Shown here: in pieces, positions 1 through 64,000 of the stretch
How the letters are laid out: every line of letters begins with the position of its first letter
Numbering within the stretch: the first letter of the stretch is position 1
Notes under the pieces: model-generated
Database searches by the model: none
What the model was told of the DNA's origin: nothing
What the model saw: the letters and a program-made list of their open reading frames with translations, nothing else
Assembly: GCA_049720225.1 (NCBI GenBank)
Contig: JBNASD010000001.1
Location: 293,217-357,216, forward strand
DNA: 64,000 nt
Direction: 5' to 3'
Source: Microgenomates group bacterium
Lineage (GTDB): Bacteria > Patescibacteriota > Microgenomatia > PFEM01 > JBNASD01
Position numbers and translations under genes: made by a program

Positions 1-603
1 TCCATTAGGACTAAAACCACTTCCACTAATTAAAACTGTGTCGGTTGGTGCATAATCAGCTTTGTCCGTTGCTAACTGAGCGCTTTGGGCAATATTCTGA
101 ACATCTAAATCCAAAGAGTTAACTGACTCAGTAGAAACATTATCCAAAATTAAAGCAGTAAGTTCTCCTTTTTCTGGTTGTTCTTTGACATCCTGAGAAG
201 TCAAATCTTGTTTTACTTCTGCTGTTGGCTCTTTCAAATCTTCTACCGCTGGTTTTTCAGTTGGTAATGCTCCTGTCGGTATTGTTTCATTTAGTATTAC
301 CCCACCTGAGGACTCCATACTTGTTCCTTCTTTAGGTGAAGTTTCGGGTGTCGGTGACGCTTCTTGAGTTGAGCTATTATCTACCACTGTTTCCGTTGTT
401 GAAGGTGGTACCTCTTCTGGAGTTTCTACTCTCGCTGTTTGGTCAATTTCTTGTACTGAAGAGGCTGGTTCTTCGGCTAAAATTGGTCGATAAAAAAGAA
501 AACCGTAATTAAATTGAAAAATTAAAGAAATTACCGTAAGAAGAGAAAAAAATTTCTGAAGTGTTTTAATTCTTTTAACTGATAATTTAAAAATTAATCT
601 CAC
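1..603 (-). CDS. Secreted Ser/Thr/Pro/Glu-rich (mucin-like) protein, N-terminal part only; the gene continues past the window start
   Basis: I translated the reverse strand myself. An open frame runs from a GTG at 601-603 to beyond position 1. It begins VRLIFKLSVKRIKTLQKFFSLLTVISLIFQ, a signal-peptide-like start, followed by an acidic T/S/P-rich region. The ORF track omits it because it is truncated by the window edge. The start codon is inferred, not certain. Confidence 0.45.
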   Translation of the reverse strand, partial: MRLIFKLSVKRIKTLQKFFSLLTVISLIFQFNYGFLFYRPILAEEPASSVQEIDQTARVETPEEVPPSTTETVVDNSSTQEASPTPETSPKEGTSMESSGGVILNETIPTGALPTEKPAVEDLKEPTAEVKQDLTSQDVKEQPEKGELTALILDNVSTESVNSLDLDVQNIAQSAQLATDKADYAPTDTVLISGSGFSPNG

Positions 604-688
604 ATTATTGGGGCAGGTTACCCGCACTATACCATTAATAATTATATTTTGTCAAGTTTTTCTTAAAAGTCAACTATAAATAAATACA

Positions 689-1321
689 TCAATTTACCTC
701 TTTAGCAATTACTATAAGTCTTTTTAAGGTGGTTCCTGGTGGATAACAGGTTTGTAAAGTTAAAGTTTTTCCTGAAACATGATTTTTAATATAATCTTCT
801 AAAATTTCTGGAGAAACTACTTTTTTTTCTACTACATTATATATATATTTTTTTCCTTGATAAAAAATATTTATTTCGTCTCCTTTTTCTAATTTTCCAA
901 TCAAAAAAAATACCGCATTATATCGATTTACATTCCAAAAAACATCAGTGGAATGAGCAAAAAGAAATACATTACCTACCTCCCCTGGATAAGCACTTCC
1001 TCTAGAATGAGCGACTCCTTTTTTAAGAATTGATAAATACTCATTGAGATTAGTGGGATCAACTTCCGCAAAAATTTTAGCATTAACACCAATTTTGGGA
1101 ATAACAATTCCAAAGTCAGTATCTAAAGGAATTATTGTGTCTTCTTTAAAACTTGAAGAAAAAAAAGACGAAATTAAAGAAGAAGAATTGCTAAACCTTT
1201 TAAACTGATACTTAATTTCTTCTTTTAAAACTGGAAAAAAAATTAAGCCAATAATTATTACCCCACCAATTATTAAAAGATTACCTATTTTTTTCAATAA
1301 TCTAAAGTTTATTTTGGCCAA
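689..1321 (-). CDS. Sortase family transpeptidase
   Basis: It has an N-terminal TM anchor, the conserved His context NVFLFAHS, the TLxTC catalytic motif (TLTLQTCYP) and a downstream Arg (LKRLIV). It overlaps the subtilase stop by 13 nt, consistent with an operon. Confidence 0.8.
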
Positions 1322-3006
1322 TAATAACTCCGATTAGTAAGGTAACTTTTTCCATCTAAACATCTCACTTCGTAAACAGGAGTTAATGATTTTTTCCTTC
1401 TTACAGTCCAATCTTCATTATCTGCAGGATCTGAATAATAATAAACTTCTTCTTTTCGACTAACAGAGTTATAACTTAACGAACCATATCTCCCTTCTGC
1501 ACATTTACAAAATTTATTAAGTTGGTTTTGATTAAGATAAAGATATTGATATTCTTCCCTCCAGCACAAAATCGGTGAAGGTGAAGGAGGAGGAATGGGA
1601 GTTAAAGTTGGAGTAACTTCAGGCGTGGGAGTGGGTGTTGAAGTAGGACTAGTGGTGGGTAAAGGAGTAGGGGTATCACTCGCAGTAGGAGTGGGTGTAA
1701 ACTCCGGTGTTGGGATAGCCGTTGGAGTAAAACTCGGCGTGGGAAACGCCCCTAACGCAGCCGCCGCATCAACTAATCCCCATCCATAAATATCATCTCT
1801 TCCCGGTGTTCCTTTGTCTTCCGCTGTTTGTTGAAGAATATTCTTCACTTCTAAAGGACTATTTGCTCTACCGGCAGAAATTACTAATGCCGCTACCCCA
1901 GAAACATGAGGAGTAGCCATTGAAGTTCCTTGATAAAAATAATAACCCCATTCAATTTTCGCCCCCTTTTTAACAAATGTTTGTTGTAAAACACCATCAC
2001 CATAACCATCTTTATTTTGATCAATACTCGTATTTCCTCCGGGTGCTACCAAATCAACTGAAGGTCCATAATTTGAATAAGGAGCTTTTGTTTCATCATA
2101 TTGAGTTGCTCCTACCGCAATTACATAATCATCATAACTAGCCGGATATAAACAGTTTGGTTTATTATCATTTCCGCAAGCAGCAATAACGACTACCCCC
2201 TTTTGATAAGCATAAGCAACCGCTTCTTTTAATGTTTGAGAATCGGAAGTTCCTCCCAAACTTAAATTAATTATCTTGGCTTTATTATCTACCGCCCAAC
2301 GAATTCCATCGGCAACATCAGCATATGTCCCTGAACCACTCGCATCTAACACTCTTACTGGCATCAAACAACTTTTATAAGCAATTCCTGCTACCCCTAA
2401 ACTATTATTAGTACTTTGGGCAATTGTGCCGGCAACATGAGTTCCGTGACCATTTTCATCAGTAGGATCGCTATCATTATTCACAAAATCATAACCAGCA
2501 ACAAAGCAAGTATTTAGCAGATCAGTCCCCCTTCTTATTCCTGAATCAACTACTGCTACTGTTACTCCTTCTCCCTTACTAACCTCCCATGCTTTTTCCA
2601 TCTGAATTCCTCCATAGACAGAATTATCTAAATGCCATTGATAAGAATAATAAGGATCATTAGGAACCATCAATGCATAAATCAAATAATTCGGTTCCGC
2701 ATAAGCGACTAAGGGATTTTTAGAGAAAGCTTTAATTATTTCTTTTTCCTTTCCCTTAGGAACTTTTAAAACAAAGGTTTTTTCTTTTCCTATCTGTTTT
2801 TTAATTTTTCCCTGATAAAGTTCAATTAACTTTTCCGAAATTATTTGGGGAACAAAAGAATTAAATTTAACAATTATTTCTTCAGGCACCATTTTTTCTT
2901 CAGAAAAATCAAAAGAAGCAAAAGTATTCGATGAATGATTAATAACTAAAAAAGAAGTTAAGAAAAAAAGTAAAATAAAAGGGAGAAATTTTTTCATTAT
3001 TATCAT
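1309..3006 (-). CDS. Subtilisin-like serine protease (peptidase S8) with a Pro/Thr-rich linker and a small Cys-containing C-terminal domain
   Basis: It has a signal peptide and an I9-like propeptide. The catalytic triad motifs are VAVVDSGI (Asp), [10 protein letters not shown] (His) and [15 protein letters not shown] (Ser). A PTPTP-type linker is followed by about 85 aa with 4 Cys. There is no LPXTG. Confidence 0.9.
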
Positions 3007-3039
3007 TATATAAATTAGGCTTAAAAATTGTCAATCTTT

Positions 3040-4026
3040 CTAGTAACCTTCAGGATGAGTTTTGTGCCATTTCCAAGCGGTTTCCACAATTGTTTTTAAA
3101 TCTGAATATTTTGGCTCCCAATTTAAGGTTTTTTTAATTTTTTCTGCTTTGGCAATTAACTGCGCCGGATCACCTGGTCGCCGAGAACCAACAGGAGAAG
3201 GAAAATCCACTCCAGAAACCTTTTTCACCATTTCTACTACCTCTTTAACCGAAAATCCTTTTCCTGTTCCCACATTAAAATAATAAAAATCAACCGGCGC
3301 TTTCTTAAGAAAATTTAAAGCTTTAACATGGGCATCAGCTAAATCTAAAACATGAATATAATCACGAATACAAGTACCATCGGGAGTAGGATAATCATCA
3401 CCAAAAATTTGAAATTCGGGAATTTTTCCTAAAGCGGCCAAACACGCTCTGGTAATTAAATGGGTTGGTTTGGGATAATCTTGACCGAAATTTCCATCCA
3501 AAGAAGCGCCAGCGGCATTAAAATAGCGCAAAGCCACTGAAGAAAGTTTATAAGCACCAGCATACCATTTTAAAATTTTTTCCACCATCAATTTTGATTC
3601 TCCATAAGGATTAGTAGGATTTTTAGGGGAATCTTCATCTATAGGAACTACCTCTGGTTCTCCATAAACTGCCGCTGTTGAAGAAAAAACAATTTTTAAA
3701 ACCCCGTACTTAATCATTACCCGCAAAAGGTTTAAGGTACCTAATACATTGTTATAAAAATACTTCTCCGGATTTAAAACCGATTCTCCAACCTCAATAT
3801 AAGCGGCAAAATGAATTACCCCTTCTGGCTTTTCTTTCTCAAAAATTTTTTCTAGCAAATCAATATCTTTTTGCAAATTTCCTTGATAAAAGGAAGTCTC
3901 GGGAATAGCTTGAAGATGACCTGTTTCTAAACTATCAAAAACCACCGGAGTAAAACCTGCCTTTTTTAAAGCATCAACTGTAAAACTACCAATATAACCT
4001 GCACCACCGGTGACTAAAATTTTCAT
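3040..4026 (-). CDS. galE: UDP-glucose 4-epimerase
   Basis: It has the Rossmann motif VTGGAGYIGS, the catalytic YGESK (YxxxK), and an overall length and order typical of GalE. Confidence 0.85.
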   Translation of the reverse strand: MKILVTGGAGYIGSFTVDALKKAGFTPVVFDSLETGHLQAIPETSFYQGNLQKDIDLLEKIFEKEKPEGVIHFAAYIEVGESVLNPEKYFYNNVLGTLNLLRVMIKYGVLKIVFSSTAAVYGEPEVVPIDEDSPKNPTNPYGESKLMVEKILKWYAGAYKLSSVALRYFNAAGASLDGNFGQDYPKPTHLITRACLAALGKIPEFQIFGDDYPTPDGTCIRDYIHVLDLADAHVKALNFLKKAPVDFYYFNVGTGKGFSVKEVVEMVKKVSGVDFPSPVGSRRPGDPAQLIAKAEKIKKTLNWEPKYSDLKTIVETAWKWHKTHPEGY

Positions 4027-4382
4027 TTAATAATCTCCTCTTTTAAAATTTTAGCAAAAAAACCACCACTAAAATCAACCACTAAATCTTGCCATTGAAA
4101 GGTTCTGGTAGGAACAAAAATTTGATGAACCTCATCAAAAAAAGCATAACCCCAAACACAAATTAAAGGAAGAAGAAAATCTTTTTTAATTTTTCCGAAG
4201 TTAATTGCCCGAAAAAATAAAAAATAACCAATTCCATAAAAAAGAAAATGAGCTCCGCTACGAATTATTTCATCCCAAAAATTATTCTCCGCTACCCGTA
4301 AATTAGGGATTGAAGATAAATAAAAAAGAGTTCCCATCCATATTCCTACCGGAAGCCATAATTTAATTTTGACTTTTGCCAT
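4023..4382 (-). CDS. VanZ-like family membrane protein
   Basis: It is small with 3-4 TM segments. It has a DEVHQIFVPTRTFQWQDLVVDFSG motif resembling the VanZ signature (DE.HQ...R.....D...d..G). It overlaps the galE start by 4 nt. Confidence 0.55.
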   Translation of the reverse strand: MAKVKIKLWLPVGIWMGTLFYLSSIPNLRVAENNFWDEIIRSGAHFLFYGIGYFLFFRAINFGKIKKDFLLPLICVWGYAFFDEVHQIFVPTRTFQWQDLVVDFSGGFFAKILKEEIIK

Positions 4383-5544
4383 TTGATTTTTGCCCTTTTA
4401 TTTGAGTATACCAAAAATAAACTCCCCCACCAAAAAGAAGCAAAAATCCTCCTCCTATAAACAATATTCCTATCCATTTTTTATTTTTAGGCGTTTCTGG
4501 GGAAGGAAAAACCATTTCTCCTTCTTCCGTTGATTCCCACGGATAAAAAGCGGAAGTTGCCGGTTGGCTTTCTCCTAAAATTTCTCCCTCTTTAGTAGCA
4601 GTTTCTGAGGGATGAATTTTAAAAGTAGGAGTAGGAGAATTAGGTGGCAATGATATTAAAGGAATAAAAGTAGGTGTTGCTGTAGGTAAAGAGGTAGGTG
4701 AAGAATAAGAAACATTTTCTTTTTCCATTATCGGATTAACTTCTAAATTATCTCCTGCTTTAATCTCAATTCTTTCTGACCAACTTTGGTAACCCGTTTT
4801 TTGTAACTCAATTAAATGACTACCAAATCCACAATCCACATAGGTATCACATTTACAACCCTCACAAAAAGTTAAAACTTCCGGTGCATAATGGTGAATA
4901 TAAACGCCATCGACATAAATTTTAACGTTGGAAATCGTCTCTCCGTTTTTATTTTTTACCTCATTTATTTTGTAAAAGGCTTTAGGAAAAGAAGTAGGAG
5001 TAAAAGAAACGGTTATTGAAGGAGTAACACTTAAAGCCAAAGTGGGTGTGGAAGAAGGGGTAGAAATTAAACATTCATTATCAGAAGGGGTAGGATTAGA
5101 AAAAACCACCCATTGAGAACTACCATCTGGTAATCTCCCTGTAGAACTTCCTTTTGGATGCAAAGGAATTTCTGAAGAAAAATAAGTTACCGAATCTACT
5201 AAATTTCCATCTTTGTCAAAGAGTCTAATACTATCACCATCGTTATTCAGTCGATTAGCAAAATTAAACTTCCGAAAACTTTTAGGACAAATAAATCCGG
5301 TTAAAATAATTTTATTTGTTTCCGTATTATCTCTAATTATCCATCCATTTAAATCAATTTCTTTATCGCTTAAATTATAAAGTTCCACCCAATCAGGATT
5401 TTCGGTAGTTCCATCAGTTACCGCTGCGAATTCATTAATCACTATTTCCGCGGCCAAACTAGAAGAAGAAAATAAAAATAAAAAAGTTATCATTAAAAAG
5501 AAGATTTTTGTCTTTTGAAACCACCCTCTCCTCCGGGCAGGCAT
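4363..5544 (-). CDS. Cell-surface protein with a lamin-tail domain (LTD), a PEGA-like domain and a C-terminal TM anchor
   Basis: It has a signal peptide. The LTD signature is INEF...DWVELYN...DLNGW...NDGDSIRLFDKDGNLVDSVTY. S/T/P linkers follow, then a PEGA-like block (KIYVDGVYI...QKTGYQSW). The C-terminus is a hydrophobic helix plus a basic tail (KKWIGILFIGGGFLLLFGGGVYFW..KGQKSNGKSQN). There is no canonical LPXTG. Confidence 0.7.
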   Translation of the reverse strand: MPARRRGWFQKTKIFFLMITFLFLFSSSSLAAEIVINEFAAVTDGTTENPDWVELYNLSDKEIDLNGWIIRDNTETNKIILTGFICPKSFRKFNFANRLNNDGDSIRLFDKDGNLVDSVTYFSSEIPLHPKGSSTGRLPDGSSQWVVFSNPTPSDNECLISTPSSTPTLALSVTPSITVSFTPTSFPKAFYKINEVKNKNGETISNVKIYVDGVYIHHYAPEVLTFCEGCKCDTYVDCGFGSHLIELQKTGYQSWSERIEIKAGDNLEVNPIMEKENVSYSSPTSLPTATPTFIPLISLPPNSPTPTFKIHPSETATKEGEILGESQPATSAFYPWESTEEGEMVFPSPETPKNKKWIGILFIGGGFLLLFGGGVYFWYTQIKGQKSNGKSQN

Positions 5545-5547
5545 TTT

Positions 5548-6042
5548 TTAACGATTTAAAAATAGCCTTTTAATTTTTCTTTTAATTTGAATAATTATCC
5601 ATTTAGAACGTAATTCTTTTGGTAATTCATTTAATCCTTTAAAAACTCTATAAAAAGGAGCTTTTTTAATATTTAAGGCGTCTTTTATTTTTAAAGGACT
5701 TGGAGGAGTAGTTTTCTTTAACGCTTCTTTAATTTCCATCCAAGCAACCTCTAAATTTTCTTTAGGATCTGTTTTTAGTTTACCCCCCTTACTTAAACAA
5801 ATAAAAGTGATATTTAGAGTCGGAAAAAATTTAAGATTTCTAAAATAAATTCCGGAAACTTTTAATGGTTTTATTTTTATTCCTGTTTCTTCATAAGTTT
5901 CGCGAATTACCGCCTCTAATAATGATTCTCCTTTTTCTACCTTTCCTCCGGGAATAGTCCAAATTTTTAAATCTTCCCTTTTTTGCACTAAGACTTTAGT
6001 TTTATTTTTGTTAAAAACAACCGCGCTAACTCCGATATCCAT
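5548..6042 (-). CDS. NUDIX hydrolase
   Basis: The Nudix box is GGKVEKGESLLEAVIRETYEETGI (Gx5Ex7REUxEExGU). Confidence 0.85.
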   Translation of the reverse strand: MDIGVSAVVFNKNKTKVLVQKREDLKIWTIPGGKVEKGESLLEAVIRETYEETGIKIKPLKVSGIYFRNLKFFPTLNITFICLSKGGKLKTDPKENLEVAWMEIKEALKKTTPPSPLKIKDALNIKKAPFYRVFKGLNELPKELRSKWIIIQIKRKIKRLFLNR

Positions 6043-6046
6043 TTTT

Positions 6047-7264
6047 TTACTTAAATACTACAATTTTATCTATTAAACCAATACTATAAAAATCTTTAAA
6101 ATTTTTATCATAACCATGCCAAGGATCGTGCATAATATAATTATCTTGCTCTTTTTTCTTAATCACGACAAAATGTCCATCACCGCCTAAATTTAAATGG
6201 ACAATTACTGGTCGCCCCTCATTTAATTCTTTATCCATTTCGTTTATTCCTCCTACCACAATATAACTTTTTCCTGGCGGGGCTGGCCAAGGTTGAAGCA
6301 TATAAGCGGTGGTGCTAAAAAAATAAGAAGGATTAGAAGCAATTTCGATTGGGGTAATATTTTGCCCATAAAATTTATGAATCATTGCCACACTAGATAC
6401 TAAACACCCGACATCAAAGATTATTTCTGAAGACAATCCAATTGTTTTCTTTGCCCATCTTTCATCTCGTTGGCTAAAAAACCAACCGTCAGGACTATTT
6501 TGTGGCGGCAAAATTCCTCCAGTTTGTTTAGAGGTAAAACCCTTAAGGCTTCTTACCTCGGCTATTGCTTTTGCTAAAAGTTGTTGATATTTTGTTTCGT
6601 TATTTTGAGTCACTGCCAAAAGGTTTTCTTTTGCTTTTTTCTCTTGAGCCAAAATTGCCTTTTGAGATTCCAATTTCTTTTTTGCCGCCTCCAATTCTTT
6701 CTGTTTTTCTTCTTTAATATTTTTTTCATCCTCAAAATTAGTTCTCACTGTTTCTAATTGAATCATTAGTTTCTTATCATGAATTTGCATTACTTTAAGA
6801 TACTTCCAACGATTAATAAAATGAGAAAAACTATCAGAAGAAAAAAGAATAAAAACAGGGTCTATCTTTCCCTTCTTATAAGTAGCGCTTACTCGCTTCA
6901 TTAAAATTTCAGACAATTGATTTAAAGAAAGGTCTAATTTATCGATTTTTTTGTCTAAATCGACAATTTCTTTTTCTAAAATTTCTATCTGTTTAGTAGT
7001 GGCGTAAATTCGGGTGGTGGTTAAGTTAATCGCCGCATCAAATTTGGCAATCTCATTTTTTAAGGTTTGTTTTTGCTGACCAACTTGAGATAAAAGATTA
7101 GAAAAAATTCTCTCGCATTCTTCTACTTCTTCTACCTTAAGCTCTCCTTTACCAATTTTATTCTCGCATTCTTCTTGGGTAATTGCTTCAATTTTTCCCG
7201 AAAAAAAACTAAAAATTAAACAAAAAATTAATAAAAAAAGAAGCTTTCTGAAAATTTTCTCCAT
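6047..7264 (-). CDS. Secreted coiled-coil protein with a C-terminal papain-like (C39-like) cysteine peptidase domain; a PcsB/EnvC-type putative FtsEX-coupled cell-wall hydrolase
   Basis: It has a signal peptide and about 220 aa of heptad-rich coiled coil with many E/K/Q residues. The C-terminus has Q..W...GC (QRDERW...DVGCLVSSVAM) followed by His/Asp (GHFVVI, MHDPWHG), as in the Peptidase_C39_2 fold. It lies immediately downstream of ftsE-ftsX on the same strand. Confidence 0.6.
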   Translation of the reverse strand: MEKIFRKLLFLLIFCLIFSFFSGKIEAITQEECENKIGKGELKVEEVEECERIFSNLLSQVGQQKQTLKNEIAKFDAAINLTTTRIYATTKQIEILEKEIVDLDKKIDKLDLSLNQLSEILMKRVSATYKKGKIDPVFILFSSDSFSHFINRWKYLKVMQIHDKKLMIQLETVRTNFEDEKNIKEEKQKELEAAKKKLESQKAILAQEKKAKENLLAVTQNNETKYQQLLAKAIAEVRSLKGFTSKQTGGILPPQNSPDGWFFSQRDERWAKKTIGLSSEIIFDVGCLVSSVAMIHKFYGQNITPIEIASNPSYFFSTTAYMLQPWPAPPGKSYIVVGGINEMDKELNEGRPVIVHLNLGGDGHFVVIKKKEQDNYIMHDPWHGYDKNFKDFYSIGLIDKIVVFK

Positions 7265-7265
7265 T

Positions 7266-8135
7266 TCATTTAAGATATTTTCTTACTGCTAGCCAACTTC
7301 CTAAACAACCAATTAAAACTCCCAACGTCAATTCTCCTCCCAAAACCATCAACATAAAAATAACGGAAACAGGCAAAAGCGATATTCCTTCTAAAAATTC
7401 TTTCAAAAATGGTGTCGAATAAAGTAAAAGAAGAAAAGCTAATCCCCACCCCAAAATTCCACCTAATACTCCGTAAAAAATTCCCTCTAGAATAAAAGGA
7501 AAATAAATATAGCCCTTAGTAGCACCCAAAAGTTGAAGAATTTCTACCTCTTTTTTCCTTAAAGCAACTTTCATTCCAATAATTACTAAAATTACTAAAA
7601 AGGAAACTAAACTTAAAAAAGAAATCATTCCTATTCCAATTTTTCTTAAGTTATCAGTCCAATTTTTTAATGATTTTACAATGTCTTCCTGATAAACCAC
7701 CTCCTCCACGAAAATACTTTCTTTTAAAATTTTTGCTACTTCTCCTAAATAAGAAATATCAGTGGTAGAAACTTCTAAAGAGGCAGGTAAAATATTAGCA
7801 GTTACCATTTCTAAAAGTAGGGGGTCGTTTTTATTTTGTTCTTGATAAATTTTTAAAGCTTCTTCTTTGGAAACATACTTTATTTCTTTTATTTTTCCAG
7901 TCGCTAACAAACGAGACTTTAATTCATTTATTTGTCCTTCAGTTGCTTCATCTTTGAAAAAAGCAGTTACCTGAGGACGAGTTTCAAAAAATTGAAGAAT
8001 CTTTTGTGAACCTACTGCTGACAAAAAAAGGAGTGTAGAAATAAAAAAAGTCAATGTCATTATCCCAATTGCCGCTAAGGCTTGATAAGGAGAACGACGA
8101 ATATGTTTCCAGGTTGTCGCCAAATGATCTTTCAT
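7266..8135 (-). CDS. ftsX: Cell division ABC transporter permease FtsX
   Basis: It has one N-terminal TM, a large extracytoplasmic domain, then three C-terminal TMs. It is adjacent to ftsE. Confidence 0.8.
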   Translation of the reverse strand: MKDHLATTWKHIRRSPYQALAAIGIMTLTFFISTLLFLSAVGSQKILQFFETRPQVTAFFKDEATEGQINELKSRLLATGKIKEIKYVSKEEALKIYQEQNKNDPLLLEMVTANILPASLEVSTTDISYLGEVAKILKESIFVEEVVYQEDIVKSLKNWTDNLRKIGIGMISFLSLVSFLVILVIIGMKVALRKKEVEILQLLGATKGYIYFPFILEGIFYGVLGGILGWGLAFLLLLYSTPFLKEFLEGISLLPVSVIFMLMVLGGELTLGVLIGCLGSWLAVRKYLK

Positions 8136-8141
8136 AAAAAA

Positions 8142-8813
8142 CTATTTCTCTCCTTTCTTTTTATCGGCAACAACTTTTCCTTTATCTAATTCAATAATTC
8201 TTTTTTTAAACCTTTTTACTATTTCTACATTATGAGTAGCCATAATTACTATTTTTCCTCCTTGATTAATTTTTTCTAATAAGTCAACTATCTGTTGGCC
8301 AGTACTAATATCTAAATTTCCCGTTGGTTCATCGGCAATTATAATTTCTGGATCACCAACTATTGCTCGGGCAATACAAACTCGCTGCAACTCTCCTCCT
8401 GCTAATTGAGCGGGAAAAAAATTAGCTCTTTCGCTTAAACCAACTTGTTCTAAGGTTTCTTTAACTTTTTGTTCAATTTCTTCCTCTTTCTTTTTTAAAA
8501 TTTTTAATGGCAAAGCAATGTTTTCAAAAACGGTTTGATCGGGCAAAAGCTTTAAATCTTGAAAAATCATTCCTATTTTTCTTCGATAGTAAGGGATTTT
8601 TTTTCGTGGCACCGAAGCTAAATTTACCCCTGCAATTTCTATTTCTCCTTCGGTAGGAAGATATTCCCTTAAAATTAAGCGGGCAATTGTTGTTTTTCCC
8701 GCTCCCGAAGGTCCCATCAAAAATACAAATTCACCCGGTTCGATTTCAAAACTAACGTTTTCTAAAGCAGTAATCTCGCCAAATTTTTTGGTAACATTTT
8801 TAAAACTAATCAT
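8142..8813 (-). CDS. ftsE: Cell division ATP-binding protein FtsE
   Basis: Walker A is GPSGAGKTT, the ABC signature is LAGGELQRV, and Walker B is [11 protein letters not shown]. At 223 aa it has the size typical of FtsE. Confidence 0.85.
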
Positions 8814-8833
8814 TTTATAATTTTGGGAATTAA

Positions 8834-9325
8834 TTAAATCCCCTCAGGGCAGGAATTTAACACCTTTACCCAACCCACATCTAATAACCACGCCGCTTTT
8901 TGTCCTTTAAAGGTTTCTCCTAAAATTTCTACACATTTACCCACAAATAAATCTAAATCTACCATTGAACTGGTTAAATAAGCAGTTTGACTTGGTCCCC
9001 CGGGACGAATTAATTTATGAGTCCCCTCCGGAATATCTTGATTGTCATTTTTTTCAATTCTTCCAAAAGCCTGGTCTTTAAAAGTTTTTGGATCTTTTAT
9101 TCCCATTTCCTGAGGAATTTTTTTTCCTTCCTTATTAACAAATTCTTTTTTTTCTGATATTCCCACTCTACCTTTTTCTTTATTCGCCAAAAACCAACCA
9201 GTAGCCCCTCCCGCTAAAATAATCACCAAAATTATTAAAGCAGGCAATAAAATTTCTCTAAAAAAGGGTTTTTTCTCCTCTTTTGGAGAATCACTTAGGG
9301 TTTTAACTAATTTTTCTTCCTCCAT
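8834..9325 (-). CDS. Hypothetical membrane-anchored protein
   Basis: It has a single TM (LLPALIILVIILAGGATGWFL). An SD (AAGGAGG) sits upstream. I recognise no family. Confidence 0.4.
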   Translation of the reverse strand: MEEEKLVKTLSDSPKEEKKPFFREILLPALIILVIILAGGATGWFLANKEKGRVGISEKKEFVNKEGKKIPQEMGIKDPKTFKDQAFGRIEKNDNQDIPEGTHKLIRPGGPSQTAYLTSSMVDLDLFVGKCVEILGETFKGQKAAWLLDVGWVKVLNSCPEGI

Positions 9326-9367
9326 TTTTCCTCCTTTTTATTTAAAAGGATATCACAAAAGTTAATC

Positions 9368-10393
9368 TTAAGACAATTGGCGAATTTCTGCTTCGATAAA
9401 ACCATCAATTTCTCCATTTAAAATTGCCTCCGGGTCATTACTTTCATAACCAGTTCTTAAATCTTTAACCATTTTATAAGGATGCAAAACATAAGATCTA
9501 ATTTGTGTTCCCCAACTTGCTTTTGTCTTTCCTTGTTTTAATTGTCTTTCTTCTTCCGCTCTTTTTTCTTCCTCTTTTTGCCAAAGTTTTGCTTGTAATA
9601 TTTGTAAAGCAATTTTGCGATTTTGCGCTTGATATCTTTCACTTTGAGAAGTAACCACAATTCCTGTAGGCTTGTGTCTTAATCTTACCGCCGTGGAAAC
9701 TTTTTGAACATTTTGTCCTCCCTGAGAAGAAGCTCGAAAAAACTCCCATTCTAAATCTTCCTCTTTAATTTCAATTTCTTTTTCTTCTAATTGGGGTAAA
9801 ACTTCCACCAATGCAAAAGAGGTTTGTCTTAATCTATCGGCATTAAAAGGAGATTGGCGCACTAACCGATGAGTTCCTGCTTCATGTTTTAAATATCCAT
9901 AAGCGTATGGGGCGTCAATTTTGAAAGTTACACTTTTAATTCCCGCTTCCTCTCCCGGGGTTTCGTCAATTATTTCATAATCCCAATTCCTTTTTTCAAA
10001 ATAACGAAGGTACATTCTTTTTAACATTTCTGCCCAATCCATTGCTTCTGTTCCTCCTTGACCGGCATGGATGGAAAAAATTGCTCCCGAGGAATCATAT
10101 TTTCCTCCTAAAAAAGTTTTTAATTCTAATTTCTGAATTTCTTTTTCCGCTTCTTGTTCTTTTCCTAAGGAAACTAAATTCTCTAATTTTTCTATTTCTT
10201 CTATTTCCTTTTGTAAATCTGCTAGTCTTTTCATTTTTTTACTTGCTTCTTCATGATCTTGCCAAAATTCAGGATTTGCTGAAAGTCTTTGAATTTCCTG
10301 GATTTCTTGAAAAATCTGATCAAAATTAAGCTTTCTTTTTATTTCTTCTATTCTTTGTTTTAAGTCTTTCATTCTTTTAATACCTCCTGACAA
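9368..10393 (-). CDS. prfB: Peptide chain release factor 2
   Basis: It has the SPF tripeptide (SPFNADRLRQTSF) and the GGQ motif (GGQNVQKVSTAVRLRH). The N-terminus reads through where E. coli has its +1 frameshift site, so no programmed frameshift is encoded here. Confidence 0.9.
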   Translation of the reverse strand: MSGGIKRMKDLKQRIEEIKRKLNFDQIFQEIQEIQRLSANPEFWQDHEEASKKMKRLADLQKEIEEIEKLENLVSLGKEQEAEKEIQKLELKTFLGGKYDSSGAIFSIHAGQGGTEAMDWAEMLKRMYLRYFEKRNWDYEIIDETPGEEAGIKSVTFKIDAPYAYGYLKHEAGTHRLVRQSPFNADRLRQTSFALVEVLPQLEEKEIEIKEEDLEWEFFRASSQGGQNVQKVSTAVRLRHKPTGIVVTSQSERYQAQNRKIALQILQAKLWQKEEEKRAEEERQLKQGKTKASWGTQIRSYVLHPYKMVKDLRTGYESNDPEAILNGEIDGFIEAEIRQLS

Positions 10394-10761
10394 AATTCTT
10401 TTAAAACTGCTTTTTTAATTTCTTCCAATTGTTCTTGGGGAAGTTGTCTTAAAATTTCAATAATTTTTTCAGTTTCAATTTTTATTTCATTATTTTCTTT
10501 AGAGGAAGAGTTTTCCTCACTTTTCTTTAATTGCGGAATTTTTTCTTTTAGATTATTATTTTCAGGAATAATTTTTATCGCCTCACCTAAAACTTTTTCT
10601 CCCCAATCTTCTATTTTTCCCTTAATTTCTTCTGTGGGTAAAGAAACTGGTTTTTCTTTTTTTGCTCTTTGCCATTCAGAAAATACTTTAGGAAATAAAG
10701 AAAAAATTATTCCTCCCGCTAAAACTAAAATTATTATTCTTTTTATTCTTTCAAACCACAT
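10369..10761 (-). CDS. Hypothetical N-terminally anchored protein
   Basis: It has a single N-terminal TM and a charged E/K-rich tail. It overlaps the prfB start. Confidence 0.4.
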   Translation of the reverse strand: MWFERIKRIIILVLAGGIIFSLFPKVFSEWQRAKKEKPVSLPTEEIKGKIEDWGEKVLGEAIKIIPENNNLKEKIPQLKKSEENSSSKENNEIKIETEKIIEILRQLPQEQLEEIKKAVLKEFCQEVLKE

Positions 10762-10789
10762 AGGTTATAATTTATTATAATTCAAACAT

Positions 10790-11872
10790 ATGGAGATTAT
10801 AAACACTAAAACTATCAATCCTCAGATAATTAAAAAAATTATCAATGTTCTTAAAAATGGAGGGGTAATTATTTATCCCACCGAAACATGTTATGGAATT
10901 GGAGCGGATGCTACTAATCCTAAGGCAGTAGAAAAAGTTCTTAATTTTAAAGGAGAAAGAAAAGGGAAACCGATTTTAATTGCGGTAGCTGATAAAAAAA
11001 TGGCAGAAGAATATGTAGAAATTAACGAAATCGCCGAAAATCTTTATCAAAAATTTCTTCCCGGACCGGTCGCGGTCGTTTCTAAAAGCAAAGGAAAAGT
11101 AGCCCCGGGTATTGAATCTCCTACCAAAACTTTAGGAATTAGAATCCCTAATTATCCTTTAATTTTAGAAATTATTCGCCAGTTTGGAAAACCAATTACT
11201 TCTACCTCCGCCAATCCTTCAGGAAAAAAACCACCCTATTCTTTAAAAGATTTTTTAAAATACACAAGTGAAAAAAGAAGAGAATTAATAGATATTTTTT
11301 TAGATGGAGGTAAACTTCCTCCTAATCCCCCCTCTACGGTGGTGGATACCACTCTTCAAGAACCAACGGTTTTACGCCAAGGAGAAATTTCCATCCCTGA
11401 TCTCCCCGGACAAAATTTTGTATCCAATTCTGAAGAAGAAACTAAAAATATCGCCAAAACAATTTTTGGCCGTTTACAAAATTTACTCAATTCTTATTGT
11501 TTAATTTTCGCTCTCCAAGGAGAATTAGGAGCAGGAAAAACTCAATTTGCAAAAGGATTAGGAGAGGTTTTGGGAATAAAGGAAAACATTAATTCTCCTA
11601 CCTTTGTTTTAATTAAAGAATATAAATTTAAAATACTTGAACATTCTGGAACTTTTTTTCATATCGATACATGGCGAATTAAAACAGAAGAAGAGCTTTT
11701 AGATCTTGGTTTAGAAAAAATGATTAAACCAGGAAATATTGTCGCCATCGAATGGCTTCAAAAAGTTCGTGATCTTTTGGAAAAAATTAGTAAAGAAAAA
11801 AAAGCAAAAGTAATTTGGATAACAATTGAAATTTTAAGCGAAAATAAAAGAAGAATAAAATATAAAATTTAA
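10790..11872 (+). CDS. tsaC-tsaE: Fused L-threonylcarbamoyladenylate synthase (TsaC/YrdC domain) and t6A P-loop protein TsaE
   Basis: The N-terminal roughly 200 aa is a YrdC fold (IIYPTETCYGIGADATNPKAVEKV...KPILIAVAD). The C-terminal roughly 150 aa is TsaE/YjeE (LQGELGAGKTQFAKGLGEVLGI...SPTFVLIKEY...HIDTWRI). Confidence 0.8.
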   Translation: MEIINTKTINPQIIKKIINVLKNGGVIIYPTETCYGIGADATNPKAVEKVLNFKGERKGKPILIAVADKKMAEEYVEINEIAENLYQKFLPGPVAVVSKSKGKVAPGIESPTKTLGIRIPNYPLILEIIRQFGKPITSTSANPSGKKPPYSLKDFLKYTSEKRRELIDIFLDGGKLPPNPPSTVVDTTLQEPTVLRQGEISIPDLPGQNFVSNSEEETKNIAKTIFGRLQNLLNSYCLIFALQGELGAGKTQFAKGLGEVLGIKENINSPTFVLIKEYKFKILEHSGTFFHIDTWRIKTEEELLDLGLEKMIKPGNIVAIEWLQKVRDLLEKISKEKKAKVIWITIEILSENKRRIKYKI

Positions 11873-13092
11873 CTATTCAAAAAATCTAACGCAGTCAAGG
11901 CATAAACTTTAGTTACTTCAATTAAACTATCAACTTCAACATATTTATCTTTACTGTGCATTCCTCCTCCATCACACCCAAAGTTAACTGCCGGAATTCC
12001 TTTAGAAATAAACATCCACATATCGCTCCAAGGACCAGAACCCTCAATGGCGGGACTCTTTCCAAGAATTTTTTCAGCATTTTTCTTTAAAATATTTACA
12101 ATCAATTCATTCTTTTTTATAAAAACAGCAGGAACATAAACAAGAGGTATTAGTTTGTAATTTAGTCCTAACTTATCAATTTTATTTTTAATCTTCTTCT
12201 CTATAGATCTTTGAGTTATTCCCGGCAAAATCCTCATATCCCCAAAAGCAATACACACATCAGGGACAACATTAATTGCTTTCCCTCCCTCTAATGAAGT
12301 AGGAAAAGTTAAAATATTTTTCCTCCCAGGAAAAATTGGGTGTTCTTTTTTAGGAAATTTAATTTTTTGAAAAGCATTAATTATTTTTACCATTTCAATT
12401 ATTGCGTTTTTTCCTTTTATTTTCTGTTCCCATTCTCTCGAACCAGTATGAACAGATTCCCCAAAAGTTTCGATTTTAAATCGATATCCCCCCTTATTTC
12501 CAATAGTAATCTTTTGAGCACCAGGTTCGCCAATTATAGCAGCATCACCGGTATATCCTTTCTCTAAAAGATAATAAGTTCCAAATTTAGAAGCGGCCAT
12601 TGGTTCTTCATCAATCACAAACTGTAAAAGAACTTTTCCTTTTAGTTCTTTTTCAAAATCCAAAAGAGCTTTAATCATAAAAACATAACAACATAATGCC
12701 GATTTCATATCTAAAGCTCCACAGCCATAAATTTTTTTATCTCTAATTATTCCCCTAAAAGGATCCACCCCCCATTCTTCTGTAGGTGGTACCGTATCCA
12801 TATGACCATTAAAAATTAAGGTTTTTCTTCCTTTTCCTAAAACACAAACTACATTTGGTCTTTTAATAGATAATCCTTCGTATTTTGGTTTAAGACCAAA
12901 ACTTTTAAGTTTTTTAAATATCAATTGAGCTACCCCTTTTTCTATAGGAACGTCTGGTTTTGATTCTAAAGGATTTTTAGTAAAATAATTAACAGAAGGA
13001 ATTTGAATTAATTTTTTTAAAAAATTTATTTCTTCTTTTTTTGATTTCTCTATTTTTTTAATAATTTCTTTTTTAATTCTGTCTATATCCAC
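11869..13092 (-). CDS. M20 family metallopeptidase (ArgE/DapE-like deacylase)
   Basis: It has HMDTVPP, the DMKSAL metal-binding Asp, IDEEP, and C-terminal dimerisation-domain-like sequence. Confidence 0.75.
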   Translation of the reverse strand: MDIDRIKKEIIKKIEKSKKEEINFLKKLIQIPSVNYFTKNPLESKPDVPIEKGVAQLIFKKLKSFGLKPKYEGLSIKRPNVVCVLGKGRKTLIFNGHMDTVPPTEEWGVDPFRGIIRDKKIYGCGALDMKSALCCYVFMIKALLDFEKELKGKVLLQFVIDEEPMAASKFGTYYLLEKGYTGDAAIIGEPGAQKITIGNKGGYRFKIETFGESVHTGSREWEQKIKGKNAIIEMVKIINAFQKIKFPKKEHPIFPGRKNILTFPTSLEGGKAINVVPDVCIAFGDMRILPGITQRSIEKKIKNKIDKLGLNYKLIPLVYVPAVFIKKNELIVNILKKNAEKILGKSPAIEGSGPWSDMWMFISKGIPAVNFGCDGGGMHSKDKYVEVDSLIEVTKVYALTALDFLNS

Positions 13093-13104
13093 TTTAAATT
13101 TATA

Positions 13105-14205
13105 TTATATCAAACATTCCAATTCTTTTAACATTCTCTGATTTTTTCTCAAAGAAAAATAATCCCTAGCCGGCTGAAGAATCTCAATTAAAGTTTCTGC
13201 CACCGCATTTTTCAAATCTTGAGGGTGGAGAGATTCATTTTCATAATCTTCTTTTAGTTTTTTAAAATTATCATAAATTACATCTCCACCATATTCTGCT
13301 AATCGTTTAACTTCTAATCTTCTTTTTAAAGGAAAAATTAAGTGTTTTGTCCAATCTAAAACCGGATTAAATTCCGTTTCCTTTGGAGGGCAAAAAGCAT
13401 TGTTAATTTTTTGACGAATTTCTTCTGGCGAATCATGAATAAAAACACAACTTTCTGGTTTTGATTTACTCATCTTCATTGATATCCAAACTTCCCGAAG
13501 CTTATCTTTCGGCACTGGCCAAATTGGTGGTTTTCCCAAACCTAATAAAATATGATTATGCAAAGCTACCGGTTTGTAGCCGGCAACTTTTTCTCCCACC
13601 TCTCTTGCCAATACATGGGCTTTTCGTTGATCCATTCCTCCATGGGCGATATCTACTTTAAGACCAAAAATATCGGTTACTTGTAAAGGAGGATAAAGCA
13701 TTAAACCAAACTCTACCGTTTCCCCTGCCTGACGACCAGCAATCGATAAAGATTTTTTTACTCGAGAAAGAGTTAATTCTTTACAAACTTTGACAAAAGT
13801 AACCCAATACTCATCGTTATGATGATATAAATCCGAACCTAAAACAAATTTTATTTTTTCCGGATCTCCACCAACGCATTTTAATGAGGCTTTTAAACCC
13901 TCTTTAAAATAACCAACCGCTACTTTTTTAATTACTTTCAAATCTCCGCCTAATTTATTATTAAGCCAAGTGTGCCAATCCGCCAATAAAATTATGCATT
14001 CTACCCCAAGATCCTGAAGTGTTTTCACTACCATCATTGTGGCTAAGCCAGTACCTAAATGAATCTTTCCGGAAATTTCAAAACCAATATAATGCCGAAG
14101 TTTCTTTTTTGATTTAAGAAAGGATTTTAAGTCTTCGGGGGTTAAAATTTCTTCGCAAACGGAGGAAATAATTTCAATCTTTCGCTCTAATTTTAAATTT
14201 TTCAT
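13105..14205 (-). CDS. tyrS: Tyrosyl-tRNA synthetase, archaeal/eukaryotic type
   Basis: The class I HIGH-type motif is GKIHLGT and the KMSKS motif is MKMSKSKP. There is a close block-by-block resemblance to archaeal TyrRS (IGFEISGKIHLG, DSPEEIRQKINNAFCP, LHPQDLKNAVAETLIEILQP). Confidence 0.8.
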   Translation of the reverse strand: MKNLKLERKIEIISSVCEEILTPEDLKSFLKSKKKLRHYIGFEISGKIHLGTGLATMMVVKTLQDLGVECIILLADWHTWLNNKLGGDLKVIKKVAVGYFKEGLKASLKCVGGDPEKIKFVLGSDLYHHNDEYWVTFVKVCKELTLSRVKKSLSIAGRQAGETVEFGLMLYPPLQVTDIFGLKVDIAHGGMDQRKAHVLAREVGEKVAGYKPVALHNHILLGLGKPPIWPVPKDKLREVWISMKMSKSKPESCVFIHDSPEEIRQKINNAFCPPKETEFNPVLDWTKHLIFPLKRRLEVKRLAEYGGDVIYDNFKKLKEDYENESLHPQDLKNAVAETLIEILQPARDYFSLRKNQRMLKELECLI

Positions 14206-14232
14206 TTTTAATTTTTAATTTTTAAATGATTT

Positions 14233-14318
14233 TGGTCCAGGGGGGAGGATTCGAACCTCCGCAGGCATACGCCGACGGTTTTACAGACCGTTCCGTTTGG
14301 CCACTCCGGCACCCCTGG
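14233..14318 (-). tRNA. tRNA-Tyr (anticodon GTA), type II with a long variable arm
   Basis: I folded it by eye on the reverse strand. The acceptor stem is CCAGGGG/CCCCTGG. The anticodon stem ACGGT/ACCGT holds the loop CTGTAAA. A long variable arm and the T-arm GGAGGTTCGAATCCTCC follow. Discriminator A and CCA are encoded. It lies directly downstream of tyrS. Confidence 0.85.
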
Positions 14319-14334
14319 GAATATTCTAATTTTA

Positions 14335-14739
14335 TCACACTAATCTCAATTTCTCCACTAATTCTTTTGCTTTTTCTGGTGGCAGTTGTTTTCTTTCTCC
14401 TAAAGCAAAAAGTTTTAGATTATAAGCGGAAGGCAAAAGATGAATATGAGCATGAGGAACTTCCGTTCCCCAAATTAAACTAGCCACAAATTCATCTTGA
14501 AATACTTTTTGGTAATGAACGGCAATTTTTTTTACTACTTCAAAATATCTTCCCAATTCTGGTACCTGCCAAACCCATTGATAATGCTTTTTAGGAATTA
14601 CTAAAGTATGGCCATCAACAAAAGGATTAATATCTAAAAAAGCCAAGAAATCTTTATCTTCGTAAATTTTCCAACAAAGAATTTCTCCGCTAACAATTTT
14701 ACAAAATATACAGTCTTTCATAAAAATTCCAATGTTCAA
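14335..14739 (-). CDS. HIT family (histidine triad) hydrolase
   Basis: It has CIFCKI, HTLVIPKKH and the HxHxH triad HAHIHLLP. Confidence 0.85.
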   Translation of the reverse strand: MNIGIFMKDCIFCKIVSGEILCWKIYEDKDFLAFLDINPFVDGHTLVIPKKHYQWVWQVPELGRYFEVVKKIAVHYQKVFQDEFVASLIWGTEVPHAHIHLLPSAYNLKLFALGERKQLPPEKAKELVEKLRLV

Positions 14740-14781
14740 ATACTCAAATATTAAAAAAACTAAAAAAATTATTTCAAAGTC

Positions 14782-15135
14782 TTACCTACTTTTATTTATG
14801 ATACTAGTAAAAATATACACAAATTCTTTCGCCTCTGCAATCAATGAATCAAATTCTTTTTCGAACCGATTAATACTCCTTTTTAAACCAAATAACCACA
14901 ATTGACATTCCTTTGCTTCTTTACGGGAAATTTTTACTTTATGAATGAAATCTTTTTTACTTTCACTTTCACTAGCTTCACACCAATTAGCTCCAATTGA
15001 ACCAGCGCTAGCAATTAATTGTTCTACTTGCCTTTTAGTAATAGGGTTTATAGGAATTTTCTTACAAAGATCAATTATTTTCTCAAAATAATTTTTTGTT
15101 CTTTCCTCTAAATCAAATTTTCTCTCTTTTTCCAT
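14782..15135 (-). CDS. Four-helix-bundle protein (23S rRNA intervening-sequence protein family)
   Basis: GSIGANWCEASESESKKDFIHKVKISRKEAKECQLWL matches the signature of this family. Confidence 0.75.
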   Translation of the reverse strand: MEKERKFDLEERTKNYFEKIIDLCKKIPINPITKRQVEQLIASAGSIGANWCEASESESKKDFIHKVKISRKEAKECQLWLFGLKRSINRFEKEFDSLIAEAKEFVYIFTSIINKSR

Positions 15136-15223
15136 TTTAAATTTTATTTTACTTTGAACATTGGATTTTTGAATATTTGAACATTTTTACAATTTCAATT
15201 AAATTAAATGATAAAATAAAAAA

Positions 15224-16279
15224 ATGACAAATATCAACATCAAAAAAGGATTTACTATTTTAGCGATTGATACTAGTTGTGACGAAACCTCGGTAGCAAT
15301 CACCGAAGATGATAAGGTTTTAGTAAACATTGTTTCCTCACAAATTAAATATCACCAAAAATACGGAGGAGTCGTTCCCCATTTAGCCCGTCAAATTCAC
15401 CAAAAATTTCTTCCTTTAGCAATTAAAGAAGCATTGAAAAGAGGAGGAAAAAAATTTAAAGATATTAATTCTTTAGCAGTAACTATCGGTCCAGGACTAG
15501 CCCCGGCGTTAGAAGTAGGAATTGCAGAAGCAAAAAAACTTGCCCATATTTATCAATTACCAATAATTGCTGTCAATCATATGGAAGCTCATCTTTTATC
15601 TTCTTTTGCAAAAAACTCTAAAGGAAAAGGTGGATTTTCACCTGTCTTTCCAATCATTGGTCTTTTAGTTTCTGGTGGCCATACTCAATTAGTGTTAATG
15701 AAAAACTTCGGTGATTATAAACTCTTAGGAGAAACTGTTGACGATGCCGCAGGAGAAGCTTTTGATAAGGTAGCTAAAATGCTTAATTTAGGTTATCCTG
15801 GTGGTCCAATTATTTCTCAATTAGCCAAAGAGGGAAAACCAAAATATCAACTTCCTATTCCGATGATTAAATCAGGAGATTTAAACTTCAGTTTTTCTGG
15901 ACTTAAAACTGCCTGTTTGTATTTTTTGGAAAAAATTCCGGAAGAGAAAAAAAATCGCCAATTTATTTGTGATTTTTGCGCTTCTTTTGAAAAAACAGTC
16001 GCCCTTGCTTTAGCGATTAAATTAGAAATGGCAATTAAAAAATATCATCCTCACCAAATCGTTTTAGGAGGTGGAGTGATTAACAATTTAACTATCAGAA
16101 AGGAAATTCGCAAAGTGGCAAAAAAATTTAATCTTAAAGTATTTATTCCCTATACATCAAAACTTTTAACCGATAACGCAGGAATGATAGGAGTTTGCGC
16201 TTGGTATCAGGCAAAGAAAGGAGATTTTGTAAAAGATATCAAAAAATTAGATCGCTTACCAAATCTAAACTTTAAATAA
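15224..16279 (+). CDS. tsaD: tRNA N6-adenosine threonylcarbamoyltransferase
   Basis: It has ILAIDTSCDETSVAI, the HMEAHL metal-binding His pair and VSGGH, with the length typical of Kae1/TsaD. Confidence 0.9.
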   Translation: MTNINIKKGFTILAIDTSCDETSVAITEDDKVLVNIVSSQIKYHQKYGGVVPHLARQIHQKFLPLAIKEALKRGGKKFKDINSLAVTIGPGLAPALEVGIAEAKKLAHIYQLPIIAVNHMEAHLLSSFAKNSKGKGGFSPVFPIIGLLVSGGHTQLVLMKNFGDYKLLGETVDDAAGEAFDKVAKMLNLGYPGGPIISQLAKEGKPKYQLPIPMIKSGDLNFSFSGLKTACLYFLEKIPEEKKNRQFICDFCASFEKTVALALAIKLEMAIKKYHPHQIVLGGGVINNLTIRKEIRKVAKKFNLKVFIPYTSKLLTDNAGMIGVCAWYQAKKGDFVKDIKKLDRLPNLNFK

Positions 16280-16308
16280 TTAAACTATTAAATTTAATTA
16301 ATTAAACT

Positions 16309-16914
16309 ATGAATTTTCTTCAAAAAATTATCACCGGTTATTTAGCCGGCCTTTCAGTAGGAGTTTATTGCTTAGGAATTTGTTTGTCTGTTTTTTTACC
16401 AATATTACTTTCCCAAGAAAGAACTCCTAAAAAAAGTTTTTGGTTAGTAATTGAATTTTCTTTAGGAAGATTAATCGGTTATTTATTTTTTGGTTTAATT
16501 TTTGGTTGGTTAGGAGAAACTTTAAAAAGTGATTTCATTCATACTATTGTCTTATTAACTAATCTTTGGTTGGGAATTTTAATGATTCTTTATTCTTTAG
16601 GAACTATTAATCAAAAATTTTGCCCTGGAAAATTATTTAATAAATTAAAGTGGCCATTTTTATTGGGTTTTTTAACAGGAGTAAATATTTGCCCTCCTTT
16701 TTTAGCTTCTTTAACTTATGTTTTTAACTTAAAAAATGTCATTTTTTCTTTAATTTACTTTCTTTTTTTCTTTTTAGGAACAAGTACTTATATTATTCCA
16801 ACTGCTATTTTTGGTTTTACTACCAAAATAATTTTAATTCAAAAAATCGCCAAAATTGGAGGATTTTTAGCGGGATTTTATTTTGTTGCTCAAAGTTTGT
16901 TTAAAATAATTTAA
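16309..16914 (+). CDS. Integral membrane protein with 6 TM and TM cysteines; possibly CcdA/DsbD-like
   Basis: It is hydrophobic throughout. Cys sit within TM1 (VYCLGICLS) and a later TM (GVNICPPF). The family assignment is tentative. Confidence 0.4.
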   Translation: MNFLQKIITGYLAGLSVGVYCLGICLSVFLPILLSQERTPKKSFWLVIEFSLGRLIGYLFFGLIFGWLGETLKSDFIHTIVLLTNLWLGILMILYSLGTINQKFCPGKLFNKLKWPFLLGFLTGVNICPPFLASLTYVFNLKNVIFSLIYFLFFFLGTSTYIIPTAIFGFTTKIILIQKIAKIGGFLAGFYFVAQSLFKII

Positions 16915-17406
16915 CCGCTCAATTAGATGTAAAAAAGCTACCAATCCAAACACTATTCCCAACTGATCATGCCAAAAATAATAATTAGCAATTTTAATAT
17001 TCAAAAACAATAAAAATCCGCTAATTCCTACCGGTAAAAAAGAAGCCAAAAGGATTAAATTCCAAAATAACCGAAAATTTAGAGGAGAAAAAAATTTTTT
17101 AGTCAAAAAATAAGAAATTAAAATTAAAAAAACAATTATTAAAAAATTACCAACGGAAAAATTTCTTTCAGTTGAGGAATTTTTTATCGGTGAGGGAGGA
17201 GGTTCACTATGATCACAAATTTGGTTATTATTAGTATCAAGATAACGAGAGCATTGACCTGGATACGGATCATTAACTTCTCCAAACGGACAATCTAACC
17301 AAGCTTTAACCGGAGAGGCTAATAAAAATGTTAAAATTAAAAATATGAAAAAAAGCCTAATCGGGACAGGAATTATTGTCTTCGGCATTATTCTCTCCTT
17401 AATCAT
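16867..17406 (-). CDS. Hypothetical membrane protein with a Cys-rich extracytoplasmic segment
   Basis: It has a signal-peptide-like N-terminus, then CPFGEVNDPYPGQCSRYLDTNNNQICDHSE, then 3 TM. Its 5' end overlaps the radical SAM gene head-to-head, so one of the two starts is uncertain. Confidence 0.4.
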   Translation of the reverse strand: MIKERIMPKTIIPVPIRLFFIFLILTFLLASPVKAWLDCPFGEVNDPYPGQCSRYLDTNNNQICDHSEPPPSPIKNSSTERNFSVGNFLIIVFLILISYFLTKKFFSPLNFRLFWNLILLASFLPVGISGFLLFLNIKIANYYFWHDQLGIVFGLVAFLHLIERLNYFKQTLSNKIKSR

Positions 17407-18460
17407 TTTAGCAAAAACTCCTAAGGAAGAAAAATCCGCTTTAAAAAATCTTTACGAGGCTCAATTTTATCAACAATTAGAAAACGGTAAAGTTCAATGT
17501 AATCTATGTCCTAATCGCTGTTTATTGAGTTTAGGTCAAAGAGGGTTATGTAAAGTAAGAGAAAATATTGGCGGTAAACTTTACTCTTTAGTTTACGGAA
17601 AACCAGTCACTACCGCTGTTGATCCAATTGAAAAAAAACCATTTTATCATTTTTTACCAGGAGCCAAAACTTATTCTTTAGCAACTGCTGGTTGTAATTT
17701 AGCTTGTAAATACTGCCAAAATTGGGATATTGCTCAAAGATTTCCTGAAGATATCCAAACTATCCCAATGACTCCCCAACAGGTAGTTGAAGAGGCTTTA
17801 AAATCTGGTTCTCAGGTAATTGCTTTTACTTATAACGAACCAATTATTTGGTATGAATATATGTTAGATATTGCTAAATTAGCAAAAGAAAAAGGATTGC
17901 GAACAGTAATGATTTCTAATGGTTATATTAATCAACAACCATTGAAAGAAATTTTAAATTATTTAGATGCCGTTAAAATTGATCTTAAATCTTTTAATAA
18001 TGATACCTATATGAAACTAATTGGAGGCAAATTGGAACCAGTCTTAGAAAGCATTAAAACCGTTTATCAATCAGGAAAATGGTTAGAAATTGTTTGGCTA
18101 GTGGTTCCAGGATACACTGATAATTTAGAAGAAATAAAATCTGCCTGTAAATGGATTAAAGAAAATACTAGCGAAAATATTCCTATCCATTTTTCTCGCT
18201 TTTGGCCAAAATATAAGCTCACCAACCTTCCTCCTACTCCCGAAGAAACACTTAAAAAAGCAAGAAAAGTTTGTTTAGAAGTAGGAATGAAATATGTTTA
18301 TACGGGAAATATTGACGATGAAGAAGGAAGTATTACTTATTGCCCAACTAATAAAAAACCCTTAATTAAAAGAGTTGGTTACTTTATTAAGGAAAACTTA
18401 ATTAATCCGGAAGGAAAATCTCCCAATTGCCCAGAAATTATCCCCGGAGTTTGGCAATAG
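17345..18460 (+). CDS. amrS: AmmeMemoRadiSam system radical SAM enzyme
   Basis: It has the N-terminal accessory Cys cluster CNLCPNRC, the radical SAM motif CNLACKYCQNW and DPIEKKPFYHF. The predicted N-terminal TM anchor is unusual for this family. Confidence 0.8.
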   Translation: MKKSLIGTGIIVFGIILSLIILAKTPKEEKSALKNLYEAQFYQQLENGKVQCNLCPNRCLLSLGQRGLCKVRENIGGKLYSLVYGKPVTTAVDPIEKKPFYHFLPGAKTYSLATAGCNLACKYCQNWDIAQRFPEDIQTIPMTPQQVVEEALKSGSQVIAFTYNEPIIWYEYMLDIAKLAKEKGLRTVMISNGYINQQPLKEILNYLDAVKIDLKSFNNDTYMKLIGGKLEPVLESIKTVYQSGKWLEIVWLVVPGYTDNLEEIKSACKWIKENTSENIPIHFSRFWPKYKLTNLPPTPEETLKKARKVCLEVGMKYVYTGNIDDEEGSITYCPTNKKPLIKRVGYFIKENLINPEGKSPNCPEIIPGVWQ

Positions 18461-20330
18461 AAAGCAAACCTCCTAAAACAATCCCCCCTAAAAAAATTAA
18501 AACTCCTTTTACTCCCAATCCTGGCAAAAGAAAACTACTGGTTAAAATTGCTCCTAAAAATCCCCCAAATAAATCAAAAGCATAAATAAAACCGGGGTTT
18601 TTGTATTTTTTTAGATAATTTTTATTAATTAAAGCAAAAATCATTCCGCCAATAAATCCAATACCTAAAGCCAAAATTGGCCAAAAATTTACCTGATGAA
18701 TTAAAAATAAAAATGGTAAATAGCCCATAAACAAAATTTTCAATTTCCAATTTTCAATTTTCAAATATTTTTTCTCAATTACTCCCACCCCCAATCCTAT
18801 CCCTATCAAAACGGCGGCAAAAATTAAAGCAATTTGACTATAAAGATAACCAATTTTTGTTTGAAAAATAAAAATCAACAAAATCTCTAAACTTATTAAA
18901 ATAAAACTAGAAATGGCGACAGTCACTCCCCAATTAATTTTTCTAGAACCAAATAATAAAATTAAAAATAATAAAATCAACAAAAAAATAGGAATGATTT
19001 TTACTAATTTAATTAAATAAACTGGTAGCTTAAAACTAAAAATTGTTTGCCAAAAAAGTTGTTGATAGAAAAAAGCTGTAGGATTAAAATCATTATTTAT
19101 TTCTGCCGGTGTATTTTGAATTTTTTCTAAAATTTTTTGACGTCTTTGATTATCAATTTGATACCAAAAATAATCTTTAAATTGAAAGCTAATTTTTTCC
19201 TGATTAATTTTTAATTCTTCAAAACCAGCTAAAAAAATTAGCTGATCTTCAGGAGTTAATAACTCCAAAAAAGGAAAGGCTATTTTTAAAGTTTGATAAA
19301 GAGAACTAACAAATCTTGCTGCCTCCTCGCTTTGGTAGTCAGTCGGTGAATGAATAATTAAAGCAAATATTCCGTTTTTACTTAGTCGATTTTTGATTTT
19401 TTCAAAAGACTCATAGGTAAAGTAGCGGTTGGTTAACAAAGTTTGAGGATTGCCTAAAGAAAAAATAATTAAATTCCATTGTTGCCTATCATCATTTAAA
19501 AATTGTCTGGGGTCGCTGATAATCAAATCAATTCCGGGAATCAAAAGCTCTTTTTCTAAATTGGCAAGCTTTTCATCAATCTCTATAAAAATAATCTTTT
19601 CAGATAAAGATAACTTTTTAATTTCCGAAGCAATATTAGGATTACCAAATACCAAAATTTTTTTATCTTCTTTCACAAACGGTATAATTAAACTTAAAAT
19701 TTGTTTTGTTTCGTAACTTTCTTGATTAGTAAAAGCAAGTTGGCCACTAACAAAATAACTCCGTTGATTGTCTTGGTTATTAATAATTATTTGTTGGTAT
19801 TTAGAATTAATTACTTTTTCTAAACCAGGATATCGCCATTTCAAGCCAAAGGAAAAATTAATTGTTGCTAAAATAAAACTAAAAATTAATCCCCCAGCGG
19901 TAAAGCCAATTGTTTCCCAAAAGTAACCTAAATTAGGTCGCCAAAAACTCACTCCCAAAGCAAAAACTGCCCCCAAAAGAAAGCAAAAAATAAAAAGAGG
20001 CGGAAATATAACCATAAAAACAAAAATTGGATCTGGCAATTCTCCAAAAGAAACAAGTAGTCCCACTAGCCATCGCCAATAAATGATTAAAAGAGGCAAA
20101 AGAAAAACCAAAATTCCCAAAATTACCCAAAGAAATTTAAAATTTTTAAAAAATTTTTTAAATTTAATCCCAAACAATCCTCCTAATCCAGAAAATAACA
20201 TCCAACTTCCCAGTCCTAATCCATAAAACATCTCATTGCTATAAAAAAGGTTGGCAATTTCTCTCAAAATTAACGCTTGAGCCAAAATGGAAATTACCCC
20301 AAGAAGAAAAAAGAAGATGGGAAAAATCAT
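18438..20330 (-). CDS. Polytopic membrane protein with an embedded spermidine-synthase-like (SpeE fold) domain
   Basis: It has about 7 N-terminal TM and a central Rossmann-like block (IEIDEKL...LIISDPRQ...NLIIFSLGNPQTLLTNRYFTYESFEKIKNRLSKNGIFAL). The canonical GGGDGG is replaced by FGNPNI. More TM follow at the C-terminus. Confidence 0.45.
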   Translation of the reverse strand: MIFPIFFFLLGVISILAQALILREIANLFYSNEMFYGLGLGSWMLFSGLGGLFGIKFKKFFKNFKFLWVILGILVFLLPLLIIYWRWLVGLLVSFGELPDPIFVFMVIFPPLFIFCFLLGAVFALGVSFWRPNLGYFWETIGFTAGGLIFSFILATINFSFGLKWRYPGLEKVINSKYQQIIINNQDNQRSYFVSGQLAFTNQESYETKQILSLIIPFVKEDKKILVFGNPNIASEIKKLSLSEKIIFIEIDEKLANLEKELLIPGIDLIISDPRQFLNDDRQQWNLIIFSLGNPQTLLTNRYFTYESFEKIKNRLSKNGIFALIIHSPTDYQSEEAARFVSSLYQTLKIAFPFLELLTPEDQLIFLAGFEELKINQEKISFQFKDYFWYQIDNQRRQKILEKIQNTPAEINNDFNPTAFFYQQLFWQTIFSFKLPVYLIKLVKIIPIFLLILLFLILLFGSRKINWGVTVAISSFILISLEILLIFIFQTKIGYLYSQIALIFAAVLIGIGLGVGVIEKKYLKIENWKLKILFMGYLPFLFLIHQVNFWPILALGIGFIGGMIFALINKNYLKKYKNPGFIYAFDLFGGFLGAILTSSFLLPGLGVKGVLIFLGGIVLGGLLSIAKLRG

Positions 20331-20333
20331 AAT

Positions 20334-21797
20334 TTAATTATAAACCAATCTTCCTTCTACCTTTCTGAAAACATTTTGATTATTTCTCAACCATTCCTCC
20401 AAAACCTGTTGAGCCGAGGTGGTTACCACTTTTGATTTTCCCGAGGCTAAAAGTTCTTCTTGAGTAATATTTAAATAAGAGGCGCAGTTATTAAAATGAT
20501 ATCCTTGCATACAGATAGTATAAAATTTGGTTTTGTCGATTGGCACTCCATCAATAGCTAAAGAAACTAACCGATGTTCTTCGTCAGAATAAATGGCGCG
20601 CACTTTTCCATTTACCTGATAACATTCTCCCTCCCCATTACGATTTTCCGTTCGCATAATATGAGAAAAAATTTTTTCCAGTTGAGCGCCGGTAATTGTA
20701 AATCGATGCAATACATCATCATAGGGAAAACAGGCTAATAAATCTTTCAGCGTCACCGCCGGTCCCAATTGAGTTGCTCTTATTGAACCGCTTCCTACCA
20801 GCATTACATCACATTCTGCCACTTCCGCAAAAGCATCGGCAATCAAATTACCCAAAGAAGTTTCGACTTCTCTTTTAGGATGGGTAAGTGTCTGGGAAAA
20901 CTTACATAAAATCACATTATATTTTCTATCAACTTCTTTTTGAAAACTTAAAATATAATCTTCAAGCTTTTTATCGGGTTTGGCTAATTTATTATCAATT
21001 GGAATCAGTTGCCATTTATAGTCAACAACGCTATTGGTATCATCATCAACCAAAATATCAAATCTTCCAATCTGATTCGTTCCCACTCCTGCTTGGGCAA
21101 TTAAAATATTATTTACTTTTACTGGCTTATCTAAAATCGTATGGGAATGACCGCCAATAATCATATCCACTCCCCATTCCGGCCGAAGCAGTCTTGCCAA
21201 CTTTATATCCTCTTCAAATCCAATATGAGTTAACAAAATCGTCAAATCAATATCATCATTTTTATAAGCATTACAAATTTTTCCTACTTCTTTACTTGCT
21301 TCTTCTACTCCCACAAAAGTACCAATTAGTTTATCTTGTTTGATGGAATCTAAAATTTTTTCGGTAATAATTCCCGTAAACAAAATATCAAATCCCGCTT
21401 TTTTCAAAATTAAATAAGGAAGTAAAAGCCGACGATTGTTTTTAATGATATATAAATTGGCATTTACTAAGGGAAAATTAGCCATTTTCTCCAAAAACAA
21501 AAGATGAGGTAAACCATAATCAACTTCATGATTACCAATTGCCACCACATCCGGCGCTAAATAATTCATAATTTCAATAGTCGAGCAACCTTTCCATTCG
21601 GTATCAATCAACGAGCCCTGAAGCATATCACCGGAAATAACATACAAAACATTTTCCTCTTCTTTTCTAACTTTATTGATATACCCCGAAAGTAAAGCTA
21701 ATCCCCCAATCAACTCTTTTTTCCCGGCTTGAATTTCCGCCAAAAAATCCCCATGCATATCATTGGAATGAAGAATAGTAAATTTCTTAGTTTTCAT
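20334..21797 (-). CDS. Bifunctional metallophosphatase/5'-nucleotidase family protein
   Basis: The calcineurin-like motifs are DMHGD, GNHEVDYG and GGHSH. It also has a 5'-nucleotidase C-terminal domain. There is no signal peptide. Confidence 0.8.
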   Translation of the reverse strand: MKTKKFTILHSNDMHGDFLAEIQAGKKELIGGLALLSGYINKVRKEEENVLYVISGDMLQGSLIDTEWKGCSTIEIMNYLAPDVVAIGNHEVDYGLPHLLFLEKMANFPLVNANLYIIKNNRRLLLPYLILKKAGFDILFTGIITEKILDSIKQDKLIGTFVGVEEASKEVGKICNAYKNDDIDLTILLTHIGFEEDIKLARLLRPEWGVDMIIGGHSHTILDKPVKVNNILIAQAGVGTNQIGRFDILVDDDTNSVVDYKWQLIPIDNKLAKPDKKLEDYILSFQKEVDRKYNVILCKFSQTLTHPKREVETSLGNLIADAFAEVAECDVMLVGSGSIRATQLGPAVTLKDLLACFPYDDVLHRFTITGAQLEKIFSHIMRTENRNGEGECYQVNGKVRAIYSDEEHRLVSLAIDGVPIDKTKFYTICMQGYHFNNCASYLNITQEELLASGKSKVVTTSAQQVLEEWLRNNQNVFRKVEGRLVYN

Positions 21798-21802
21798 GAA
21801 CT

Positions 21803-22774
21803 TTAAAGTTTAATCAATTTTTCTAACCATGGAACATGCTTATTTTTTCTTTTCCACCAAATATCTTCCCAAACATAATGAACCGCCAATGCTTTCCACT
21901 TTCCCCATTTTTCAAAAAATTTTAACATTTTTTCTACTGGAACTAATTCTTTTTCGTAATCTTTATTAAAAAAAATTTTGGTATAAATTTTCTGCTCCCA
22001 AGGAGAAATATGATTTAAATAATCCCAATGGTGAAAGACATCAACCATAATATAATTTAATGTTGCTGGGACAACGCCATACAAAGAAAGCAATGTTTCC
22101 TCCTGTTTCTCTTTACTTTCCTTTCTTAATTTTAACCCATCCACCACACCATTAGCAAAGGGTTGGGAAATTTTGATTAAAGATTTTGCCCGATATCCAA
22201 CCTTAAGATTTCTTAACTCCTCCTCTCCAGTATTTGCTAAAATTTCCGGCTCCCAAAAACACCAAAGCTTTTGCTCGCCATATTCAAGCAAACTACCATA
22301 TTTTTCAAAAAGAGTCTGAAGCATACTCACACTTCTTTTTACGGTGGCGTTTTGTAACACAATCCCAATAATTAAGTATTCATAAAGAGAACCGGCATGC
22401 ATTGGCCGAAGACCAGAAAATTTTTTAATAATCGGGGCTAAAATGTGGTCTTTTTCTACCTTTTTATAAAAACTCTTTAAATCTAAATCTAAATTGAACC
22501 GCCAAATAATCTCTTTTTTTAAAGTCTTATAAAATTCGGACGATAAACTCTTTGCGGAAAATACTCTTATTTTTATTTTTGGTTTTGTTTTTATACCAGA
22601 ATCTTCGTAAATTAACCCTAATTTTTCTCCTTTCCATAACATTGTTTGCCATCTTTTCCCTGGTTCCCATTGGCAATCTCCGCTAGGAAAATGGTCAGGT
22701 TTATAAAAAGTTAAATCAAAACTAAAAGGATAGGTAGGAATAATTTCCAAAACTTTTTGATATTTTAATTTCAT
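21803..22774 (-). CDS. HhH-GPD superfamily DNA glycosylase-like protein (Ogg/AlkA-like)
   Basis: A helix-hairpin-helix region with VGYRAKSLIKIS resembles the GYRA motif of Ogg/AlkA enzymes. The assignment is tentative. Confidence 0.45.
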   Translation of the reverse strand: MKLKYQKVLEIIPTYPFSFDLTFYKPDHFPSGDCQWEPGKRWQTMLWKGEKLGLIYEDSGIKTKPKIKIRVFSAKSLSSEFYKTLKKEIIWRFNLDLDLKSFYKKVEKDHILAPIIKKFSGLRPMHAGSLYEYLIIGIVLQNATVKRSVSMLQTLFEKYGSLLEYGEQKLWCFWEPEILANTGEEELRNLKVGYRAKSLIKISQPFANGVVDGLKLRKESKEKQEETLLSLYGVVPATLNYIMVDVFHHWDYLNHISPWEQKIYTKIFFNKDYEKELVPVEKMLKFFEKWGKWKALAVHYVWEDIWWKRKNKHVPWLEKLIKL

Positions 22775-22793
22775 TTTTACCCTTCAAAGATAT

Positions 22794-24167
22794 TTACTTT
22801 CTCCAGTGAATATGTTTAATTTGAACTAATTCCATAAAGCCAAACTCTCCATGTTCTCTTCCTATTCCGCTTTTTTTATAACCTCCAAAGGGACATGAGG
22901 GAAAGAAAAAACTGTCGGTATTAACTGAAATTGTTCCTGCCTGAATTTGAGAAGCTACTTCTTTAGCTAATCTTCTGTCTGAGGTATAAATCTCCGCACT
23001 TAATCCATAGATGGTATCATTAGCGATTCTTATTGCTTCTTCTTTATCCTTAAAGGGTAAAATTGGTAATACAGGACCAAAAACTTCCTCCTTGTACACC
23101 CGCATATTCTTTTTAATATTAACTAAAAGAGTTGGTTCAAAGAAAGCACCATTAAAACCATCTGGTTTTTTTCCTCCAGCTATAATTTTTGCACCCTTTT
23201 TTACTGCATCTTTTACTTGGCACTCTAAAATTTCTAATTGTTTTTTAGAGATTAAACTTCCCATTTCTGTTTCCGGATTTAAAGGATCCCCGATTTTGAC
23301 TTTTTCTACCCGAGATTTAAGTTTCTCTACTACTTTTTCAAATATTGATTTTTCAACCAAAAGTCTTTTAATTGCCGTGCATACTTGACCGCAATTCAAA
23401 AAACGACCAGTATATATTTCTTCTATAGCATTATCTAAATTAGCATCGGCAAAAACAATTGCTGGACTACTTCCTCCCAATTCTAAAACTGCTTTTATGA
23501 ATTTTTTTCCCACTTTTTGATAAATTTCTTGACCGGCAGCCGAGCTTCCGGTAAACCAAATTAAATCTATCTGACTATCTACTAACTTTTTTCCTACTTC
23601 TTCATTGCCAAAAACAATATTAAATACTCCCTCTGGTAAACCTACCTGGTTAAGCAAATCCCCTAAAAATTTACCGGTTAAGGGTGTTTCTTCTGACGGC
23701 TTGAAAACTACCGTATTTCCCACTAAAAGATTAGGAACAATCCCCCAAATTGGTAAATCTAAAGGAAAATTCCATGGGGTAATTACCGCCGTAACTCCAT
23801 AGGGTTCAAAAACCAATTCACTTTTACCTCCACCATCTTCAAATAAAACTCTTTTTGGAAGAAATTTTAGGGCTTCCTTTAAAAAATAATTAAAATATTT
23901 TTGGTCAAACTCAACTTCATCGTAGGCTTCCCTTATTGGTTTACCTGTTTCTAAAGTGATTAATTTAGCTATTTTTTCTTTATTATTTAAAATCAAATTT
24001 TTAATTTTTTTTAAAATTTTTATTCGGTTTTCAAGCGATATTTTTCTCCATTTTTCTTTAACTTCATGTGCTTTTTCCACACATAAACCAATTTCTTTAT
24101 CAGAGGAAACTTTAACTTTTCCTATTACCTCGTAATTTTTTGCCGGATTAGTAGAATAAAGAAACAT
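22794..24167 (-). CDS. NAD(P)+-dependent aldehyde dehydrogenase
   Basis: It has ELGGSSP, the catalytic Cys context FLNCGQVCTA, and EEVFGPVLPI. Confidence 0.9.
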   Translation of the reverse strand: MFLYSTNPAKNYEVIGKVKVSSDKEIGLCVEKAHEVKEKWRKISLENRIKILKKIKNLILNNKEKIAKLITLETGKPIREAYDEVEFDQKYFNYFLKEALKFLPKRVLFEDGGGKSELVFEPYGVTAVITPWNFPLDLPIWGIVPNLLVGNTVVFKPSEETPLTGKFLGDLLNQVGLPEGVFNIVFGNEEVGKKLVDSQIDLIWFTGSSAAGQEIYQKVGKKFIKAVLELGGSSPAIVFADANLDNAIEEIYTGRFLNCGQVCTAIKRLLVEKSIFEKVVEKLKSRVEKVKIGDPLNPETEMGSLISKKQLEILECQVKDAVKKGAKIIAGGKKPDGFNGAFFEPTLLVNIKKNMRVYKEEVFGPVLPILPFKDKEEAIRIANDTIYGLSAEIYTSDRRLAKEVASQIQAGTISVNTDSFFFPSCPFGGYKKSGIGREHGEFGFMELVQIKHIHWRK

Positions 24168-24267
24168 CAGAAAATTTTAACAAAAAACTCTAAAGATTTC
24201 ATCAGAGTAATTAGGACACATAGCAAGGTTAATTTCTTTAACTCCATTTGCTATAATCAAGCTGTGA

Positions 24268-25791
24268 ATGAAAAAATTTTTTTGGATAGGGGGCATAATA
24301 TTTTTGGTAGGAATTTTGGGTTTGCCGATTTGGTTTATTAAAAATAAATCAAAAGAAATGGAAAATAAGAAATCTGCAAAAACTATTCGTTTACCCGCCG
24401 TTGCCGGTGCTTTTTATCCAGCAGAAAAAGAAATTTTAGACTCCCAAATCTCTACTTTAATCAATCAAAGTAAGAAAATTTCTGAAGAGGGAAAATTAAG
24501 GATTTTAATTGTGCCTCATGCAGGAATTCAATATTCCGGACCAACCGCTGCCGCTGGATTTAAACAAATTGAAGGTCAAGATTATAAAAAAGTAATAATT
24601 TTAGGAGCCAGTCACCGGGCTTGGTTTAACCATGCCGCTGTTTTTAGTCAAGGAGTTTGGGAGACTCCCTTAGGCCAAGTAGAAATTGACCAAAATTTAG
24701 CGGAAGAAATTTTGGGAGAAAAAATTATTGCCGATGAAAATCCCCATCTTTCAGAACATTCCTTAGAAGTAGAATTAATTTTTCTTCAAAAAGTTTTAAA
24801 AAATTTCAAAATTGTTCCTATTTTAGTTAGTCAAACCAGCGAAGAATTAATTAATAATTTAGCTGAAAAAATCGCCCAAAATTTTGACGACCAAACCTTA
24901 TTAGTAGTTTCTACTGATTTATCTCATTATCCTCCTTATGAAATTGCCAAAAAGGTAGATAACCAGACTATCGAGGCAATTTTAACTGGAGATTTAGAAA
25001 AATTTAACCAAACAGTTTCTCAATTAGAATCCGCAGGTTATCCCGGTTTAGAAACTGCCATTTGTGGACAAGAAGCCGTTAAAGTTGGTTTGGTAGTTGG
25101 AAAAATTTTAGGTGTTAATTGGCAAAAAATTAAATACGAAAACTCCGGCGATACTGCCGGAGAAAAAAACCAAGTAGTAGGATATGTCGCCATTGGTGGA
25201 TGGAGCAAAACTCTTCCTTTAAAAGAGGAATCTTCTTCCGCTGATTATCTTAATGAAGAAGAAAAAAAACAAGCTTTAGAAATTGCCCGAAAAACATTGG
25301 AAGAATATCTTAATAACGGTAAAATCCCCTCTTTAACTTCTTCACTTCCTGGTTTATCAAAACCGTTAGGTTGTTTTGTCACTCTTCGTAAACATGGAGA
25401 GCTCCGTGGTTGTATTGGCGAATTTGAACCAAAAGAACCGCTTTATAAAGTAATTCAACGAATGGCAATTGCCGCCGCTACCGAAGACCCTCGTTTTCCT
25501 CCAGTAAAGGCGAAAGAATTAAAAGAGATTAAAATTGAAATTTCGGTAATGACCCCAAAAAGAAAAATTGATGATTGGAAAAAAATTGAATTAGGAAAAC
25601 ATGGAGTGGTTATTCAAAAAGGTTTTCGCTCTGGCACATTTTTACCGCAAGTAGCAACAGAAACGGGTTGGGGTTTGGAAGAATTTTTATCTCAACTTTG
25701 CTGGCAAAAAGCCGGTTTACCACCTGACTGTTACAAAGATCCTTCGGTTAATCTTTATGTTTTTGAAGCCCAAGTTTTTGAAGAAGATTAA
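24268..25791 (+). CDS. Fusion of Memo-like (AmmeMemoRadiSam protein B) and AMMECR1 (protein A) domains, with an N-terminal TM anchor
   Basis: The N-terminus has a TM. Memo motifs follow (ILIVPHAGIQYSGPTAA, GASHRAW). The C-terminal AMMECR1 motifs are GCFVTLRKHGELRGCIG and FRSGTFLPQVA. Confidence 0.8.
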   Translation: MKKFFWIGGIIFLVGILGLPIWFIKNKSKEMENKKSAKTIRLPAVAGAFYPAEKEILDSQISTLINQSKKISEEGKLRILIVPHAGIQYSGPTAAAGFKQIEGQDYKKVIILGASHRAWFNHAAVFSQGVWETPLGQVEIDQNLAEEILGEKIIADENPHLSEHSLEVELIFLQKVLKNFKIVPILVSQTSEELINNLAEKIAQNFDDQTLLVVSTDLSHYPPYEIAKKVDNQTIEAILTGDLEKFNQTVSQLESAGYPGLETAICGQEAVKVGLVVGKILGVNWQKIKYENSGDTAGEKNQVVGYVAIGGWSKTLPLKEESSSADYLNEEEKKQALEIARKTLEEYLNNGKIPSLTSSLPGLSKPLGCFVTLRKHGELRGCIGEFEPKEPLYKVIQRMAIAAATEDPRFPPVKAKELKEIKIEISVMTPKRKIDDWKKIELGKHGVVIQKGFRSGTFLPQVATETGWGLEEFLSQLCWQKAGLPPDCYKDPSVNLYVFEAQVFEED

Positions 25792-26759
25792 TGAGTAAAA
25801 GAAAGTTTCTTCTTTTTTTAGTTTTTGGGGGATTAATTTTTGGGATTTTTTTAATTTTCTCTTATAAAAAATTATCATTTTCCTCCGTTAAAAATTTTAA
25901 ATATTCTTTTAATCAATTTTCTCCAACTTCTTCGCCGACTAAACTTCCAATAATTACTTTAATTGCTGTGGGCGACGTGATGTTAGGAAGAACAATAAAC
26001 TATCACTCTGTCAAAAACAATAATTTTACCTGGATGTGGGAAAAAACGGTTAATGAGCTTCGGTCGGCAGATTTAACTTTAATTAATTTAGAATCGCCGC
26101 TAGTAGAAAATTGTCCAGTTACTACCTCAGGAATGATTTTTTGCGGAGACCCAAAAAATATTGAAGGTTTAAAGTTCGCCGAAATTGATTTAGTTAATTT
26201 AGCTAATAATCATATCGCCAATTATGGGAAGAAAGGAATTGAAAATACTATCAACTTACTCAATGGTGCCAATATCGTTCCAATTGGTACTAATACTCCA
26301 GTTTATAAAAATATAAAAGGCATTAAATTTGCTTTTTTAGGCTATAGTGATTTTGCGGTGCCCCAAGAAATTTCTCAAGTAAAAAAAGAAAAAATAATTC
26401 AAGAAATTGCTCAAGCTAAAACTCAAGCAGATATCATAATTATCTCTTTTCATTGGGGAGAAGAATATACCAATCAACCTACTTCTCGCCAAAAAGAGTT
26501 AGCTTATCTTGCCATAGATTCTGGAGCAGATTTAGTCATCGGCCACCATCCCCACTGGATTCAACCCGAAGAATTTTATAAAGAAAAACTAATTGTTTAC
26601 AGTTTAGGCAATTTTATTTTTGACCAATTTTGGTCAGAAAAAACTACCCAAGGATTATTAGGAAAATTTATTTTTGAAGGAAAAAAATTAGTTTCTTATC
26701 AATTAATTCCTATAAAAATTATCCCTCCTGGTCAACCTACTTTAGAAAATTTTCCATAA
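25791..26759 (+). CDS. CapA/PgsA family (PGA_cap) metallophosphatase-like protein
   Basis: It has an N-terminal TM and the motifs VGDVMLGR, ANNHIANYG, HWGEEYT and DLVIGHHPHW. Confidence 0.8.
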   Translation: MSKRKFLLFLVFGGLIFGIFLIFSYKKLSFSSVKNFKYSFNQFSPTSSPTKLPIITLIAVGDVMLGRTINYHSVKNNNFTWMWEKTVNELRSADLTLINLESPLVENCPVTTSGMIFCGDPKNIEGLKFAEIDLVNLANNHIANYGKKGIENTINLLNGANIVPIGTNTPVYKNIKGIKFAFLGYSDFAVPQEISQVKKEKIIQEIAQAKTQADIIIISFHWGEEYTNQPTSRQKELAYLAIDSGADLVIGHHPHWIQPEEFYKEKLIVYSLGNFIFDQFWSEKTTQGLLGKFIFEGKKLVSYQLIPIKIIPPGQPTLENFP

Positions 26760-27175
26760 AGCTGAGTTTTTATCTCTTTTTCGTCTTTTTCAGCTAAAAC
26801 TTCAATCCCTTGACTTTTTAAATAATTTTTCAATTCAGAAGAAATTTTTAAAGAATTTTTAAAAATATCCAAAATCGCCGTAGGTAAATCATCACCCGCA
26901 ATTCGGTTGATAGAAATTTTTCCGCAAATTTTACACTGATGAACAATCATAATTTCTCCTTGACGAGGTTTGCCAGTAAATTTATCAATTCCTTCTTTTT
27001 TAAAAGTTAAAGCAATCGGCGTCATCAATCCCCCACAAAAAGCTTTTCTATCTCCTGATTTTTTATCCAAATGTTTTGACCATAAACAAAAAGGACAGTG
27101 ATTACGATGGGCAGTTCCCAAAGCTTTAAGAGGTACTTCCTTACCGCAATTTTCGCAAATAAATTTACCTTTCAT
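26732..27175 (-). CDS. RNHCP domain protein
   Basis: It has CENCGK...RNHCPFCLWSKH...CGGLM...CKICG, a zinc-ribbon-like RNHCP signature. Confidence 0.7.
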   Translation of the reverse strand: MKGKFICENCGKEVPLKALGTAHRNHCPFCLWSKHLDKKSGDRKAFCGGLMTPIALTFKKEGIDKFTGKPRQGEIMIVHQCKICGKISINRIAGDDLPTAILDIFKNSLKISSELKNYLKSQGIEVLAEKDEKEIKTQLYGKFSKVG

Positions 27176-27914
27176 AAAAAATTCCTACAGGAATTTTTCC
27201 TTGTCCGTCTTCATAATTCCATTCTTCCGCTTTTTCTAAAGCTTCACATAAATTTTTGGCTGGTTTTTCTAATTCATAAACTCTTTGGTTGTAATCTTGA
27301 AAAGTGTTAAAAAAAACTAAACAAGGTTGAAGAATATCTATAAACGCAAATCCATTATAAAAAAGGGCTTTTTTAATTAATGAAAATAAATGATCCGGTT
27401 TCCCCACATATCCGCGAGCAACAAAACCTGCTCCTACGGAAATCATTAATTTTAGCGGATTTATCGGTAACTCTTTACTTCCTTCTGGGGTAGATTTTCC
27501 TTTAAAACCTAACGGTGAAGTGGCAGTAAACTGACCAGTCGTTAAAGCAAAAGTCCGATTATCATGAACCAAAACCACCATGGGAATATTTCTTTTTGCG
27601 GCATGAATTAAATGTTCTATTCCCTCATTGTAAGCATCACCATCACCAACACTTACTATTACCTTTAAATTAGGATTGGCAATTTTAATTCCTGTTGCCA
27701 CCGCCACTCCCCGTCCATGCAAAGCATAAAAACTGTTAATATTTAAATAATCCGCCATTTTTCCGTGGCAACCAATCCCGGTAACCAAAACAAAATTTTC
27801 CCGACCAATTTCTTTTTCTGTCTCTTCAATTAATTTTTTTAAAGTATTTAAAATCAAAAAATTTCCACACCCGGGACACCAAGTTTTTAAGGTATTAGTT
27901 TCTAAGTTGTTCAT
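27165..27914 (-). CDS. korB: 2-oxoacid:ferredoxin oxidoreductase, beta (TPP-binding) subunit
   Basis: It has WCPGCGNF and the TPP-binding GDGDAYNEG, and sits next to the alpha subunit. Confidence 0.85.
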   Translation of the reverse strand: MNNLETNTLKTWCPGCGNFLILNTLKKLIEETEKEIGRENFVLVTGIGCHGKMADYLNINSFYALHGRGVAVATGIKIANPNLKVIVSVGDGDAYNEGIEHLIHAAKRNIPMVVLVHDNRTFALTTGQFTATSPLGFKGKSTPEGSKELPINPLKLMISVGAGFVARGYVGKPDHLFSLIKKALFYNGFAFIDILQPCLVFFNTFQDYNQRVYELEKPAKNLCEALEKAEEWNYEDGQGKIPVGIFYER

Positions 27915-29550
27915 CTAACTCCTCTGGCCAAAATGGTCGGCCATCATATTTTAATATAACTTTATCAACTTTAATCCCAAATGCAGGTAAAAGATTAGCT
28001 AACTGACCTAACAAATTGTTTTCCGCAACGATTATTTTTTCTACTCCCTTCAGTGCTTCTTTCATTTGTTTTTCAGGAAAGGGTTGAAGAATTACTGGTT
28101 GAACTAATTTTAACCCTTGTCTTTCGGCAACTTCTAAAGCTACTCCTTTTACTGAACCCCAAACAATTAAAGCTTTTTTACTTTCTTTATTTCCATAAAT
28201 ATTAACCGCTGGTAATTTTTCTAATGCTTTTTTCATTAAATTAAATTTTCTTAATCGCTTTTCCTGCATTTTTTTAATTAATTCTGCGTCTTCGGTGGCA
28301 ATTCCTTGTTCGGTATGTTCATAGCCTGTAACTTTTATTACTTTATCTTTTTCTCCCGGAAAGGCTAAGGGAGAAACTCCTTGGGGAGTATCTTGATACC
28401 GTAAGTAATTAGTTTGACTTTTTGCTAAAAGTGGGGGGCGAATTTTAATTTTCTTAAAAACTTCTTTATCTACGGAAAAGGTACTCTCGGAAATTTGTTT
28501 ATCTACTAATAAAATTACCGGCGTTTGATACTCCCACGCTAAATTTAGTCCTTCACCCGCCCAAAAACAAGCTTCTTCTCCATCTCCTGGAGCAATCACA
28601 AAACGTAAAAAATCACCGTGTCCTGCTCCCAACACAAAATTCAAATCTGATTGAGAAGTATAAGTAGGAACCCCGGTAGAAGGACCACCTCTTTGAGACT
28701 CAATAATTAATAATGGAATTTCCGCCTGAGCAGAAAAACTTAATCCCTCTGTCATTAAAGCAAAACCACCCCCAGAAGTTCCAACCGCCGTTCTTGCCCC
28801 AGCAAAACTTGCTCCCAAAGCGGCGTTAATTACCGCTATTTCACTTTCTAATTGAAATACCTTTAAATCTTTTTTCTCGGCTAAAAAATGTAAAATTCCT
28901 GTCGCTGGCGTCATTGGATAGGCAAAATAACAATCTAAACCCGCCTTTATCATCCCTAGACTAATTGCCTCATTGCCAGTAAGAAGAGCTGTTTCTTGAG
29001 AAGAAAAAACTTTAATCTTTTTTAATGGCTTCGAAGAATCAAAAGCTCTTTTAGCAATTTTAATATTTTTTTCTTCTGTTTCTCCCTTAAATTCTTCTTT
29101 TAAAATTTTTTCCAAAAATTCCCACCTAATTCCCAAAACCCTTCCCACTGCACCAATTAAGGCGGTATTTTTCATTAAAGGAATTCCTTTTTCCTCTTTT
29201 ACCCACTGTTCTAACGGCAAACCCAAACCGGAAAATTTTTCATTGACTACATTAATTACCGAAGAATCATATATCAAAATACCATTTTCCTTTAATTCTT
29301 TTTGATGGTAATCAATTGTTTTTCTATCAAGCGCTAAAAGTAAATCCAAAGAGGGAGAAACACTAAGAATTTTCTTTCTGCTTGCTCTAATTAAAGAAAA
29401 ATTATGCCCTCCTCGAATTAACGATTGATAATCATCATAAATAAAAATTCGATAGCCAATTGAAGAAAGAAGTTTCCCTAAAATTAATCCCGCTTTCCGG
29501 GAGCCTTGACCAGCTTCTCCACCAATAAGAAGAGTTAACTCCTCCATCAT
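27895..29550 (-). CDS. korA: 2-oxoacid:ferredoxin oxidoreductase, alpha subunit with an N-terminal gamma-like domain
   Basis: The N-terminus has GGEAGQGS (gamma domain). The alpha core has GNEAISLGMIKAG, YFAYPMTPATGI and GFALMTEGLS. Confidence 0.85.
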   Translation of the reverse strand: MMEELTLLIGGEAGQGSRKAGLILGKLLSSIGYRIFIYDDYQSLIRGGHNFSLIRASRKKILSVSPSLDLLLALDRKTIDYHQKELKENGILIYDSSVINVVNEKFSGLGLPLEQWVKEEKGIPLMKNTALIGAVGRVLGIRWEFLEKILKEEFKGETEEKNIKIAKRAFDSSKPLKKIKVFSSQETALLTGNEAISLGMIKAGLDCYFAYPMTPATGILHFLAEKKDLKVFQLESEIAVINAALGASFAGARTAVGTSGGGFALMTEGLSFSAQAEIPLLIIESQRGGPSTGVPTYTSQSDLNFVLGAGHGDFLRFVIAPGDGEEACFWAGEGLNLAWEYQTPVILLVDKQISESTFSVDKEVFKKIKIRPPLLAKSQTNYLRYQDTPQGVSPLAFPGEKDKVIKVTGYEHTEQGIATEDAELIKKMQEKRLRKFNLMKKALEKLPAVNIYGNKESKKALIVWGSVKGVALEVAERQGLKLVQPVILQPFPEKQMKEALKGVEKIIVAENNLLGQLANLLPAFGIKVDKVILKYDGRPFWPEELDEQLRN

Positions 29551-29587
29551 TTTTAAATTTTACCCCATTTAAGATAAAATTAAAAGA

Positions 29588-30445
29588 ATGGTATCTTTAA
29601 AAGGAAAAATTCCCCTTTTAATTAAGGATTTAAATTTAAACCCTAATTTAGGGCAACATCTTTTAGTTGATGAAAAAATTATTGACCAAATTATCAATAT
29701 AATTCCCCCAAAATCTTTAGTTTTAGAAATTGGAGCAGGATGTGGGCAAATAACTCGAAAACTTCTTCAAAATCACTGCCAAGTAATTGCGGTAGAAATA
29801 GATAAAAAATTTGCTCCCTTTTTGGAAAAATTAAAAAAGAAATACAAAAAAAGATTAAAAATAGTTTATCAAGATATTTTAAAATTTAATTGGGAAAGTT
29901 TATCCTCTTCTAAAAATCTTTGGCTGACAGGAAGTCTTCCTTATCATATTACCGAACCTTTATTTCACAAATTAATATTTGTTCCTTTTAAAGAAGCAAT
30001 TTTTTTAGTCGGCGCAAGGTTTGCTTTTGAAACCCAATTAACCGAAGATTTCCAAAATTTCGGCAAATTAACTTTATTAATTCAAAGTTTTTTTAACCCT
30101 CAGGTAATTGAAAAAATTCCCAAAAATTCGTTTTTTCCCCAACCAAAAGTAAATTCTGCTATTTTAAGACTTACACCAAAAACCAAAAATGATTATCAGA
30201 AAAATCCTTTTTTAAAAATTTTCAAAGAACTTTTTCTTTCTGCTCCTCGAGGCCCGTTGATTAAAAATGCTTTACGGGAAACTTTAATTAGGCAGAAATT
30301 AGCTAAAACAAAAAAAGAAGCCAAAAAAATAATTAGTCAATTAAACTTACCTCAAGAAATCCTTCAAAAACCTCTTGAGCAGTTAAATAATCAACAGCTT
30401 TATCAACTCTATTATAGTTTAAGAAGCTTTTTGCAGAGGCTTTAA
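29588..30445 (+). CDS. rsmA: 16S rRNA (adenine1518/1519-N6)-dimethyltransferase
   Basis: It has GQHLLVDEKII and the SAM motif VLEIGAGCGQITRKL, with KsgA length and layout. Confidence 0.9.
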   Translation: MVSLKGKIPLLIKDLNLNPNLGQHLLVDEKIIDQIINIIPPKSLVLEIGAGCGQITRKLLQNHCQVIAVEIDKKFAPFLEKLKKKYKKRLKIVYQDILKFNWESLSSSKNLWLTGSLPYHITEPLFHKLIFVPFKEAIFLVGARFAFETQLTEDFQNFGKLTLLIQSFFNPQVIEKIPKNSFFPQPKVNSAILRLTPKTKNDYQKNPFLKIFKELFLSAPRGPLIKNALRETLIRQKLAKTKKEAKKIISQLNLPQEILQKPLEQLNNQQLYQLYYSLRSFLQRL

Positions 30446-30619
30446 AAACTCTTCTAAACTTAACCAAGGAGCTATTTTAAAAGCTTTTTCCCAAATTTTT
30501 TCTTTTTCTTCTTTGCTCTGAGCTTTGATATACAATTGCCGCAATTTTGCCAATTTTTTGGCTCTTTTATGTGATTGTTTTATTTTCATACTTCTTCTTT
30601 TTGGATCTTCTTTCCCCAT
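30419..30619 (-). CDS. Small basic hypothetical protein (66 aa)
   Basis: It is a Lys/Arg-rich ORF 22 nt downstream of the YibE/F-like gene on the same strand. It has no clear SD and overlaps the rsmA 3' end. It may be spurious. Confidence 0.25.
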   Translation of the reverse strand: MGKEDPKRRSMKIKQSHKRAKKLAKLRQLYIKAQSKEEKEKIWEKAFKIAPWLSLEEFLKPLQKAS

Positions 30620-30641
30620 AGCTTAAAAATTATAATAAATT

Positions 30642-31736
30642 TTATTTATTTTTCAAGATGTTTACCGCTAAAAAGGTGGTAATGGGAACTGCCGAAATTA
30701 AGCCAATACTTCCTACTAACGTTCTTACCACTTCCTCGGCAATAATTTCGTAGTTAATTACCTGATAATAGGGCAAGGGATTATTCAAAAATAAAAGCAA
30801 TAAAGGTAAAGCAGCACCAGTGTAAACTAAAATTAAAGTATTTACCATTGAAGCAATATGATCCCGTCCTACACTCATCGACCGCCAAAAAATTTCTTTT
30901 TTAGAAATTTTGGGATTGATTTTTTTAAGTTGCTCTACAACCGCCGATTGAGAAACGGTAATATCGTCCAAAACCCCTAACGCTCCAATAATAATCCCCG
31001 CTAAAAGTAAACCTTTAATGTTTATTGTTCCTCCTTTAGCTACTTGTAAAAAACCTGCCTCTTCTGAGGCATAACCGGTTAATTTAGCAATATCAACAAA
31101 AATTTTTGCTAAATATCCGGTAATTAATAATGCCATAAAAGTTCCTAAAATTGCCACCGTTGTTTTTCTATTCACTCCATGAGAAAGATAAAATGTAAAG
31201 GGAATAATCAATAAAGAGCCTATTATAGCAATTAAAACTGGATCCTTTCCTAAAGAAATCTGAGGTAAAATATATTTAAAAATTACCAAAAAAGAAACTC
31301 CTAATCCTAAAAGAGAACTCAATCCCCGCCAATAACCAACCACTATTACTAAAATTAAAAAAATAATCCCTAACCAAATTAATGGTTTTCTTCTTATATA
31401 ATCCGTAATAAAAAATATGTCTTCTCCCGTCGGGTTTTTTGAATAGCTTAATAAAACTTCATCATCAACTTTATATTTTTGTTGGCTTATTAATGGAAGA
31501 TTACCTACTTCGATTTCTATTTCTTTTCCTTTTAAAGAACCTTTGGTGATTAAAATTTTTAATTTTTGATATAAATTTTTTTGTCCTTCTTGAAGAATAA
31601 CGTCTTCTTTTAAAATTTTTACTACTTTTCCTTCAAGAATTTCTTCTTTTAAATTTTCTCCATTCTGAGCAAAAATCCCTTTTTGACTTATTAAAATTAA
31701 AAATAACAAAATCAAAAAAATTGTTTTAATTTTCAT
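30642..31736 (-). CDS. YibE/F-like family membrane protein
   Basis: It has a signal peptide and an extracytoplasmic N-domain of about 110 aa, followed by about 6 TM. The topology and spacing match YibE/F. Confidence 0.5.
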   Translation of the reverse strand: MKIKTIFLILLFLILISQKGIFAQNGENLKEEILEGKVVKILKEDVILQEGQKNLYQKLKILITKGSLKGKEIEIEVGNLPLISQQKYKVDDEVLLSYSKNPTGEDIFFITDYIRRKPLIWLGIIFLILVIVVGYWRGLSSLLGLGVSFLVIFKYILPQISLGKDPVLIAIIGSLLIIPFTFYLSHGVNRKTTVAILGTFMALLITGYLAKIFVDIAKLTGYASEEAGFLQVAKGGTINIKGLLLAGIIIGALGVLDDITVSQSAVVEQLKKINPKISKKEIFWRSMSVGRDHIASMVNTLILVYTGAALPLLLLFLNNPLPYYQVINYEIIAEEVVRTLVGSIGLISAVPITTFLAVNILKNK

Positions 31737-32988
31737 TTTTTGTAATCTTAATTACCTTGCCAAAACCAATTGCTTGAGCAATTTTTTTAAGAGCAGTAAT
31801 AAAAGAAGCTTCTTTTAAATCAACCTGATATTTTTGACTGTTAATAAAAATTTCTTTAAATGATTTGGTTAATTTTCTTTTAAGCTCCCGGTTTACTTTT
31901 TCTTCACTCCACCGAACTTTATTTTTATTTTGTAACCATTCAAAATAAGAAACAACTACTCCTCCACCATTTGCTAAAATGTCCGGAAGAGAAACAATTT
32001 TTCTTTTTCTTAAAATTGGATAAGCATCCTCGGTTACTGGTCCATTTGCCATCTCAACAATTAATTTCGCAGAAATTTTATTAGCATTTTTAGAATTAAT
32101 TACATTTTCCAAAGCGGCGGGCACTAAAACTTCTACCGGAAGCTCTAATAATTCTTCATTAGAAATTACTTTTCCATTCGAAAAATTAATTACCGAACCG
32201 GTCTTTTCTTTTACAAGCATTACTTCTTCAGGATTTAAACCGTCAGGATTAAAAACTCCCCCCTTAGAATCAGAAATCGCCACAATTTTAAACCCGTTTT
32301 GATAGGCAATTTTGGCAAAATAATAACCCACATTCCCAAATCCTTGAACTGCCACTGTTTTGTATTTCTTTTTACTTTCCTTAAGAAAACTTTCCATTAC
32401 AATCACTCCTCCTCTTCCGGTTGCTTCGATTCTTCCCAGACTTCCTCCCTTTTTTAAAGATTTACCGGTAAAAGAAGCAGGTGATTTTCTCCCAATCACC
32501 CTTTCGTATTCATCTACCATCCAATCTATAACTTGACTATCTGTATTTACATCAGGAGCGGGAATATCGATATCTTCACCAATAAAAGGAGCAATTGTTC
32601 TTGCATAAACTCGGGAAAGTTTTTCTAATTCTCTTTTTGATAATTTTGTAGGATCAACAATTACTCCCCCTTTTCCTCCTCCAAAAGGTAATCCACACAC
32701 CGCACATTTTAAAGTCATTAAGGTAGAAAGAGCAATAACTTCTTCTCGAGAAACATTAGGATGGAATCTAATCCCTCCTTTATAGGGACCTAAAATATTA
32801 TTATGTTGACTCCGAAAACCAATAAAGGTTTTTAGTTTGCCGTTATCAAGTTTTACCGGGAGTTTTATCTCAATTACTCTATCAGGTTGAATAATAAATT
32901 CAATCTCCTCTTTACTTAAACCTATTTTTTTAGCGTTTTTTCCAATTAATTGCTGAACAGTATCTAACATTTTGTTATTGGTTTTCAT
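31726..32988 (-). CDS. gdhA: Glutamate dehydrogenase (Glu/Leu/Phe/Val dehydrogenase family)
   Basis: It has the catalytic GLPFGGGKGG and the NAD(P) motif GFGNVG. Confidence 0.9.
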   Translation of the reverse strand: MKTNNKMLDTVQQLIGKNAKKIGLSKEEIEFIIQPDRVIEIKLPVKLDNGKLKTFIGFRSQHNNILGPYKGGIRFHPNVSREEVIALSTLMTLKCAVCGLPFGGGKGGVIVDPTKLSKRELEKLSRVYARTIAPFIGEDIDIPAPDVNTDSQVIDWMVDEYERVIGRKSPASFTGKSLKKGGSLGRIEATGRGGVIVMESFLKESKKKYKTVAVQGFGNVGYYFAKIAYQNGFKIVAISDSKGGVFNPDGLNPEEVMLVKEKTGSVINFSNGKVISNEELLELPVEVLVPAALENVINSKNANKISAKLIVEMANGPVTEDAYPILRKRKIVSLPDILANGGGVVVSYFEWLQNKNKVRWSEEKVNRELKRKLTKSFKEIFINSQKYQVDLKEASFITALKKIAQAIGFGKVIKITKNEN

Positions 32989-33348
32989 TTTAATTTTCTT
33001 TTTTAATATTTTTAACTTCTGCTTTAGTAATTAATTTTAACCTAAAAGGAGAAATTTTAAATACAGAAAATCCATCACCAGCTGTTCCCCAAACTTCTGA
33101 GAATTTAAATAAATCTTCATCTTAGCTAGCTTCTTTTCATCAACCTGATTAATCCCACTTGTAATTACGAGAATAGGCATTCCCGAAGAAGTTTTAAAAA
33201 CAATAGATTTAGCAATTTGAGCTACTTGGCATCCTATCGCATGAGCAGCTTCCACTGCGGTTCGCGTTGAAGAAGGAAGAATAATTATTTTTAAGGGAAT
33301 CTTAAATTTTTTGACAAATCTTTTAAATTTTTTTACACCATCGCTCAT
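32987..33348 (-). pseudogene. YbaK/ProX-like aminoacyl-tRNA deacylase domain gene, apparently frameshifted and short
   Basis: The track ORF at 33037..33348 gives ...TAVEAAHAIGCQVAQIAKSIVFK...VDEKKLAKM. The family-like continuation DEDLFKFSEVWGTAGDGFSVFKISPF...VKNI lies in another frame. That frame ends in a TGA overlapping the gdhA ATG at 32987-32989. A 1-nt indel near 33115-33130 would link the two frames. Confidence 0.4.
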
Positions 33349-33377
33349 AGGTTTTATGATATACTGAATTATAAAGA

Positions 33378-33387
33378 AAGGAGGTGA
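33378..33387 (+). promoter_or_regulatory. Shine-Dalgarno AAGGAGGTGA for the cupin gene
   Basis: It is a perfect anti-SD complement, 5 nt upstream of the ATG at 33392. Confidence 0.7.
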
Positions 33388-33391
33388 GAAA

Positions 33392-33787
33392 ATGAAAGGT
33401 TACTATACCCATATCGAAGAAGCAACGGAAAATAATACTGATTACCGACGAGTCCTATATACTGGTAAATATTCCCAATTGGTGCTAATGAGTTTACAAC
33501 CAGGAGAAGAAATTGGGGAAGAAATCCATCCCGAAAACGACCAATTTTTCCGCTTTGAAGAGGGGGAAGGAAAAGTCATTATTGACGGTAATGAATATTT
33601 TGTCCACGATGGAGACGCAGTAGTGGTTCCTGCCGGCGCTAAACACAATGTCATCAATACCGGCAATGAACCATTAAAGCTTTATACTATTTATTCTCCA
33701 CCCCATCATCGCTATGATGTTGTTCGGGCAACTAAAGCGGAGGCAGAAGCAGATGCACCAGAATTTGATGGAACAACAAGTGAATAA
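33392..33787 (+). CDS. Cupin domain protein
   Basis: It has a two-motif cupin core (G.EIGEEIHPENDQFF ... GDAVVVPAGAKHNV). A strong SD precedes it. Confidence 0.75.
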   Translation: MKGYYTHIEEATENNTDYRRVLYTGKYSQLVLMSLQPGEEIGEEIHPENDQFFRFEEGEGKVIIDGNEYFVHDGDAVVVPAGAKHNVINTGNEPLKLYTIYSPPHHRYDVVRATKAEAEADAPEFDGTTSE

Positions 33788-34120
33788 TTAAATTTTTAAC
33801 GGTTTTTGAGAAAGTTTAATAATTTTTTCAAAATTGTCATGGGGAGAAGTTTTGTTTGCTTTTCTAATTCCGCATTTTTGACAGCGGTGAATGATTTTCC
33901 ATTGGCCTTTTTTTTGAATTACCCCTAGTGGTTCCATTAAACCACCGCAATTTGCCTGTCTATCCCCAGGATTAATATCAACGTGTTTACTCCATAAACA
34001 CGAGGGACAATGATTAGTATAACCGGTTCCCCTAACTTTAATTCCACAAATTTCGCAAACAAAATCTTCTTTTCTTTTTTGAAATTTTTTGTTTTTCACC
34101 TTATGATAAAATTTTAACAA
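33788..34120 (-). CDS. RNHCP domain protein (second paralog)
   Basis: It has CEICG...TNHCPSCLWSKH...CGGLM...CQKCG, the same architecture as 26732..27175. Confidence 0.7.
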   Translation of the reverse strand: MLKFYHKVKNKKFQKRKEDFVCEICGIKVRGTGYTNHCPSCLWSKHVDINPGDRQANCGGLMEPLGVIQKKGQWKIIHRCQKCGIRKANKTSPHDNFEKIIKLSQKPLKI

Positions 34121-34633
34121 ATGAGAGAAATCTTTCCTGGCAAAATGATTATTAATTTTTTAAACAAATTGGGAATTTTTCTTATAATTTTTCTCATCTT
34201 TTATTTTATTGGTTATTTCCTTCGGAAAATAATTAGAAAAAAACTCCTAGGCAAGCTTATTCAGAAAGAAATCATCACTTTTGTTTCTGATTTTATTTTT
34301 TATTTTTTTCTAATTTTAGGTTTGATTTTCTCTCTTACTAATATAGGGGTCAACACTAATGCTTTATTAGCAAGTTTAGGTTTAGGAGGATTCGCTATTG
34401 GTTTAGCTTTAAAAGATATTGTCGCTAATTTTGTTAGTGGACTTTTAATTATTTTAAGCAAAACTTTTAAAGTAGGTGATTATCTTAAAATCGGCAATAC
34501 AGAAGGAACAATAAAATCAATTAATCTTCGGCATACTGTTTTGGTAGACAATCAAAATCCAAAAACCCGGATTTTAATCCCCAATAGCAATATTTTCTCC
34601 TCCATCATTATTATCCAAAAGAAGAATTCCTAA
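34121..34633 (+). CDS. Small-conductance mechanosensitive channel family protein (MscS-like, short form)
   Basis: It has 2-3 TM and the MscS TM3/beta-domain signature ASLGLGGFAIGLALKDIVANFVSGLLIIL...FKVGDYLKIGNTEGTIKSINLRHT...IPNSNIF. Confidence 0.7.
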   Translation: MREIFPGKMIINFLNKLGIFLIIFLIFYFIGYFLRKIIRKKLLGKLIQKEIITFVSDFIFYFFLILGLIFSLTNIGVNTNALLASLGLGGFAIGLALKDIVANFVSGLLIILSKTFKVGDYLKIGNTEGTIKSINLRHTVLVDNQNPKTRILIPNSNIFSSIIIIQKKNS

Positions 34634-35410
34634 AGCTTGACCTATCTCTAAACCTAAAACATCAATGGTATCATGAGGTTGACCATTATGTTTTGCTAAT
34701 CGATGACGAAGAATTTCAGTAAACAAAGCGGTTCTTCGATAGATTTCCTCTAAAATAAATCCACTAATCCTCTCGTAAAAATTTTTTTCTCTCTTTAATC
34801 TGACACTTACTCCCGCCAGAACAGCGTGCCAAAAATGATAAGTATCTCCAGCAGGATCGTTTAATACTTTATTGTTATATCCAAAGGGAGCAACACAAGT
34901 TTTCCATTCTTCCATTTCTTCCTTAGAAATAACTAATCCCATTCTTGTTTCGTAATTACGGGCAGCAACCCGACAACCAGTTGCTAAAATTATAATCGCT
35001 TCTAAAAGATCTGAAGAAACCATTAGTGATTCTTTTAGTTGTTCTCTCAAAGTTAACGGCCTTCTTAAATTTTTAGAAACTTCGATAATCACTTTTATTA
35101 AAGAAACCGCTTTCGGAGAAAAAAATTCTTCAGGTAATTTTCCATTATGCTGGTCAGCAAAAGCGGTAAAATAAGCAAAAATTTCTCTTTTTCTAAATTT
35201 TAATTCTCCTAAAGGAATTTTTAAATTTTTAATCTCTCTTAATAATTCTTCTAAAAAATTTTCCGGTTCAGGATTATAAAAAATTCTTTTTCCATATTTT
35301 TCGTAATTTGGGAGTGGAGAAATTAATTCTTCTAATTCTGAAGGATATTCCCTTATTACTCCCGCCACTAATGGCGGAACAATATTCAATAACCTTTCTG
35401 CTCTATTCAT
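34574..35410 (-). CDS. Hypothetical protein
   Basis: It is a 278-aa soluble ORF with no family I can name. Its 3' end overlaps the convergent MscS-like gene by 60 nt. Confidence 0.4.
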   Translation of the reverse strand: MNRAERLLNIVPPLVAGVIREYPSELEELISPLPNYEKYGKRIFYNPEPENFLEELLREIKNLKIPLGELKFRKREIFAYFTAFADQHNGKLPEEFFSPKAVSLIKVIIEVSKNLRRPLTLREQLKESLMVSSDLLEAIIILATGCRVAARNYETRMGLVISKEEMEEWKTCVAPFGYNNKVLNDPAGDTYHFWHAVLAGVSVRLKREKNFYERISGFILEEIYRRTALFTEILRHRLAKHNGQPHDTIDVLGLEIGQALGILLLDNNDGGENIAIGD

Positions 35411-35419
35411 ATTAAATAA

Positions 35420-36328
35420 TTAAAAAGAAACAAAGAAGTAATCAAAATCATCTAACGGCCTGCGAAAAATTATTTCTAATTTTTCAACCTCTGCCAATAT
35501 TGGACCCTTTTTTAAATATTTTATAAACTCCTGAAGTTGATCCTCCTTTCCCTGAGCTAAAACTTCAACTGTTCCATCGGGAATATTTTTTACCCAACCT
35601 TTAATTCCTAACTTTTCGGCAATTCTTTTAGTAAAACGACGAAAACCTACTCCCTGCACAAACCCATAAATTTTTGCCCAAAATTCTAAAAAATCACTTT
35701 CTAAATCTTGAAAGGTTAATGCCTGATTTATAGAAAAATCATCGATTTTAGTTCTTTTTAAACTTTGAAGATATCCCCCACATCCTAATTTTTCTCCTAA
35801 ATCTTTCGCTAAAGAACGAACATAAACACCAGAACCGACTTCTGCTTTAATTTTTAAAATATTTTCTTTTAAATTTATAAACTCTAAATTGTAAATTTTA
35901 ACCTTTCGCGGTTTAATTTCAACCTTTTCTCCCCTTCTTATAAGTTTATAGGCAGGCTTTCCCTTTATTTTAATCGCCGAAAAAGGTGGTGGTTTTTGGT
36001 AAATTTCGCCAATAAAATTTTTAAGCGTTCTTTTTATTTCTTCTACACTTGGTAATTTATTTCCTTTTTTTGTTATTTTTCCCGTCAAATCATAAGTATC
36101 AGAAATCGCCCCCAAAAATATTTCCCCAATGTATGTTTTTTTACTTCCTTTTAAAAATTTTTCTAACTGTTTAGTATATTTTCCTATTCCTAAAATTAAA
36201 AGTCCTTCGGCAAAAGGATCTAATGTTCCTCCATGACCAACTTTTTTTCCTGTTTTTTTCTTAAAATAATTAGTAACTTGGGTAGAAGTTATTCCTTTTG
36301 GTTTATTAAATAAAACTAATCCCTCCAC
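35420..36328 (-). CDS. truB: tRNA pseudouridine(55) synthase fused to a C-terminal acylphosphatase-like domain
   Basis: The N-terminus has the catalytic GHGGTLDPFAEGLL of TruB. The C-terminal roughly 90 aa has the acylphosphatase signature IYGFVQGVGFRRF...GWVKN..DGTVE. Confidence 0.85.
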   Translation of the reverse strand: MEGLVLFNKPKGITSTQVTNYFKKKTGKKVGHGGTLDPFAEGLLILGIGKYTKQLEKFLKGSKKTYIGEIFLGAISDTYDLTGKITKKGNKLPSVEEIKRTLKNFIGEIYQKPPPFSAIKIKGKPAYKLIRRGEKVEIKPRKVKIYNLEFINLKENILKIKAEVGSGVYVRSLAKDLGEKLGCGGYLQSLKRTKIDDFSINQALTFQDLESDFLEFWAKIYGFVQGVGFRRFTKRIAEKLGIKGWVKNIPDGTVEVLAQGKEDQLQEFIKYLKKGPILAEVEKLEIIFRRPLDDFDYFFVSF

Positions 36329-36355
36329 TTTAATTAATTAAAATGATTAATTTAA

Positions 36356-36865
36356 TTATTTAAACTCTTCTTCGCAAACAATCTCTTGAAGATTTTTTCT
36401 AATTTTTGGCGATGGTTTATCGGCAGGATAACCTATTGGAAATAAAGCCACTACTTTATAACGAGAAGGAACTTTTAAAATTCTTTTTACTTCTTCTTGG
36501 TCAAAAGCACCAATCCAACAACTTGCCAATCCCAAAGCAGTTGCCGCTAACGCTATGTGTTCTCCGGCAATTCCTAAATCTAAACCATAAGCAGGCACTC
36601 CAGAAGACAAAATATGTTCAGGATCTAACGAAACCGCAACGATAATTACTGGTGCCTGTGCAATAAATAACTGACCCGCCGCTTCAGCAAGTGCTTGACG
36701 CTTATTTTTCTCCTTTACTACAATAAACTTCCATTCTTGTGCATTATGAGCAGAAGGAGCCAATCTCGCTGATTCCAGAATCTGGATTAATTTTCCTTCC
36801 TCTACCGGTTGGTTTTTATAATGCCGGCAGGAATAGCGCTTTTTTACTACTTCAAAGAAATCCAT
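36356..36865 (-). CDS. Nitroreductase family protein
   Basis: It has RYSCRHYKNQPV...ILESARLAPSAHNAQEWKF, the nitroreductase signature. Confidence 0.85.
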   Translation of the reverse strand: MDFFEVVKKRYSCRHYKNQPVEEGKLIQILESARLAPSAHNAQEWKFIVVKEKNKRQALAEAAGQLFIAQAPVIIVAVSLDPEHILSSGVPAYGLDLGIAGEHIALAATALGLASCWIGAFDQEEVKRILKVPSRYKVVALFPIGYPADKPSPKIRKNLQEIVCEEEFK

Positions 36866-36869
36866 AAGA

Positions 36870-37454
36870 TTATTTCAAGGCTAAATCTCCTTTTAAAAAA
36901 TACTCGCCTATTTTTTTAACCTCTTCCATTACTTTAGCAATTTTTTCTTTTTCTTTCCACCAGTTATTTTTGGTAATTTTTCTTTCATCAACAACAGGAA
37001 CGATTAAAAGTTCTGAGTGAGGAAAAACTTGAGCAAACGTCATTTTTAATCTCCGAGCGTGATAAGGTTTACTTACTAATAAAATTCTTTTGTGGGGTAA
37101 TTTGAATTTTCTAATTAATTTTGCTGCTTCTACTGCATTTTCTTTTGTGTTAGTAGAATTGCCCTCTTTCAAGATATTTTTAGGCAACACTCCCAACTTA
37201 ATCGCAATTTCTGCTCCAAAATCACATTCTTTCTGGCTAATTCGTGGGTTGATATTTCCGGTAAATAAAATTTTTTTGGCAAACCCCTTTTTATAAAGAA
37301 ATACTGCCTTTTTATGAAGCTGGGGCATGCTCGTCCCCGGTACAATAATCAAATCAGCCTTTTTAGGCTTATCTTCTACAAAAATAAAATTAGTAATTAA
37401 TTGGATAATACTTAATCTTCGTTCCATCGGTATTCTTCTCTGAATGTATTCCAT
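36870..37454 (-). CDS. DUF218 (YdcF/SanA-like) domain protein
   Basis: It has ADLIIVPGTS...ILFTGN and a Rossmann-like DUF218 core. Confidence 0.7.
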   Translation of the reverse strand: MEYIQRRIPMERRLSIIQLITNFIFVEDKPKKADLIIVPGTSMPQLHKKAVFLYKKGFAKKILFTGNINPRISQKECDFGAEIAIKLGVLPKNILKEGNSTNTKENAVEAAKLIRKFKLPHKRILLVSKPYHARRLKMTFAQVFPHSELLIVPVVDERKITKNNWWKEKEKIAKVMEEVKKIGEYFLKGDLALK

Positions 37455-39088
37455 GGTCGTTCTTTCATTAAACTAAAAATCTCTTTAGCTACTTCTTCCT
37501 GAGAAGAAACAACTGTATTTACATCTACAGAAATTGCTTTTCCTATTCCATCCAACATATCATAGATTTGCTTAATTGCTTTTCTAACATCATCTAAAGA
37601 AAAATCACCGGTTCTGGTCCATTTAATAAGTTTTTCTAAAAGAAAAGATTCCACATCAAAAAATGCTTCAGATAAACTATTAAAATCTTGTCTATCACGA
37701 AAAGAGGGCGCTTTTTTAATATCCCAAATTTTTCCCTGCCCCACTGCTCTTATTCTATCTAAGCAATGAGTAAATAATGACTTCATTGAAGCATAAATTG
37801 CCGCTATCTCCTTAGGCATAACATAATCATGATATCCCTCAAAAGGATTTCGTTTAATTAATCTCCCTTCTGCTTCAAGTAATTTTTGAATTGGAGTTCC
37901 ATCAAACACACGCAGTGCTTTACTTAATATAGGAGTTAAACCTCTTCGTTTTAAAAATGCTAAATCTTTTTCTAACGTTTCCAAAGTTGTATAAGGATTA
38001 AAAATCATAAAACCAACAACAACAGAAATCCCCTCTCTGGCTAAAATATCTAAAGCTTGTTCCATTTCGGCAATAGTTTCTCCCTTACGGAATTTTCGCA
38101 AAATTGCATCGTCCGAACTTTCCACACCAATCAATAGTCTCTCAAAACCAGCCGCTTTTAATAAAGAAACAACACTCTCATCCGCCGTTATATCATTCCC
38201 TCGACAAAAGCCCATTAAATGAAAAGGTAACTTTCTCTTTGCAATTTCTCGGCAAAAAGATAATACATGCTCACGTCCTTCTTTTCCAGGACCAAAAATA
38301 TTTGGGTCATTAAATTTAAAAACAGTAACGCCATATTTTTGGTATAATTCCTCCATTTCCTCTACTACTGCAAGAGGATTTCGTGCACGCCAACGAGATC
38401 CTTTCCTTATACTCTCAAAAGAGTAGTTACTGCAAAATGTACAAATCCCATAACAACCACGACTACCCATAATGGTGGCATAATTAGTTTTCCCCAAACA
38501 ATAAGACAAATAATCGCGGGCGGCAAACGGAAGAGCATCTAAATCAACTGTATCCATAGGTTTATTAATTATCTGATCTGGACCTTGACGAAAGGCAATA
38601 CCTTTAACTTCCCTCCACTCTTGACCAGTTAAAATCCTTTCCGCTAAATTAACAATTATATTTTCTCCTTCTCCTAAAACCACCGAGTTTATTTTATCTC
38701 CCAATCTTTCTAAAATATAAGGAAAACTTAAGGTTGCCGTAATTCCTCCGCAGGTAATATGTCCTTGATAGTCTCTTTCTCTTAAACCATTTACAATTAA
38801 CTCTAAGGAAGGTAAAGCTCTCTGTAAAACAGAAAATCCTACAATTGGTGGGTTTTTTTCAAGAATTCTTCTAATTGTCTCCTCTATAGTTTTGGCTTCT
38901 ATATCTGCATCAAATATTTCTACTCTTCTACCGTATTTCCTTAAATTTGCCGCCAAATACATAAGCCCCATTGGTTCTTTTGGATTGTAATCTGGTTCTC
39001 GACCAGTTTGATACAAAGGAGGCAAAACTAAAAGAACCTCCGGAGAAGAAGTTAAAGGTTCTATTTCTTTAGATATTAAATTATTCAC
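37412..39088 (-). CDS. B12-binding domain-containing radical SAM protein
   Basis: The N-terminus is B12-binding-like (LVLPPLY...MGLMYLAANLRKYGRRVEIFD). The radical SAM cluster is GSRGCYGICTFCSNY. It has a C-terminal extension of about 120 aa. Confidence 0.8.
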   Translation of the reverse strand: MNNLISKEIEPLTSSPEVLLVLPPLYQTGREPDYNPKEPMGLMYLAANLRKYGRRVEIFDADIEAKTIEETIRRILEKNPPIVGFSVLQRALPSLELIVNGLRERDYQGHITCGGITATLSFPYILERLGDKINSVVLGEGENIIVNLAERILTGQEWREVKGIAFRQGPDQIINKPMDTVDLDALPFAARDYLSYCLGKTNYATIMGSRGCYGICTFCSNYSFESIRKGSRWRARNPLAVVEEMEELYQKYGVTVFKFNDPNIFGPGKEGREHVLSFCREIAKRKLPFHLMGFCRGNDITADESVVSLLKAAGFERLLIGVESSDDAILRKFRKGETIAEMEQALDILAREGISVVVGFMIFNPYTTLETLEKDLAFLKRRGLTPILSKALRVFDGTPIQKLLEAEGRLIKRNPFEGYHDYVMPKEIAAIYASMKSLFTHCLDRIRAVGQGKIWDIKKAPSFRDRQDFNSLSEAFFDVESFLLEKLIKWTRTGDFSLDDVRKAIKQIYDMLDGIGKAISVDVNTVVSSQEEVAKEIFSLMKERPWNTFREEYRWNED

Positions 39089-39108
39089 TCTCTCTTATTT
39101 TACCAAAA

Positions 39109-39378
39109 TCACAAAGTTTTCTTACTTTTTAATAAATTTTTTTCAATTTTTTCTAGAAAAGAAAGAACTCTTCCTTTGTCTAAATCCCAACGATTTAAAT
39201 AAAAAATATAGGCAATTTCCAATAAACCTGTTGTGTTAAGAACTAATAAAATTATAAACCATAAAAGTTGCCGCTTTTGCGAAGCTTTCCAAAGCGCCCA
39301 ACCTTTCCAAAAAAGGGTCCAAAAAATCAATAAACTCCAAGCCCAAATTGGTAAATTTTGATAATTTATTTTTTCCAT
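39109..39378 (-). CDS. Small hypothetical membrane protein
   Basis: It is an 89-aa ORF with two hydrophobic helices. It overlaps the desulfoferrodoxin gene end by 13 nt. Confidence 0.35.
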   Translation of the reverse strand: MEKINYQNLPIWAWSLLIFWTLFWKGWALWKASQKRQLLWFIILLVLNTTGLLEIAYIFYLNRWDLDKGRVLSFLEKIEKNLLKSKKTL

Positions 39379-39743
39379 AAACCGTGAAGATTACAATATT
39401 CTCTCACTAAAATTAAATCTCCTTCGCCTACACAAAATTCTGCTTCGGGTAATTCCCCTGGTTTTAGAAACTTTTTAAAACTTCCATTTTGAGTAACAAC
39501 CTCAATCCACTGAATATAATGAGACTCTTCCATTGGATGAGGAACAGAACCTACTTTAACTTTAATTCCCTTTTCTGTTTTTTCCACCACCGGTACATGT
39601 TTTTCCATTCCTACATCTTCGGTTTTTTCTTGTAAAAGCTCCATCGGTTGACCACAACAAACTAATTGTCCCCCGCCAGCATATAAAACCTCCACAACGT
39701 TTCCGCAAATGTTACATTTATAAATTTGGTATTGTTGAATCAT
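39366..39743 (-). CDS. dfx: Desulfoferrodoxin (2Fe superoxide reductase)
   Basis: The N-terminal desulforedoxin site is CNICGNVVEV...CCG. The SOR centre is EKHVPV...HPM...HYIQWIE...CNLHGLW. Confidence 0.9.
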   Translation of the reverse strand: MIQQYQIYKCNICGNVVEVLYAGGGQLVCCGQPMELLQEKTEDVGMEKHVPVVEKTEKGIKVKVGSVPHPMEESHYIQWIEVVTQNGSFKKFLKPGELPEAEFCVGEGDLILVREYCNLHGLWKK

Positions 39744-39760
39744 TCTTTTTCACCTCCTTC

Positions 39761-40249
39761 TTATTTAAAGTATATATTAATCCAATCGCCAATTAAATGG
39801 GAAATTATTACCACCAAAATTGCGGTTATTAAATGCTCAAGAATTATTTTTCCTTGGTCTTTTTCCTTCTCTCTAGCCAAAAGAAAATTAAAAATAAAAA
39901 TTAAAAATAAACCAAGAAAGATATTTATTATGATTGCTTGTGAAAGCGACTTTAAAATTAAAATTGGAAAAATAAAAATTATTGCAAATAAAAACTTAGC
40001 CAAAAAGGTAGCAAGGGTTGCCTGCCAAATTTCTCCAAAACTATGCTTCCCTTCTGTTTCTTCGGAAATATGAATTCCTAAGGCGTCAGAAAAAGCATCA
40101 GCTACCGCTATCCCTATAATTCCTCCTATCACCGCTAATTTTGAGTGGGTTCCAGAATGAAGGCTGGTCATTAACCCCAAAGTTGTAATTATTCCCGAAG
40201 TAAAACCAAAACTAAAACCGGTTTTAATTGGGTGATTAAATAATAACAT
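39761..40249 (-). CDS. VIT1/CCC1 family (short DUF125-type) membrane protein
   Basis: It is small with 4-5 TM and a glycine-rich motif AVIGGIIGIAVADAFSDALG, typical of the VIT family. Confidence 0.55.
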   Translation of the reverse strand: MLLFNHPIKTGFSFGFTSGIITTLGLMTSLHSGTHSKLAVIGGIIGIAVADAFSDALGIHISEETEGKHSFGEIWQATLATFLAKFLFAIIFIFPILILKSLSQAIIINIFLGLFLIFIFNFLLAREKEKDQGKIILEHLITAILVVIISHLIGDWINIYFK

Positions 40250-40585
40250 CTATTTTTTATTAAAACACAAACACCCCTTTTTTGCCAAAATTTCTTTTTG
40301 TTCCTTTAAAGTATTAATTAATTTATCTTGTTTCGCTTTTCCCTTGGCTAATTTTTTATCTAAAGGAGATTGATGATGGTATCCTCGCTTTTTCATTTCC
40401 GAAACCAATTTTTGGTGTCTTAAATATAAAGCTTTTAATTTTCCTCGCCAACGTAAAACTTCTGGATGACGAGAGTAACCTTTTTTATTTTTGATTAAAA
40501 TATTCCAAATAGCATGAAGCTCGCGATGTTCTGCTAATAAATGCTGGCGACACAAATATTTTGGAGGAAAATCCCAAATGCGCAT
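40250..40585 (-). CDS. Pyrimidine dimer DNA glycosylase family protein (T4 endonuclease V / denV-like)
   Basis: RQHLLAEHRELHAIW matches the denV DQHLMAEYRELPRVF core. Downstream it has ...HPEVLRW...GYHHQSPL. Confidence 0.7.
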   Translation of the reverse strand: MRIWDFPPKYLCRQHLLAEHRELHAIWNILIKNKKGYSRHPEVLRWRGKLKALYLRHQKLVSEMKKRGYHHQSPLDKKLAKGKAKQDKLINTLKEQKEILAKKGCLCFNKK

Positions 40586-41050
40586 TTAATTTAAAATCGC
40601 TACTGCCAAATTTAAAACCGAAGCAAAGCTTACCCAAAGCAAATAAGGTAAAAGTAAAATCCCGGCAATTTTTCTGATTTTATAAAAATTAACGGTTAAA
40701 TATAAAATTATCCCCCATAAAACCAAAATTTCCAAAAACGCCAAAAAGGGATTTCTTAAACCAAAGAAAAAAATTGACCATAAAGAATTTAAAAATAAAT
40801 GAATAAAATAAATCTTCAAAATTTTCATTTTCTGAGGATTTTCGCTTTGCCAAATTAAAAACGACGCTATTCCCATTAAAATATAAAGAGTCGTCCAAAC
40901 TGGTCCAAATAGCCAATTAGGTGGTGAAAAGAAAGGTTTGTTTAGAAATTGATACCATGAGGATATCGCCGGAAAAGTAAAATAAGCACCAATTGATCCT
41001 GCTAATTGAGGAAGTAAAAGAAAACCAATTAAAGAAAAAACTTTTCTCAT
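40586..41050 (-). CDS. tspO: TspO/MBR family tryptophan-rich sensory protein
   Basis: It has 5 TM and PNWLFGPVWTTLYILMGIASFLIW. Confidence 0.8.
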   Translation of the reverse strand: MRKVFSLIGFLLLPQLAGSIGAYFTFPAISSWYQFLNKPFFSPPNWLFGPVWTTLYILMGIASFLIWQSENPQKMKILKIYFIHLFLNSLWSIFFFGLRNPFLAFLEILVLWGIILYLTVNFYKIRKIAGILLLPYLLWVSFASVLNLAVAILN

Positions 41051-41115
41051 TTTAATTATTGACTAAATTTCTTTTAAGTGTTAAAGTTAATCAATTTTAA
41101 CAAATTTATTAATAA

Positions 41116-41667
41116 ATGAAAAAAAGTTTAATAGCCTTAATTCCCCTTGCTTTAATTTTAATTGCGGTTTTAGGTTATAAATTTTTAAATAAAAAAAATA
41201 TTTCTTCCTCAAAACAATTTCCTTCCCCCTCATTTCAATCTTCTGAATCTATTTCACCAACAGAATCAACTTCAGCAAAAGAAAAAGCTTCTTCAAAAAT
41301 AAATCTGGTTTGTCGTTATCGCCCTAATGAAAAGATAGAAGTTATAAGTTATCTTAAAGAAGGAAAAATTTTCTCCGAAATTAAGGGAGAAAATCAAGGT
41401 TTTGATAAATTTCTTTTCTTTAACGATACGGGGAAAATTTATTATTGGAATAGTTCAACCAAACAAGGTTTCACTTTAACCGCTACCACCGCTCAACCAA
41501 ATACCCAATTTGAATTTAAAAATACTGATGAATATTTAGGACAGATGGAAAAATACAGGCCGGATTGTCGAGAGGAAAGTTTAAACGACGAACTTTTTAA
41601 CATTCCCTCTGATGTAAATTTTCAAGATATGGAAAAACTTCAAGAAATGATGCGTCAAAATCAATAG
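41116..41667 (+). CDS. Hypothetical secreted or anchored protein
   Basis: It has an N-terminal TM/signal and a Ser-rich linker. I recognise no family. Confidence 0.45.
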   Translation: MKKSLIALIPLALILIAVLGYKFLNKKNISSSKQFPSPSFQSSESISPTESTSAKEKASSKINLVCRYRPNEKIEVISYLKEGKIFSEIKGENQGFDKFLFFNDTGKIYYWNSSTKQGFTLTATTAQPNTQFEFKNTDEYLGQMEKYRPDCREESLNDELFNIPSDVNFQDMEKLQEMMRQNQ

Positions 41668-42702
41668 ATGAAAAAACACTTTTTAATTTTAATTATTTTG
41701 CCTATTTTATTAATTAGCGGATTTTTAATTTTTAGAAACAAAAAAATTTCTCCTAAAAAAAGTGACCAATCGCCTCCTACTTCCTCTTTAGAAATTCCTC
41801 CTGAAGTACCAAAAATAAATTATGAAGAAATTTTTGGCAGTGAAATTAATGTCTGTAAACTTTTTCCTCAGGAAAAAATTGAAGAGCTTTTAGGAAAAAC
41901 TTTTGTTGAAGTAAAATCAGGGGTTAATAAAACCTCGCTTTACACCGAATACTATTGCGAATATTATCAGGAAGAAGCAAAATTTAAATACGAAGGAAAC
42001 CGACCAATTGTTCCAAAAAGACTTCCGATTACTATTTTGAAAAGTAACAACATTAAAGAAATGAGGGAGGCTTATAAACTTTCTGGCTTCCAGGCAAAAC
42101 AAGATGATGAAATTCCTTTCCCTCATCAACTAATTTACGATCAGAACGGTAAATTTAGAACACTTGAGATCTTCTTAGATGATAATACAGATTTGGATAT
42201 TCACCCTTTTCAAAGTAATTTAACCCAAGAAGAAGCTTTAGATTTTATTAAAAAATTCGCCTTTTATTTTAAAGATTTTGTGGAAAACAAACTAAAATCT
42301 CCATCTCCACCTTCTTCTTACTCATCTGAACAAGGAGAAGGAGTGCCCCTCCCTCAAGATGAAGATATTATTCGCAACTTTGTTTCTTTAATTGAGGAAG
42401 GAAGTGCCGATAAAGCTGCCCAAATGATGAAGGTAAAAGATGAAACGGAAATGCAAATATGGGGAGTTCATTTTTCGGCGATCAATTCTTTTAAATTATT
42501 AAAAATAGAAAAAGCCAATGAAAATGAATGGACTGACACAAAACATATTTATAAAGTTCTTTTAGATGTCTGGATGGACCCTCGTTCGGCAGATGCCCCA
42601 ATTCCCTATTATGGTTGGGAAAATGGCCAAAATACTCGCTGGATTACCTTAGAAAAAGTTGGCAATACTTGGAAAATTGCCGAAATTGCCACTGGACCAT
42701 AA
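41668..42702 (+). CDS. Hypothetical anchored protein with an NTF2-like C-terminal domain
   Basis: It has an N-terminal TM. Its C-terminal roughly 110 aa resembles the C-terminal domain of the S1 protease at 43746..45026. Confidence 0.45.
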   Translation: MKKHFLILIILPILLISGFLIFRNKKISPKKSDQSPPTSSLEIPPEVPKINYEEIFGSEINVCKLFPQEKIEELLGKTFVEVKSGVNKTSLYTEYYCEYYQEEAKFKYEGNRPIVPKRLPITILKSNNIKEMREAYKLSGFQAKQDDEIPFPHQLIYDQNGKFRTLEIFLDDNTDLDIHPFQSNLTQEEALDFIKKFAFYFKDFVENKLKSPSPPSSYSSEQGEGVPLPQDEDIIRNFVSLIEEGSADKAAQMMKVKDETEMQIWGVHFSAINSFKLLKIEKANENEWTDTKHIYKVLLDVWMDPRSADAPIPYYGWENGQNTRWITLEKVGNTWKIAEIATGP

Positions 42703-42703
42703 A

Positions 42704-42713
42704 AAGGAGGTGA
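42704..42713 (+). promoter_or_regulatory. Shine-Dalgarno AAGGAGGTGA
   Basis: It sits 8 nt upstream of the ATG at 42721. Confidence 0.65.
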
Positions 42714-42720
42714 GAAAAAA

Positions 42721-43050
42721 ATGAGGCTTTTTGGATTTTTATTTTTATTATTATTTTTTATTCTTCCAGTCGGATTAGTTGGTTTACTTATTCTAAAAAT
42801 GGTCAAAAAAACTAAAGCCAGTGAATGGGAAGGAGAAATAATTGATAAACTTTATCGAACTAAAGAAGAAAGAGATGAAGGAAGTATTATTAAAAATAAG
42901 AAAAAAGTTTCTCATTTTTATACTTTAGTTGTTAAAACCAATGAGGGATTAACCAGAAAAGTCGCGGTTTCCAAAGAAATGTACGACAGTTGTCAGATTG
43001 GTGACAAATTAATTAAACCAAAAGGGGCCTTAAATCCCCGCAAAGCATGA
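42721..43050 (+). CDS. Small membrane-anchored hypothetical protein
   Basis: It is 109 aa with an N-terminal TM and a strong SD. Confidence 0.4.
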   Translation: MRLFGFLFLLLFFILPVGLVGLLILKMVKKTKASEWEGEIIDKLYRTKEERDEGSIIKNKKKVSHFYTLVVKTNEGLTRKVAVSKEMYDSCQIGDKLIKPKGALNPRKA

Positions 43051-43289
43051 AGTCTTTTTTTAAATTTTTATTGCCGATAAATTTAGTTAGTTTAAGCGGT
43101 CTATTACTTCTTCTTTTGGGATTTATCCTTTTGCCTTTTTTAGTTGGTTTTCCTCTAATAATTTTAGGAACAATTATTATTAGTTTAGAATTCTTAAATC
43201 ACACTTTAAAATTTTTTCCCGGCGGAAAGATAGTTAAAGATTATTATAAATCATTTTTAAGCTCACTTTTTAAAATACTCCGTAAGTAA
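43047..43289 (+). CDS. Small two-TM hypothetical protein
   Basis: It is 80 aa. Its start overlaps the previous stop (ATGA). Confidence 0.35.
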   Translation: MKSFFKFLLPINLVSLSGLLLLLLGFILLPFLVGFPLIILGTIIISLEFLNHTLKFFPGGKIVKDYYKSFLSSLFKILRK

Positions 43290-43736
43290 ATTTTTGGCAA
43301 AATGGCGGGCGTTTTGAAAATCTTTTTGGTTGGGGTGATTTTTATTTATTCCTCCAAAAAATTTTAAAATTCCAAAACTATCCCAACCCAAACAATTAAA
43401 TTCGCCAATAACTTTACACCCCTTATTTATTAATTTTCGGCGCAATTTTCGATGAAAAATTTTTCCTAAGGAGACCCCGCTGGTGGAAAAAATAAAAACT
43501 TTTTGGTCTTTGGAGAATTTTAGTCTATCAACCAATTCTAATAATTGCCGATGATGTTGCCAAAAATAAATTCCCGAACCAAAACCAACCAAATCATAAT
43601 TTTTCAAACTCAAGCTATTGAACTGCCCCGCTTCTTTTAATTCCGCTTTCAATTCTTTTCCTAAAATTTTGGCGATTTTTAGGGTATTCTGGTGATGGAC
43701 AGACTTATAAATAATTAAAACTCTGGGAAATTTCAT
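43263..43736 (-). CDS. Flavodoxin-like fold protein
   Basis: It has VLIIYKSVHHQNTLKIAKILGKEL, an N-terminal FMN-binding-like loop, at about 157 aa. Confidence 0.55.
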   Translation of the reverse strand: MKFPRVLIIYKSVHHQNTLKIAKILGKELKAELKEAGQFNSLSLKNYDLVGFGSGIYFWQHHRQLLELVDRLKFSKDQKVFIFSTSGVSLGKIFHRKLRRKLINKGCKVIGEFNCLGWDSFGILKFFGGINKNHPNQKDFQNARHFAKNLLTEYFKK

Positions 43737-43745
43737 TGTTTATTT

Positions 43746-45026
43746 TTATTCCCAAAACCAAAAACCACTGGGATTGTTAATCTCTAAAATTCTACTTTTT
43801 TTCATTTTATAAACGCCATCCTCAAAAACCGTTTGCCAAGTACCCTCATAATAATGAAACTCTACTTCATTATCAACCCAATTTTTGGTTCCAAATTTTA
43901 CATACACTGTGTCTTTAGAATCCTTAACCATTTCAGTTTTAAAAACAGTCACATCCAAAACATCTTTAAATCGACTGGTCCATTCCTCAAAATTAGTTTT
44001 TTTCAAATATTCCCGACTTAAAAGCGCAAATCCATCTTTCATTCTTCGCGCTTTAATATAAGTATAAAAAGCCCTAACTGCTTCTTCCGGTGATTTTGAA
44101 GGATCCACTTCAATTTTTTTAATTTCCTGGTCAGCTAAATGGGGAAGAAAAAGCTTAGCATTATCGGCAAGAATAAACAAAGAAAGACCTCCAACCCCAA
44201 TATTATTAATCCCTACTACTTTTCCACATTGATTAACCAACGGACCGCCACTCATTCCCTCCACTAAATTAATATCTACTTGAGCATAGAAAAGGGGCGA
44301 ATTTCTTGTTTTTCGAAAATCCAAGAGTTTTCCTTGCAAAACTGTTGGTTTTCCGCTTAATTCTGTTCCCAACGGATAACCAGCGGCTAAAAGTTTTTCT
44401 CCTTCATTAAAATAAAGACGTTCCTCTGGTAAAGGCATAACTAATTGAGGAAATTTCTCTTCAGTAAAAAGTAACGCTAAATCGGCATCTTTGTGACCTA
44501 AAATCTTAATTGGAGTAATAAATCTTCCATCTGGCAAAATAATCTTGGGACTCGGCTCATCGGCAATTACATGAAAGTTAGTTATTACTTGGTCTTCGGC
44601 AATAAAAAATCCTGAACCCTCCGAATATCCCCCAACTATTCTTACAACCGAATTTTTTAGTTTTTCTTCAACATCTTCCAAAAGGAAACAATAAAACGTC
44701 CCTATCCATCCATATTCCCGACGAATATAATCAATAATCACTAAAAAAGAAAAAAGTAAATAAACAAAAACCCCAAGAAGAAAAATTGCTTTAAGGAAAT
44801 TCTTTAAACTTTTGAAGGGAAAAATAATTGTCTCAAAAATTAAACTTAAAAATGCAAAAATAAATTTAATAACAAACTTAATTAAATAATAAACTGTATA
44901 AGTAATCAATTTTAGGGGGAATAAGTAAAGGGGAAAAAGTAATCTTTTGAAATAAGCTTTCGTTTTCAACCAAGATTTTTTAACAAAAATTTTAATTTTA
45001 TTTGCCAATTTTTCAAAAGGATCCAT
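43746..45026 (-). CDS. Membrane-anchored trypsin-like (S1/HtrA-like) serine protease with a C-terminal NTF2-like domain
   Basis: It has 2 N-terminal TM. The catalytic residues are His (VITNFHVIAD), Asp (DADLALL) and Ser (GMSGGPLVN). Confidence 0.7.
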   Translation of the reverse strand: MDPFEKLANKIKIFVKKSWLKTKAYFKRLLFPLYLFPLKLITYTVYYLIKFVIKFIFAFLSLIFETIIFPFKSLKNFLKAIFLLGVFVYLLFSFLVIIDYIRREYGWIGTFYCFLLEDVEEKLKNSVVRIVGGYSEGSGFFIAEDQVITNFHVIADEPSPKIILPDGRFITPIKILGHKDADLALLFTEEKFPQLVMPLPEERLYFNEGEKLLAAGYPLGTELSGKPTVLQGKLLDFRKTRNSPLFYAQVDINLVEGMSGGPLVNQCGKVVGINNIGVGGLSLFILADNAKLFLPHLADQEIKKIEVDPSKSPEEAVRAFYTYIKARRMKDGFALLSREYLKKTNFEEWTSRFKDVLDVTVFKTEMVKDSKDTVYVKFGTKNWVDNEVEFHYYEGTWQTVFEDGVYKMKKSRILEINNPSGFWFWE

Positions 45027-45029
45027 TTT

Positions 45030-45497
45030 TTATTTTATTTTAATTTTATCACCAACATTTATACCATATCTTTTAACTACTCCATTATTGATTTCCAAAA
45101 CTTTATCTACTGGCTGTGATGGTTTTAAAACCTTTGGCGGTTGGAGATCTTCTGGTTTAACATTTTGGGTGATCTCTACTACTGTATCGCCATTAATCCA
45201 AACAAAATCCAACGGAAACCTCATTCCCTTCATCCAAAAGGAATAATAATCCGGCTTTTCAAAAATAAAAAGCATTCCCTGATTTTCCGGCAAAAAATCT
45301 CTTTCCGAAAGTCCCCTTTCTCGCTTTTCCGGTGTATCGGCAATCTCTACTAAAATTTCCGTATTACCAATAGTGATTTTTTTCAAATTTAAAGATGAAG
45401 GTTTAATTTTGAAGACTAAAAAATAAAAAATTAATAAAAAAAGGGGAAAAAGTAATAAATAAATTTTCTTAATCTTCATTAATATAAAGTTTATCAA
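45030..45497 (-). CDS. DUF192 domain protein
   Basis: It has an N-terminal TM and ...RERGLSERDFLPENQGMLFIF...FWMKGMRFPLDFVWIN. Confidence 0.75.
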   Translation of the reverse strand: MINFILMKIKKIYLLLFPLFLLIFYFLVFKIKPSSLNLKKITIGNTEILVEIADTPEKRERGLSERDFLPENQGMLFIFEKPDYYSFWMKGMRFPLDFVWINGDTVVEITQNVKPEDLQPPKVLKPSQPVDKVLEINNGVVKRYGINVGDKIKIK

Positions 45498-45862
45498 AAT
45501 CCTGCTTTTCTCTTACCTTGATAATTTCTTCCTGTTCGAAAATATCCTTTTACTCGATGAGTTTTTCCCTGCTCTTCTTCCCATTTATTTCTCAAACCAG
45601 GAGGACTATTTACCAAAAAACCCGCTAATCTTCGCTTTAATCTTTGAGGAATTCCTTCTCCTCCATTTTCTTTTGAAGCGTAATGAAAAGTTAATACTAC
45701 TAACGCAAGAGTTTGTTCCGTTTCAAAAGGTGATAAACCAAAAGTTTCTTCCAATTCTTTCTTATTTACAACAACAGTGGGTTCTTCTCCTTGTAAAGCA
45801 TCCGCAATAACCCTTAAGGCTTCTTTTTGGGTTGAAGTTAAAAGTTTTTCTCTTTCTCTCAT
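45494..45862 (-). CDS. Hypothetical protein
   Basis: It is a 122-aa soluble protein with a basic C-terminus. Its start overlaps the yjbQ stop. Confidence 0.4.
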   Translation of the reverse strand: MREREKLLTSTQKEALRVIADALQGEEPTVVVNKKELEETFGLSPFETEQTLALVVLTFHYASKENGGEGIPQRLKRRLAGFLVNSPPGLRNKWEEEQGKTHRVKGYFRTGRNYQGKRKAGF

Positions 45863-46254
45863 AAAAATAATTTTACTATTATTTTTCTTTCTCTTGGCCC
45901 ATCAAATTCTACTAGAAAAATTTCCTGCCAACTTCCTCTAATCAGTTTCCCTTCTTTTACCGGCAAAACTTTGCTTTGACCAACTAGTCCTGCTAAAAGA
46001 TGAGCCTCAGCATTATTATCTATTTTATTGTGTTCAAAATCAATCCCGGAAATTATTTTTTCAAAAAACTTTAGCCAATCTCTTTTTAATCCTTCTTCAT
46101 CTTCAGTCAACAAAATCCCTGCCGTCGAATGGGGTACAAAAACCAAAACTATTCCCTCCTCAATTTTCGCCTCAACCACAATTTCTTCTATTTTTGAAGT
46201 AATATTTATTAATTGATATTTTTGCTGAGTTAAAATAGTAAATTGAGCAATCAT
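45859..46254 (-). CDS. YjbQ family (UPF0047) secondary thiamine-phosphate synthase-like protein
   Basis: It has FVPHSTAGILLTEDEEGLKRD and NAEAHLLAGLVGQS...GSWQEIFLVEFDGPRER. Confidence 0.8.
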   Translation of the reverse strand: MIAQFTILTQQKYQLINITSKIEEIVVEAKIEEGIVLVFVPHSTAGILLTEDEEGLKRDWLKFFEKIISGIDFEHNKIDNNAEAHLLAGLVGQSKVLPVKEGKLIRGSWQEIFLVEFDGPRERKIIVKLFL

Positions 46255-46265
46255 TTTTATTTTGT

Positions 46266-46710
46266 TTATCTATTTTTGCTATTTTCCCTCTTTCTTTTAA
46301 CAAACTCAATAGTTCCTAGAATTGTTCTTCCTAAACGCAAAAGACTATATAAAAAAATAAACAAAAAGAAGAAAAAAGAAAAACATATTCCAATAGTGAT
46401 AATAAAAAGAACAAAAATCATTAACGCTAAAGAAAATCCCTCGAAATTTTTAAAATTATAAAAAAACGCCGAAAAACTAAAAATTAATATTATTAAACTC
46501 AATTAATATTATTAAACTCAAAAATAATCCCAAAATCTTTAAAATAGGAAGATTTAATATTTTTGGTTTTCTGATCCCTTCTTTTCTCCATTTTTTAATA
46601 AATGTTTGCCGAATAAAAGAACAAAAACGATAAGCTCGAGCTAAAAACCTAAATAATTCTATATCAAATTTTTCAGCTTCATATTTGAAATTAATTTTAA
46701 TAAAAGACAT
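46266..46710 (-). pseudogene. Small membrane-protein gene split into two ORFs by a 19-bp tandem duplication
   Basis: ORFs 46477..46710 and 46266..46502 (TTG start) meet exactly at the duplicated unit. Removing one copy fuses them in frame into a single hydrophobic protein of about 149 aa (...KILGLFLSLIILIFSFSAFF...). Confidence 0.5.
46482..46519. repeat. Perfect 2x tandem direct repeat of the 19-nt unit AATTAATATTATTAAACTC
   Basis: I read it directly: copies at 46482-46500 and 46501-46519. Confidence 0.9.
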
Positions 46711-46920
46711 TTTTTAAATTAATTATTAATCCCCTCCTTTGAAATCACACTTATTAACTTAAATTTATCAATCAAATACTGTCTTCATTTATCGGGTTTT
46801 TCTTATTGTCTTTCCGTCTCTTTTAAAATCTGATAGGCAATATCGTTAAAAGAGAATAATAATTCCTTTTTTATATATTCTTTTTTAATAAATTTTTAAA
46901 CTTACTTGCCGTCTTTTAAA

Positions 46921-47349
46921 TTATTTATGTCTGTATTTATTTTCTAAGCAATTTAATAATTTATTGATAGGCTCAATAAATTCTTCAGGAGGTATATAAA
47001 TCTTAAAACCTCCAAATAAATATTCAAATTGTTTGGTACGATAATATTCATTCATATGGCTAATTGATTTCAAAAACTGGTTGTCCAATTTATAAAGATT
47101 TAAAATTCCCTCTTTTTTACATAAATCTATTGCTTTTACAAGATCGTGTTTTAATTTTTTAATTTCATCAACTTTATAACCCCTGTAAAGAAGAAAAGAT
47201 TTAAAAGCAAGCTCCATTGAATGAAAAAGAAGAAAATATTTAACATTTGTCTTTTCTGTAATATTAGGGCACTTTTCATTTATAATTTTAAATGAGGACA
47301 AAAAGTCTTTTGCATATGTTAAATAGCCTATGTGTGTAGTTCCTCTCAT
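46921..47349 (-). CDS. Hypothetical protein in a very AT-rich island
   Basis: It is a 142-aa soluble ORF. Its composition is markedly AT-richer than the flanking core genes. I recognise no family. Confidence 0.4.
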   Translation of the reverse strand: MRGTTHIGYLTYAKDFLSSFKIINEKCPNITEKTNVKYFLLFHSMELAFKSFLLYRGYKVDEIKKLKHDLVKAIDLCKKEGILNLYKLDNQFLKSISHMNEYYRTKQFEYLFGGFKIYIPPEEFIEPINKLLNCLENKYRHK

Positions 47350-47498
47350 ATAAAATTTTTTAATTTATTTTAAATTATTTAGTGAACTAATCAAAAACCG
47401 GGAATTTACAAATTGACGAAATCTGAAGCAAGTCCCGAAATAGAGGTATGAAAACAAAAAACACCTAAAGGTTGCAAATATTAGAAAAACTCTATTTT

Positions 47499-48197
47499 TT
47501 AAATTTTGTTTAATAATATCCTAAGTAATATTCCAAATATGTCTAATAAGACTTTAAAATATGGCAACAAAAGAATTGTTATTATAAACCATAGGTCTCT
47601 TTTCAGTATTCTTCCTGATTGCCTATCATCATCTACTAAAACAATAGCAGGATATAAAAAATCAAGTTTTTCTAAAATATTAAAATAAATGAAAACAAGC
47701 AAAAAAGTTAAGTGTTGATTAATATATAGAAATTTTTTATTTAAAAATATTAAAAGCGTTCCTGTTAATAAAGAAAGAGCCCCTGCCAAAAGCAATGTTA
47801 TAAGTGTAAAATGGTTATTCCAACTTTTTTCATAAAATATTTTTTTAATAAATTTTTCACACTCTAATATAACCCCCTCCTCTTCAAAACCAAGATTTAC
47901 ATAAATTTTTTTGGAATAATCAATGGTTTTAATTTCAATATGAATCTTATTACCCCAATACAAAAGACGTATCCCTCTTATAAATTTAAAATTATTTTTA
48001 ATACTTCTTATTACCTCTGATTCGCTATTACAAGAGCACTCTTCTTCATTCTTTATTCTTAAAATCATCTCTACTTTTTCTTTACATATGCCCTTAGTGT
48101 CCTTTTTGGCTTTTTCAGAAAGAAAGTTATATAGATTAATAATTTCATCAATAGAACATATAGAAGAATTTAATTCAAAAGATTTAAAATATCTCAT
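47499..48197 (-). CDS. Hypothetical protein with a soluble N-domain and C-terminal TM helices
   Basis: It is 232 aa, with about 125 aa soluble (Cys/Glu-rich) then 2-3 TM. It lies 80 nt downstream of the RM gene on the same strand and is very AT-rich. Confidence 0.4.
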   Translation of the reverse strand: MRYFKSFELNSSICSIDEIINLYNFLSEKAKKDTKGICKEKVEMILRIKNEEECSCNSESEVIRSIKNNFKFIRGIRLLYWGNKIHIEIKTIDYSKKIYVNLGFEEEGVILECEKFIKKIFYEKSWNNHFTLITLLLAGALSLLTGTLLIFLNKKFLYINQHLTFLLVFIYFNILEKLDFLYPAIVLVDDDRQSGRILKRDLWFIITILLLPYFKVLLDIFGILLRILLNKI

Positions 48198-48277
48198 ACT
48201 CTTATTTCTTTTCTTATTAACACCAGTTTAATTAACCCCGATATTCGACGAATGATTTAAATTTTAATAAACCTTTA

Positions 48278-51200
48278 TCAACCAAAGATATTTTCCCAAA
48301 CCATATTTTTAATTCTTTCGGCAATTTTAAAATTGACAATTCCCTCAAGGGCTTCATCTATAAATTTATTTATTCTTTCATACTCTTTTTTAATAATCGT
48401 TAAGTCATTTTTAAATCTATTTTCAGGAATTATAACTTCCTCTCGTTTCATAAGAACAAATAATTGCAGTAATTCTGCCTCATCTTGGCTTTGACAGTCA
48501 ATTTTTTGTTTACCGCAAACTAACTGCCAACCTAGCAAACTTTGAATTACTTGAGGTTTCTGTTTGCTATCGGAGGGCAATTTTACTAATTTTCCTTTTT
48601 TATTCTTTAAAGGATTATACTTTTGCCAAATAGCAGTTAATGGAGTTTTGCCAATCCATTTTAAAATTTGCTCTACCTGTTTTTCCTCAACCACCTTTTT
48701 TTTGGATTTATTTTTTGAGGTAACACTTTTAGCTCGTTTAAGACGGGAGGAAACTAAATCAATAATTGCTCGATAAACCTCTAACTGCTCTTCTTCAGTT
48801 AGACCCAAAATATCACCCATAATGATTTGGTCAAGTTTTCTAAGTTGAGGGTTAATTTTGTGTAAAAAAACTTCATCTAAAGTACTTGCTCTTAATAAAG
48901 CAAAAATATTCTCCATTAAAGTAGAAGACAATTTGCTAAGCAAGATTTGCACCTCAGTTATTTTGGATTCTTCGATCACTTTGGGATTAGGCAATAATAT
49001 TTTTTTAAATTCGTAGGTTTGAATTTTTAATAGACCACCTCCAAAAGTAGTTCTGCCTTCTATGTTTTCAAAAAACCAAAACAAAGATGAATTTATCAAA
49101 GGGGCTATGAGGTAATTCGTGTGTATTTCCTGAAAATCATCGCTTACATTAACACTACCAACATATCCTCTTCCTATATCATGAATAAGGTAATTGATAT
49201 TAAGATTTGTTATTCTCCTTTTTCCTAAATCATACCATCTTTTCCTGCTCGCACATGTTGGTCTTTTGTGAAACCCTTTTCTTTCACCTTCTTTGATATA
49301 CTTTAAAACATTAGTCCCTTTGAGTTCTTCTTTATCTTTATGAATCATCAAAACCCTATATTTTAGGTCCTTGGGGTTAATGACAATCGACTTGCATTCG
49401 CGGGGAGATTTAATAATATAGTTTGGCACCCAATTACCCTTTTCATCTTGATGCATCCAAAATTCTTTTTCAATACCTCTCCTTTTAATTTCCTCTTCGG
49501 TGAGATAAAAAAATTCATTAGCTCCTGTGGTGATACCCCTGCGAACATCAGCTACTTCTTTAAGAGGCACTAATTTGTCTTTGCATTTTTCCAGAATTTT
49601 AAAAAAGATTTGCGGAGCCCTGATGTACTTTCCCCATTTTGAACCAACATAAGTTTGCGTTTCTTCATCAAATCCTTCATCCCATAGTTCTTTTTGTAAT
49701 TTTGGGTAAATTCTTATCTTTTCGTCTTCAAAATATTTATCATGAGCTAAGATTAAATCCTTAAGTTGACTGATTTTTTGCCATCTTTCTTTTTGAAGTG
49801 CTTGATTGGTAGAAAAAATCGGGATAAAATCAGAAAGTGGTTTTTTAAGCTGAACAAAGCGAACTAAATTATTATCTCTTTCTTCCTTGTTTTTTTCTCC
49901 CTCGCATTTTTCCAAAATTACAATACAGGTATTAATATCCGCATCTTCAAACCAGCGCTCGACTTTTGATTCGATAATGGCAATAATTTTGGCATTTTTG
50001 AGAAAAAATTCTTGAAGACCTTTGCCGTAATCAACATCAAGCCAGGAGTTGGAAACAATAAACCCAAACATCCCTCCATTTTGGAGAAATTTGAAACCGT
50101 GAACAAAAAAATAAGCGTGAATGCCTGCTCTCTTAGAAATTGTTGCCAGTTTTTTTCCTCGAGTATCATAAATAGCTGATTCTATTAATTTTTCTTTGTA
50201 TCGCTCTCCCTTGCCTGAAATATCTTCAATTTCTTCCTGCCGAGTGTAAGGAGGATTACCAACAACGGCATTAACTATTCTTGGGTAAGGTATTTTCTGA
50301 ATTGTACCGTCATATCTTTTAACTTCTTTTGCGTCTATATTTGGATACTCTGCCAATCCACCAAGTTTTAACTCAAAAAAATCATTTTGAAAAATTTGCG
50401 GATAGTTATCTTTTTCTCTTAAATCTCTTATGACTAAATTAATTGTTGCAAGATGAGCAGGAAATTTAGCAATATCTACGCCCCATAAAGAAGAAAGTAT
50501 TTCTTTGTGCGTCAATGTTGGGTCAAGAAGTCTTTTAAGAAAATAGCTTTGGATTAAAAAGGTACCTGTGCCACAAGCAGGGTCTAAAACCGTATCTTTG
50601 GTAGGATTTTTGAGACAAAAATTAAGAATTAAATCAACAACATCAGTGCGAGTAAAATATTGACCAAGATTGTGTCTTTCTGCTGCAGGAATTAAATTTT
50701 CAAATATCTTTCCGATAGTATCAGGAGTATCTTTTACCAACTGACCCCAATCGTATTTATTTAAAGCCTCAATAAGGTCAATTATCGTTTGAATTACTGC
50801 CTGATTGTTAGTTGAGAAAGCCAATGTATCAATAAAATCGGTAGAATAAATAGTCTCATAATCAATATTTAAAACATGCTGGAATTTTGCTTGCAGTTCT
50901 GTTTGGAGCTGACCGCCTGTGGCTAAATCACGAGGTATTTTTAGCTCCGGGATTCGTGCAGTTTGTGCCCGAAGGATCTCATAAAAGAATATTTTATTTA
51001 CCAAAAGATAAGCAGTTTGTCGAGCGGCTTTTTCAAAATCATAAGTCTCAGGGAATGGTGGTAAACTCCAAAACTGTTCAGAAAACCATTTTCTAAGTTT
51101 TTTTCTAAAATCGGTATCACTTTGATATTTTTCTTCAATGACAGGAAGATAAAGTCTTGTTAAAATTTTGATTTTCTCTAAAAGTCTAAAAATTAAAATT

Positions 51201-51736
51201 TCATCTAGTGGTAATTTTTTAGGCTTTTCTTTTTTGAAGTATAAAGCATAAAGGTCCAAAAGTATTTTTTTGAGTTCTTTTTGAATAGGCAATTGATAAG
51301 AGAAGTTTTCCAAATAGTCTAAATTTTCAATATTAGAAAGATTGTATTTAGCAATAATTTGGTCTTCTTCTTTTTTTAGATTGTTAACTTTTGCGGTATC
51401 CCAAAGAATAAGAGTCTTAAAATTAGAGGTAGCGAAGTATGGAGACTTTCTTAAGGTTGCCTTTTTACGCGCCGGTTCTTTTAGATTCTCCCCATCAAAA
51501 ACGTCATAAAAAGGAGGCTTAAATTCAATTAGCAATAATGTTCTGGTGTTTTCGGGCGAATCATAAAGAATACAGTCCGGTCTTTTTCCATCCACTCCTT
51601 TCTTTTCTATCCTTGCTTGACCAAATGGTAAATTTTCTTCTCTAATAATTTGGTTTATCCATTCAGCAATAATAGCAGCAGCGCTCCATTCTGTATGATG
51701 ATCAATAATTTCAAAAGGGTTTACGAATTTATTCAT
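48278..51736 (-). CDS. Type IIG-like restriction-modification enzyme: N-terminal PD-(D/E)xK nuclease fused to a gamma-class N6-adenine DNA methyltransferase and specificity region
   Basis: The N-terminus has RPDCILYD...LLLIEFK (D..ExK). Mid-protein it has SAM motif I VLDPACGTGTFL upstream of catalytic motif IV VVGNPPY. The C-terminal half, about 550 aa, is unassigned (TRD/helical). Total length is 1152 aa. Confidence 0.75.
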   Translation of the reverse strand: MNKFVNPFEIIDHHTEWSAAAIIAEWINQIIREENLPFGQARIEKKGVDGKRPDCILYDSPENTRTLLLIEFKPPFYDVFDGENLKEPARKKATLRKSPYFATSNFKTLILWDTAKVNNLKKEEDQIIAKYNLSNIENLDYLENFSYQLPIQKELKKILLDLYALYFKKEKPKKLPLDEILIFRLLEKIKILTRLYLPVIEEKYQSDTDFRKKLRKWFSEQFWSLPPFPETYDFEKAARQTAYLLVNKIFFYEILRAQTARIPELKIPRDLATGGQLQTELQAKFQHVLNIDYETIYSTDFIDTLAFSTNNQAVIQTIIDLIEALNKYDWGQLVKDTPDTIGKIFENLIPAAERHNLGQYFTRTDVVDLILNFCLKNPTKDTVLDPACGTGTFLIQSYFLKRLLDPTLTHKEILSSLWGVDIAKFPAHLATINLVIRDLREKDNYPQIFQNDFFELKLGGLAEYPNIDAKEVKRYDGTIQKIPYPRIVNAVVGNPPYTRQEEIEDISGKGERYKEKLIESAIYDTRGKKLATISKRAGIHAYFFVHGFKFLQNGGMFGFIVSNSWLDVDYGKGLQEFFLKNAKIIAIIESKVERWFEDADINTCIVILEKCEGEKNKEERDNNLVRFVQLKKPLSDFIPIFSTNQALQKERWQKISQLKDLILAHDKYFEDEKIRIYPKLQKELWDEGFDEETQTYVGSKWGKYIRAPQIFFKILEKCKDKLVPLKEVADVRRGITTGANEFFYLTEEEIKRRGIEKEFWMHQDEKGNWVPNYIIKSPRECKSIVINPKDLKYRVLMIHKDKEELKGTNVLKYIKEGERKGFHKRPTCASRKRWYDLGKRRITNLNINYLIHDIGRGYVGSVNVSDDFQEIHTNYLIAPLINSSLFWFFENIEGRTTFGGGLLKIQTYEFKKILLPNPKVIEESKITEVQILLSKLSSTLMENIFALLRASTLDEVFLHKINPQLRKLDQIIMGDILGLTEEEQLEVYRAIIDLVSSRLKRAKSVTSKNKSKKKVVEEKQVEQILKWIGKTPLTAIWQKYNPLKNKKGKLVKLPSDSKQKPQVIQSLLGWQLVCGKQKIDCQSQDEAELLQLFVLMKREEVIIPENRFKNDLTIIKKEYERINKFIDEALEGIVNFKIAERIKNMVWENIFG

Positions 51737-52092
51737 TTTGTTTTTTCTTTTATTTCCTTAGTAACCTGATTGACGATTCTTCTAGCTATTTCCAGCGCCG
51801 CGGCAATTCTTACCACTTTTACTTGTTTTAATCCCTTAATTTGATAAAGTTTTTCAAAGGGTTGATTAGCTAATCCCCTAAAATCTTTAAATCTTTCGAT
51901 TATTTCTTCTGCCATTTTTAAAGCAGGTTTTTTAGGTATACCTGAACCAATCAAAATTGCTAAAAGTTCTGCATCTGTACAATATTGGGCCCCTTTTCTT
52001 AGAAGTTTACCTCCAGGGTGTTTCCATGTTATCCTTTTTATCCCAAAATTTTTTCTTTCTTTCCCTTTCTCCATTTTTCTATATTTTCCCAC
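51733..52092 (-). CDS. RadC N-terminal (HhH) domain-like protein lacking the JAB/MPN domain
   Basis: CTDAELLAILIGSGIPKKPALKMAEEII..F.....LANQPFEKLYQIKGLKQVKVVRIAAALEIARR matches the UPF0758/RadC N-terminus. Its stop overlaps the RM gene start (ATGA). Confidence 0.55.
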   Translation of the reverse strand: MGKYRKMEKGKERKNFGIKRITWKHPGGKLLRKGAQYCTDAELLAILIGSGIPKKPALKMAEEIIERFKDFRGLANQPFEKLYQIKGLKQVKVVRIAAALEIARRIVNQVTKEIKEKTK

Positions 52093-52265
52093 AAAAATTC
52101 TTTCTTCTCAATAAAAAATGAGGAAAAAACTATATCAAGTAATAAATTTAAATCTCCGTTTTTTCTTTACTTTTGATAATACGGAAGTATACGAATAACA
52201 GTGGTTTAAAAGATAATATTTGGAGAAAAAAGTAAAGTTTAATATAATATTTATATCCAACAAAA

Positions 52266-53327
52266 ATGGCAATTATTATTTCAAAAAGCGGTCAAAATGC
52301 AATTAAAATTGAAAAAAGTGATCTTGAAAATGAGAAACATCTTCAACAATATATTTATAACAATCCAGAAAGTATTCCTCTTTACAATATTAAAGAAGAT
52401 ATTCGTCTTTTAATTTTAGCACGCGAATTTTCCACTAAAAGTGGACCAATTGATGCCTTGGGAATTGATAAAGATGGCGAAATTTACCTAATTGAAACAA
52501 AACTTTATAAAAATTCTGATAAAAGAATGGTTGTAGCCCAAGTTTTAGATTATGGAGCATCTCTCTGGTCTAATTATCGAGACTTTAATAATTTTATTAA
52601 TCAAATAGAAACCCACACATTTAAAGATTTTAATCAAAATCTAAGCCAAAGACTAAATGACTTTTTTGGTATATCAAAAGAAGAAGAAAAAACGCTTTTA
52701 GAAAATGTTAGAAGAAATTTGAATGAAGGAAATTTTAAATTTGTAGTTTTAATGGATCATTTACATGATCAACTCAAAGATTTAATTATTTTCTTAAACA
52801 ATAACAGCGAATTTACAATTTATGCGGTAGAACTGGAATATTACAAACACCAAGACTTTGAAATTTTAATTCCTAAACTTTACGGCGCAGAAATTAAAAA
52901 AGATATCGGAAAAAATACCCCTGTTATACCAACAGACGACGATTTTATTAAAGCTTTTCAAGGCCAACCAGAGGAAAATAAAGTTAAAGAACTAATCGAT
53001 TTCTTTAACGATTTAAGAGAAGGAAGAAAAAAAATTAAAAATGTAACAGTTGCCAAAACATTTAAGAATCTAAATTTTTATGTGACTACCAGTTATCAAG
53101 ATAAGATTTCCATTTCTTTATATATTCAAAGAAGAGAAGGCAGTTTAGATTTTTGGGGAACCAAAAAAATTGATCAAATAGTAAGGGAAAAGATTAAAAA
53201 ATTGCTTCCTCGTGCCGAAATCCAAAAAGAAATGACGACAAGTTTTGGCATTATTGCTAAATGGCCAATGAAAGATTATTCAACAGAGAAATTTGAACAA
53301 TTACTTCGAAAATTAAGTCAAATCTAA
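52266..53327 (+). CDS. DUF91/NucS-like PD-(D/E)xK nuclease family protein with an unassigned C-terminal domain
   Basis: It has E.HLQQYIYNNPESI...LAREFSTKSGPIDALGIDKDGEIYLIETK...VVAQVLDYGASL, the characteristic core of the NucS-C/DUF91 family. Confidence 0.6.
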   Translation: MAIIISKSGQNAIKIEKSDLENEKHLQQYIYNNPESIPLYNIKEDIRLLILAREFSTKSGPIDALGIDKDGEIYLIETKLYKNSDKRMVVAQVLDYGASLWSNYRDFNNFINQIETHTFKDFNQNLSQRLNDFFGISKEEEKTLLENVRRNLNEGNFKFVVLMDHLHDQLKDLIIFLNNNSEFTIYAVELEYYKHQDFEILIPKLYGAEIKKDIGKNTPVIPTDDDFIKAFQGQPEENKVKELIDFFNDLREGRKKIKNVTVAKTFKNLNFYVTTSYQDKISISLYIQRREGSLDFWGTKKIDQIVREKIKKLLPRAEIQKEMTTSFGIIAKWPMKDYSTEKFEQLLRKLSQI

Positions 53328-53504
53328 AAACCCATCAATTCCACCTTCCAAAAATCTTTTTTTTAATCTTTGTCAATGACCAAAATAGGAAGGCTTTTGC
53401 GTCATTTTTTCTTATTTTTTCACAAACTCCTTTTCTTCTCAAGAAAAAATATTATAGTTATTTTTTTTATTTTTTTAAACTTTAATAATATAATTAATCA
53501 AAAC

Positions 53505-53792
53505 ATGCGCGAAAAAGAACTTCATCCTTATCAGCGAAGATTAGGGGAAGAGGGAGAATTAGAAAGATATCTTTTCCCAAAAGGGACAATGATTTGGCCG
53601 AAATATTCAGGAAGAGGAATTTTAACTCAAGATTGCTATGCAAAAAGATTAAACTGTAAAATAAGAGGTCTAACCGGTTTTAAAAGTTGTGAACCACTCT
53701 TTTTACGTTTAGACGAAAGGCATTGGACTTTACCGGAAGGAACTACTTTTGGAGCATATGTAAAGACTGGCAAAAAGCGTAAAATAAAATAA
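53505..53792 (+). CDS. Small hypothetical protein
   Basis: It is an internal ATG of track ORF 53370..53792. The upstream part of that ORF is low-complexity F/I/L text and is unlikely to be coding. The remainder (MREKELHPYQRRLGEEGELERYLFPKG...) has normal composition. Confidence 0.3.
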   Translation: MREKELHPYQRRLGEEGELERYLFPKGTMIWPKYSGRGILTQDCYAKRLNCKIRGLTGFKSCEPLFLRLDERHWTLPEGTTFGAYVKTGKKRKIK

Positions 53793-53879
53793 AAAAAGGA
53801 AACACCACAAATAGAAGATTATCCTTATTCTTATGCTACTACCGGTGCTTCTGAATATAAATTTTCTTTTGGTTCTACA

Positions 53880-54452
53880 TTGGCAAAATTAAGAGAAAAA
53901 ATTGCTCCTTTCAGATTCGGATTAGCAGCGAAAGAAATTATTCGCAGTCTAAATCTGGAAGGGAAAGAAAAAATTTTAGAAATAGGTAGCGGATTAGGAT
54001 TGCTAGGCCAAGAAATTAAAAAAAGAATTGGAACAAAAACTTTTTATGTAGGAATAGATCTTGCTTTTAATCCCCTTGAAAAAAGTAAAGATAGAGAAAT
54101 TTTGCCAGTTCAGGGGAACGCAATTAAACTTCCCTTTACCGATGAAGCTTTTGATGTAGTGATTTCTACCGATGTTTTAGAACATATTCCTAACGCAGAA
54201 GAAGTGATAAAAGAAATAAGAAGAGTTTTAAAACCGGGAGGTAAAGCTTTTATTGTTATTGCGGATCCTTCAGAACCAAGATTTGAAAATGTTGTTGACC
54301 ATATTAAAAGATCCCAAAGTGCCTCTGATGTTCCTTTGGGAAAATCTTTTTCGAAAAAATGGTTTTACTATTCTTCCAGAGTCCCAAAAATATCGCCAGA
54401 AAGATTGGCGAAAAATTTTCAATCTTCCATTTTTAGTAAAATTACGCAATAA
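53880..54452 (+). CDS. Class I SAM-dependent methyltransferase (Methyltransf_11-like)
   Basis: SAM motif I is ILEIGSGLGLLG. Motif II/post-I is YVGIDL and motif III is LKPGGKAFIV. Confidence 0.7.
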   Translation: MAKLREKIAPFRFGLAAKEIIRSLNLEGKEKILEIGSGLGLLGQEIKKRIGTKTFYVGIDLAFNPLEKSKDREILPVQGNAIKLPFTDEAFDVVISTDVLEHIPNAEEVIKEIRRVLKPGGKAFIVIADPSEPRFENVVDHIKRSQSASDVPLGKSFSKKWFYYSSRVPKISPERLAKNFQSSIFSKITQ

Positions 54453-54528
54453 ACCGGGTTTTGCCTGTGCTTTTAATCCCGTATGTCGCCCGGGAGTTTA
54501 TATTTTAAAACGAAATTAAATTAAAATC

Positions 54529-54981
54529 TTAACAAACCAAAAGATAAAAAATTCCACTGATTAAAAGAGTCGATAAAATTGGCAAAATTACTTTTTGGAA
54601 AGGAAAGAAGGCTTTGCCAGAATTTTTAGTGCGCAAAAACTTATCAACTAAAAATCCTAAATAAAAAAAGATTGTTCCTACCGTTATCCCCAACCAAATT
54701 TTACAAACTCCCCAGATTTTACAATAAGGATTATTTAGTTTGCCGGCAATCTGTAAACTTGCTAACGTTAAAAGATAAAAAACTACCACCCAGCTTATTT
54801 CCGGATAGGGAAGTTTAATTTTTTTAAATTTACCCGCCATCGCCAAAGCTAAAGCAGTAACTAACGCGCCAATCCAGATAGCGGCAATCAAATCATCAAC
54901 TCCTAATTTTTCGGCAATCCAAAGACCACCACCAACTGCCACCACACAAACTGGACAAGTAGCAAAAACGGGTTTTATCAT
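54529..54981 (-). CDS. DsbB-like 4-TM membrane protein with two Cys pairs
   Basis: It has 4 TM, CPVC near TM1, and C..WGVC in the second extracytoplasmic loop. It overlaps the CPHC thioredoxin-fold gene start (ATGA). Confidence 0.4.
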   Translation of the reverse strand: MIKPVFATCPVCVVAVGGGLWIAEKLGVDDLIAAIWIGALVTALALAMAGKFKKIKLPYPEISWVVVFYLLTLASLQIAGKLNNPYCKIWGVCKIWLGITVGTIFFYLGFLVDKFLRTKNSGKAFFPFQKVILPILSTLLISGIFYLLVC

Positions 54982-55376
54982 TGATATTTTGAAGAAAGAT
55001 AATCAATAATCGGCTGGTCGCCTATAATACATCTTCCCTTGTCATATAAAAAGGGTACACCAATCCCCTGACTTCCATCAACTTGACATTCTTTTGCTTT
55101 GGCAACCATTTCTTTGCTGTTTTCTTGATTATAATAAACTTCTTTTTTGACTAAACCTGATTTTTCTTCTATTTTGGGATTTTTTGTCAACCACTCTTCT
55201 ACTTTTTGACAATGAGGGCAGGTTTTTCCATAAAAAAGGATTACTGAAGATTGATTATCTCCTTTTACTTCAGGATTTTGAGAGGGATTTTTTGGTCCAC
55301 TAAATAAAAGATAGCCAACAATTAAAACACCGGCAATGAAAATGGCTAAAAATATTTTTTTCATTCGATGCAACAA
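54978..55376 (-). CDS. Thioredoxin-fold thiol-disulfide oxidoreductase (CPHC active site), N-terminally anchored
   Basis: It has an N-terminal TM/signal, then YGKTCPHCQKVEEWL, with glutaredoxin/DsbA-like spacing. The CPHC dipeptide is as in DsbA. Confidence 0.65.
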   Translation of the reverse strand: MLHRMKKIFLAIFIAGVLIVGYLLFSGPKNPSQNPEVKGDNQSSVILFYGKTCPHCQKVEEWLTKNPKIEEKSGLVKKEVYYNQENSKEMVAKAKECQVDGSQGIGVPFLYDKGRCIIGDQPIIDYLSSKYQ

Positions 55377-55936
55377 TCAATAATTTTTTTAACTAGATCT
55401 CCTAATTTGGAAAAAATTCCCGCTTCCCCTTTAATTTTTGGCGGTTCTTCTTCGCTAATAAGATTTATTTTATCATTTTTTTCCATTTTAATCTCCTCCA
55501 GTTTAACTACTCCTAAATTTAATCCCCAAAATAAAGAATAAAGATGATATGATTTTGCAAATAGTTCCTCCGCTTGTTTTTTCTCGCCTTTAGTTAAAAA
55601 CTTTGTTCCCACCTCTAAAAGTCTCATCGAAGTAGATAAAAGATGCTTGGCAATACACCACCATTCACCTTCGGGATTTTTAACTAATCTTTTCATTAAA
55701 CTTTTACGCATTTCCCGAACCTCATTTAATAAATCCAAATATTTGGGGTTTTTGGTTTTGCTAAAAGTAAAAAATAAATGCTCCTCAATGGCGATTAAAT
55801 TCATTACCCCAACCGATAAATCCTCATCAGAAGACAAATCCAGTTTTTCTCCCCGCTCTAATTTTTTGGCTTTTTCAAGAAATTTTTGAATATCTTCGCT
55901 TTTAATGCTTTTCATTGTTTTTTGATTATAACTCAA
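55361..55936 (-). CDS. Hypothetical protein
   Basis: It is a 191-aa soluble helical ORF with a C-terminal CC. I recognise no family. Confidence 0.35.
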   Translation of the reverse strand: MSYNQKTMKSIKSEDIQKFLEKAKKLERGEKLDLSSDEDLSVGVMNLIAIEEHLFFTFSKTKNPKYLDLLNEVREMRKSLMKRLVKNPEGEWWCIAKHLLSTSMRLLEVGTKFLTKGEKKQAEELFAKSYHLYSLFWGLNLGVVKLEEIKMEKNDKINLISEEEPPKIKGEAGIFSKLGDLVKKIIDCCIE

Positions 55937-55946
55937 TTTTTAAATT

Positions 55947-56213
55947 TTAACTACATTGACAATTCCCTGCAAAACATTTTCCCTGGCAGCTACTACATTT
56001 CTTTTTCTTCCCAAACTTTATTTCTTTTTCATCTACTTCTTTTCCGCATTTTGGGCAGGAAGCTACTCTTTTTCGACAAACTCCATAAATTTGGTGTCGC
56101 CATTCTTTTAATTTTCCTTCGGTGGTAAATTTTAATTTACAATTTGGACAAAAAAATAATCTTTTCATTTGATTTATTTTATCTTGAAAAAACTTCAGTC
56201 TTTCAAAAACCAC
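55947..56213 (-). CDS. Cys-rich zinc-ribbon mini-protein
   Basis: It is 88 aa with CPNC...CPKCG and a C-terminal CSSCQGKCFAGNCQCS (metallothionein-like). It lies directly downstream of the ZIP transporter gene. Confidence 0.45.
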   Translation of the reverse strand: MVFERLKFFQDKINQMKRLFFCPNCKLKFTTEGKLKEWRHQIYGVCRKRVASCPKCGKEVDEKEIKFGKKKKCSSCQGKCFAGNCQCS

Positions 56214-56920
56214 ATTAAAAGCAAACCCGTTAAAATTAGAAGAAATTGAGAAATTGAATCTTTAAGGTTTTCTTTCTTATGAAGCTCGGGAATTAAATCC
56301 GTTCCAGCAATATATAAAAACCCTCCGGCAGCAAAAGGAATAAAGTAGAATAAAATTGAAGAAATTTTTTCCGCCAAAAATAAAACTACCACTGCTCCTA
56401 AAACCGCGGTTAAAGCGGAAAGAAAATTAAAAAACAATGCCTTTTTCTTTTTCATTCCTCCATAAAGCAAAACGGAAAAATCACCAATTTCCTGAGGAAT
56501 TTCATGAAAAATTACTGCTAATGTCGTACTTAATCCTAAAGAAAAGTTAGTTAAAAAAGCACTCGCAATAATCGCCCCGTCTAAAAAATTATGAAGGCTA
56601 TCACCTAAAAGATTTAAATACACAAAAGCATGCTCATCGCAATGTCCCAAATGACAATGACGCCAATGAAGAAATTTTTCTAAAATAAAAAACATTAAAA
56701 AAGAAATAGCGGTTAAAAGAAAAGTTTTTTCTCCTATTGTTTCAATTGATTCCGGTAAAAGATGAAAAAAAGCACTCCCTAAAAGCGCTCCGCAGGCAAA
56801 ACTTACCAAAAAAACCAAAAGGCGATTTAAAAATTTTTCCTGAAGACTAATAAAAAATATTCCTAAAAAAGAAATCAAACTTACTAAAATTACACTAGCA
56901 AAAATATAAATCTCTTTCAT
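56195..56920 (-). CDS. zupT: ZIP family metal (Zn/Fe) transporter
   Basis: It has 8 TM and the signature HEIPQEIGDF with a His-rich loop (HWRHCHLGHCDEH). Confidence 0.85.
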   Translation of the reverse strand: MKEIYIFASVILVSLISFLGIFFISLQEKFLNRLLVFLVSFACGALLGSAFFHLLPESIETIGEKTFLLTAISFLMFFILEKFLHWRHCHLGHCDEHAFVYLNLLGDSLHNFLDGAIIASAFLTNFSLGLSTTLAVIFHEIPQEIGDFSVLLYGGMKKKKALFFNFLSALTAVLGAVVVLFLAEKISSILFYFIPFAAGGFLYIAGTDLIPELHKKENLKDSISQFLLILTGLLLMWFLKD

Positions 56921-57756
56921 AATTTATTGTTTGTTAATAATAATTTTGCCTTTTCAACAGCCCGAGTTAATTTTTCTTTAGTAATTTTTCTTTTTTTAGA
57001 AAAATCAGCAATATTAATTTCTACTAGATCTTTAATTAAAATTATATTTTCTTCAAAAAGAGTTTTTACTATATAATCACTAAATTCAGGAAATACGGTA
57101 ATTGGATAAAGTTTTTGACGATCAATAATTGTTTCTAAACCTCCGCTTGGAGGATATTTCCATCCTAATAATTCCACCCCTACACACGATGAATAAGTAA
57201 TTGCCTGAGAAGAAAATTTGGTATTGGTAACTAGTAAGCTTTTTAACTGATGATTTCCCTTAAAAAATCCTCCTTTTTGAATATCTAAAAACCGAGCATA
57301 ATTTGCCAAAGCAATAGTTAAATCTACTTTTGTTCCCGGTAATTGGTGATATTTGCATTCCCCTATATATAAAATCCCCTCTTTTTCTGCTAAAAAATCA
57401 ATTTCGTAAGAAGTACAAAAACCTTTAATTATTTGATTTATTTTCACTTTGTAACCTTCTTCTTCTAAAATTCTTGCAATATATTTTTCAAAAGGATAAC
57501 CAGTAGGCCCCAATCGTCTTAGTCCTTCTTTGATATTAAAAGCCAAACTTGCCGGGGGGTGTTTTTGGTTTAGCAGTTGTAAAACGCGCTGAAAAATTAC
57601 TTTCGTTTTAATTCCGGAGTAAACTTCTTTTTGAATGGTATCGGCAATTTCTTTTGCGAGAATCTCATTAGCTCCTACCCGGCGAGCAGAATTAAAAACT
57701 TTTTGCCAAGAAAACGGTTCTTTTTCCCCTGCCCAATTAACTACCCAAATTCCCAT
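56917..57756 (-). CDS. ATP-cone domain fused to an Mrr-like PD-(D/E)xK restriction endonuclease domain
   Basis: The N-terminal roughly 90 aa is ATP-cone-like. Then comes FEKYIARILEEEGYKVKINQ...YEIDFLAEKEGILYIGECKYH (D...ExK). It overlaps the ZIP gene start by 4 nt. Confidence 0.6.
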   Translation of the reverse strand: MGIWVVNWAGEKEPFSWQKVFNSARRVGANEILAKEIADTIQKEVYSGIKTKVIFQRVLQLLNQKHPPASLAFNIKEGLRRLGPTGYPFEKYIARILEEEGYKVKINQIIKGFCTSYEIDFLAEKEGILYIGECKYHQLPGTKVDLTIALANYARFLDIQKGGFFKGNHQLKSLLVTNTKFSSQAITYSSCVGVELLGWKYPPSGGLETIIDRQKLYPITVFPEFSDYIVKTLFEENIILIKDLVEINIADFSKKRKITKEKLTRAVEKAKLLLTNNKL

Positions 57757-57772
57757 AAAAATATTTTACCTA

Positions 57773-58798
57773 TTAACTTTCTTTTTTTCCATTCAAATCA
57801 ACCAACCAATTTTTTCCCTCTGCATCCCGTAAGGTATTAATAAGAAGTCTTTTTAAAATTTCGGTAAAAGAAATTCCATAAAGATCCAAAATTGTGGAAA
57901 TGGCACAACTTAATTCCTTAGGGCCAAAAGCGGGATTGGAATTACAATCTAAAAAGAAATAACGGCCGGAAATATCTAATCTAACATCAAATTTTCCATA
58001 ATCCGCCATTCGGGTAACTTCGAACGCTTTTTTAACATACTCTTTTAAAAGGGGGTCATCGTATTTTTGATAATAAAATCTTTCTTTACCAATAAGATCT
58101 TCAAAACTAGCAAAAACATATTTTTTTTCTGGTTTATTAAAGACTTTTTCCCCGCAATAAACTTTTTTATTTAATCCTTCCAACAAAATAGCCGTAATTT
58201 CGCGACCAACAATAAATTCTTCCACTAACACTGGTTGTTCATAGGTAGTAATTAAAAATTTTAAGCGTTGGCGTAAATGTTTTTCGTTTTCCGAAACCGA
58301 ATCTTCGGTAATTTCTACTGCTCCATGAATTTCGTTTAGTTTAGAAATTAAAGGAAAACGCAAAGTAGGATCTAAAGGATCATCGGGCGTATTAAAAAGT
58401 TGATAATGAGGAACAGGAATGCCGTTTTGTTGTAAAAGTTTTTTTACTAAAAATTTATTGTAAGAAAGCGATTCCCCTAAAATTCCCGCTCCGGTATAAG
58501 GAATTTCTAAAAATTCTAAAATTGCCGGAATGGTTGAGGCTAAATATTCATTTCCTTTAACAGAACCCACTAAATTTAAAACTACCTGCGGTTTATCCTT
58601 TTTTAAACGAAAAGGTAAAGAAGTATTAGCAGGATACAAAAGCGGAGTAATTCCTAATTTTTTAAGATATTTGGCGACAACTTTTGCATCACGATAAGCA
58701 TCCTTTTCCGTTAAATACTGCGCCTCAGTAGGAAAATACTCCCGCTTAACATCGCTATAGATAATCCCCACTTTTTGGGGTAAAGAATAATTTCTCAT
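57773..58798 (-). CDS. D-alanine--D-alanine ligase family ATP-grasp protein
   Basis: It has an N-terminal Ddl-like pre-ATP-grasp domain. The ATP-grasp core is ...LVEEFIVGREITAILLEG...DVRLD..GRYFFLDCNSNPAFG. Confidence 0.6.
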   Translation of the reverse strand: MRNYSLPQKVGIIYSDVKREYFPTEAQYLTEKDAYRDAKVVAKYLKKLGITPLLYPANTSLPFRLKKDKPQVVLNLVGSVKGNEYLASTIPAILEFLEIPYTGAGILGESLSYNKFLVKKLLQQNGIPVPHYQLFNTPDDPLDPTLRFPLISKLNEIHGAVEITEDSVSENEKHLRQRLKFLITTYEQPVLVEEFIVGREITAILLEGLNKKVYCGEKVFNKPEKKYVFASFEDLIGKERFYYQKYDDPLLKEYVKKAFEVTRMADYGKFDVRLDISGRYFFLDCNSNPAFGPKELSCAISTILDLYGISFTEILKRLLINTLRDAEGKNWLVDLNGKKES

Positions 58799-58884
58799 TG
58801 AAATTCTTTTTTATTATATAAAAAAATAAATTTACTTCAAGGCTTTTCTTAAAATTTTAAAAACTTTTGATAAAATAAACTAAA

Positions 58885-59937
58885 ATGAAAAATTTTCTTT
58901 TCAAGAATAAAAAAATTTTTTGGGGAGTAGGAGGATTAATTTTAACTTTTTTACTCGTTTTCTTTTTAAAAATAAAACCCTCTCTCCAGTCCCCTGAAGA
59001 AAAATACCAAACCACCAAAGTAAGAAGAGGAAATCTTAAAATAACTGTTTCTGCTTCAGGAAAAATAGAGGCAGAAAAGCAGGTCACTCTTCGATTTCAA
59101 ACTGGAGGATTACTAAGTTGGGTAGGGGTAAGAAAGGGAGATAAAGTTAAAAAATGGCAAACAATTGCCTCTTTAGATACCCGAGAGTTAGAAAAAGACC
59201 TTAAAAAAAGACTCTTGGCTTATATGAATCAACGATGGGACTTTGAACAAACTCAAGATAATTATAATGTCCACGGAAAACCTTTAAACGAACTTATCTT
59301 AACTGAAGAAGAAAAAAGGATTTTAGAAAAAGCACAATTCAATCTCGATAGTACTGTTTTAGACGTAGAAATTAGAGATCTTTCGATAAAATTGGCAAAA
59401 TTAGTTTCTCCAATAGAGGGAATTGTTGTGGAAGCAGAACCTTCTTTACCTGGCGTAAATATTCTTCCTACTAACTCCTATTTCACCATTATCGATCCCT
59501 CGCAAATGAAATTTGTGGCGGATGTAGACGAAGTGGACATTGGAAAAGTAAAACTAGATCAAAAAGCAATTATTACTTTAGATGCTTACGAAAATCAGAC
59601 TTTTGAAGGAAAAGTCAAAAAAATCTCTTTTGCAGCAATTACAACCAAAGGAGGAGGAACCGCTTTTCCAGTAGAAATTTCTTTACCAGAAAACCATGAA
59701 GAAAAATTTAAATGGGGAATGAATGGGGATGTAGAAATTATTATCGAGGAAGTAGATAACGCATTAATAATTCCCTCCGAAGCTATAATCAAAAAAGAAG
59801 GAAAAAATTACGTAAAGGTATTGGAGAAGGGAAAAATTAAAGAAAAAGAAATCACTACCGGTTTGGAAACAGAAGAAGAAATAGAAATTCTTTCCGGCCT
59901 TCAGGAAGGAGATATAATTATCCTTTCAGAAAAGTAA
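58885..59937 (+). CDS. Efflux transporter periplasmic adaptor (HlyD/MacA family)
   Basis: It has an N-terminal TM, a coiled-coil hairpin, beta-barrel/lipoyl-like segments (ASGKIEAEKQVTL...IASLDTRELEKDL...), and a C-terminal domain. Confidence 0.75.
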   Translation: MKNFLFKNKKIFWGVGGLILTFLLVFFLKIKPSLQSPEEKYQTTKVRRGNLKITVSASGKIEAEKQVTLRFQTGGLLSWVGVRKGDKVKKWQTIASLDTRELEKDLKKRLLAYMNQRWDFEQTQDNYNVHGKPLNELILTEEEKRILEKAQFNLDSTVLDVEIRDLSIKLAKLVSPIEGIVVEAEPSLPGVNILPTNSYFTIIDPSQMKFVADVDEVDIGKVKLDQKAIITLDAYENQTFEGKVKKISFAAITTKGGGTAFPVEISLPENHEEKFKWGMNGDVEIIIEEVDNALIIPSEAIIKKEGKNYVKVLEKGKIKEKEITTGLETEEEIEILSGLQEGDIIILSEK

Positions 59938-61149
59938 ATGGAAATAAAAGAAGTATTTAAAATCGCCTTCGAAGCATTAAAAACAAATAAAATTCGTTCT
60001 GGATTAACCATGTTAGGAATTATTATCGGAGTAGCTTCTGTAATTCTTTTGGTCTCTATTGGAAGTGGACTAAAAACTTATATCACCCGTCAATTAGAAG
60101 ATTTAGGGGCAAATGCCTTGTTTGTTATGCCAGGAGAAATGGGAATAGCTACCAGTGGAGACAAAAAGGGAGGAATTCCCGGTGCTGGGGTAGCGAATTC
60201 TAAATTTACCGAAAAACATTTAAAAGATTTAAAAAAGAAGGGGAAAAATATTGCGTCAGTAATGGCTTATATTGAAAATAATGGAGTAATGAAATACAAA
60301 GGAAAAACTCATGTTACTCAAGTGGTAGGAGTCGGTCCCGAATATCCTGAAGTTCGCAATCAGAAAGTTAAAATTGGGTCGTTTTTTACTTCATCCCAAT
60401 ATAATTCTGCCAAAAAGGTAGCAGTTCTAGGAAAAACAGTAGCAAAAGAACTTTTTAATGATGAAAACCCGGTTGGAAAGAAAATTACAATTTCTAATCA
60501 ACGCTATACTGTTTTAGGAGTCTTAGAAGAAAAGGGAGCTTTTGGTTCAATCGATATGGATAATCAAGTATTTATTCCTGCGACCACCGCGATGCGTCAT
60601 TTTGAAATGGAAAAAATTCAATCATTTTGGGTTCAAGCCAAAGATAGTCAATCAGTAGAATTAGCTAAAAAAGAAATTGAGGAAATTTTGGGAAAAAGTT
60701 TGAAAGAGGAGGAGTTTTCGGTATTAGATACCAAAAGTCTTCTCCAAGTAATTGGAGATGTTTTAAATGTTTTAACCTTAGCTTTAACAGGAATTGCCGC
60801 TATTTCTTTATTAGTAGGAGGAATCGGAATTATGAATATTATGTTAGTTTCGGTTACCGAAAGAACTAGAGAAATTGGTTTAAGAAAAGCTTTAGGAGCT
60901 ACTTCTAAAATAATTTTATTTCAATTTCTTGTTGAAGCTATTACCCTTTCTTTAATTGGAGGAACTATTGGTATTTTAGGAGGAGTATTTCTTGCTCTTA
61001 TCTTGAATAGATTTTTTACCACCACCATTACTCCCTGGTCAATATTCCTTGCTTTTGGAGTATCTGCCTTAGTAGGAATCGTTTTTGGTGTTGCTCCGGC
61101 AGCCAAAGCCGCTAAACTTCACCCAATTGAAGCTTTAAGATATGAATAA
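59938..61149 (+). CDS. MacB-type ABC transporter permease (FtsX-like fold)
   Basis: It has an N-terminal TM (TMLGIIIGVASVILLVSIG), a large periplasmic domain, 3 C-terminal TM, and the terminal AKLHPIEALRYE. It abuts the adaptor gene stop. Confidence 0.8.
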   Translation: MEIKEVFKIAFEALKTNKIRSGLTMLGIIIGVASVILLVSIGSGLKTYITRQLEDLGANALFVMPGEMGIATSGDKKGGIPGAGVANSKFTEKHLKDLKKKGKNIASVMAYIENNGVMKYKGKTHVTQVVGVGPEYPEVRNQKVKIGSFFTSSQYNSAKKVAVLGKTVAKELFNDENPVGKKITISNQRYTVLGVLEEKGAFGSIDMDNQVFIPATTAMRHFEMEKIQSFWVQAKDSQSVELAKKEIEEILGKSLKEEEFSVLDTKSLLQVIGDVLNVLTLALTGIAAISLLVGGIGIMNIMLVSVTERTREIGLRKALGATSKIILFQFLVEAITLSLIGGTIGILGGVFLALILNRFFTTTITPWSIFLAFGVSALVGIVFGVAPAAKAAKLHPIEALRYE

Positions 61150-61152
61150 AGT

Positions 61153-61815
61153 TTATTTCACTAAAAGCTTTACCAACCAACCAAAGAGACTCTTGATTCG
61201 TTCTTTGGCCTGAATTTGTTTCTCTAGAGCAGTATTTTGTTCAATCATTGCCTGAATTGTTTCTTGAATTTGGTTTTGGTCGGCTTTATTGGCAATTTGA
61301 TTCCTTAATTGCTCCAGTTGTCTTATTCTTAATCTGTTTTGCTCAAGTTGAGCTTTAAGATTATTAATCGCCCGGTAGTTTGGGCCAATTACTCTTTCCA
61401 ACCAAGCCGGCCTTTGTTCAAGATTTCTAAATTCTTTTTCAATCTCTTGCTGAGCCTGTTTTTGTTCTTGAGCTACCTGTCTTATTTGTTGACCAATACC
61501 CCCCTTCGCTCCTTGAGTAGTTAACAGCTCCTCCACCGCCTTCGCCACCTCACTCATTCGTTCTCGAGCGGTTTCACTTCGGGGGGTAGCTAATTTCGGT
61601 TGACCGATAGCTTGATTGTTTTCTCCCTCATCTTCTCCCTCTTTTAATTGCTCTTGTTCTTGGGTATTAACCTGTAATTGCTGCTCCTCTCCTTGATTTC
61701 TGGTTTGAATTCGATTTTGGTTTTGTGTCTGACTGCTTTTGCTTTGACCAAAAATAATAGCTGGAAAAGCCAAAGTTAACACCAATAAACCTATTAGTAT
61801 TATTATTTTTTTCAT
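61153..61815 (-). CDS. Secreted Gln/Glu-rich coiled-coil protein
   Basis: It has a signal peptide, then Q/E/N-rich heptad repeats. A perfect SD (AAGGAGGTGA) sits upstream at 61820-61829. Confidence 0.45.
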   Translation of the reverse strand: MKKIIILIGLLVLTLAFPAIIFGQSKSSQTQNQNRIQTRNQGEEQQLQVNTQEQEQLKEGEDEGENNQAIGQPKLATPRSETARERMSEVAKAVEELLTTQGAKGGIGQQIRQVAQEQKQAQQEIEKEFRNLEQRPAWLERVIGPNYRAINNLKAQLEQNRLRIRQLEQLRNQIANKADQNQIQETIQAMIEQNTALEKQIQAKERIKSLFGWLVKLLVK

Positions 61816-61866
61816 TTTCTCACCTCCTTTCTATTTTTAAGAATAACATATTTTCATTTTTCTTTT

Positions 61867-62277
61867 TTATTGACTTATGTTTCTCCGAAATTCTGGATTT
61901 AACTGGATGTTTTGGGCAGTAACGCTACCATCAGAATTCTCCTGTCCAAAAACTGCTACTTTTTCCCCAACCTTTAATTCTTCTTTATCCACTTTTTCTG
62001 CCTTATTTATTTGCGTATTTTCCGAAAGAATGATAATTTTACTTGAACCATCGGTAAGTTTAACCGTAATTGATTTTTCATCGGCGGAAATAATTTCTCC
62101 CTGAACCGGCCGAAACCCACCCCTAAGTTGTCCCTGCCCACCTCTTACTCCTTGACCACTTCCAAACTGACGAAAAAAAGACGACCGACGGCTTTGCTGA
62201 TATTTCATCCCGGCAAAAAACCCAATTCCGCCGGCCAAAACAGCGACAGCGATAGTAACCATTAAATTATTTTTCAT
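61867..62277 (-). CDS. Small secreted/anchored protein with a Gly/Gln/Arg-rich segment
   Basis: It has an N-terminal TM and GSGQGVRGGQGQLRGGFRP followed by a beta-rich tail. A perfect SD sits at 62281-62290. Confidence 0.45.
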   Translation of the reverse strand: MKNNLMVTIAVAVLAGGIGFFAGMKYQQSRRSSFFRQFGSGQGVRGGQGQLRGGFRPVQGEIISADEKSITVKLTDGSSKIIILSENTQINKAEKVDKEELKVGEKVAVFGQENSDGSVTAQNIQLNPEFRRNISQ

Positions 62278-62289
62278 TTTTCACCTCCT

Positions 62290-63513
62290 TTACTCATACC
62301 TTAACGCCTCAATTGGCTCTAGTTTTGCCGCTTTTTGCGCCGGATACCAACCAAATAAAATTCCCACCGCGGTGGAAACGCCAAAGGCTAAAATTATTGC
62401 CGAAGGCGAAATTACAAAAGGCAAATCCATTATCCTTGAGAGAAATCCAAAAATTAAAATCCCCAATATTATTCCTAATAGACCTCCACTAAAAGTAATA
62501 ATTACCGCTTCGGTTAGAAATTGGGTGGTAATAATTTTTTTAGTAGCTCCCAAAGCTTTCCGTAATCCAATTTCTCTTGTCCTCTCGGTTACCGTCACCA
62601 ACATAATATTCATAATGCCAATTCCTCCAACCAATAAAGAAATAGCAGCAATTCCGGCTAAAAGATAGGTAAAAGTTTGAGTAACTTGAGTGGCGGTAGA
62701 TAAGATATCCGCCTGAGACATTATTTGAAAATCAGCCGAAGTTGGATCAGATAACCGATGACGCTCTAAAAGTAAATAGCCAATTTGATTTTGCGCTTCG
62801 GTCATTACCTCTTTACTTTTGGTCTCCACCGAAATTGAACTTAGATAATCCACACCAAAAACTATCTTTTGAGCAGTGGTTAAAGGAATAAAAACCCGGT
62901 CATCTTGATTAAAAAATCCTGTTCCTCCCTTACTTTTAGTGACTCCAATTACTTTAAAAGCAATTCGATTAATTCTTATTGTCTCACCAACCGGATTGGC
63001 TCCTTCGCCAAATAAATCAGTTACCACCTGAGGTCCCAAAACTGCCACCTTTGCGATTGTCTCGACATCTTTCTGAGAAATAGAAACGCCCTTTTCTATA
63101 TCTACTTTTCGAATTGAGAAATAAGTTGGTGTTACTCCATAAATTAAAGTATTAGTATTGCTTTTTCCCGCGGTCACCTGAGCATTACGATAAAATTCGG
63201 GAGAAACAGATTTAACGGTAGTTATTTGAGAAGATCTAACAATCGCTTGGGCATCTTCGTAAGTTAAAGTTGTTGCTCCCCCCATTGCTCCCCTAATTCC
63301 TCCCCGACTAATTCTTCCAGGATAAATTATTAATAAGTTTGACCCCAAAGATTCAATTTGACTTTCAATTAAATATTGAGAGGCCTTTCCTAAAGATAAA
63401 AGAGAAATCACACTGGCAATACCAATAACCACTCCCAAAGTTGCTAAACCGGTACGAACTTTATTAGCTTTAAAAGTATTAAGACTTTCGGAAATTAATT
63501 CTTTTATTTCCAT
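62290..63513 (-). CDS. MacB-type ABC transporter permease (second copy)
   Basis: It has the same architecture and the same C-terminal AKLEPIEALRYE as 59938..61149. Confidence 0.8.
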   Translation of the reverse strand: MEIKELISESLNTFKANKVRTGLATLGVVIGIASVISLLSLGKASQYLIESQIESLGSNLLIIYPGRISRGGIRGAMGGATTLTYEDAQAIVRSSQITTVKSVSPEFYRNAQVTAGKSNTNTLIYGVTPTYFSIRKVDIEKGVSISQKDVETIAKVAVLGPQVVTDLFGEGANPVGETIRINRIAFKVIGVTKSKGGTGFFNQDDRVFIPLTTAQKIVFGVDYLSSISVETKSKEVMTEAQNQIGYLLLERHRLSDPTSADFQIMSQADILSTATQVTQTFTYLLAGIAAISLLVGGIGIMNIMLVTVTERTREIGLRKALGATKKIITTQFLTEAVIITFSGGLLGIILGILIFGFLSRIMDLPFVISPSAIILAFGVSTAVGILFGWYPAQKAAKLEPIEALRYE

Positions 63514-64000
63514 AAGATTTTTTGTTTTCCATTAAGCTCATCTTTAATTATTTTTCCGTCCCGAAGAAGAATTTTTCTTTTGGCATATTGGGCGATATCT
63601 GGTTCGTGAGTAATCAAAACGATGGTATGGCCTTCTTTATTTAATTTTTGAAAGATTTTCATTATTTCTTCCGCCTGATTAGTAGCAATATTCCCCGTTG
63701 GTTCATCGGCTAATATAATTGCCGGATTCATGGCTAAAGCGCGGGCAATAGCTACTCGTTGTTGTTCTCCCCCGGAAAGTTGAGCAGGGGTATGATAAAT
63801 TCTTTTTTCCAACCCAACTGCTTTTAAAAGCTCTTTGGCTTTTTTTTCTCTTTCTTGGGGATTTACTCCTCCGTAAATCATAGGAATTATTACATTTCTT
63901 AAAGCATTTGTTCGGGGTAAAAGATTAAAAAACTGAAAAACAAAGCCAATTTTCTTATTGCGAATTTTTGCTAACTCTTCGTCGCTAAACTTGGCAGTAT
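63504..64000 (-). CDS. ABC transporter ATP-binding protein (MacB/LolD-type), C-terminal part; the gene continues past the window end
   Basis: It has the ABC signature [15 protein letters not shown] and Walker [10 protein letters not shown]. The Met at 63881 is internal. The same frame stays open upstream to the window edge, reading ...[29 protein letters not shown]..., the Q-loop region. Confidence 0.8.

Follow-up and report, generated by a model that had tools for sequence, protein, structure and literature searches.

A Microgenomates sortase probably dedicated to a neighbouring giant adhesin with a non-LPXTG signal, encoded at the end of a conserved cell-envelope gene block

Introduction

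The closest described counterparts of the locus studied here are the Gram-positive sortases of classes A-F with their LPXTG signals (TIGR01167), with which it shares the sortase fold, the His-Cys-Arg residues, an N-terminal membrane helix and an adjacent substrate gene. The substrates are likewise similar in the layout of their signal, a motif followed by a hydrophobic helix and a basic stretch, and sister loci of CPR bacteria carry true LPXTG signals that pass TIGR01167. Class E sortases of Actinobacteria (LAXTG) are housekeeping-type enzymes in whose motif Pro is replaced by a small residue; the GAATG found here resembles in sequence the Ala-x-Thr-Gly part of LAxTG. MSCRAMM/SdrD-type adhesins and VWA-containing pilus tip adhesins have SdrD_B, SpaA (prealbumin-like), Cna_B and DUF11 domains in common with the adhesins described below, with VWA in some relatives, and also share the long Pro/Thr-rich N-terminal linker and the C-terminal sorting signal. 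Two further systems are comparable. The FtsEX-PcsB/EnvC cell-division hydrolase module has consecutive genes for FtsE, FtsX and a coiled-coil PcsB/EnvC-like protein, as found here directly upstream of the LTD gene, and in the PPEP-1 (ZmpI) system of Clostridioides difficile a secreted protease gene lies beside sortase substrates that, as here, carry a short conserved stalk motif just outside the anchor. In the literature searched, no biochemical test of any CPR sortase was found.

Here, we describe a cell-envelope gene block of Microgenomates (CPR) that is kept across the group. The stretch of DNA that was analysed (64 kb, hereafter the window) contains its distal end at positions 1-5544.

Results

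The block has the order FtsE-FtsX-PcsB-like-NUDIX-LTD/PEGA-like membrane protein-VanZ-GalE, followed by an S8 protease-sortase pair and a giant adhesin (Table 1). The same order was found in ~20 independently assembled loci and, since it repeats across so many independent assemblies, the arrangement is not due to chance. The genes named in the initial annotation are real and all lie on the minus strand where they had been placed. It had also proposed that the run around the sortase encodes exported proteins; the minus-strand run was confirmed, but GalE and the NUDIX hydrolase are cytoplasmic and the run is therefore not exported throughout. From the co-orientation of galE and the VanZ-like gene, a possible link of sugar-nucleotide supply had been suggested as well; both genes are recurrent neighbours of the sortase in related loci. 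GalE adjoins the sortase in ~25 of them, and in every syntenic locus, even in the distant L089 and L090, the LTD gene is followed by the VanZ gene. The two promoter-like sites with the best scores, identified by consensus match alone, set S8-sortase and the adhesin apart from the LTD-containing run.

Table 1. Features of the envelope gene block in the window.
Feature	Position	Strand	Evidence or remark
Giant adhesin gene, 5' part (~200 codons)	1-603	-	Translation; BLASTP to N-termini of genes downstream of sortase
Sigma-70-like promoter site TTGACA-18-TATAGT, TG upstream	626-655	-	Sortase-adhesin gap; 11/12 matches
Sortase, N-terminal membrane helix and catalytic beta-barrel	689-1297	-	PF04203 82.5 bits; TIGR01076 43.0 bits (cut-off 39.35)
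Secreted S8 subtilase, N-terminal prodomain, Pro/Thr linker, C-terminal Cys-rich domain	1309-3006	-	PF00082 208.6 bits; PF22148 45.7 bits
Unannotated Cys-rich C-terminal domain of subtilase, ~95 aa, ending …YYWPK	1312-1611	-	No Pfam or NCBIfam match
Sigma-70-like promoter site TTGACA-18-TATAAT	3005-3034	-	GalE-S8 gap; 12/12 matches
GalE, UDP-glucose 4-epimerase	3040-4026	-	TIGR01179 438.8 bits (cut-off 262.3)
VanZ-like small membrane protein	4023-4382	-	PF04892 45.1 bits; NF037970 66.7 bits
LTD/PEGA-like type-I membrane protein	4363-5544	-	PF00932 56.5 bits
Hydrophobic C-terminal membrane helix of LTD protein (WIGILFIGGGFLLLFGGGVY)	4417-4476	-	Invariant Gly366
E-I-L-G motif, LTD residues 321-324, disordered stalk	4573-4584	-	33 residues before hydrophobic stretch
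NUDIX hydrolase	5548-6042	-	Contiguous upstream context of LTD gene (5548-8813)
PcsB-like coiled-coil protein with C39-like peptidase domain	6047-7264	-	Upstream context
FtsX	7266-8135	-	Upstream context
FtsE	8142-8813	-	Upstream context; order kept in ~20 loci

The sortase is 100% identical to NCBI MGB9911262.1. Its longest ORF extends to 1321, while the NCBI start is a TTG at 1297, with which the S8 and sortase genes do not overlap. In an alignment the His-Cys-Arg triad (H123, C192 and R201 in the numbering of the 210-aa ORF) was invariant in 29 relatives. None of the models for sortase classes A-F reached its cut-off (best 58 bits vs cut-offs of 140-166). The AF2 model has the sortase fold (pLDDT 82.8), with matches of similar quality to classes D, C, E and A; class C pilus sortases are among the nearest solved structures. 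From these data we infer that the enzyme is capable of catalysis and belongs to a CPR-specific branch outside classes A-F.

Of the adhesin gene next to the sortase, which starts with GTG at 603 or alternatively with GTG at 627, the window holds the part encoding a signal-peptide-like N-terminus, a linker rich in Pro, Thr and Glu, and the beginning of the first folded domain (…DKADYAPTDTVLISGSGF); the C-terminus lies beyond it. The product had been described as a mucin-like secreted protein. A signal-peptide-like start and a Pro/Thr/Glu-rich stretch are present, but the label does not extend to the whole protein, as this stretch covers no more than the linker at the N-terminus of a giant adhesin. 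By BLASTP, the fragment is matched by the N-termini encoded by the genes that follow the sortase in L005, L006, L019, L056, L085 and other loci. Where the gene after the sortase is complete in related loci, it encodes an SdrD/SpaA/DUF11 adhesin of 1,179-2,700 aa; complete orthologues have 1,539-1,713 aa with SdrD_B, SpaA and DUF11 domains. All related loci that reach the 3' end of this gene encode a giant adhesin in which a sorting-signal-like segment is present.

These segments are of two types. Ten loci of a sister sortase clade carry the canonical LPXTG in the form VLGA[AS]T(E)LPxTG[SN]xT followed by a helix and a basic stretch, and with 24.6 bits the adhesin tail of L046 exceeds the TIGR01167 cut-off of 15.9. 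Eight non-redundant loci of the window's sortase clade have VLGAATGS[PE]T in front of the helix and the basic stretch, identical in 8/8. Tails of this type scored 14.6 and 10.5 bits, below the TIGR01167 cut-off, with an alignment that begins at model position 4, the TG. When the sortases were grouped by UPGMA on identity (22 sequences, not a tested phylogeny), the two adhesin signal types fell apart and the window enzyme was nested among the VLGAATGS loci, with 73% identity to the sortase of L004, 70% to L017 and 69% to L005. Clade-specific positions were found, e.g. an insertion of one residue (window position 175) immediately before the TLQTC active-site strand, although such residues may merely reflect descent. 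Other sorting-signal candidates were not found in the 64 kb window.

The sortase had been proposed to recognise a non-canonical motif or to be dedicated to its truncated neighbour. This is supported by homology, the adhesin C-terminus falling outside the window: in related loci the neighbour is a signal-bearing adhesin, and the signal of the clade is VLGAATGS[PE]T. Most likely, the sortase serves the adjoining giant adhesin via an unusual non-LPXTG signal, and the adhesin of this genome would bear the same signal as its closest relatives.

A second protein accompanies the adhesin. In 19/19 loci with the adhesin 3' end covered, an Ig/FN3-like membrane protein of ~300 aa is encoded either by a separate gene with overlapping stop and start or fused behind the adhesin. 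It has two invariant lysines, one of them in a [DEN]Y.KE[RK] motif at the domain junction, and matches no Pfam, pilin motif or E-box model.

The S8 subtilase has a Fervidolysin-type prodomain and the triad D154/H187/S362, and scored 250.9 bits against the Mycosin model (cut-off 278.75, not reached). As had been noted, it lacks a sorting signal, with neither a C-terminal hydrophobic segment nor a membrane anchor. Its Cys-rich domain occurs in 87 representative clusters, where it nearly always forms the very C-terminal end of a secreted enzyme, and is conserved in the subtilases of L005, L012, L017 and L028. The S8 gene adjoins the sortase and one promoter-like site is common to both. As in the window, a gene for a secreted protease lies next to that of the sortase in 20 further loci (S8 in 5, M10 matrixin in 15 plus L088, both in L008 and L012).

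The LTD protein consists of a signal peptide, an LTD Ig-like domain (residues 34-148), a Pro/Thr linker, a PEGA-like/transthyretin-like domain (188-269), a disordered stalk (281-352), a membrane helix (modelled at about residues 355-388) and a short K-containing tail. PEGA reached only 17.6 bits (cut-off 20.8); in the AF2 model residues 188-269 form a second beta-sandwich (pLDDT >90) that matches transthyretin-like domains. The C-terminus quoted in the initial annotation (...VFPSPETPKNKKW, hydrophobic helix and K-containing tail) is exact, but as a motif VFPSPETPKNKKW is not conserved among homologues (PSPETPKNKKW). LPXTG is missing, as had been noted; the tail is only weakly basic and was not matched by sorting-signal HMMs. 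No LPXTG-like motif was found within 25 aa of the helix in 86 anchored LTD homologues. In ~20 loci the LTD gene lies within 1-3 genes of a sortase. In the distant lineages L089 and L090, LTD remains with RF1-FtsEX-PcsB/M23-VanZ, and the sortase is 6 kb off beside its own small LPNVG-type substrate, or absent within 10 kb. Together with the invariant helix Gly and the promoter-like sites, these results suggest that the LTD protein is probably not a sortase substrate and probably an ordinary membrane-anchored protein.

The LTD protein, the adhesin and the partner protein have a short conserved motif, [EQK][IV]LG, in their disordered stalks. It was found in 73/86 anchored LTD homologues, with a median distance to the helix of 37 residues, and E-I-L-G is as well conserved (0.69) as the best folded domain. 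Among type-I anchored ORFs of the loci, 34/38 carry the motif compared with a background of 5.6-11% and at most 9/38 in shuffles, although these ORFs fall in few families and the counts are not independent. In adhesins it directly precedes the LPXTG or ATGS site. Since the motif is common to the LTD protein and the adhesin signals, and LTD lies near the sortase, there may be some shared processing. It had been considered that the LTD helix might be a plain anchor without any upstream motif and that a canonical LPXTG substrate might lie elsewhere. An upstream motif is conserved, but ~37 residues off and not adjacent; the probable substrate does lie elsewhere, being encoded by the adjacent gene, but in the window's clade it has no canonical LPXTG.

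Discussion

The block is probably best read as three units, in which the LTD protein is anchored by its own helix and the dedicated substrate of the sortase is the neighbouring adhesin with its VLGAATGS-type signal. The first unit would be the tightly packed FtsE-FtsX-PcsB-like-NUDIX-LTD-VanZ-GalE run, with the LTD/PEGA-like protein as a bitopic (type-I) protein that is permanently held by its C-terminal helix and functionally belongs to the FtsEX/PcsB/VanZ envelope genes. The S8 protease-sortase pair with its own promoter-like site would form the second unit and the giant SdrD/SpaA/DUF11 adhesin gene, with another such site and its first ~200 codons in the window, the third. After Sec export, the adhesin would be retained in the membrane by VLGAATGS[PE]T, the hydrophobic helix and the basic stretch. 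The sortase would then cut after the Thr of …AAT/GS…, in position equal to LPAT/GS of the sister clade, and pass the adhesin to a wall precursor or a protein acceptor. The Ig/FN3-like protein, which is either fused downstream of the sorting signal or encoded by a translationally coupled gene that follows, would be released as a separate membrane-anchored partner.

Alternatively, the sortase could be a pilus-like protein-protein ligase that, after cutting the sorting signal, links the adhesin to a lysine of this partner. Since the partner stays in the membrane by its own helix, a two-subunit membrane-anchored fibre would result and not a wall-linked protein. We regard this as unlikely. The constant co-occurrence of adhesin and partner as coupled or fused genes, the two invariant lysines, the VWA/SpaA/Cna_B-type domains that pilus tip adhesins also have and the class C enzymes among the closest structures would fit a ligase, whereas inspection of alignment and model showed no lid segment or DP[WFY] motif in the sortase, which resembles classes D, E and A to the same extent, most loci have a single sortase, and the partner is matched by no pilin motif or E-box model.

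To a similarly low degree of likelihood, [EQK][IV]LG could be the cleavage site of the secreted protease beside the sortase, S8 here and M10 matrixin elsewhere. Such cleavage would allow regulated release of anchored surface proteins and is compatible with the three-unit reading. Subtilases prefer a hydrophobic residue before the cleavage position. The motif lies in exposed, disordered stalks with such a residue before Gly, the protease gene recurs beside the sortase with a promoter-like site in common, and a precedent is given by PPEP-1/ZmpI of C. difficile, which releases sortase-anchored adhesins (PMC4591827). However, by inspection the motif is the same in S8 and M10 loci, and many loci that bear it show no protease within reach.

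Slightly less probable is that the sortase has its substrates elsewhere in the genome. Every characterised sortase motif has a Leu-Pro, which is missing from VLGAATGS[PE]T; this signal also stays below the TIGR01167 cut-off, so that it could be a degenerate, uncleaved anchor by which the adhesin of the window's clade is merely held in the membrane. Against decay, the eight clade loci have VLGAATGS in identical form although their sortases are 55-73% identical to that of the window, which points to selection on the sequence itself. In addition, the TG[SN]xT half of the canonical signal is kept in register, the sortase retains its catalytic residues and its position beside the adhesin, and a search of the 64 kb window and the clade's 20 kb loci gave no alternative substrate.

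Sortase action on the LTD protein as well, or another kind of C-terminal processing, with the stalk motif as recognition element, is improbable: the frequency of the motif, its domain-like conservation in a disordered region, its place directly before the adhesin site and the proximity of LTD to the sortase would agree with it, but all recognisable signals here abut the helix, the LPKTG signal of L003 is canonical without VLG, the LTD gene of L089 retains motif and FtsEX context although no sortase is adjacent, and the enrichment comes from related ORFs.

The locus departs from each of the known systems. Compared with the FtsEX-PcsB/EnvC module, the hydrolase domain is C39-like and not CHAP or M23, and the conserved LTD-VanZ-GalE-sortase extension lies outside the described module. 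In contrast to PPEP-1, an M34 Pro-Pro endopeptidase, the protease is a subtilase or M10 matrixin, and the motif at which it might cleave is [EQK][IV]LG and not Pro-rich. The window enzyme fits none of the Gram-positive class models A-F and the motif of its clade has no Leu-Pro; against class E it scored 50 bits (cut-off 160), with the Leu one position further off (LGAATG). Unlike Gram-positive LPXTG signals, the CPR signal can also lie within the protein, with a second helix and another protein domain behind it. The adhesins are far under the cut-offs of the MSCRAMM_SdrD and MSCRAMM_SdrC models (62 vs 2500) and, in contrast to MSCRAMMs, an Ig/FN3-like membrane protein invariably accompanies the CPR adhesin, as a paired protein or as a fusion.

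Gene content and conserved order of the sortase locus

The minus-strand genes proposed in the initial annotation were borne out by ORF listing and family scans (see table). Upstream (5') of the gene for the LTD protein, which combines LTD and PEGA-like domains, the window encodes a NUDIX protein, a PcsB-like coiled-coil protein with a C39-like domain, FtsX and FtsE. From other assemblies, 90 related loci (L numbers below) were collected and homologues of every window protein were mapped in them. The gene order 160-aa protein, FtsE-FtsX-PcsB-like-(NUDIX)-LTD-VanZ-(GalE)-(protease)-sortase-large gene was kept in about 20 loci with enough flanking sequence, and the block is therefore not a chance arrangement. 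GalE adjoins the sortase in about 25 related loci, and the link of GalE and VanZ to the sortase is one of synteny alone.

In the window, the genes from the PcsB-like gene through GalE are tightly packed: neighbours overlap or are separated by a few bases. The two best minus-strand sigma-70-like sites of the window fall exactly into the GalE-S8 and the sortase-adhesin gaps, while the total number of such sites in the window was not above that in shuffled sequences. The first of these sites abuts the annotated ATG of the S8 gene at 3006, and the real start may therefore be Met4 at 2997, which would leave a very short leader or none. Nearly all genes in the examined part of the window lie on the minus strand. 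GC skew is negative almost throughout positions 1-64000 (cumulative -4.67), and a complete Microgenomates genome has been reported to show a disparity in strand composition (PMC7143001). The sole RNA gene found in the window is a tRNA-Tyr (14233-14318).

Features of the window and of related loci (window positions unless a locus is named)
Feature	Position	Strand	Remarks
Partial ORF (5' part of adhesin gene)	1 to ~603	minus	Signal-peptide-like N-terminus, Pro/Thr/Glu-rich stretch
Sigma-70-like site, sortase-adhesin gap	626-655	minus	11/12 with extended TG; consensus match only
Sortase	689-1297	minus	NCBI start TTG at 1297; 100% identity to MGB9911262.1 ('MAG: sortase [Microgenomates group bacterium]')
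S8 subtilase	1309-3006	minus	Prodomain, triad D154/H187/S362, without anchor
Cys-rich C-terminal domain of subtilase, ~95 aa	1312-1611	minus	Ends YYWPK; without Pfam/NCBIfam model
Sigma-70-like site, GalE-S8 gap	3005-3034	minus	TTGACA-18-TATAAT, 12/12; consensus match only
GalE	3040-4026	minus	TIGR01179 438.8 bits (cut-off 262.3)
VanZ-like protein	4023-4382	minus	PF04892 45.1 bits (cut-off 30.1), NF037970 66.7 bits (cut-off 20)
LTD protein, 393 aa	4363-5544	minus	PF00932
PcsB/EnvC-like protein	6047-7264	minus	C39-like peptidase domain, also in L088; faint M23 matches in relatives from other loci
Single-ORF adhesin-partner fusions	L004:3982-9060, L007:10701-15623, L017:1035-5651, L022:4037-9175		Also in L001, L002, L027, L035, L039
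Adhesin signal peptides			QVLGAATGSPTYL, STELPATGSRT
LTD peptides			KEGEILGESQPAT, VFPSPETPKNKKW

The sortase

Generic sortase models were passed by the window enzyme (PF04203 82.5 bits, cut-off 26.6; TIGR01076 43.0 bits, cut-off 39.35), and H123, C192 (in LTLQTC) and R201 were invariant in an alignment with 29 relatives. The AF2 model (pLDDT 82.8) adopts the eight-stranded beta-barrel fold of sortases, with Foldseek matches to solved sortases at E 1e-11 to 1e-9. All class models remained below their cut-offs (SrtD 58.2 versus 140, class D 54.6 versus 165, class C 51.7 versus 160, class E 50.0 versus 160, class F 22.6 versus 166), and a profile search of PDB sequences as well as Foldseek with the AF2 model matched sortases of classes D, C, E and A to a similar degree, at 25-28% identity. 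Neither sequence nor fold searches favoured placing the enzyme in the lid-bearing class C. Classification by HMM thus settled the family, but not the class. Since the generic models were passed, the class models were not and the fold search did not discriminate, the enzyme is a real sortase that belongs to a CPR-specific branch.

About 1,770 sortase relatives were found at E<=1e-5, and the scan of genome contigs yielded only relatives with 46-48% identity. Among the related loci, identity to the window sortase was 73% for L004, 70% for L017 and 69% for L005; in the closest relative, L088 (sortase 72%), the contig stops right after the sortase gene. In L089, a locus of a more distant lineage, the sortase lies between genes for a 223-aa protein and a PMT-family protein O-mannosyltransferase-like protein (L089:2702-5286). 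The 223-aa protein ends with GGVLPNVGG, a helix and RLKLAKR and is likely a small sortase substrate with an LPNVG-type motif, while the neighbouring PMT-family gene hints at glycosylation of Pro/Thr-rich surface proteins.

The adhesin and its sorting signal

In related loci the gene 3' of the sortase encodes a protein of 1,179-2,700 aa with SdrD_B, SpaA, DUF11, Cna_B and sometimes VWA domains. The adhesin fragment in the window matches the N-termini of these large genes, and what was described as 'mucin-like' is therefore just the linker at the N-terminus of a giant adhesin. The 193-aa N-terminus of the adhesin had zero matches in a protein database that also lacked the exact LTD protein, an outcome that is thus silent on pseudogenes.

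Signal types were read in the loci that cover the adhesin 3' region. Ten loci carried VLGA[AS]T(E)LP[AGPM]TG[SN]xT followed by a hydrophobic helix and a basic stretch, and the tail of L046, a member of this group, passed TIGR01167 (24.6 bits, cut-off 15.9). In eight non-redundant loci the helix and basic stretch were instead preceded by VLGAATGS[PE]T, which was identical throughout; signals of orthologues in this group reached 14.6 and 10.5 bits, below the TIGR01167 cut-off of 15.9, and were aligned only from 'TG' on. VLGAATGS[PE]T looks like the canonical signal from which 'ELPAT' was removed, so that AAT|GS would take the position of PAT|GS in the sister clade.

UPGMA clustering of the sortases split the two signal-type groups, and the window enzyme fell among the VLGAATGS loci. 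A few positions of the sortase are clade-specific, among them an insertion of one residue at window position 175, just before the active-site strand. As the adhesin C-terminus of this genome lies outside the window, its signal type is predicted from the relatives. On this basis, both proposals of the initial annotation for the sortase fit the related loci: the enzyme is paired with a giant adhesin that bears a sorting signal, and in its clade this signal is the non-canonical VLGAATGS[PE]T. No further candidate substrate was found within the 64 kb window, and judged from the sequences the sortase is most likely dedicated to its truncated neighbour.

A partner protein accompanies the adhesin

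In 19 of 19 loci in which the adhesin 3' end was covered, the adhesin was followed by a partner protein of about 300 aa, encoded either by a separate gene, with its start overlapping the adhesin stop, or by an in-frame fusion (BLASTP E 1e-27 to 1e-80). The partner consists of an Ig-like domain, an FN3-like domain (YRLxWKNPxDxDFxRVLIYRS…YYYALRAVDxAGNxS), a stalk, a C-terminal helix and a strongly basic tail; Pfam gave no match on it. Fused and split forms were each found in both signal-type clades, and the four complete orthologues nearest to the window (L004, L007, L017 and L022) all have the fused form.

In the fusions, the adhesin is followed by VLGAATGS[PE]T, helix 1, a basic loop and helix 2, which ends in an AxA-like site; then come the domains of the partner, helix 3 and a basic tail. 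Helix 2 looks like the signal peptide of the partner. The topology of the fused form is self-consistent; cleavage by sortase and signal peptidase would leave two mature products, identical to those of the split form. Two lysines are invariant in the partner (alignment A2, e.g. L025:9630-10538), one of which lies in a [DEN]Y.KE[RK] motif at the domain junction and is a possible acceptor in a ligation by the sortase.

The LTD protein is most likely not a sortase substrate

The LTD protein matched PF00932 (56.5 bits, cut-off 34.3), and its residues 34-148 matched lamin Ig-folds (target-normalised TM 0.56-0.58). In the AF2 model a signal helix, the LTD beta-sandwich (34-148) and a disordered Pro/Thr linker are followed by a second beta-sandwich (188-269, pLDDT >90), a disordered stalk (281-352, pLDDT <50) and a C-terminal helix. 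The second domain matched transthyretin-like domains (TM 0.6-0.67; Foldseek with the AF2 model). PF08308 scored 17.6 bits against a cut-off of 20.8 on the window protein, and precomputed PF08308 matches exist on its close homologues P0122-P0124. Despite the sub-cut-off PEGA score, the Foldseek matches of both domains make the name 'LTD-PEGA' reasonable.

The initial annotation had quoted the C-terminus of this protein exactly and had suspected a sorting signal in it. Among 112 LTD homologues, 86 have a C-terminal helix, and none of these 86, nor the window protein, carried an LPXTG-like motif within 25 residues of the helix. TIGR01167 and other NCBIfam anchor models gave no match on the tail even at E<=10, and no NCBIfam model supports a PEP-CTERM or PGF-CTERM-type signal. 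The segment PSPETPKNKKW, which the initial annotation had quoted, is unconserved, and only the basic cluster before the helix recurs among homologues; alignment of the C-termini revealed no sorting motif adjacent to the helix. Three Lys are present in the 17 residues after the helix, but an equally basic KNKK precedes it, and helix and tail agree just as well with an ordinary membrane anchor. Compared to the RRR/KKK tails of adhesins and partners, the residues after the helix are only weakly basic. The helix contains an invariant Gly; its conservation (0.47) is a minor argument only, being similar to the value for the LTD domain (0.51).

Two more distant lineages retain the LTD gene between RF1-FtsE-FtsX-M23/PcsB and VanZ. 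In one of them (L089) a sortase gene lies 6 kb from the LTD gene, and in the other (L090) no sortase was found within 10 kb of it. Because of the lack of a motif or model match, the weakly basic tail and this context in distant lineages, we favour a permanent membrane anchor that is functionally tied to the FtsEX-PcsB-VanZ genes.

Secreted proteases adjoin the sortase

The subtilase belongs to the S8 family (PF00082 208.6 bits), with D154, H187 and S362 in VVDSG, HGTHV and GTSMA motifs. An assignment as type VII secretion mycosin was rejected (TIGR03921 250.9 bits, cut-off 278.75), as the protein is without a C-terminal helix and no ESX genes are nearby. A secreted protease adjoins the sortase in many loci: an S8 protease with the same Cys-rich C-terminal domain in five loci and the window, and an M10 matrixin in 15 loci and L088 (e.g. 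L088:8797-9579, L025:1433-2158). The M10 protease replaces or accompanies S8, both being present in L008 and L012. In a search of 1.84 billion representative proteins the Cys-rich domain was found in 87 clusters, 58 of them at E<=1e-10, nearly always at the extreme C-terminus and mostly of S8 subtilases, but also of a lipase-like protein and a LamG+GH2 protein. The domain may serve secreted enzymes as a retention or binding module.

A motif shared by the stalks of anchored proteins

The stalk of the LTD protein contains E-I-L-G (residues 321-324), and [IV]LG was found in 73 of the 86 anchored LTD homologues, with a median distance of 37 residues to the helix that follows. Within a stretch modelled as disordered, the motif is as conserved as the best folded domain (0.69 versus 0.71). 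The stalk of the partner carries it too, often twice, and in the adhesins it lies directly before the LPXTG site or is part of VLGAATGS. Non-redundant ORFs of the loci that combine a signal peptide with a single C-terminal helix and a basic tail numbered 38, and 34 of these had [EQK][IV]LG within 80 residues of the helix; the counts are not independent because the ORFs belong to only a few families. The background is 5.6-11% per 80-residue window, and shuffled tails gave a mean of 2.6 and a maximum of 9 of the 38. Three of the four ORFs without the motif are polytopic proteins that were included by mistake. The motif is not required for a sorting signal, since L003 has a canonical LPKTG without VLG.

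Discussion

Sortases were reported to be near-ubiquitous in Microgenomates (PMC6744442), and the searchable literature on CPR sortases holds presence statements only, with no substrates or recognition motifs described. The locus and its relatives provide a concrete pairing: a single sortase goes with one giant adhesin and an obligatory partner, and the divergence of the signal from LPXTG towards VLGAATGS[PE]T parallels the sortase clade. If VLGAATGS[PE]T is indeed cleaved, the known sortase recognition code becomes wider, and the motif would also mark the main adhesin of organisms presumed to live attached to other cells. The observation behind the initial annotation stands, and its interpretation is partly right: the pairing of the sortase with the neighbouring gene most likely holds, the signal in this clade is non-canonical, and the LTD protein is most likely no substrate. 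A false lead is thereby removed, the LTD tail being in all likelihood a simple membrane anchor that goes with the FtsEX-PcsB-VanZ envelope genes.

Taken together, these features could be combined into a lineage-specific system of Microgenomates for sorting surface proteins, a reading that we consider improbable as a whole, in which the sortase would read the Leu-Pro-less VLGAATGS[PE]T, the signal could be internal to a polyprotein and [EQK][IV]LG would serve as a second recognition element. The products of sortase and signal peptidase would be a giant adhesin and a membrane-anchored Ig/FN3-like base protein, to which the sortase may ligate the adhesin, and [EQK][IV]LG, which unrelated anchored proteins, the LTD protein among them, share in their stalks, could be a sortase docking or an S8/M10 release site.

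No match to [EQK][IV]LG was found among described families and motifs. It may be a docking element for the sortase; it may also be the site at which the neighbouring S8 or M10 protease releases these proteins, for which the release of surface proteins by the protease PPEP-1/ZmpI in C. difficile offers an analogy (PMC4591827).

Follow-up and report, generated by a model that had tools for sequence, protein, structure and literature searches.

The DNA analysed here, referred to as the window, is a stretch of 64,000 nucleotides from a Microgenomates group bacterium. On its minus strand it carries ftsE and ftsX followed by a gene for a coiled-coil protein with a C39-like peptidase domain, all three of which were confirmed at the positions given in the original prediction (Table 1). 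The three genes are tightly packed, with 6 bases between ftsE and ftsX and the ATG of the C39 gene lying 1 base past the TGA stop codon of ftsX. The small membrane protein encoded between prfB and ftsE, a possible accessory component of the operon, gave no family match in Pfam or NCBIfam. When positions 4000-11000 were scanned for promoters and terminators, the number of sites was not above that in shuffled sequence; the sole terminator-like site on the minus strand falls within the C39 gene and was therefore disregarded.

Table 1. Genes, protein regions and predicted catalytic codons at the ftsEX locus. Positions are those of the window; counts out of 80 refer to the related loci and counts out of 120 to the aligned C39-bearing sequences described in the text.
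Feature	Position	Strand	Evidence
prfB (release factor 2), upstream gene in the conserved order	9368..10393	-	Upstream in 59/80 loci
Small membrane protein, 163 aa, between prfB and ftsE	8834..9325	-	Same position in 63/80 loci
ftsE, ATPase of the FtsEX complex, 223 aa	8142..8813	-	TIGR02673 FtsE and Pfam ABC_tran
ftsX, permease-like subunit with extracytoplasmic domain, 289 aa	7266..8135	-	Pfam FtsX_ECD and FtsX
Coiled-coil C39-like peptidase gene, 405 aa plus stop	6047..7264	-	HMM matches, homologues, structural model
Signal-peptide-like N-terminus, residues 1-27, MEKIFRKLLFLLIFCLIFSFFSGKIEA	7184..7264	-	Read from sequence
Coiled-coil region, residues 28-246	6527..7183	-	CC_PcsB, EnvC model, predicted helices
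C39-like (Peptidase_C39_2) papain-fold catalytic domain, residues 250-405	6050..6517	-	
Cys287 codon, predicted nucleophile	6404..6406	-	120/120 conserved; codon verified
His364 codon, predicted general base	6173..6175	-	119/120 conserved; codon verified
Asp380 codon, predicted third triad residue	6125..6127	-	118/120 conserved; codon verified

With regard to the first two genes, FtsE reaches 277.1 bits with the NCBIfam model TIGR02673 (cutoff 264.85) and 129.8 bits with Pfam ABC_tran. FtsX contains the Pfam domains FtsX_ECD (residues 55-146, 65.2 bits) and FtsX (residues 170-289, 47.9 bits), both above gathering, while its best NCBIfam matches, FtsX_Gneg and FtsX_Gpos with 176.5 bits, stay under the respective cutoffs of 255 and 225, as could be expected of a divergent lineage. 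The 405-aa product of the third gene has 462 homologues at E <= 1e-3, which marks ftsE, ftsX and the C39 gene as genuine and not as chance open reading frames.

The structure of the full-length 405-aa protein was predicted with a pLDDT of 90.4. Its first 27 residues are hydrophobic, resemble a signal peptide and end in ...KIEA, and a hydrophobic N-terminus is common to all aligned homologues. Judged from these sequence features, the protein would be exported. Long helices occupy residues from about 28 to 246, in agreement with the predicted arrangement of a signal peptide and about 220 aa of coiled coil. In the model, helices 68-131 and 146-219 form an antiparallel hairpin that is followed by a third helix (223-246), and the tip of the hairpin is conserved with the motif YKKGKIDP...SF..F...YKYL. 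Pfam CC_PcsB matches residues 107-174 with 29.5 bits (cutoff 27) and is found at E <= 1e-3 in 11 of 41 family members. The NCBIfam models for EnvC, PcsB and RipC all align in register with the coiled coil, the best match being that for EnvC (NF008644, residues 60-232, E 5.6e-9). Full equivalence to any of the three is not indicated, as EnvC (35.5 bits, cutoff 270) and PcsB (NF046104, 16.4 bits, cutoff 450) are matched in the coiled-coil region only and RipC reaches 14.7 bits (cutoff 425). The protein nevertheless has what characterizes the class of FtsEX-coupled proteins, namely putative export and an N-terminal antiparallel hairpin of about 200 residues with the tip motif of the family.

The proposal of a PcsB/EnvC analogue was also borne out at the level of structure. 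When the full-length model was searched with Foldseek, the top PDB matches were PcsB (4cgk), RipC in the Mycobacterium tuberculosis FtsEX complex (8idc_E) and EnvC (8tzl_E, 6tpi_A), with weak E-values ranging from 2e-3 to 4e-2, as expected of coiled coils. A search of PDB sequences with the full protein returned weak coiled-coil matches alone (EnvC, E 0.1) and was of little help until the C-terminal domain was searched as a profile.

Peptidase_C39_2 (PF13529) is found on residues 283-382 with 30.2 bits (cutoff 24) and is matched by 34 of 41 homologues. Family and fold searches with residues 250-405 agree with this assignment, which had been suggested from the sequence, and place the domain in the C39-like branch of the papain-like peptidases, not in the CHAP or NlpC/P60 branches. 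As it is not a LytM/M23 domain either, the C-terminal part corresponds to none of the modules known from FtsEX-dependent hydrolases. Peptidase_C39 (PF03412), the classical bacteriocin-processing family, gives a partial match to residues 351-385 only and was ruled out, since the domain is C-terminal, stands after a signal-peptide-like segment and a coiled coil, and lacks a fused transporter. The C-domain subfamily is almost confined to proteins with this architecture of roughly 400 aa, for which the databases give the names 'C39 family peptidase' or 'peptidoglycan hydrolase CwlO-like protein', both assigned by automatic annotation and the latter by JGI.

The pattern Q...W...GC with a later H and D was recovered in an alignment of 120 C39-bearing sequences. 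Gln265, Trp270 and Gly286-Cys287 are kept in all 120, His364 in 119, the exception being a truncated sequence, and Asp380 in 118. Together with the papain-like fold, these conserved Gln, Cys, His and Asp residues are those of a PF13529 peptidase. Loss of Cys and His among relatives had been named beforehand as an observation that would speak against the original prediction; the triad proved essentially invariant, which argues for an enzyme and bears directly on the idea that the protein is a catalytically silent activator switching on a separate hydrolase. Such a role has a precedent in EnvC, an FtsEX partner with a non-catalytic C-terminal domain (PMC11627006), and it is the EnvC model that fits the coiled coil best among the NCBIfam families. 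A degenerate domain, however, would not be expected to keep Gln265 and the triad in practically every sequence, and on these grounds an EnvC-like inactive activator was rejected as extremely improbable.

Conservation of the gene order was assessed in 80 related loci from Microgenomates lineages, WWE3 and Saccharibacteria, all belonging to the Patescibacteria. In 77 of them ftsX is located directly upstream of the C39 gene on the same strand, as the prediction of synteny in relatives required, and in 74 of these 77 the two genes are separated by no more than about 200 bases. Of the 70 loci with enough upstream sequence, 68 also contain ftsE. Some Saccharibacteria have the C39 version adjoining ftsEX (L063, L065 and L075). 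This constancy and the 1-base spacing in the window establish a genetic link to ftsEX. Two loci, L050 and L051, carry the C39 gene without ftsEX upstream, and an FtsEX-independent coiled-coil hydrolase is documented (PMC9897464). In parallel to RipA, a coiled-coil NlpC/P60 enzyme of the Corynebacteriales that is controlled without FtsEX, the 405-aa protein could be a wall hydrolase independent of FtsEX, its adjacency reflecting co-expression only. We regard this as quite improbable, because the order is kept over deep lineages of the Patescibacteria with a spacing near zero and because, within the coiled coil, conservation is strongest in the hairpin-tip motif that CC_PcsB matches. Contact with FtsX is made by this region in the structures of EnvC and RipC (PMC11627006).

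Other catalytic modules occur in the same position in relatives. At locus L081, from a close relative, a coiled coil 69% identical to that of the 405-aa protein is encoded in the same slot, the neighboring genes are 62-76% identical to those in the window and a gene with PCRF and RF-1 domains takes the position of prfB, yet the C-terminal domain is M23, so that one module has taken the place of another on orthologous coiled coils. A homologue search with the coiled coil only yielded nine close relatives, five of which carry M23; this small set, which probably results from poor handling of coiled-coil sequence by the word index, revealed the M23 variants but is unfit for counting module frequencies. 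In Southlakia epibionticum, a member of the Saccharibacteria, the same operon ends in the helical-hairpin CHAP protein SEML1_0236, and ftsE, ftsX and SEML1_0236 are all essential by Tn-seq while the gene at the position of the small membrane protein is non-essential (PMC10633639 supplements). SEML1_0236 stems from the same phylum, shares the operon order prfB, small hypothetical gene, ftsE, ftsX and coiled-coil hydrolase, and is likened to the 405-aa protein by operon place and domain make-up, from which it differs in its CHAP catalytic domain.

Among viral structures, the nearest lie in tail-associated or lysin-type proteins. The pseudomurein endoisopeptidases PeiR, PeiW and PeiP (PDB 8z4h) differ from the 405-aa protein in being lysins of methanogen viruses that act on pseudomurein, possess other accessory domains and are not coupled to FtsEX. 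PHROGs contributed a single marginal match to an endolysin family (E 1e-3), and tblastn against 50,697 phage records gave four marginal matches to unannotated Listeria phage sequences; these phage matches lend weak backing to a lysin function. The N5 domain of mycobacteriophage LysA also matches the C39-like peptidase of Bacillus anthracis (PMC3314691). The latter, a putative enzyme (PDB 3erv; Peptidase_C39_2), is distinguished from the protein studied here by being a stand-alone domain without coiled coil. No PF13529 member with a biochemically proven peptidoglycan substrate was found in the literature. The best-characterized C39 relatives, PCAT1 and ComA, cut double-glycine leader peptides and not cell wall, and their C39 domains differ in being cytoplasmic, fused to ABC exporters and leader-specific. 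An FtsEX-tethered protease that cleaves a protein or peptide, be it a surface protein, a pilin or a double-glycine leader, and not peptidoglycan, would accord with the activity of these relatives but appears unlikely. The classical C39 domain is a cytoplasmic N-terminal domain of ABC exporters, whereas here the domain follows a signal-peptide-like segment and a PcsB-type coiled coil. In addition, the orthologous coiled coil in the same slot bears M23 or CHAP in relatives, both of them cell-wall hydrolase modules, PeiR, which is a cell-wall endoisopeptidase, is equally close, and the operon contains no conserved candidate substrate gene in the 80 loci.

We therefore consider it likely that the 405-aa protein is an FtsEX-activated C39-like peptidoglycan hydrolase in the style of PcsB, CwlO and RipC, equipped with a different papain-clan module. 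After export, the tip of its coiled-coil hairpin would dock on the extracytoplasmic domains of the FtsX dimer. The protein would be autoinhibited in this state, probably through a coiled-coil helix (223-246, for example) in the manner of the restraining arm of EnvC or the alpha-4 helix of PcsB. ATP binding and hydrolysis by FtsE at the division site would then release the peptidase domain, and the freed Cys287/His364/Asp380 center, with Gln265 as oxyanion residue, would cleave stem peptides or cross-links in the peptidoglycan of the cell itself, allowing the daughter cells to separate. Of this scheme, the gene order with its conservation, the domain architecture, the fold, the conserved triad and the exchange of the catalytic module with M23 and CHAP in the same slot are shown by the data, and export, docking on FtsX, autoinhibition, activation through ATP and the peptidoglycan substrate are inferred. 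Counted against an FtsEX-activated wall hydrolase were the weakness of the phage lysin matches and of the Foldseek E-values, the two loci without ftsEX, the lack of a proven peptidoglycan substrate for PF13529 in the literature found and the cleavage of leaders by C39 relatives.

PcsB from Streptococcus pneumoniae, which ranks first among the Foldseek matches of the full-length model, has the same succession as the 405-aa protein. In both, a signal peptide and a helical hairpin of about 200 aa with CC_PcsB precede a cysteine hydrolase of the papain clan whose catalytic center is intact, in PcsB a CHAP domain. EnvC from Escherichia coli and Vibrio cholerae has a hairpin in register over about 175 residues, and helix 223-246 may be the equivalent of its restraining arm. 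EnvC differs in that its LytM domain is degenerate and activates amidases, while the 405-aa protein has a cysteine peptidase domain with a conserved triad and would thus be expected to act directly as an enzyme. RipC from M. tuberculosis and CwlO from Bacillus subtilis follow the same overall logic as FtsEX-activated coiled-coil endopeptidases, with NlpC/P60 in place of the C39-like domain.

The activation of a coiled-coil wall hydrolase by FtsEX is central to bacterial division and has been studied well. LytM, CHAP and NlpC/P60 (CwlO, RipC) have already been described as its output modules (PMC11627006), and the C39-like domain would accordingly be a fourth module and not, as originally put, a "third solution" beside LytM and CHAP. 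Literature searches retrieved no paper linking FtsEX to a C39 partner, and the term 'C39' does not occur in a 2024 review on FtsEX. The C39-like module is widely conserved among the Patescibacteria, and on orthologous coiled coils M23 or CHAP can stand in its place. As a fourth output, it would demonstrate that the mechanical switch works independently of the enzyme that it controls. PF13529, a large family for which no defined biochemical function was found, would become a candidate for a role in the cell wall, and the likely septal hydrolase would be named for a huge and poorly understood bacterial group with minimal genomes.

A broader and rather speculative reading, to which we give clearly less credence than to the hydrolase itself, takes the position after ftsX as a swappable cassette. 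One conserved FtsX-docking coiled coil would bear a C39-like, a circularly permuted M23 or a CHAP domain, the choice of module would track wall chemistry, either that of the cell itself or that of its host, and the C39-like domain would be an endopeptidase or endoisopeptidase acting on cross-links. If this holds true, PF13529 would for the first time be given a defined biochemical role, with the C39-like module as the main septal hydrolase for much of the candidate phyla radiation.

An FtsEX-anchored peptidase might instead be directed against the wall of the bacterium on which an epibiont lives and not against its own septum. This is very improbable, since FtsEX, wherever it has been studied, is a complex of the division site (PMC11627006) and no immunity-like gene is conserved beside the C39 gene. 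The essentiality of the Southlakia CHAP counterpart, which was observed in co-culture together with that of ftsE and ftsX, fits a self or a host target alike. Saccharibacteria are now genetically tractable and some of them carry the C39 version beside ftsEX, which renders the proposed function directly testable.

In the window, the DNA of which has a G+C content of about 32%, ftsE, ftsX and the gene for a 405-residue protein (termed the C39 gene) are close-packed on the minus strand, and the order ftsE, ftsX, C39 gene given in the original prediction was recovered. All homologues of the 405-residue protein with a source name stem from Patescibacteria; the window can therefore be assigned to a bacterium of the candidate phyla radiation, probably one from the Microgenomates/Shapirobacteria group.

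Genes and other features of the window
Feature	Position	Strand	Remark
Cell-surface gene cluster	689-5544	-	directly downstream of operon
Sortase	689-1321	-	cell-surface cluster
S8 subtilase with fervidolysin-type prodomain	1309-3006	-	cell-surface cluster
Lamin-tail-domain (LTD)/PEGA protein	4363-5544	-	cell-surface cluster; 393 aa, Pro/Thr/Ser-rich linkers, C-terminal membrane anchor
C39 gene (405 aa)	6047-7264	-	ATG one base 3' of ftsX TGA
C33 and C50 of 405-residue protein	7114-7168	-	
ftsX	7266-8135	-	Pfam FtsX_ECD and FtsX, each above gathering
ftsE	8142-8813	-	NCBIfam TIGR02673, 277.1 bits vs. cutoff 264.85
Small membrane protein gene	8834-9325	-	upstream of ftsE, same strand
prfB	9368-10393	-	upstream of small membrane protein gene, same strand
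Sua5-TsaE ORF	10790-11872	+	single ORF, 360 aa
TsaD	15224-16279		near Sua5-TsaE ORF
Restriction-modification enzyme	48278-51736	-	1152 aa, fused, Eco57I/MmeI-like
Second ABC3-type system	58885-61149	+	HlyD-like adaptor and MacB-like permease

Residues 1-27 of the 405-residue protein (MEKIFRKLLFLLIFCLIFSFFSGKIEA) look like a signal peptide. An AlphaFold model calculated with 41 homologues as input (pLDDT 90.4, pTM 0.68) features two long helices (residues 68-131 and 146-219) linked via a short structured tip, a third helix (223-246) and then a globular domain (250-405). The Pfam CC_PcsB match (29.5 bits, cutoff 27) spans residues 107-174, from the last part of helix 1 across the tip into the first part of helix 2, and Peptidase_C39_2, the Pfam family to which the sequence is assigned, matches residues 283-382 (30.2 bits, cutoff 24). 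The curated NCBIfam equivalog models for EnvC, PcsB and RipC align in register to the coiled coil but fall far short of their cutoffs, owing to the different catalytic domain, and on both grounds membership in the PcsB, CwlO or RipC families was rejected. Foldseek top matches of the whole model in the PDB were PcsB (4cgk), RipC in the Mycobacterium tuberculosis FtsEX complex (8idc_E) and EnvC (8tzl_E, 6tpi_A), with weak E-values (2e-3 to 4e-2) and high probabilities; all three proteins are known partners of FtsEX. The coiled coil is preceded by two cysteines, C33 and C50, located just after the putative signal peptide; many homologues share them (consensus ...C...C...), and a disulfide between them may staple the N-terminal helices.

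Comparison of the C-terminal domain with other proteins yielded figures of 12.8 for the putative C39-like peptidase of Bacillus anthracis (3erv, 130 residues aligned), 12.7 for the pseudomurein endoisopeptidase PeiR, 12.3 for PCAT1, 12.1 for a CdiA toxin domain and 11.7 for ComA, as against 7.0 for CHAP (5d74) and 6.7 for the NlpC/P60-like Tse1. These figures identify the domain as a true C39-like one rather than a diverged form of CHAP or NlpC/P60. PeiR was again the top match when a profile of the domain was run against PDB sequences (E 0.011). Residues Q265, R266, D267, W270, G286 and C287 occur in all 120 C39-bearing sequences, H364 in 119 and D380 in 118 of them, such that the predicted catalytic Cys and His noted originally are retained. 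Within the triad, His follows Cys by 77 residues and Asp follows His by 16, almost the same spacing as in the published triads of ComA and PCAT1. The invariance of the triad argues for a direct enzyme instead of an activator of the EnvC type, and a silent activator is a less likely alternative. At 50% clustering, the subfamily comprises 773 representatives with E <= 1e-3, of which 159 reach E <= 1e-10. In the best 150, it is almost exclusively the C-terminal domain of proteins about 390-450 residues long with the same architecture.

With each GTDB species represented by a single genome, a scan gave 246 relatives; the 80 loci kept belong to Shapiro-, Woese-, Levy-, Roizman-, Collier-, Pace- and Cerribacteria, WWE3 and Saccharibacteria. 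In agreement with the expected synteny, 77 of the 80 loci encode FtsX upstream of the C39 gene and on its strand, and the estimated gap between the two genes is at most about 200 bases in 74 of these 77; one of the three exceptions, L023, lies on a contig that carries no upstream sequence. Upstream sequence of at least 2.6 kb is available for 70 loci; FtsE comes before FtsX in 68 of these. Among the 80 loci, prfB occurs in 59, and 63 have the gene for the small membrane protein, which lies between prfB and ftsE. Only L050 and L051 have the C39 gene in a different context, and action independent of FtsEX, as is the case for RipA, appears less likely than coupling to it. In these two Microgenomates-type genomes a full-length coiled-coil C39 gene (L050:6001-7245; L051:6001-7236) lacks upstream ftsE/ftsX, the adjoining genes in L050 run on the opposite strand, and the genes may be paralogues or the product of an operon rearrangement. 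Gaps of about 0.8 kb (L014) and 1.4 kb (L080) between ftsX and the C39 gene suggest an inserted gene. Many genome records with this typically patescibacterial operon, e.g., L004, L006, L009, L012, L031 and L039, bear the title "uncultured Gammaproteobacteria" or "uncultured Pseudomonadales bacterium"; the taxonomic labels seem to be placeholders or mistaken.

On the closely related contig L081, the gene order is Sua5/TsaE, a small ORF, prfB, small membrane protein, ftsE, ftsX and, in the slot of the C39 gene, the gene for protein P0120, with neighbours 62-76% identical to the window genes. The P0120 coiled coil is 69% identical to the 405-residue protein over residues 27-241, whereupon the similarity breaks off abruptly and a Peptidase_M23 domain follows; M23 was also present in five of nine proteins retrieved with the coiled coil alone as query. 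For the cultivated Saccharibacterium Southlakia epibionticum, published supplementary tables give prfB, a hypothetical gene of 486 bp, ftsE, ftsX and SEML1_0236, the product of which has 384 residues and combines a helical hairpin at residues 31-260 with a CHAP domain; by Tn-seq, ftsE, ftsX and SEML1_0236 are essential and the small hypothetical gene is non-essential (PMC10633639). Other Saccharibacteria (L063, L065, L075) possess the C39 version. Therefore, a single scaffold in a single operon position carries a C39-like, M23 or CHAP domain depending on lineage, which is the strongest argument for the C39-like domain sharing the job of the known partners. In P0120 (L081:5001-6197), P0266, P0268, P0270 and P0271, all coiled-coil replacements of the C39 version in close relatives, M23 is circularly permuted: the HxH segment comes first (CSTGTHLHFE; Pfam profile positions 58-96) and the HxxxD segment (FHTGIDIS...YYLHVNY; positions 2-53) forms the extreme C-terminus. 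As all zinc-ligand motifs are kept, the permuted domains may be active.

In EnvC, PcsB and RipC structures, the middle of the coiled-coil hairpin binds the FtsX extracytoplasmic domain, and autoinhibition by a helix or the coiled coil itself is released upon ATP binding by FtsE (PMC11627006). By analogy, the 405-residue protein would be exported, dock on FtsX via its conserved hairpin tip and be held inactive, possibly through helix 223-246, until its release at the division site, where it would cut peptide stems or cross-links of the cell's own peptidoglycan; a host-directed role appears less likely. Peptidoglycan as substrate is supported by the exchange of the C39-like domain with M23 and CHAP, by its closeness to PeiR and by the use of such domains in wall-degrading phage proteins. 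PeiR itself lyses methanogen walls (PMC6189367), and its enzyme group cuts the Ala-epsilon-Lys cross-link in pseudomurein (PMC4592898). Domain N5 of mycobacteriophage LysA resembles the B. anthracis C39-like peptidase (PMC3314691), Peptidase_C39_2 appears in a list of enzymatic domains from lysins of Gram-positive phages (PMC8223927), and the best BFVD matches fall in multidomain proteins of the tape-measure, phi29 gp13-like and "lysozyme" kinds. The main alternative is a protease processing a protein or peptide, since characterised C39 enzymes cut leader peptides and no PF13529 member with a defined substrate was found. Most likely, by analogy with the known FtsEX partners, the 405-residue protein is an FtsX-bound, FtsE-released peptidoglycan hydrolase. 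No wall hydrolase besides it was seen in the scanned parts of the 64-kb window; a Ddl-like ligase and a sortase were.

Its mode of working would be the same as that of PcsB, CwlO and RipC. Homologues are labelled "C39 family peptidase" or "peptidoglycan hydrolase CwlO-like protein" in databases, and a link between FtsEX and a C39-type partner was not found in the literature searched, including a 2024 review (PMC11627006). The original prediction of a third solution beside EnvC and PcsB was right as to a distinct catalytic module; it is rather the fourth, because NlpC/P60 is also established.

The small membrane protein (163 residues, one transmembrane helix) ends in a conserved domain of roughly 110 residues with the motifs G.H.L.RPGG.SQT.YLTSS..DLD and W.LDVGWV and matches no Pfam or NCBIfam family. 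Its positional counterpart in Southlakia, SEML1_0233, is non-essential by Tn-seq (PMC10633639). The protein may be an FtsEX accessory factor. In many related loci, an LTD protein homologue is encoded 3' of the C39 gene. In the Sua5-TsaE ORF, TsaE is apparently joined to a Sua5/YciO/YrdC-type domain, a fusion called by both Pfam families in L081. The permease of the second ABC3-type system carries a MacB_PCD domain and is distinct from FtsX.

Follow-up and report, generated by a model that had tools for sequence, protein, structure and literature searches.

A conserved membrane-bound AmmeMemoRadiSam variant with three membrane partners in a Microgenomates group genome

The window analysed here, a stretch of 64,000 nucleotides from a Microgenomates group bacterium, carries a conserved five-gene, membrane-bound variant of the AmmeMemoRadiSam system, which consists of a DsbD_2-family protein, an MJ0753_N/DUF4405-type protein, a radical SAM enzyme (rSAM), a SpeE-like protein with 12 transmembrane (TM) helices and a Memo-AMMECR1 fusion, the gene for the last being displaced from the other four by a three-gene insertion. 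The reading we prefer, to which we assign a probability of about 0.6, is that of an extracytoplasmic, membrane-anchored radical SAM system supplied with electrons through membrane proteins of its own, in which the N-terminal helices of the window proteins would act as signal anchors. The features are as follows.

16309..16914, + strand, DsbD_2-family six-TM membrane protein, 201 aa (Pfam PF13386, 61.4 bits, cut-off 24.9)
16867..17388, - strand, MJ0753_N/DUF4405-type membrane protein, 173 aa from the second ATG (the ORF reaches 17406)
17345..18460, + strand, AmmeMemoRadiSam radical SAM enzyme (rSAM), 371 aa (TIGR04337)
17357..17413, + strand, rSAM N-terminal hydrophobic helix, residues 5-23 after MKKS, predicted uncleaved signal anchor
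18438..20330, - strand, SpeE-like polytopic membrane protein, 630 aa (Pfam Spermine_synth, 28.3 bits)
20334..24167, - strand, variable cargo of three genes outside the system (Pfam/NCBIfam family matches)
20334..21797, - strand, 5'-nucleotidase/UshA-like cargo gene
21803..22774, - strand, HhH-GPD/Ogg-like cargo gene
22794..24167, - strand, aldehyde dehydrogenase cargo gene
24268..25791, + strand, Memo-AMMECR1 (protein B-protein A) fusion, 507 aa (TIGR04336, TIGR04335, PF01875, PF01871)
24277..24339, + strand, fusion N-terminal hydrophobic helix, residues 4-24 after MKK, predicted signal anchor
24388..25194, + strand, Memo domain of the fusion (TIGR04336/PF01875)
25270..25779, + strand, AMMECR1 domain of the fusion (TIGR04335/PF01871)

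Core enzymes and the cargo between them

An earlier note on this DNA had located the rSAM and fusion ORFs, assigned both to the AmmeMemoRadiSam families and described them as non-adjacent, with four genes between them. All of this was confirmed, including the families of the four genes: the two ORFs lie at the coordinates given above, 5.8 kb apart, and all three TIGR models score above their cut-offs. The gene list of the note was incomplete, since it lacked the two linked upstream genes, namely the DsbD_2 gene and the opposing MJ0753_N/DUF4405 ORF.

The rSAM protein scored 374.8 bits against TIGR04337 (cut-off 220), with the profile covering residues 40-370, and 80.5 bits against PF04055. The CX3CX2C motif (C117, C121 and C124) was invariant among 31 aligned sequences, as were the N-terminal cysteines C52, C55, C59 and C69, while the C-terminal CxxC...CxxC ribbon is down to two cysteines in the CPR clade. 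The enzyme is predicted to carry at least one [4Fe-4S] cluster and probably a second one. The closest characterised and solved radical SAM family is that of PFL-activating enzyme (PFL-AE) and the glycyl-radical activases (3c8f, E=3e-13), a kinship which by analogy suggests protein-directed H-abstraction chemistry. In comparison to PFL-AE, which is itself cytoplasmic, the window enzyme has an additional N-terminal four-Cys motif and a C-terminal extension, its score against TIGR02493 (89.3 bits) falls far under the equivalog cut-off of 231.75, and no glycyl-radical enzyme was found near it or at any other locus examined.

The fusion scored 248.7 bits against TIGR04336 (cut-off 26, residues 41-309) and 222.9 bits against Pfam Memo, and 190.5 bits against TIGR04335 (cut-off 99, residues 335-504) and 199.9 bits against Pfam AMMECR1; the LRGCIG motif of AMMECR1 and the PHAG/DLSH motifs are legible in its sequence. 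The closest solved structures are PH0010 (1vaj, 1e-39) and human MEMO1 (8e-18). Its domains are homologous to those of human MEMO1 and AMMECR1 and of archaeal PH0010, but in eukaryotes and archaea they make up separate, soluble proteins inside the cell, whereas the window version is one polypeptide with a leader. The fusion itself had been recognised correctly, but it is the ordinary bacterial arrangement in this branch: among 83 loci the two proteins are encoded by one ORF in 36 and separately in 2, and the label 'protein B/protein A' is already in use at JGI for proteins of this kind. The window thus belongs to the AmmeMemoRadiSam type (TIGR04335/TIGR04336/TIGR04337), matching all three models together with the CX3CX2C, LRGCIG and Memo His/Asp motifs, and the genes are linked in relatives (adjacent or overlapping in locus L001). 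It departs from the type in having proteins A and B fused, N-terminal anchors on rSAM and fusion alike, three additional conserved membrane partners and a predicted extracytoplasmic location.

The slot occupied by the three cargo genes is empty in L002, L003 and L086, where only the SpeE-like gene stands between rSAM and fusion, while in L085 it contains a GT4 glycosyltransferase and in L084 about 9 kb of DNA with a transposase. We class the 5'-nucleotidase, glycosylase-like and aldehyde dehydrogenase genes as local cargo; the slot is filled differently from one relative to the next. When neighbour conservation was checked in related genomes, the SpeE-like, DsbD_2 and MJ0753_N genes recurred nearby, and the other three genes lying between rSAM and fusion did not.

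N-terminal helices, start codons and leaders

In both rSAM and the fusion the opening MKK leads into a hydrophobic segment about 20 residues long, and the Lys-flanked helices described in the earlier note were found to be conserved by hydropathy scan in 117/120 rSAM homologues and 85/120 fusion homologues; in homologues down to about 58% identity, the start position and helix are the same as in the window proteins. An annotation artefact, in which the true starts would lie downstream and the hydrophobic segments would be untranslated, could draw on the overlap of the rSAM 5' end with the 5' end of a real, divergent gene and on the lack of a clear Shine-Dalgarno sequence ahead of 17345. Against it, there is no in-frame ATG, GTG or TTG in roughly 60 codons downstream of 17345, the conserved domain opens just 16 residues past the helix, and the helix and MKK start are kept throughout those 117 homologues, including L002, in which the opposing gene is absent. 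The N-terminal alignment thus confirmed the starts, and we regard an artefact as extremely improbable.

The opposing ORF is a real gene, with its ATG at 17388 preceded by AAGGAG 5 nt ahead, and its product is 62% and 57% identical over the full length to those in L084 and L085, the starts aligning at MPKT/MIPKT. Two genuine divergent genes therefore overlap by about 44 nt; the overlap had been rightly noted, and the doubt which it had cast on the rSAM start did not hold.

For the leaders, we used 83 loci, a chosen and not an unbiased sample made up of the best 80 tblastn matches among the matches listed (at least 600) and three others; the leader classes came from a heuristic regular expression and hydropathy scan, with ORFs extended to the first start codon. 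By this scheme the rSAM leader was Tat-type in 45, Sec/TM-type in 12 and absent in 26 loci. TIGR01409 scored above its cut-off on 5 of the 10 Tat-type rSAM leaders sampled and came close on 2 more, and 31 of 36 fusions carry Sec, lipobox or TM leaders. The system had been described as normally soluble, which does not apply to this branch, where 57/83 rSAM proteins and 31/36 fusions have a leader. A Tat leader on the cofactor enzyme together with a Sec or lipoprotein leader on its partner is the pattern expected of true periplasmic proteins.

In the close homologues of the window rSAM, a basic pair precedes the helix in 100/120 sequences (KK 72, KR 19, RK 9, RR 0). The window rSAM, which starts MKKSLIG, lacks the Tat motif S/T-R-R-x-F-L-K, and the leader of the window fusion has no Cys and hence no lipobox L-x-[GAS]-C; in six CPR relatives (P0064, P0078, P0084, P0089, P0116 and L001) a lipobox replaces the fusion helix, and many homologues from diderms carry one as well. 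Since Tat, Sec and lipoprotein leaders occupy equivalent positions in other phyla, we read the window helices as signal anchors for export; the earlier idea that membrane association is informative is thereby supported, and simple tethering appears to be the poorer description.

The chief alternative is that the helices run N-out/C-in and tether cytoplasmic rSAM and Memo-AMMECR1 at the inner face, near a membrane substrate and the SpeE-like protein. It gains from the charge pattern: CPR anchors carry about 2 K/R before the helix (1.8 for the fusion) as against 2.8 for rSAM and 3.8 for the fusion over the 15 residues that follow, so that positive-inside counts are ambiguous or slightly favour C-in. 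A K-rich flank with the same K/R pattern is also seen on the neighbouring CapA/PGA_cap protein, which we take to be of an externally exposed type, in a genome that is Lys-rich at 32% GC. Inner-face tethering would further suit the absence of an RR motif from the window proteins, and it avoids external SAM supply and external cluster assembly, with SAM, Fe-S assembly and ferredoxin/flavodoxin all accessible; the HXS system offers a cytoplasmic example in which modification precedes export, and every characterised radical SAM enzyme that we know of is cytoplasmic. It leaves without explanation the Tat/Sec leaders at the same positions in other phyla and the lipoboxes of the fusion in CPR relatives, and it has to contend with the features of the membrane partners described below. 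Taken together, we consider it unlikely, though still a serious contender.

Conserved membrane partners

The SpeE-like gene is convergent with the rSAM gene, with a 23 nt overlap. Its AF2 model (pLDDT 91.7, pTM 0.91) has 5 TM helices, a globular domain at about residues 160-430 and then 7 TM helices. The best Foldseek matches of the globular domain are the aminopropyltransferases 1uir, 3anx and 6bq2 (TM-score 0.65-0.69). Because the globular domain lies opposite the K/R-rich loops, all of which face away from it by sequence and model, it is predicted to be outside the membrane, which speaks against inner-face tethering. Aligned with 2b2c, GGGDGG is replaced by G-NPN and D-S-S-D-P by S-L-G-N-P, while E250, D252 and D273 are kept; the score against TIGR00417 was 35.6, below the cut-off of 249.55. 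These changes suggest that the acidic residues binding the adenosyl group were retained and those for aminopropyl transfer lost. The NF037959 fused MFS/spermidine synthases and the PRK03612 aminopropyltransferases likewise join a polytopic membrane domain to an aminopropyltransferase fold, but the SpeE-like protein scores far under both cut-offs (17.3 vs 40 and 34.6 vs 472, respectively), its globular domain sits between TM5 and TM6 on the predicted outer side, and it has other residues in place of the glycine-rich dcSAM loop and of the catalytic aspartates.

The SpeE-like gene had been listed as a mere intervening gene and proved instead to be a conserved partner, adjoining rSAM in 8/8 CPR-type loci and in 40/83 loci, the latter from Omnitrophota, Bacteroidota, Desulfobacterota, Acidobacteriota, Nitrospirota and further groups and with more than one gene order and orientation. 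It neighbours 36/57 leader-bearing in comparison to 4/26 leaderless rSAM loci (p=5e-5); of the four leaderless cases, at least 2 have a T-R-K variant of the Tat motif that the scan overlooked.

The DsbD_2 protein has cysteines in TM1 (VYCLGIC) and TM4 (NICPPF) and is a putative transmembrane thiol/disulfide electron carrier. Its gene lies directly upstream of rSAM in 7/8 CPR-type loci, and among the 83 loci it was found only beside Sec/TM-type rSAM (7/12, vs 0/45 for Tat and 0/26 for leaderless; Fisher p=1.9e-7). In P0240/L001 it is fused to rSAM, with TM6 of DsbD_2 occupying the position of the rSAM helix and the rSAM domain coming next. Loops 1, 3 and 5 of the P0240 DsbD_2 domain are K/R-rich, which places both termini outside, in agreement with the published DsbD/CcdA topology. 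Neither the junction after an N-out/C-out six-TM domain nor the restriction of DsbD_2 to non-Tat leaders is explained by inner-face tethering.

The MJ0753_N/DUF4405 protein has a signal peptide (...SPVKA|W), an ectodomain rich in Cys (WLDCPFG..NDPYPGQC..YLDTNNNQICD) and conserved His in its three TM helices. Its DUF4405 match in the window is weak; the gene was called with PF27309 in L085, L086 and L088, the MJ0753_N family comprises 668 cluster representatives at E<=1e-3, and in the Bacteroidales loci L056 and L078 DUF4405-only homologues stand between the fusion and the SpeE-like gene.

It could be argued that only rSAM and the fusion belong together and that the three partners are there by shared ancestry, as the SpeE-like and MJ0753_N genes run opposite to the core genes and are not co-transcribed with them, and as TsaD, conserved upstream in close relatives, shows that plain synteny exists. 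Such coincidence seems highly unlikely given the spread of the SpeE-like neighbour over many phyla, the DsbD_2::rSAM fusion in P0240 and the correlation of partner presence with leader type; moreover, CPR-type loci embedded in unrelated flanks share the gene set, L001, L086 and L087 among them.

Proposed working and meaning of an exported system

For export as signal-anchored proteins, the MKK-plus-helix N-termini would be uncleaved signal anchors in N-in/C-out orientation, and the outer face of the cytoplasmic membrane would be shared by rSAM, Memo-AMMECR1 and the SpeE-like ectodomain; there the PFL-activase-like rSAM would cleave SAM reductively. Electrons might cross the membrane via DsbD_2 and/or the MJ0753_N/DUF4405 protein, and in other lineages NapH/NosR-type Fer4_5 and FMN_bind modules at the equivalent genomic position could provide the electron input: DsbD_2+FMN_bind+Fer4_5 fusions adjoin rSAM in L016 and L052, and a Fer4_5 protein does so in L087. 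FMN_bind domains are extracytoplasmic. The rSAM may modify or activate Memo-AMMECR1, which would then act on an envelope- or lipid-bound substrate. In the most speculative step, the SpeE-like protein may supply or remove an adenosyl cofactor or product (SAM, 5'-deoxyadenosine) or present the substrate.

Some points stand against export. The window proteins have KK and not RR, and are thus not Tat-type; Sec export of a [4Fe-4S] enzyme needs cluster assembly outside the cell, for which we know of no mechanism; and rSAM would need a supply of SAM beyond the membrane, for which the model does not account. The redox potentials of DsbD and other thiol/disulfide carriers are too high for direct reduction of a radical SAM cluster.

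The NapGH, NosR/NosZ and Rieske-type systems follow the same logic as the rSAM homologues, a cofactor enzyme with a twin-arginine leader, and the rSAM loci likewise encode membrane proteins of the NapH/NosR-type Fer4_5, FMN_bind and DsbD types. Radical SAM enzymes are absent from those systems, however, and the window rSAM has KK and a long helix in place of an RR leader.

Radical SAM chemistry is assumed to be cytoplasmic because of its dependence on SAM, on a cluster sensitive to oxygen and on a reductant of low potential. We propose tentatively, at somewhat short of even odds, that the whole branch works outside the cytoplasm, with a Tat-exported rSAM and a Sec lipoprotein or periplasmic Memo-AMMECR1 in diderms, both proteins surface-anchored in CPR, the membrane modules (DsbD_2, MJ0753_N/DUF4405, NapH/NosR-type, FMN_bind) carrying electrons out, and the SpeE-like protein handling an adenosyl cofactor or a lipid-linked substrate. 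To our knowledge it would be the first radical SAM system found there. If true, a Tat-exported rSAM with transmembrane electron supply would overturn the cytoplasm-only assumption, and it would raise new questions about SAM supply and about Fe-S assembly outside the cell for the Sec-type forms of CPR and Omnitrophota.

Memo and AMMECR1 are conserved from archaea to humans, where MEMO1 is tied to cancer cell motility and AMMECR1 to an X-linked syndrome, and we know of no established biochemistry for either. An exported, anchored bacterial version with membrane partners would narrow the substrate search to the envelope or membrane and supplies concrete partners; if true, the ancestral chemistry of the MEMO1/AMMECR1 relatives would be envelope or lipid modification. 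The study of Burroughs et al. 2019 (J Biol Chem 294:10211) reportedly extended the gene contexts of the core Memo-AMMECR1-radical SAM triad, and is said to connect Memo with 'nucleotide base and aliphatic isoprenoid modification', a connection that would suit a substrate in the membrane. No published description of this membrane-bound variant was found, the content of Burroughs 2019 being left out of that account. In CPR bacteria, where small genomes have kept the five genes, an exported system would point to a cell-surface function so far unrecognised.

Start codons and N-terminal anchors

The genes considered here lie in a window with a GC content of 32% and are as follows (L- and P-numbers in the text denote homologous loci and individual homologous proteins, respectively):

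14233-14318 (-), tRNA-Tyr(GTA), the only RNA gene found in the 64-kb window (ARAGORN, Rfam)
16309..16914 (+), DsbD_2 protein with six transmembrane (TM) helices
16867..17388 (-), MJ0753_N/DUF4405 membrane protein, on an opposing open reading frame (ORF) that extends to 17406
17345..18460 (+), AmmeMemoRadiSam radical SAM enzyme (rSAM), 371 aa
18438..20330 (-), SpeE-like polytopic membrane protein
20334..24167, three genes for a UshA-type 5'-nucleotidase, an HhH-GPD/Ogg-like protein and an aldehyde dehydrogenase
24268..25791 (+), Memo-AMMECR1 fusion, 507 aa
25791-26759 (+), PGA_cap/CapA-like gene, whose start is the last base of the fusion stop codon
26732-29550 (-), RNHCP-domain gene and two 2-oxoacid:ferredoxin oxidoreductase (POR) subunit genes

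The rSAM was matched by TIGR04337 at 374.8 bits (cut-off 220) with the profile starting at residue 40, and the fusion carries TIGR04336/Memo at residues 41-309 and TIGR04335/AMMECR1 at 335-504; all three models score far over their cut-offs, and the two genes are bona fide AmmeMemoRadiSam members. In each protein the N-terminal MKK leads into some 20 hydrophobic residues, a segment which the earlier note had read as a membrane anchor provided that the true starts do not lie downstream. For each protein the N-terminus was compared with those of its 120 top-ranking homologues, which reach down to about 55% identity, and the starts upstream of the helices held: the hydrophobic segment is found at the same place in 117 of 120 rSAM homologues, nearly all of which start with M-[KR]-[KR], and in 85 of 120 fusion homologues. 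For the rSAM, no in-frame ATG, GTG or TTG occurs for about 60 codons 3' of the ATG at 17345, so that a start beyond the helix would truncate the conserved domain unless a non-canonical codon were used.

The overlap of the rSAM 5' end with the opposing ORF had been the particular ground for suspecting a downstream start. That the opposing ORF (16867..17406) is spurious was ruled out, since its protein shows full-length identity of 62% and 57% in two relatives (L084 and L085), the gene calls of L085, L086 and L088 include it with Pfam MJ0753_N, and its family comprises 668 cluster representatives. Its start aligns to the second ATG, at 17388, with AAGGAG 5 nt upstream, and the two are therefore genuine divergent genes with an overlap of about 44 nt, which leaves the rSAM start where it was. 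In the opposing-strand protein, the Cys-rich module CP[FY]G..NDPYPG.C..Y.D.N.N..CD.SE corresponds to MJ0753_N in Pfam. Some homologues of 250-350 aa (P0338, P0348-P0353) contain four tandem copies of it, a pattern that suggests an independent metal- or cluster-binding unit.

Conserved gene set and the SpeE-like partner

Eight CPR-type loci including the window were compared, with close relatives taken from contigs encoding rSAM homologues. The common gene order is DsbD_2, MJ0753_N/DUF4405 (-), rSAM, SpeE-like (-) and Memo-AMMECR1, and this set persists as the flanking genes differ. The SpeE-like gene is present in all eight loci, DsbD_2 in seven and the MJ0753_N gene in five. In the remaining locus, L087, a NapH-type Fer4_5 membrane protein takes the DsbD_2 position and stands in for DsbD_2/MJ0753_N, and a nitroreductase and a metallophosphoesterase lie between rSAM and fusion (L087:9309-10416). 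In L001 DsbD_2 and rSAM form a single polypeptide (P0240, 545 aa), with the fusion gene directly after it.

All four genes that had been named between rSAM and fusion were confirmed. Nothing separates the SpeE-like gene from the fusion in L002, L003 and L086; a GT4 glycosyltransferase does so in L085, and about 9 kb with a transposase in L084. Because the content of this slot varies among relatives, the separation of 6 kb pointed out earlier is real but consists of one conserved partner, the SpeE-like gene, plus local cargo. The 5'-nucleotidase, the glycosylase and the aldehyde dehydrogenase were accordingly rejected as system members, being missing from every related locus. The gap resembles an insertion hot spot, as the contents of window 20334-24167, L084:5389-14910 (with a Transposase_20 gene) and L085:8457-9623 all differ. 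At L088:11075-12707 the sole called ORF is a 183-aa AMMECR1, and the uncalled stretch of about 1 kb at the position of the Memo half may be a disrupted fusion gene.

An alignment-based AlphaFold model of the SpeE-like protein (pLDDT 91.7, pTM 0.91) shows five TM helices, then a globular domain spanning about residues 160-430, then another seven TM helices, a 5+7 layout which rests on that model, TM5 having been missed by the family hydropathy scan. The K/R-rich loops (58-63, 521-526, 576-578 and the C-terminus) all lie opposite the globular-domain face, a placement that holds across 24 family members, and the domain is thus predicted to be outside. Foldseek matched the globular domain but not the 12-TM part, which may be a transporter or an enzyme, and identified a full aminopropyltransferase fold with TM-scores of 0.65-0.69 (1uir, 3anx, 6bq2). 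Both the GGGDGG dcSAM loop and the catalytic aspartates of D-S-S-D-P have been substituted, and the protein is not a spermidine synthase. The acidic positions E250/D252 and D273, which align with the ribose/adenine-contacting positions of spermidine synthases, are conserved or invariant, and the protein may bind an adenosyl ligand.

Export leaders in the wider family

A more distant set was obtained by an rSAM-alignment search with one genome per species, whose listed matches (at most 52% identity) included no Microgenomates. The best 80 loci, from Omnitrophota, Bacteroidota, Desulfobacterota, Acidobacteriota, Nitrospirota, Planctomycetota, methanogens and others, serve as outgroup, and together with three others they gave 83 loci that were searched with the window proteins. 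Memo and AMMECR1 occur in one ORF in 36 loci and separately in two (L023, L080), so that the fusion, to which the earlier note had drawn attention, is the rule among bacteria of this branch; the JGI annotation already reads 'protein B/protein A' for such fusions. The weight of the finding lies in the implications of the comparative data and not in the fusion or gap first noticed. One 801-aa ORF (L041:10001-12406), without leader and without SpeE-like neighbour, joins radical SAM, Memo and AMMECR1, which argues that the three act as one physical complex. The SpeE-like gene adjoins the rSAM in 40 of the 83 loci, in several orders and orientations, and small DUF4405 proteins lie between fusion and SpeE-like gene in the Bacteroidales loci L056 and L078.

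The main result of the comparison is that many of the homologues carry export leaders. Leaders were read from the sequence upstream of the conserved domains and assigned to classes heuristically. In most diderm phyla the rSAM has a textbook twin-arginine leader, for example MTLTRRAFVQGSAAMIAAAALG, MNRRGFLRGTAGAGVALGAG and ITRRDFLKRSALVALGG, and TIGR01409, a Tat-signal model, scored over its cut-off in five of ten sampled leaders and just under it in two more. The Sec-like/TM class comprises CPR, Omnitrophota, one Auribacterota and one Chlamydiota, and the leaderless class all archaea and some bacteria.

Table. rSAM leader classes and neighbouring genes in 83 loci. Counts are approximate, since some leaders were misclassified by the Tat pattern (those of L005 and L019 resemble Sec signals).
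Leader; loci; with SpeE-like neighbour; with DsbD_2 neighbour
Tat; 45; 27; 0
Sec/TM; 12; 9; 7
None; 26; 4; 0

On the fusions of these loci, the leaders are Sec signal peptides or lipoboxes (LVPGC, FPAGC, LLNSC, IPLGC, ...AFA|Y): among the 36, a leader was found in 31, none in four, and one was truncated, and the leaderless ones occur only in loci without a SpeE-like gene. Genuine periplasmic redox systems show the same split, with Tat on the cofactor-bearing enzyme and Sec or a lipoprotein signal on its partner. Of the 57 rSAM genes with a leader, 36 have a SpeE-like neighbour, in comparison to 4 of the 26 without one (Fisher p=5e-5; 83 loci), and at least two of these four (L042, L059) are Tat-like T-R-K variants (T-R-K-E-F-L) that the pattern scored as 'none'.

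DsbD_2 adjoins only rSAM genes of the Sec/TM type (7/12, in comparison to 0/45 Tat-type and 0/26 leaderless; p=1.9e-7). The putative thiol-type carrier is thus found, within the 83 loci, only where the enzyme would not be exportable in pre-folded form. In an Auribacterota and a Chlamydiota MAG, one protein of about 560 aa combining DsbD_2, FMN_bind and two Fer4_5 (NapH/NosR-type) motifs is encoded directly upstream of a TM-anchored rSAM (L016:1744-3435, L052:5585-7252). This neighbour pattern indicates that the slot next to the rSAM has been repeatedly taken by putative carriers of reducing equivalents across the membrane.

The C-terminal zinc-ribbon-like CxxC...CxxC motif of the rSAM (window 18341-18430, residues 333-362) is near-universal in the family (L005-L083), being kept in Tat-type, leaderless and most Omnitrophota enzymes. 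Of 119 CPR-type homologues, 117 retain only two of its Cys, as do L001-L004, the loci with a close DsbD_2 neighbour, and this loss may reflect adaptation to export in which no metal site is assembled beforehand.

Predicted topology and a possible mechanism

Three lines of evidence point to an N-in/C-out orientation of the window rSAM and fusion, as predicted from their sequences and those of homologues. The radical SAM domain of P0240 comes after TM6 of DsbD_2, whose loops 1, 3 and 5 hold 10 K/R in comparison to a total of one in its N-terminus, loop 2 and loop 4, so that both DsbD_2 termini are predicted to face outward, as in DsbD/CcdA. A lipobox replaces the fusion helix in CPR relatives (P0064, P0078, P0084, P0089, P0116, L001), and the window helices sit where other phyla have export signals. 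Counter to this orientation, the K/R counts at the anchors (about 2 before the helix vs 2.8-3.8 after, from homologues) are ambiguous or mildly C-in, and they were taken as evidence for neither topology. The adjoining CapA/PGA_cap protein has a similar K/R pattern, and PgsA/CapA-type proteins are externally exposed. Its basic N-terminus is followed by a TM helix (MSKRK-helix-YKKLSFSSVKNFK), and PGA_cap genes also lie near the system, on the opposite strand, in L002 and L003.

The AmmeMemoRadiSam system is classically three soluble proteins. In the window variant Memo and AMMECR1 are fused, as is common, the proteins bear leaders, three membrane proteins join the set as partners, and the location is predicted to be different. 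A search of a literature library turned up no functional work on the system, nor any paper tying AMMECR1, the rSAM or the system to Tat, lipoproteins or periplasm. In the recently described HXS system, which follows the usual logic, modification by radical SAM enzymes takes place in the cytoplasm, before export of the product; being cytoplasmic, these enzymes were dismissed as a precedent for a periplasmic radical SAM enzyme. Burroughs et al. 2019 reportedly describes extended Memo-AMMECR1-radical SAM contexts and proposes isoprenoid modification, and part of the present findings may already be in print there.

Family membership, anchors, gene set, homologue leaders and leader-neighbour correlations are established directly, and beside them a mechanism can be sketched. 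The rSAM, Memo-AMMECR1 and the SpeE-like ectodomain would assemble at the outer face of the membrane. Electrons would reach the rSAM via DsbD_2, the MJ0753_N/DUF4405 protein (three TM helices containing conserved His, plus a Cys-rich ectodomain) or both. The PFL-activase-like rSAM, whose nearest solved relative is 3c8f, would modify or activate Memo-AMMECR1, which would then act on an envelope- or lipid-bound substrate. Most speculatively, the SpeE-like protein might supply SAM, remove 5'-deoxyadenosine or present the substrate. We know of no source of SAM outside the cell and of no extracellular [4Fe-4S] assembly route, the latter point bearing on the Sec-type rSAM of CPR and Omnitrophota, and the DsbD potential is too high to reduce the cluster directly.

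After the locus, the RNHCP-domain and oxidoreductase trio is also found behind the fusion in L085, as are POR genes in L086; these neighbours may reflect plain synteny or a nearby low-potential electron source.
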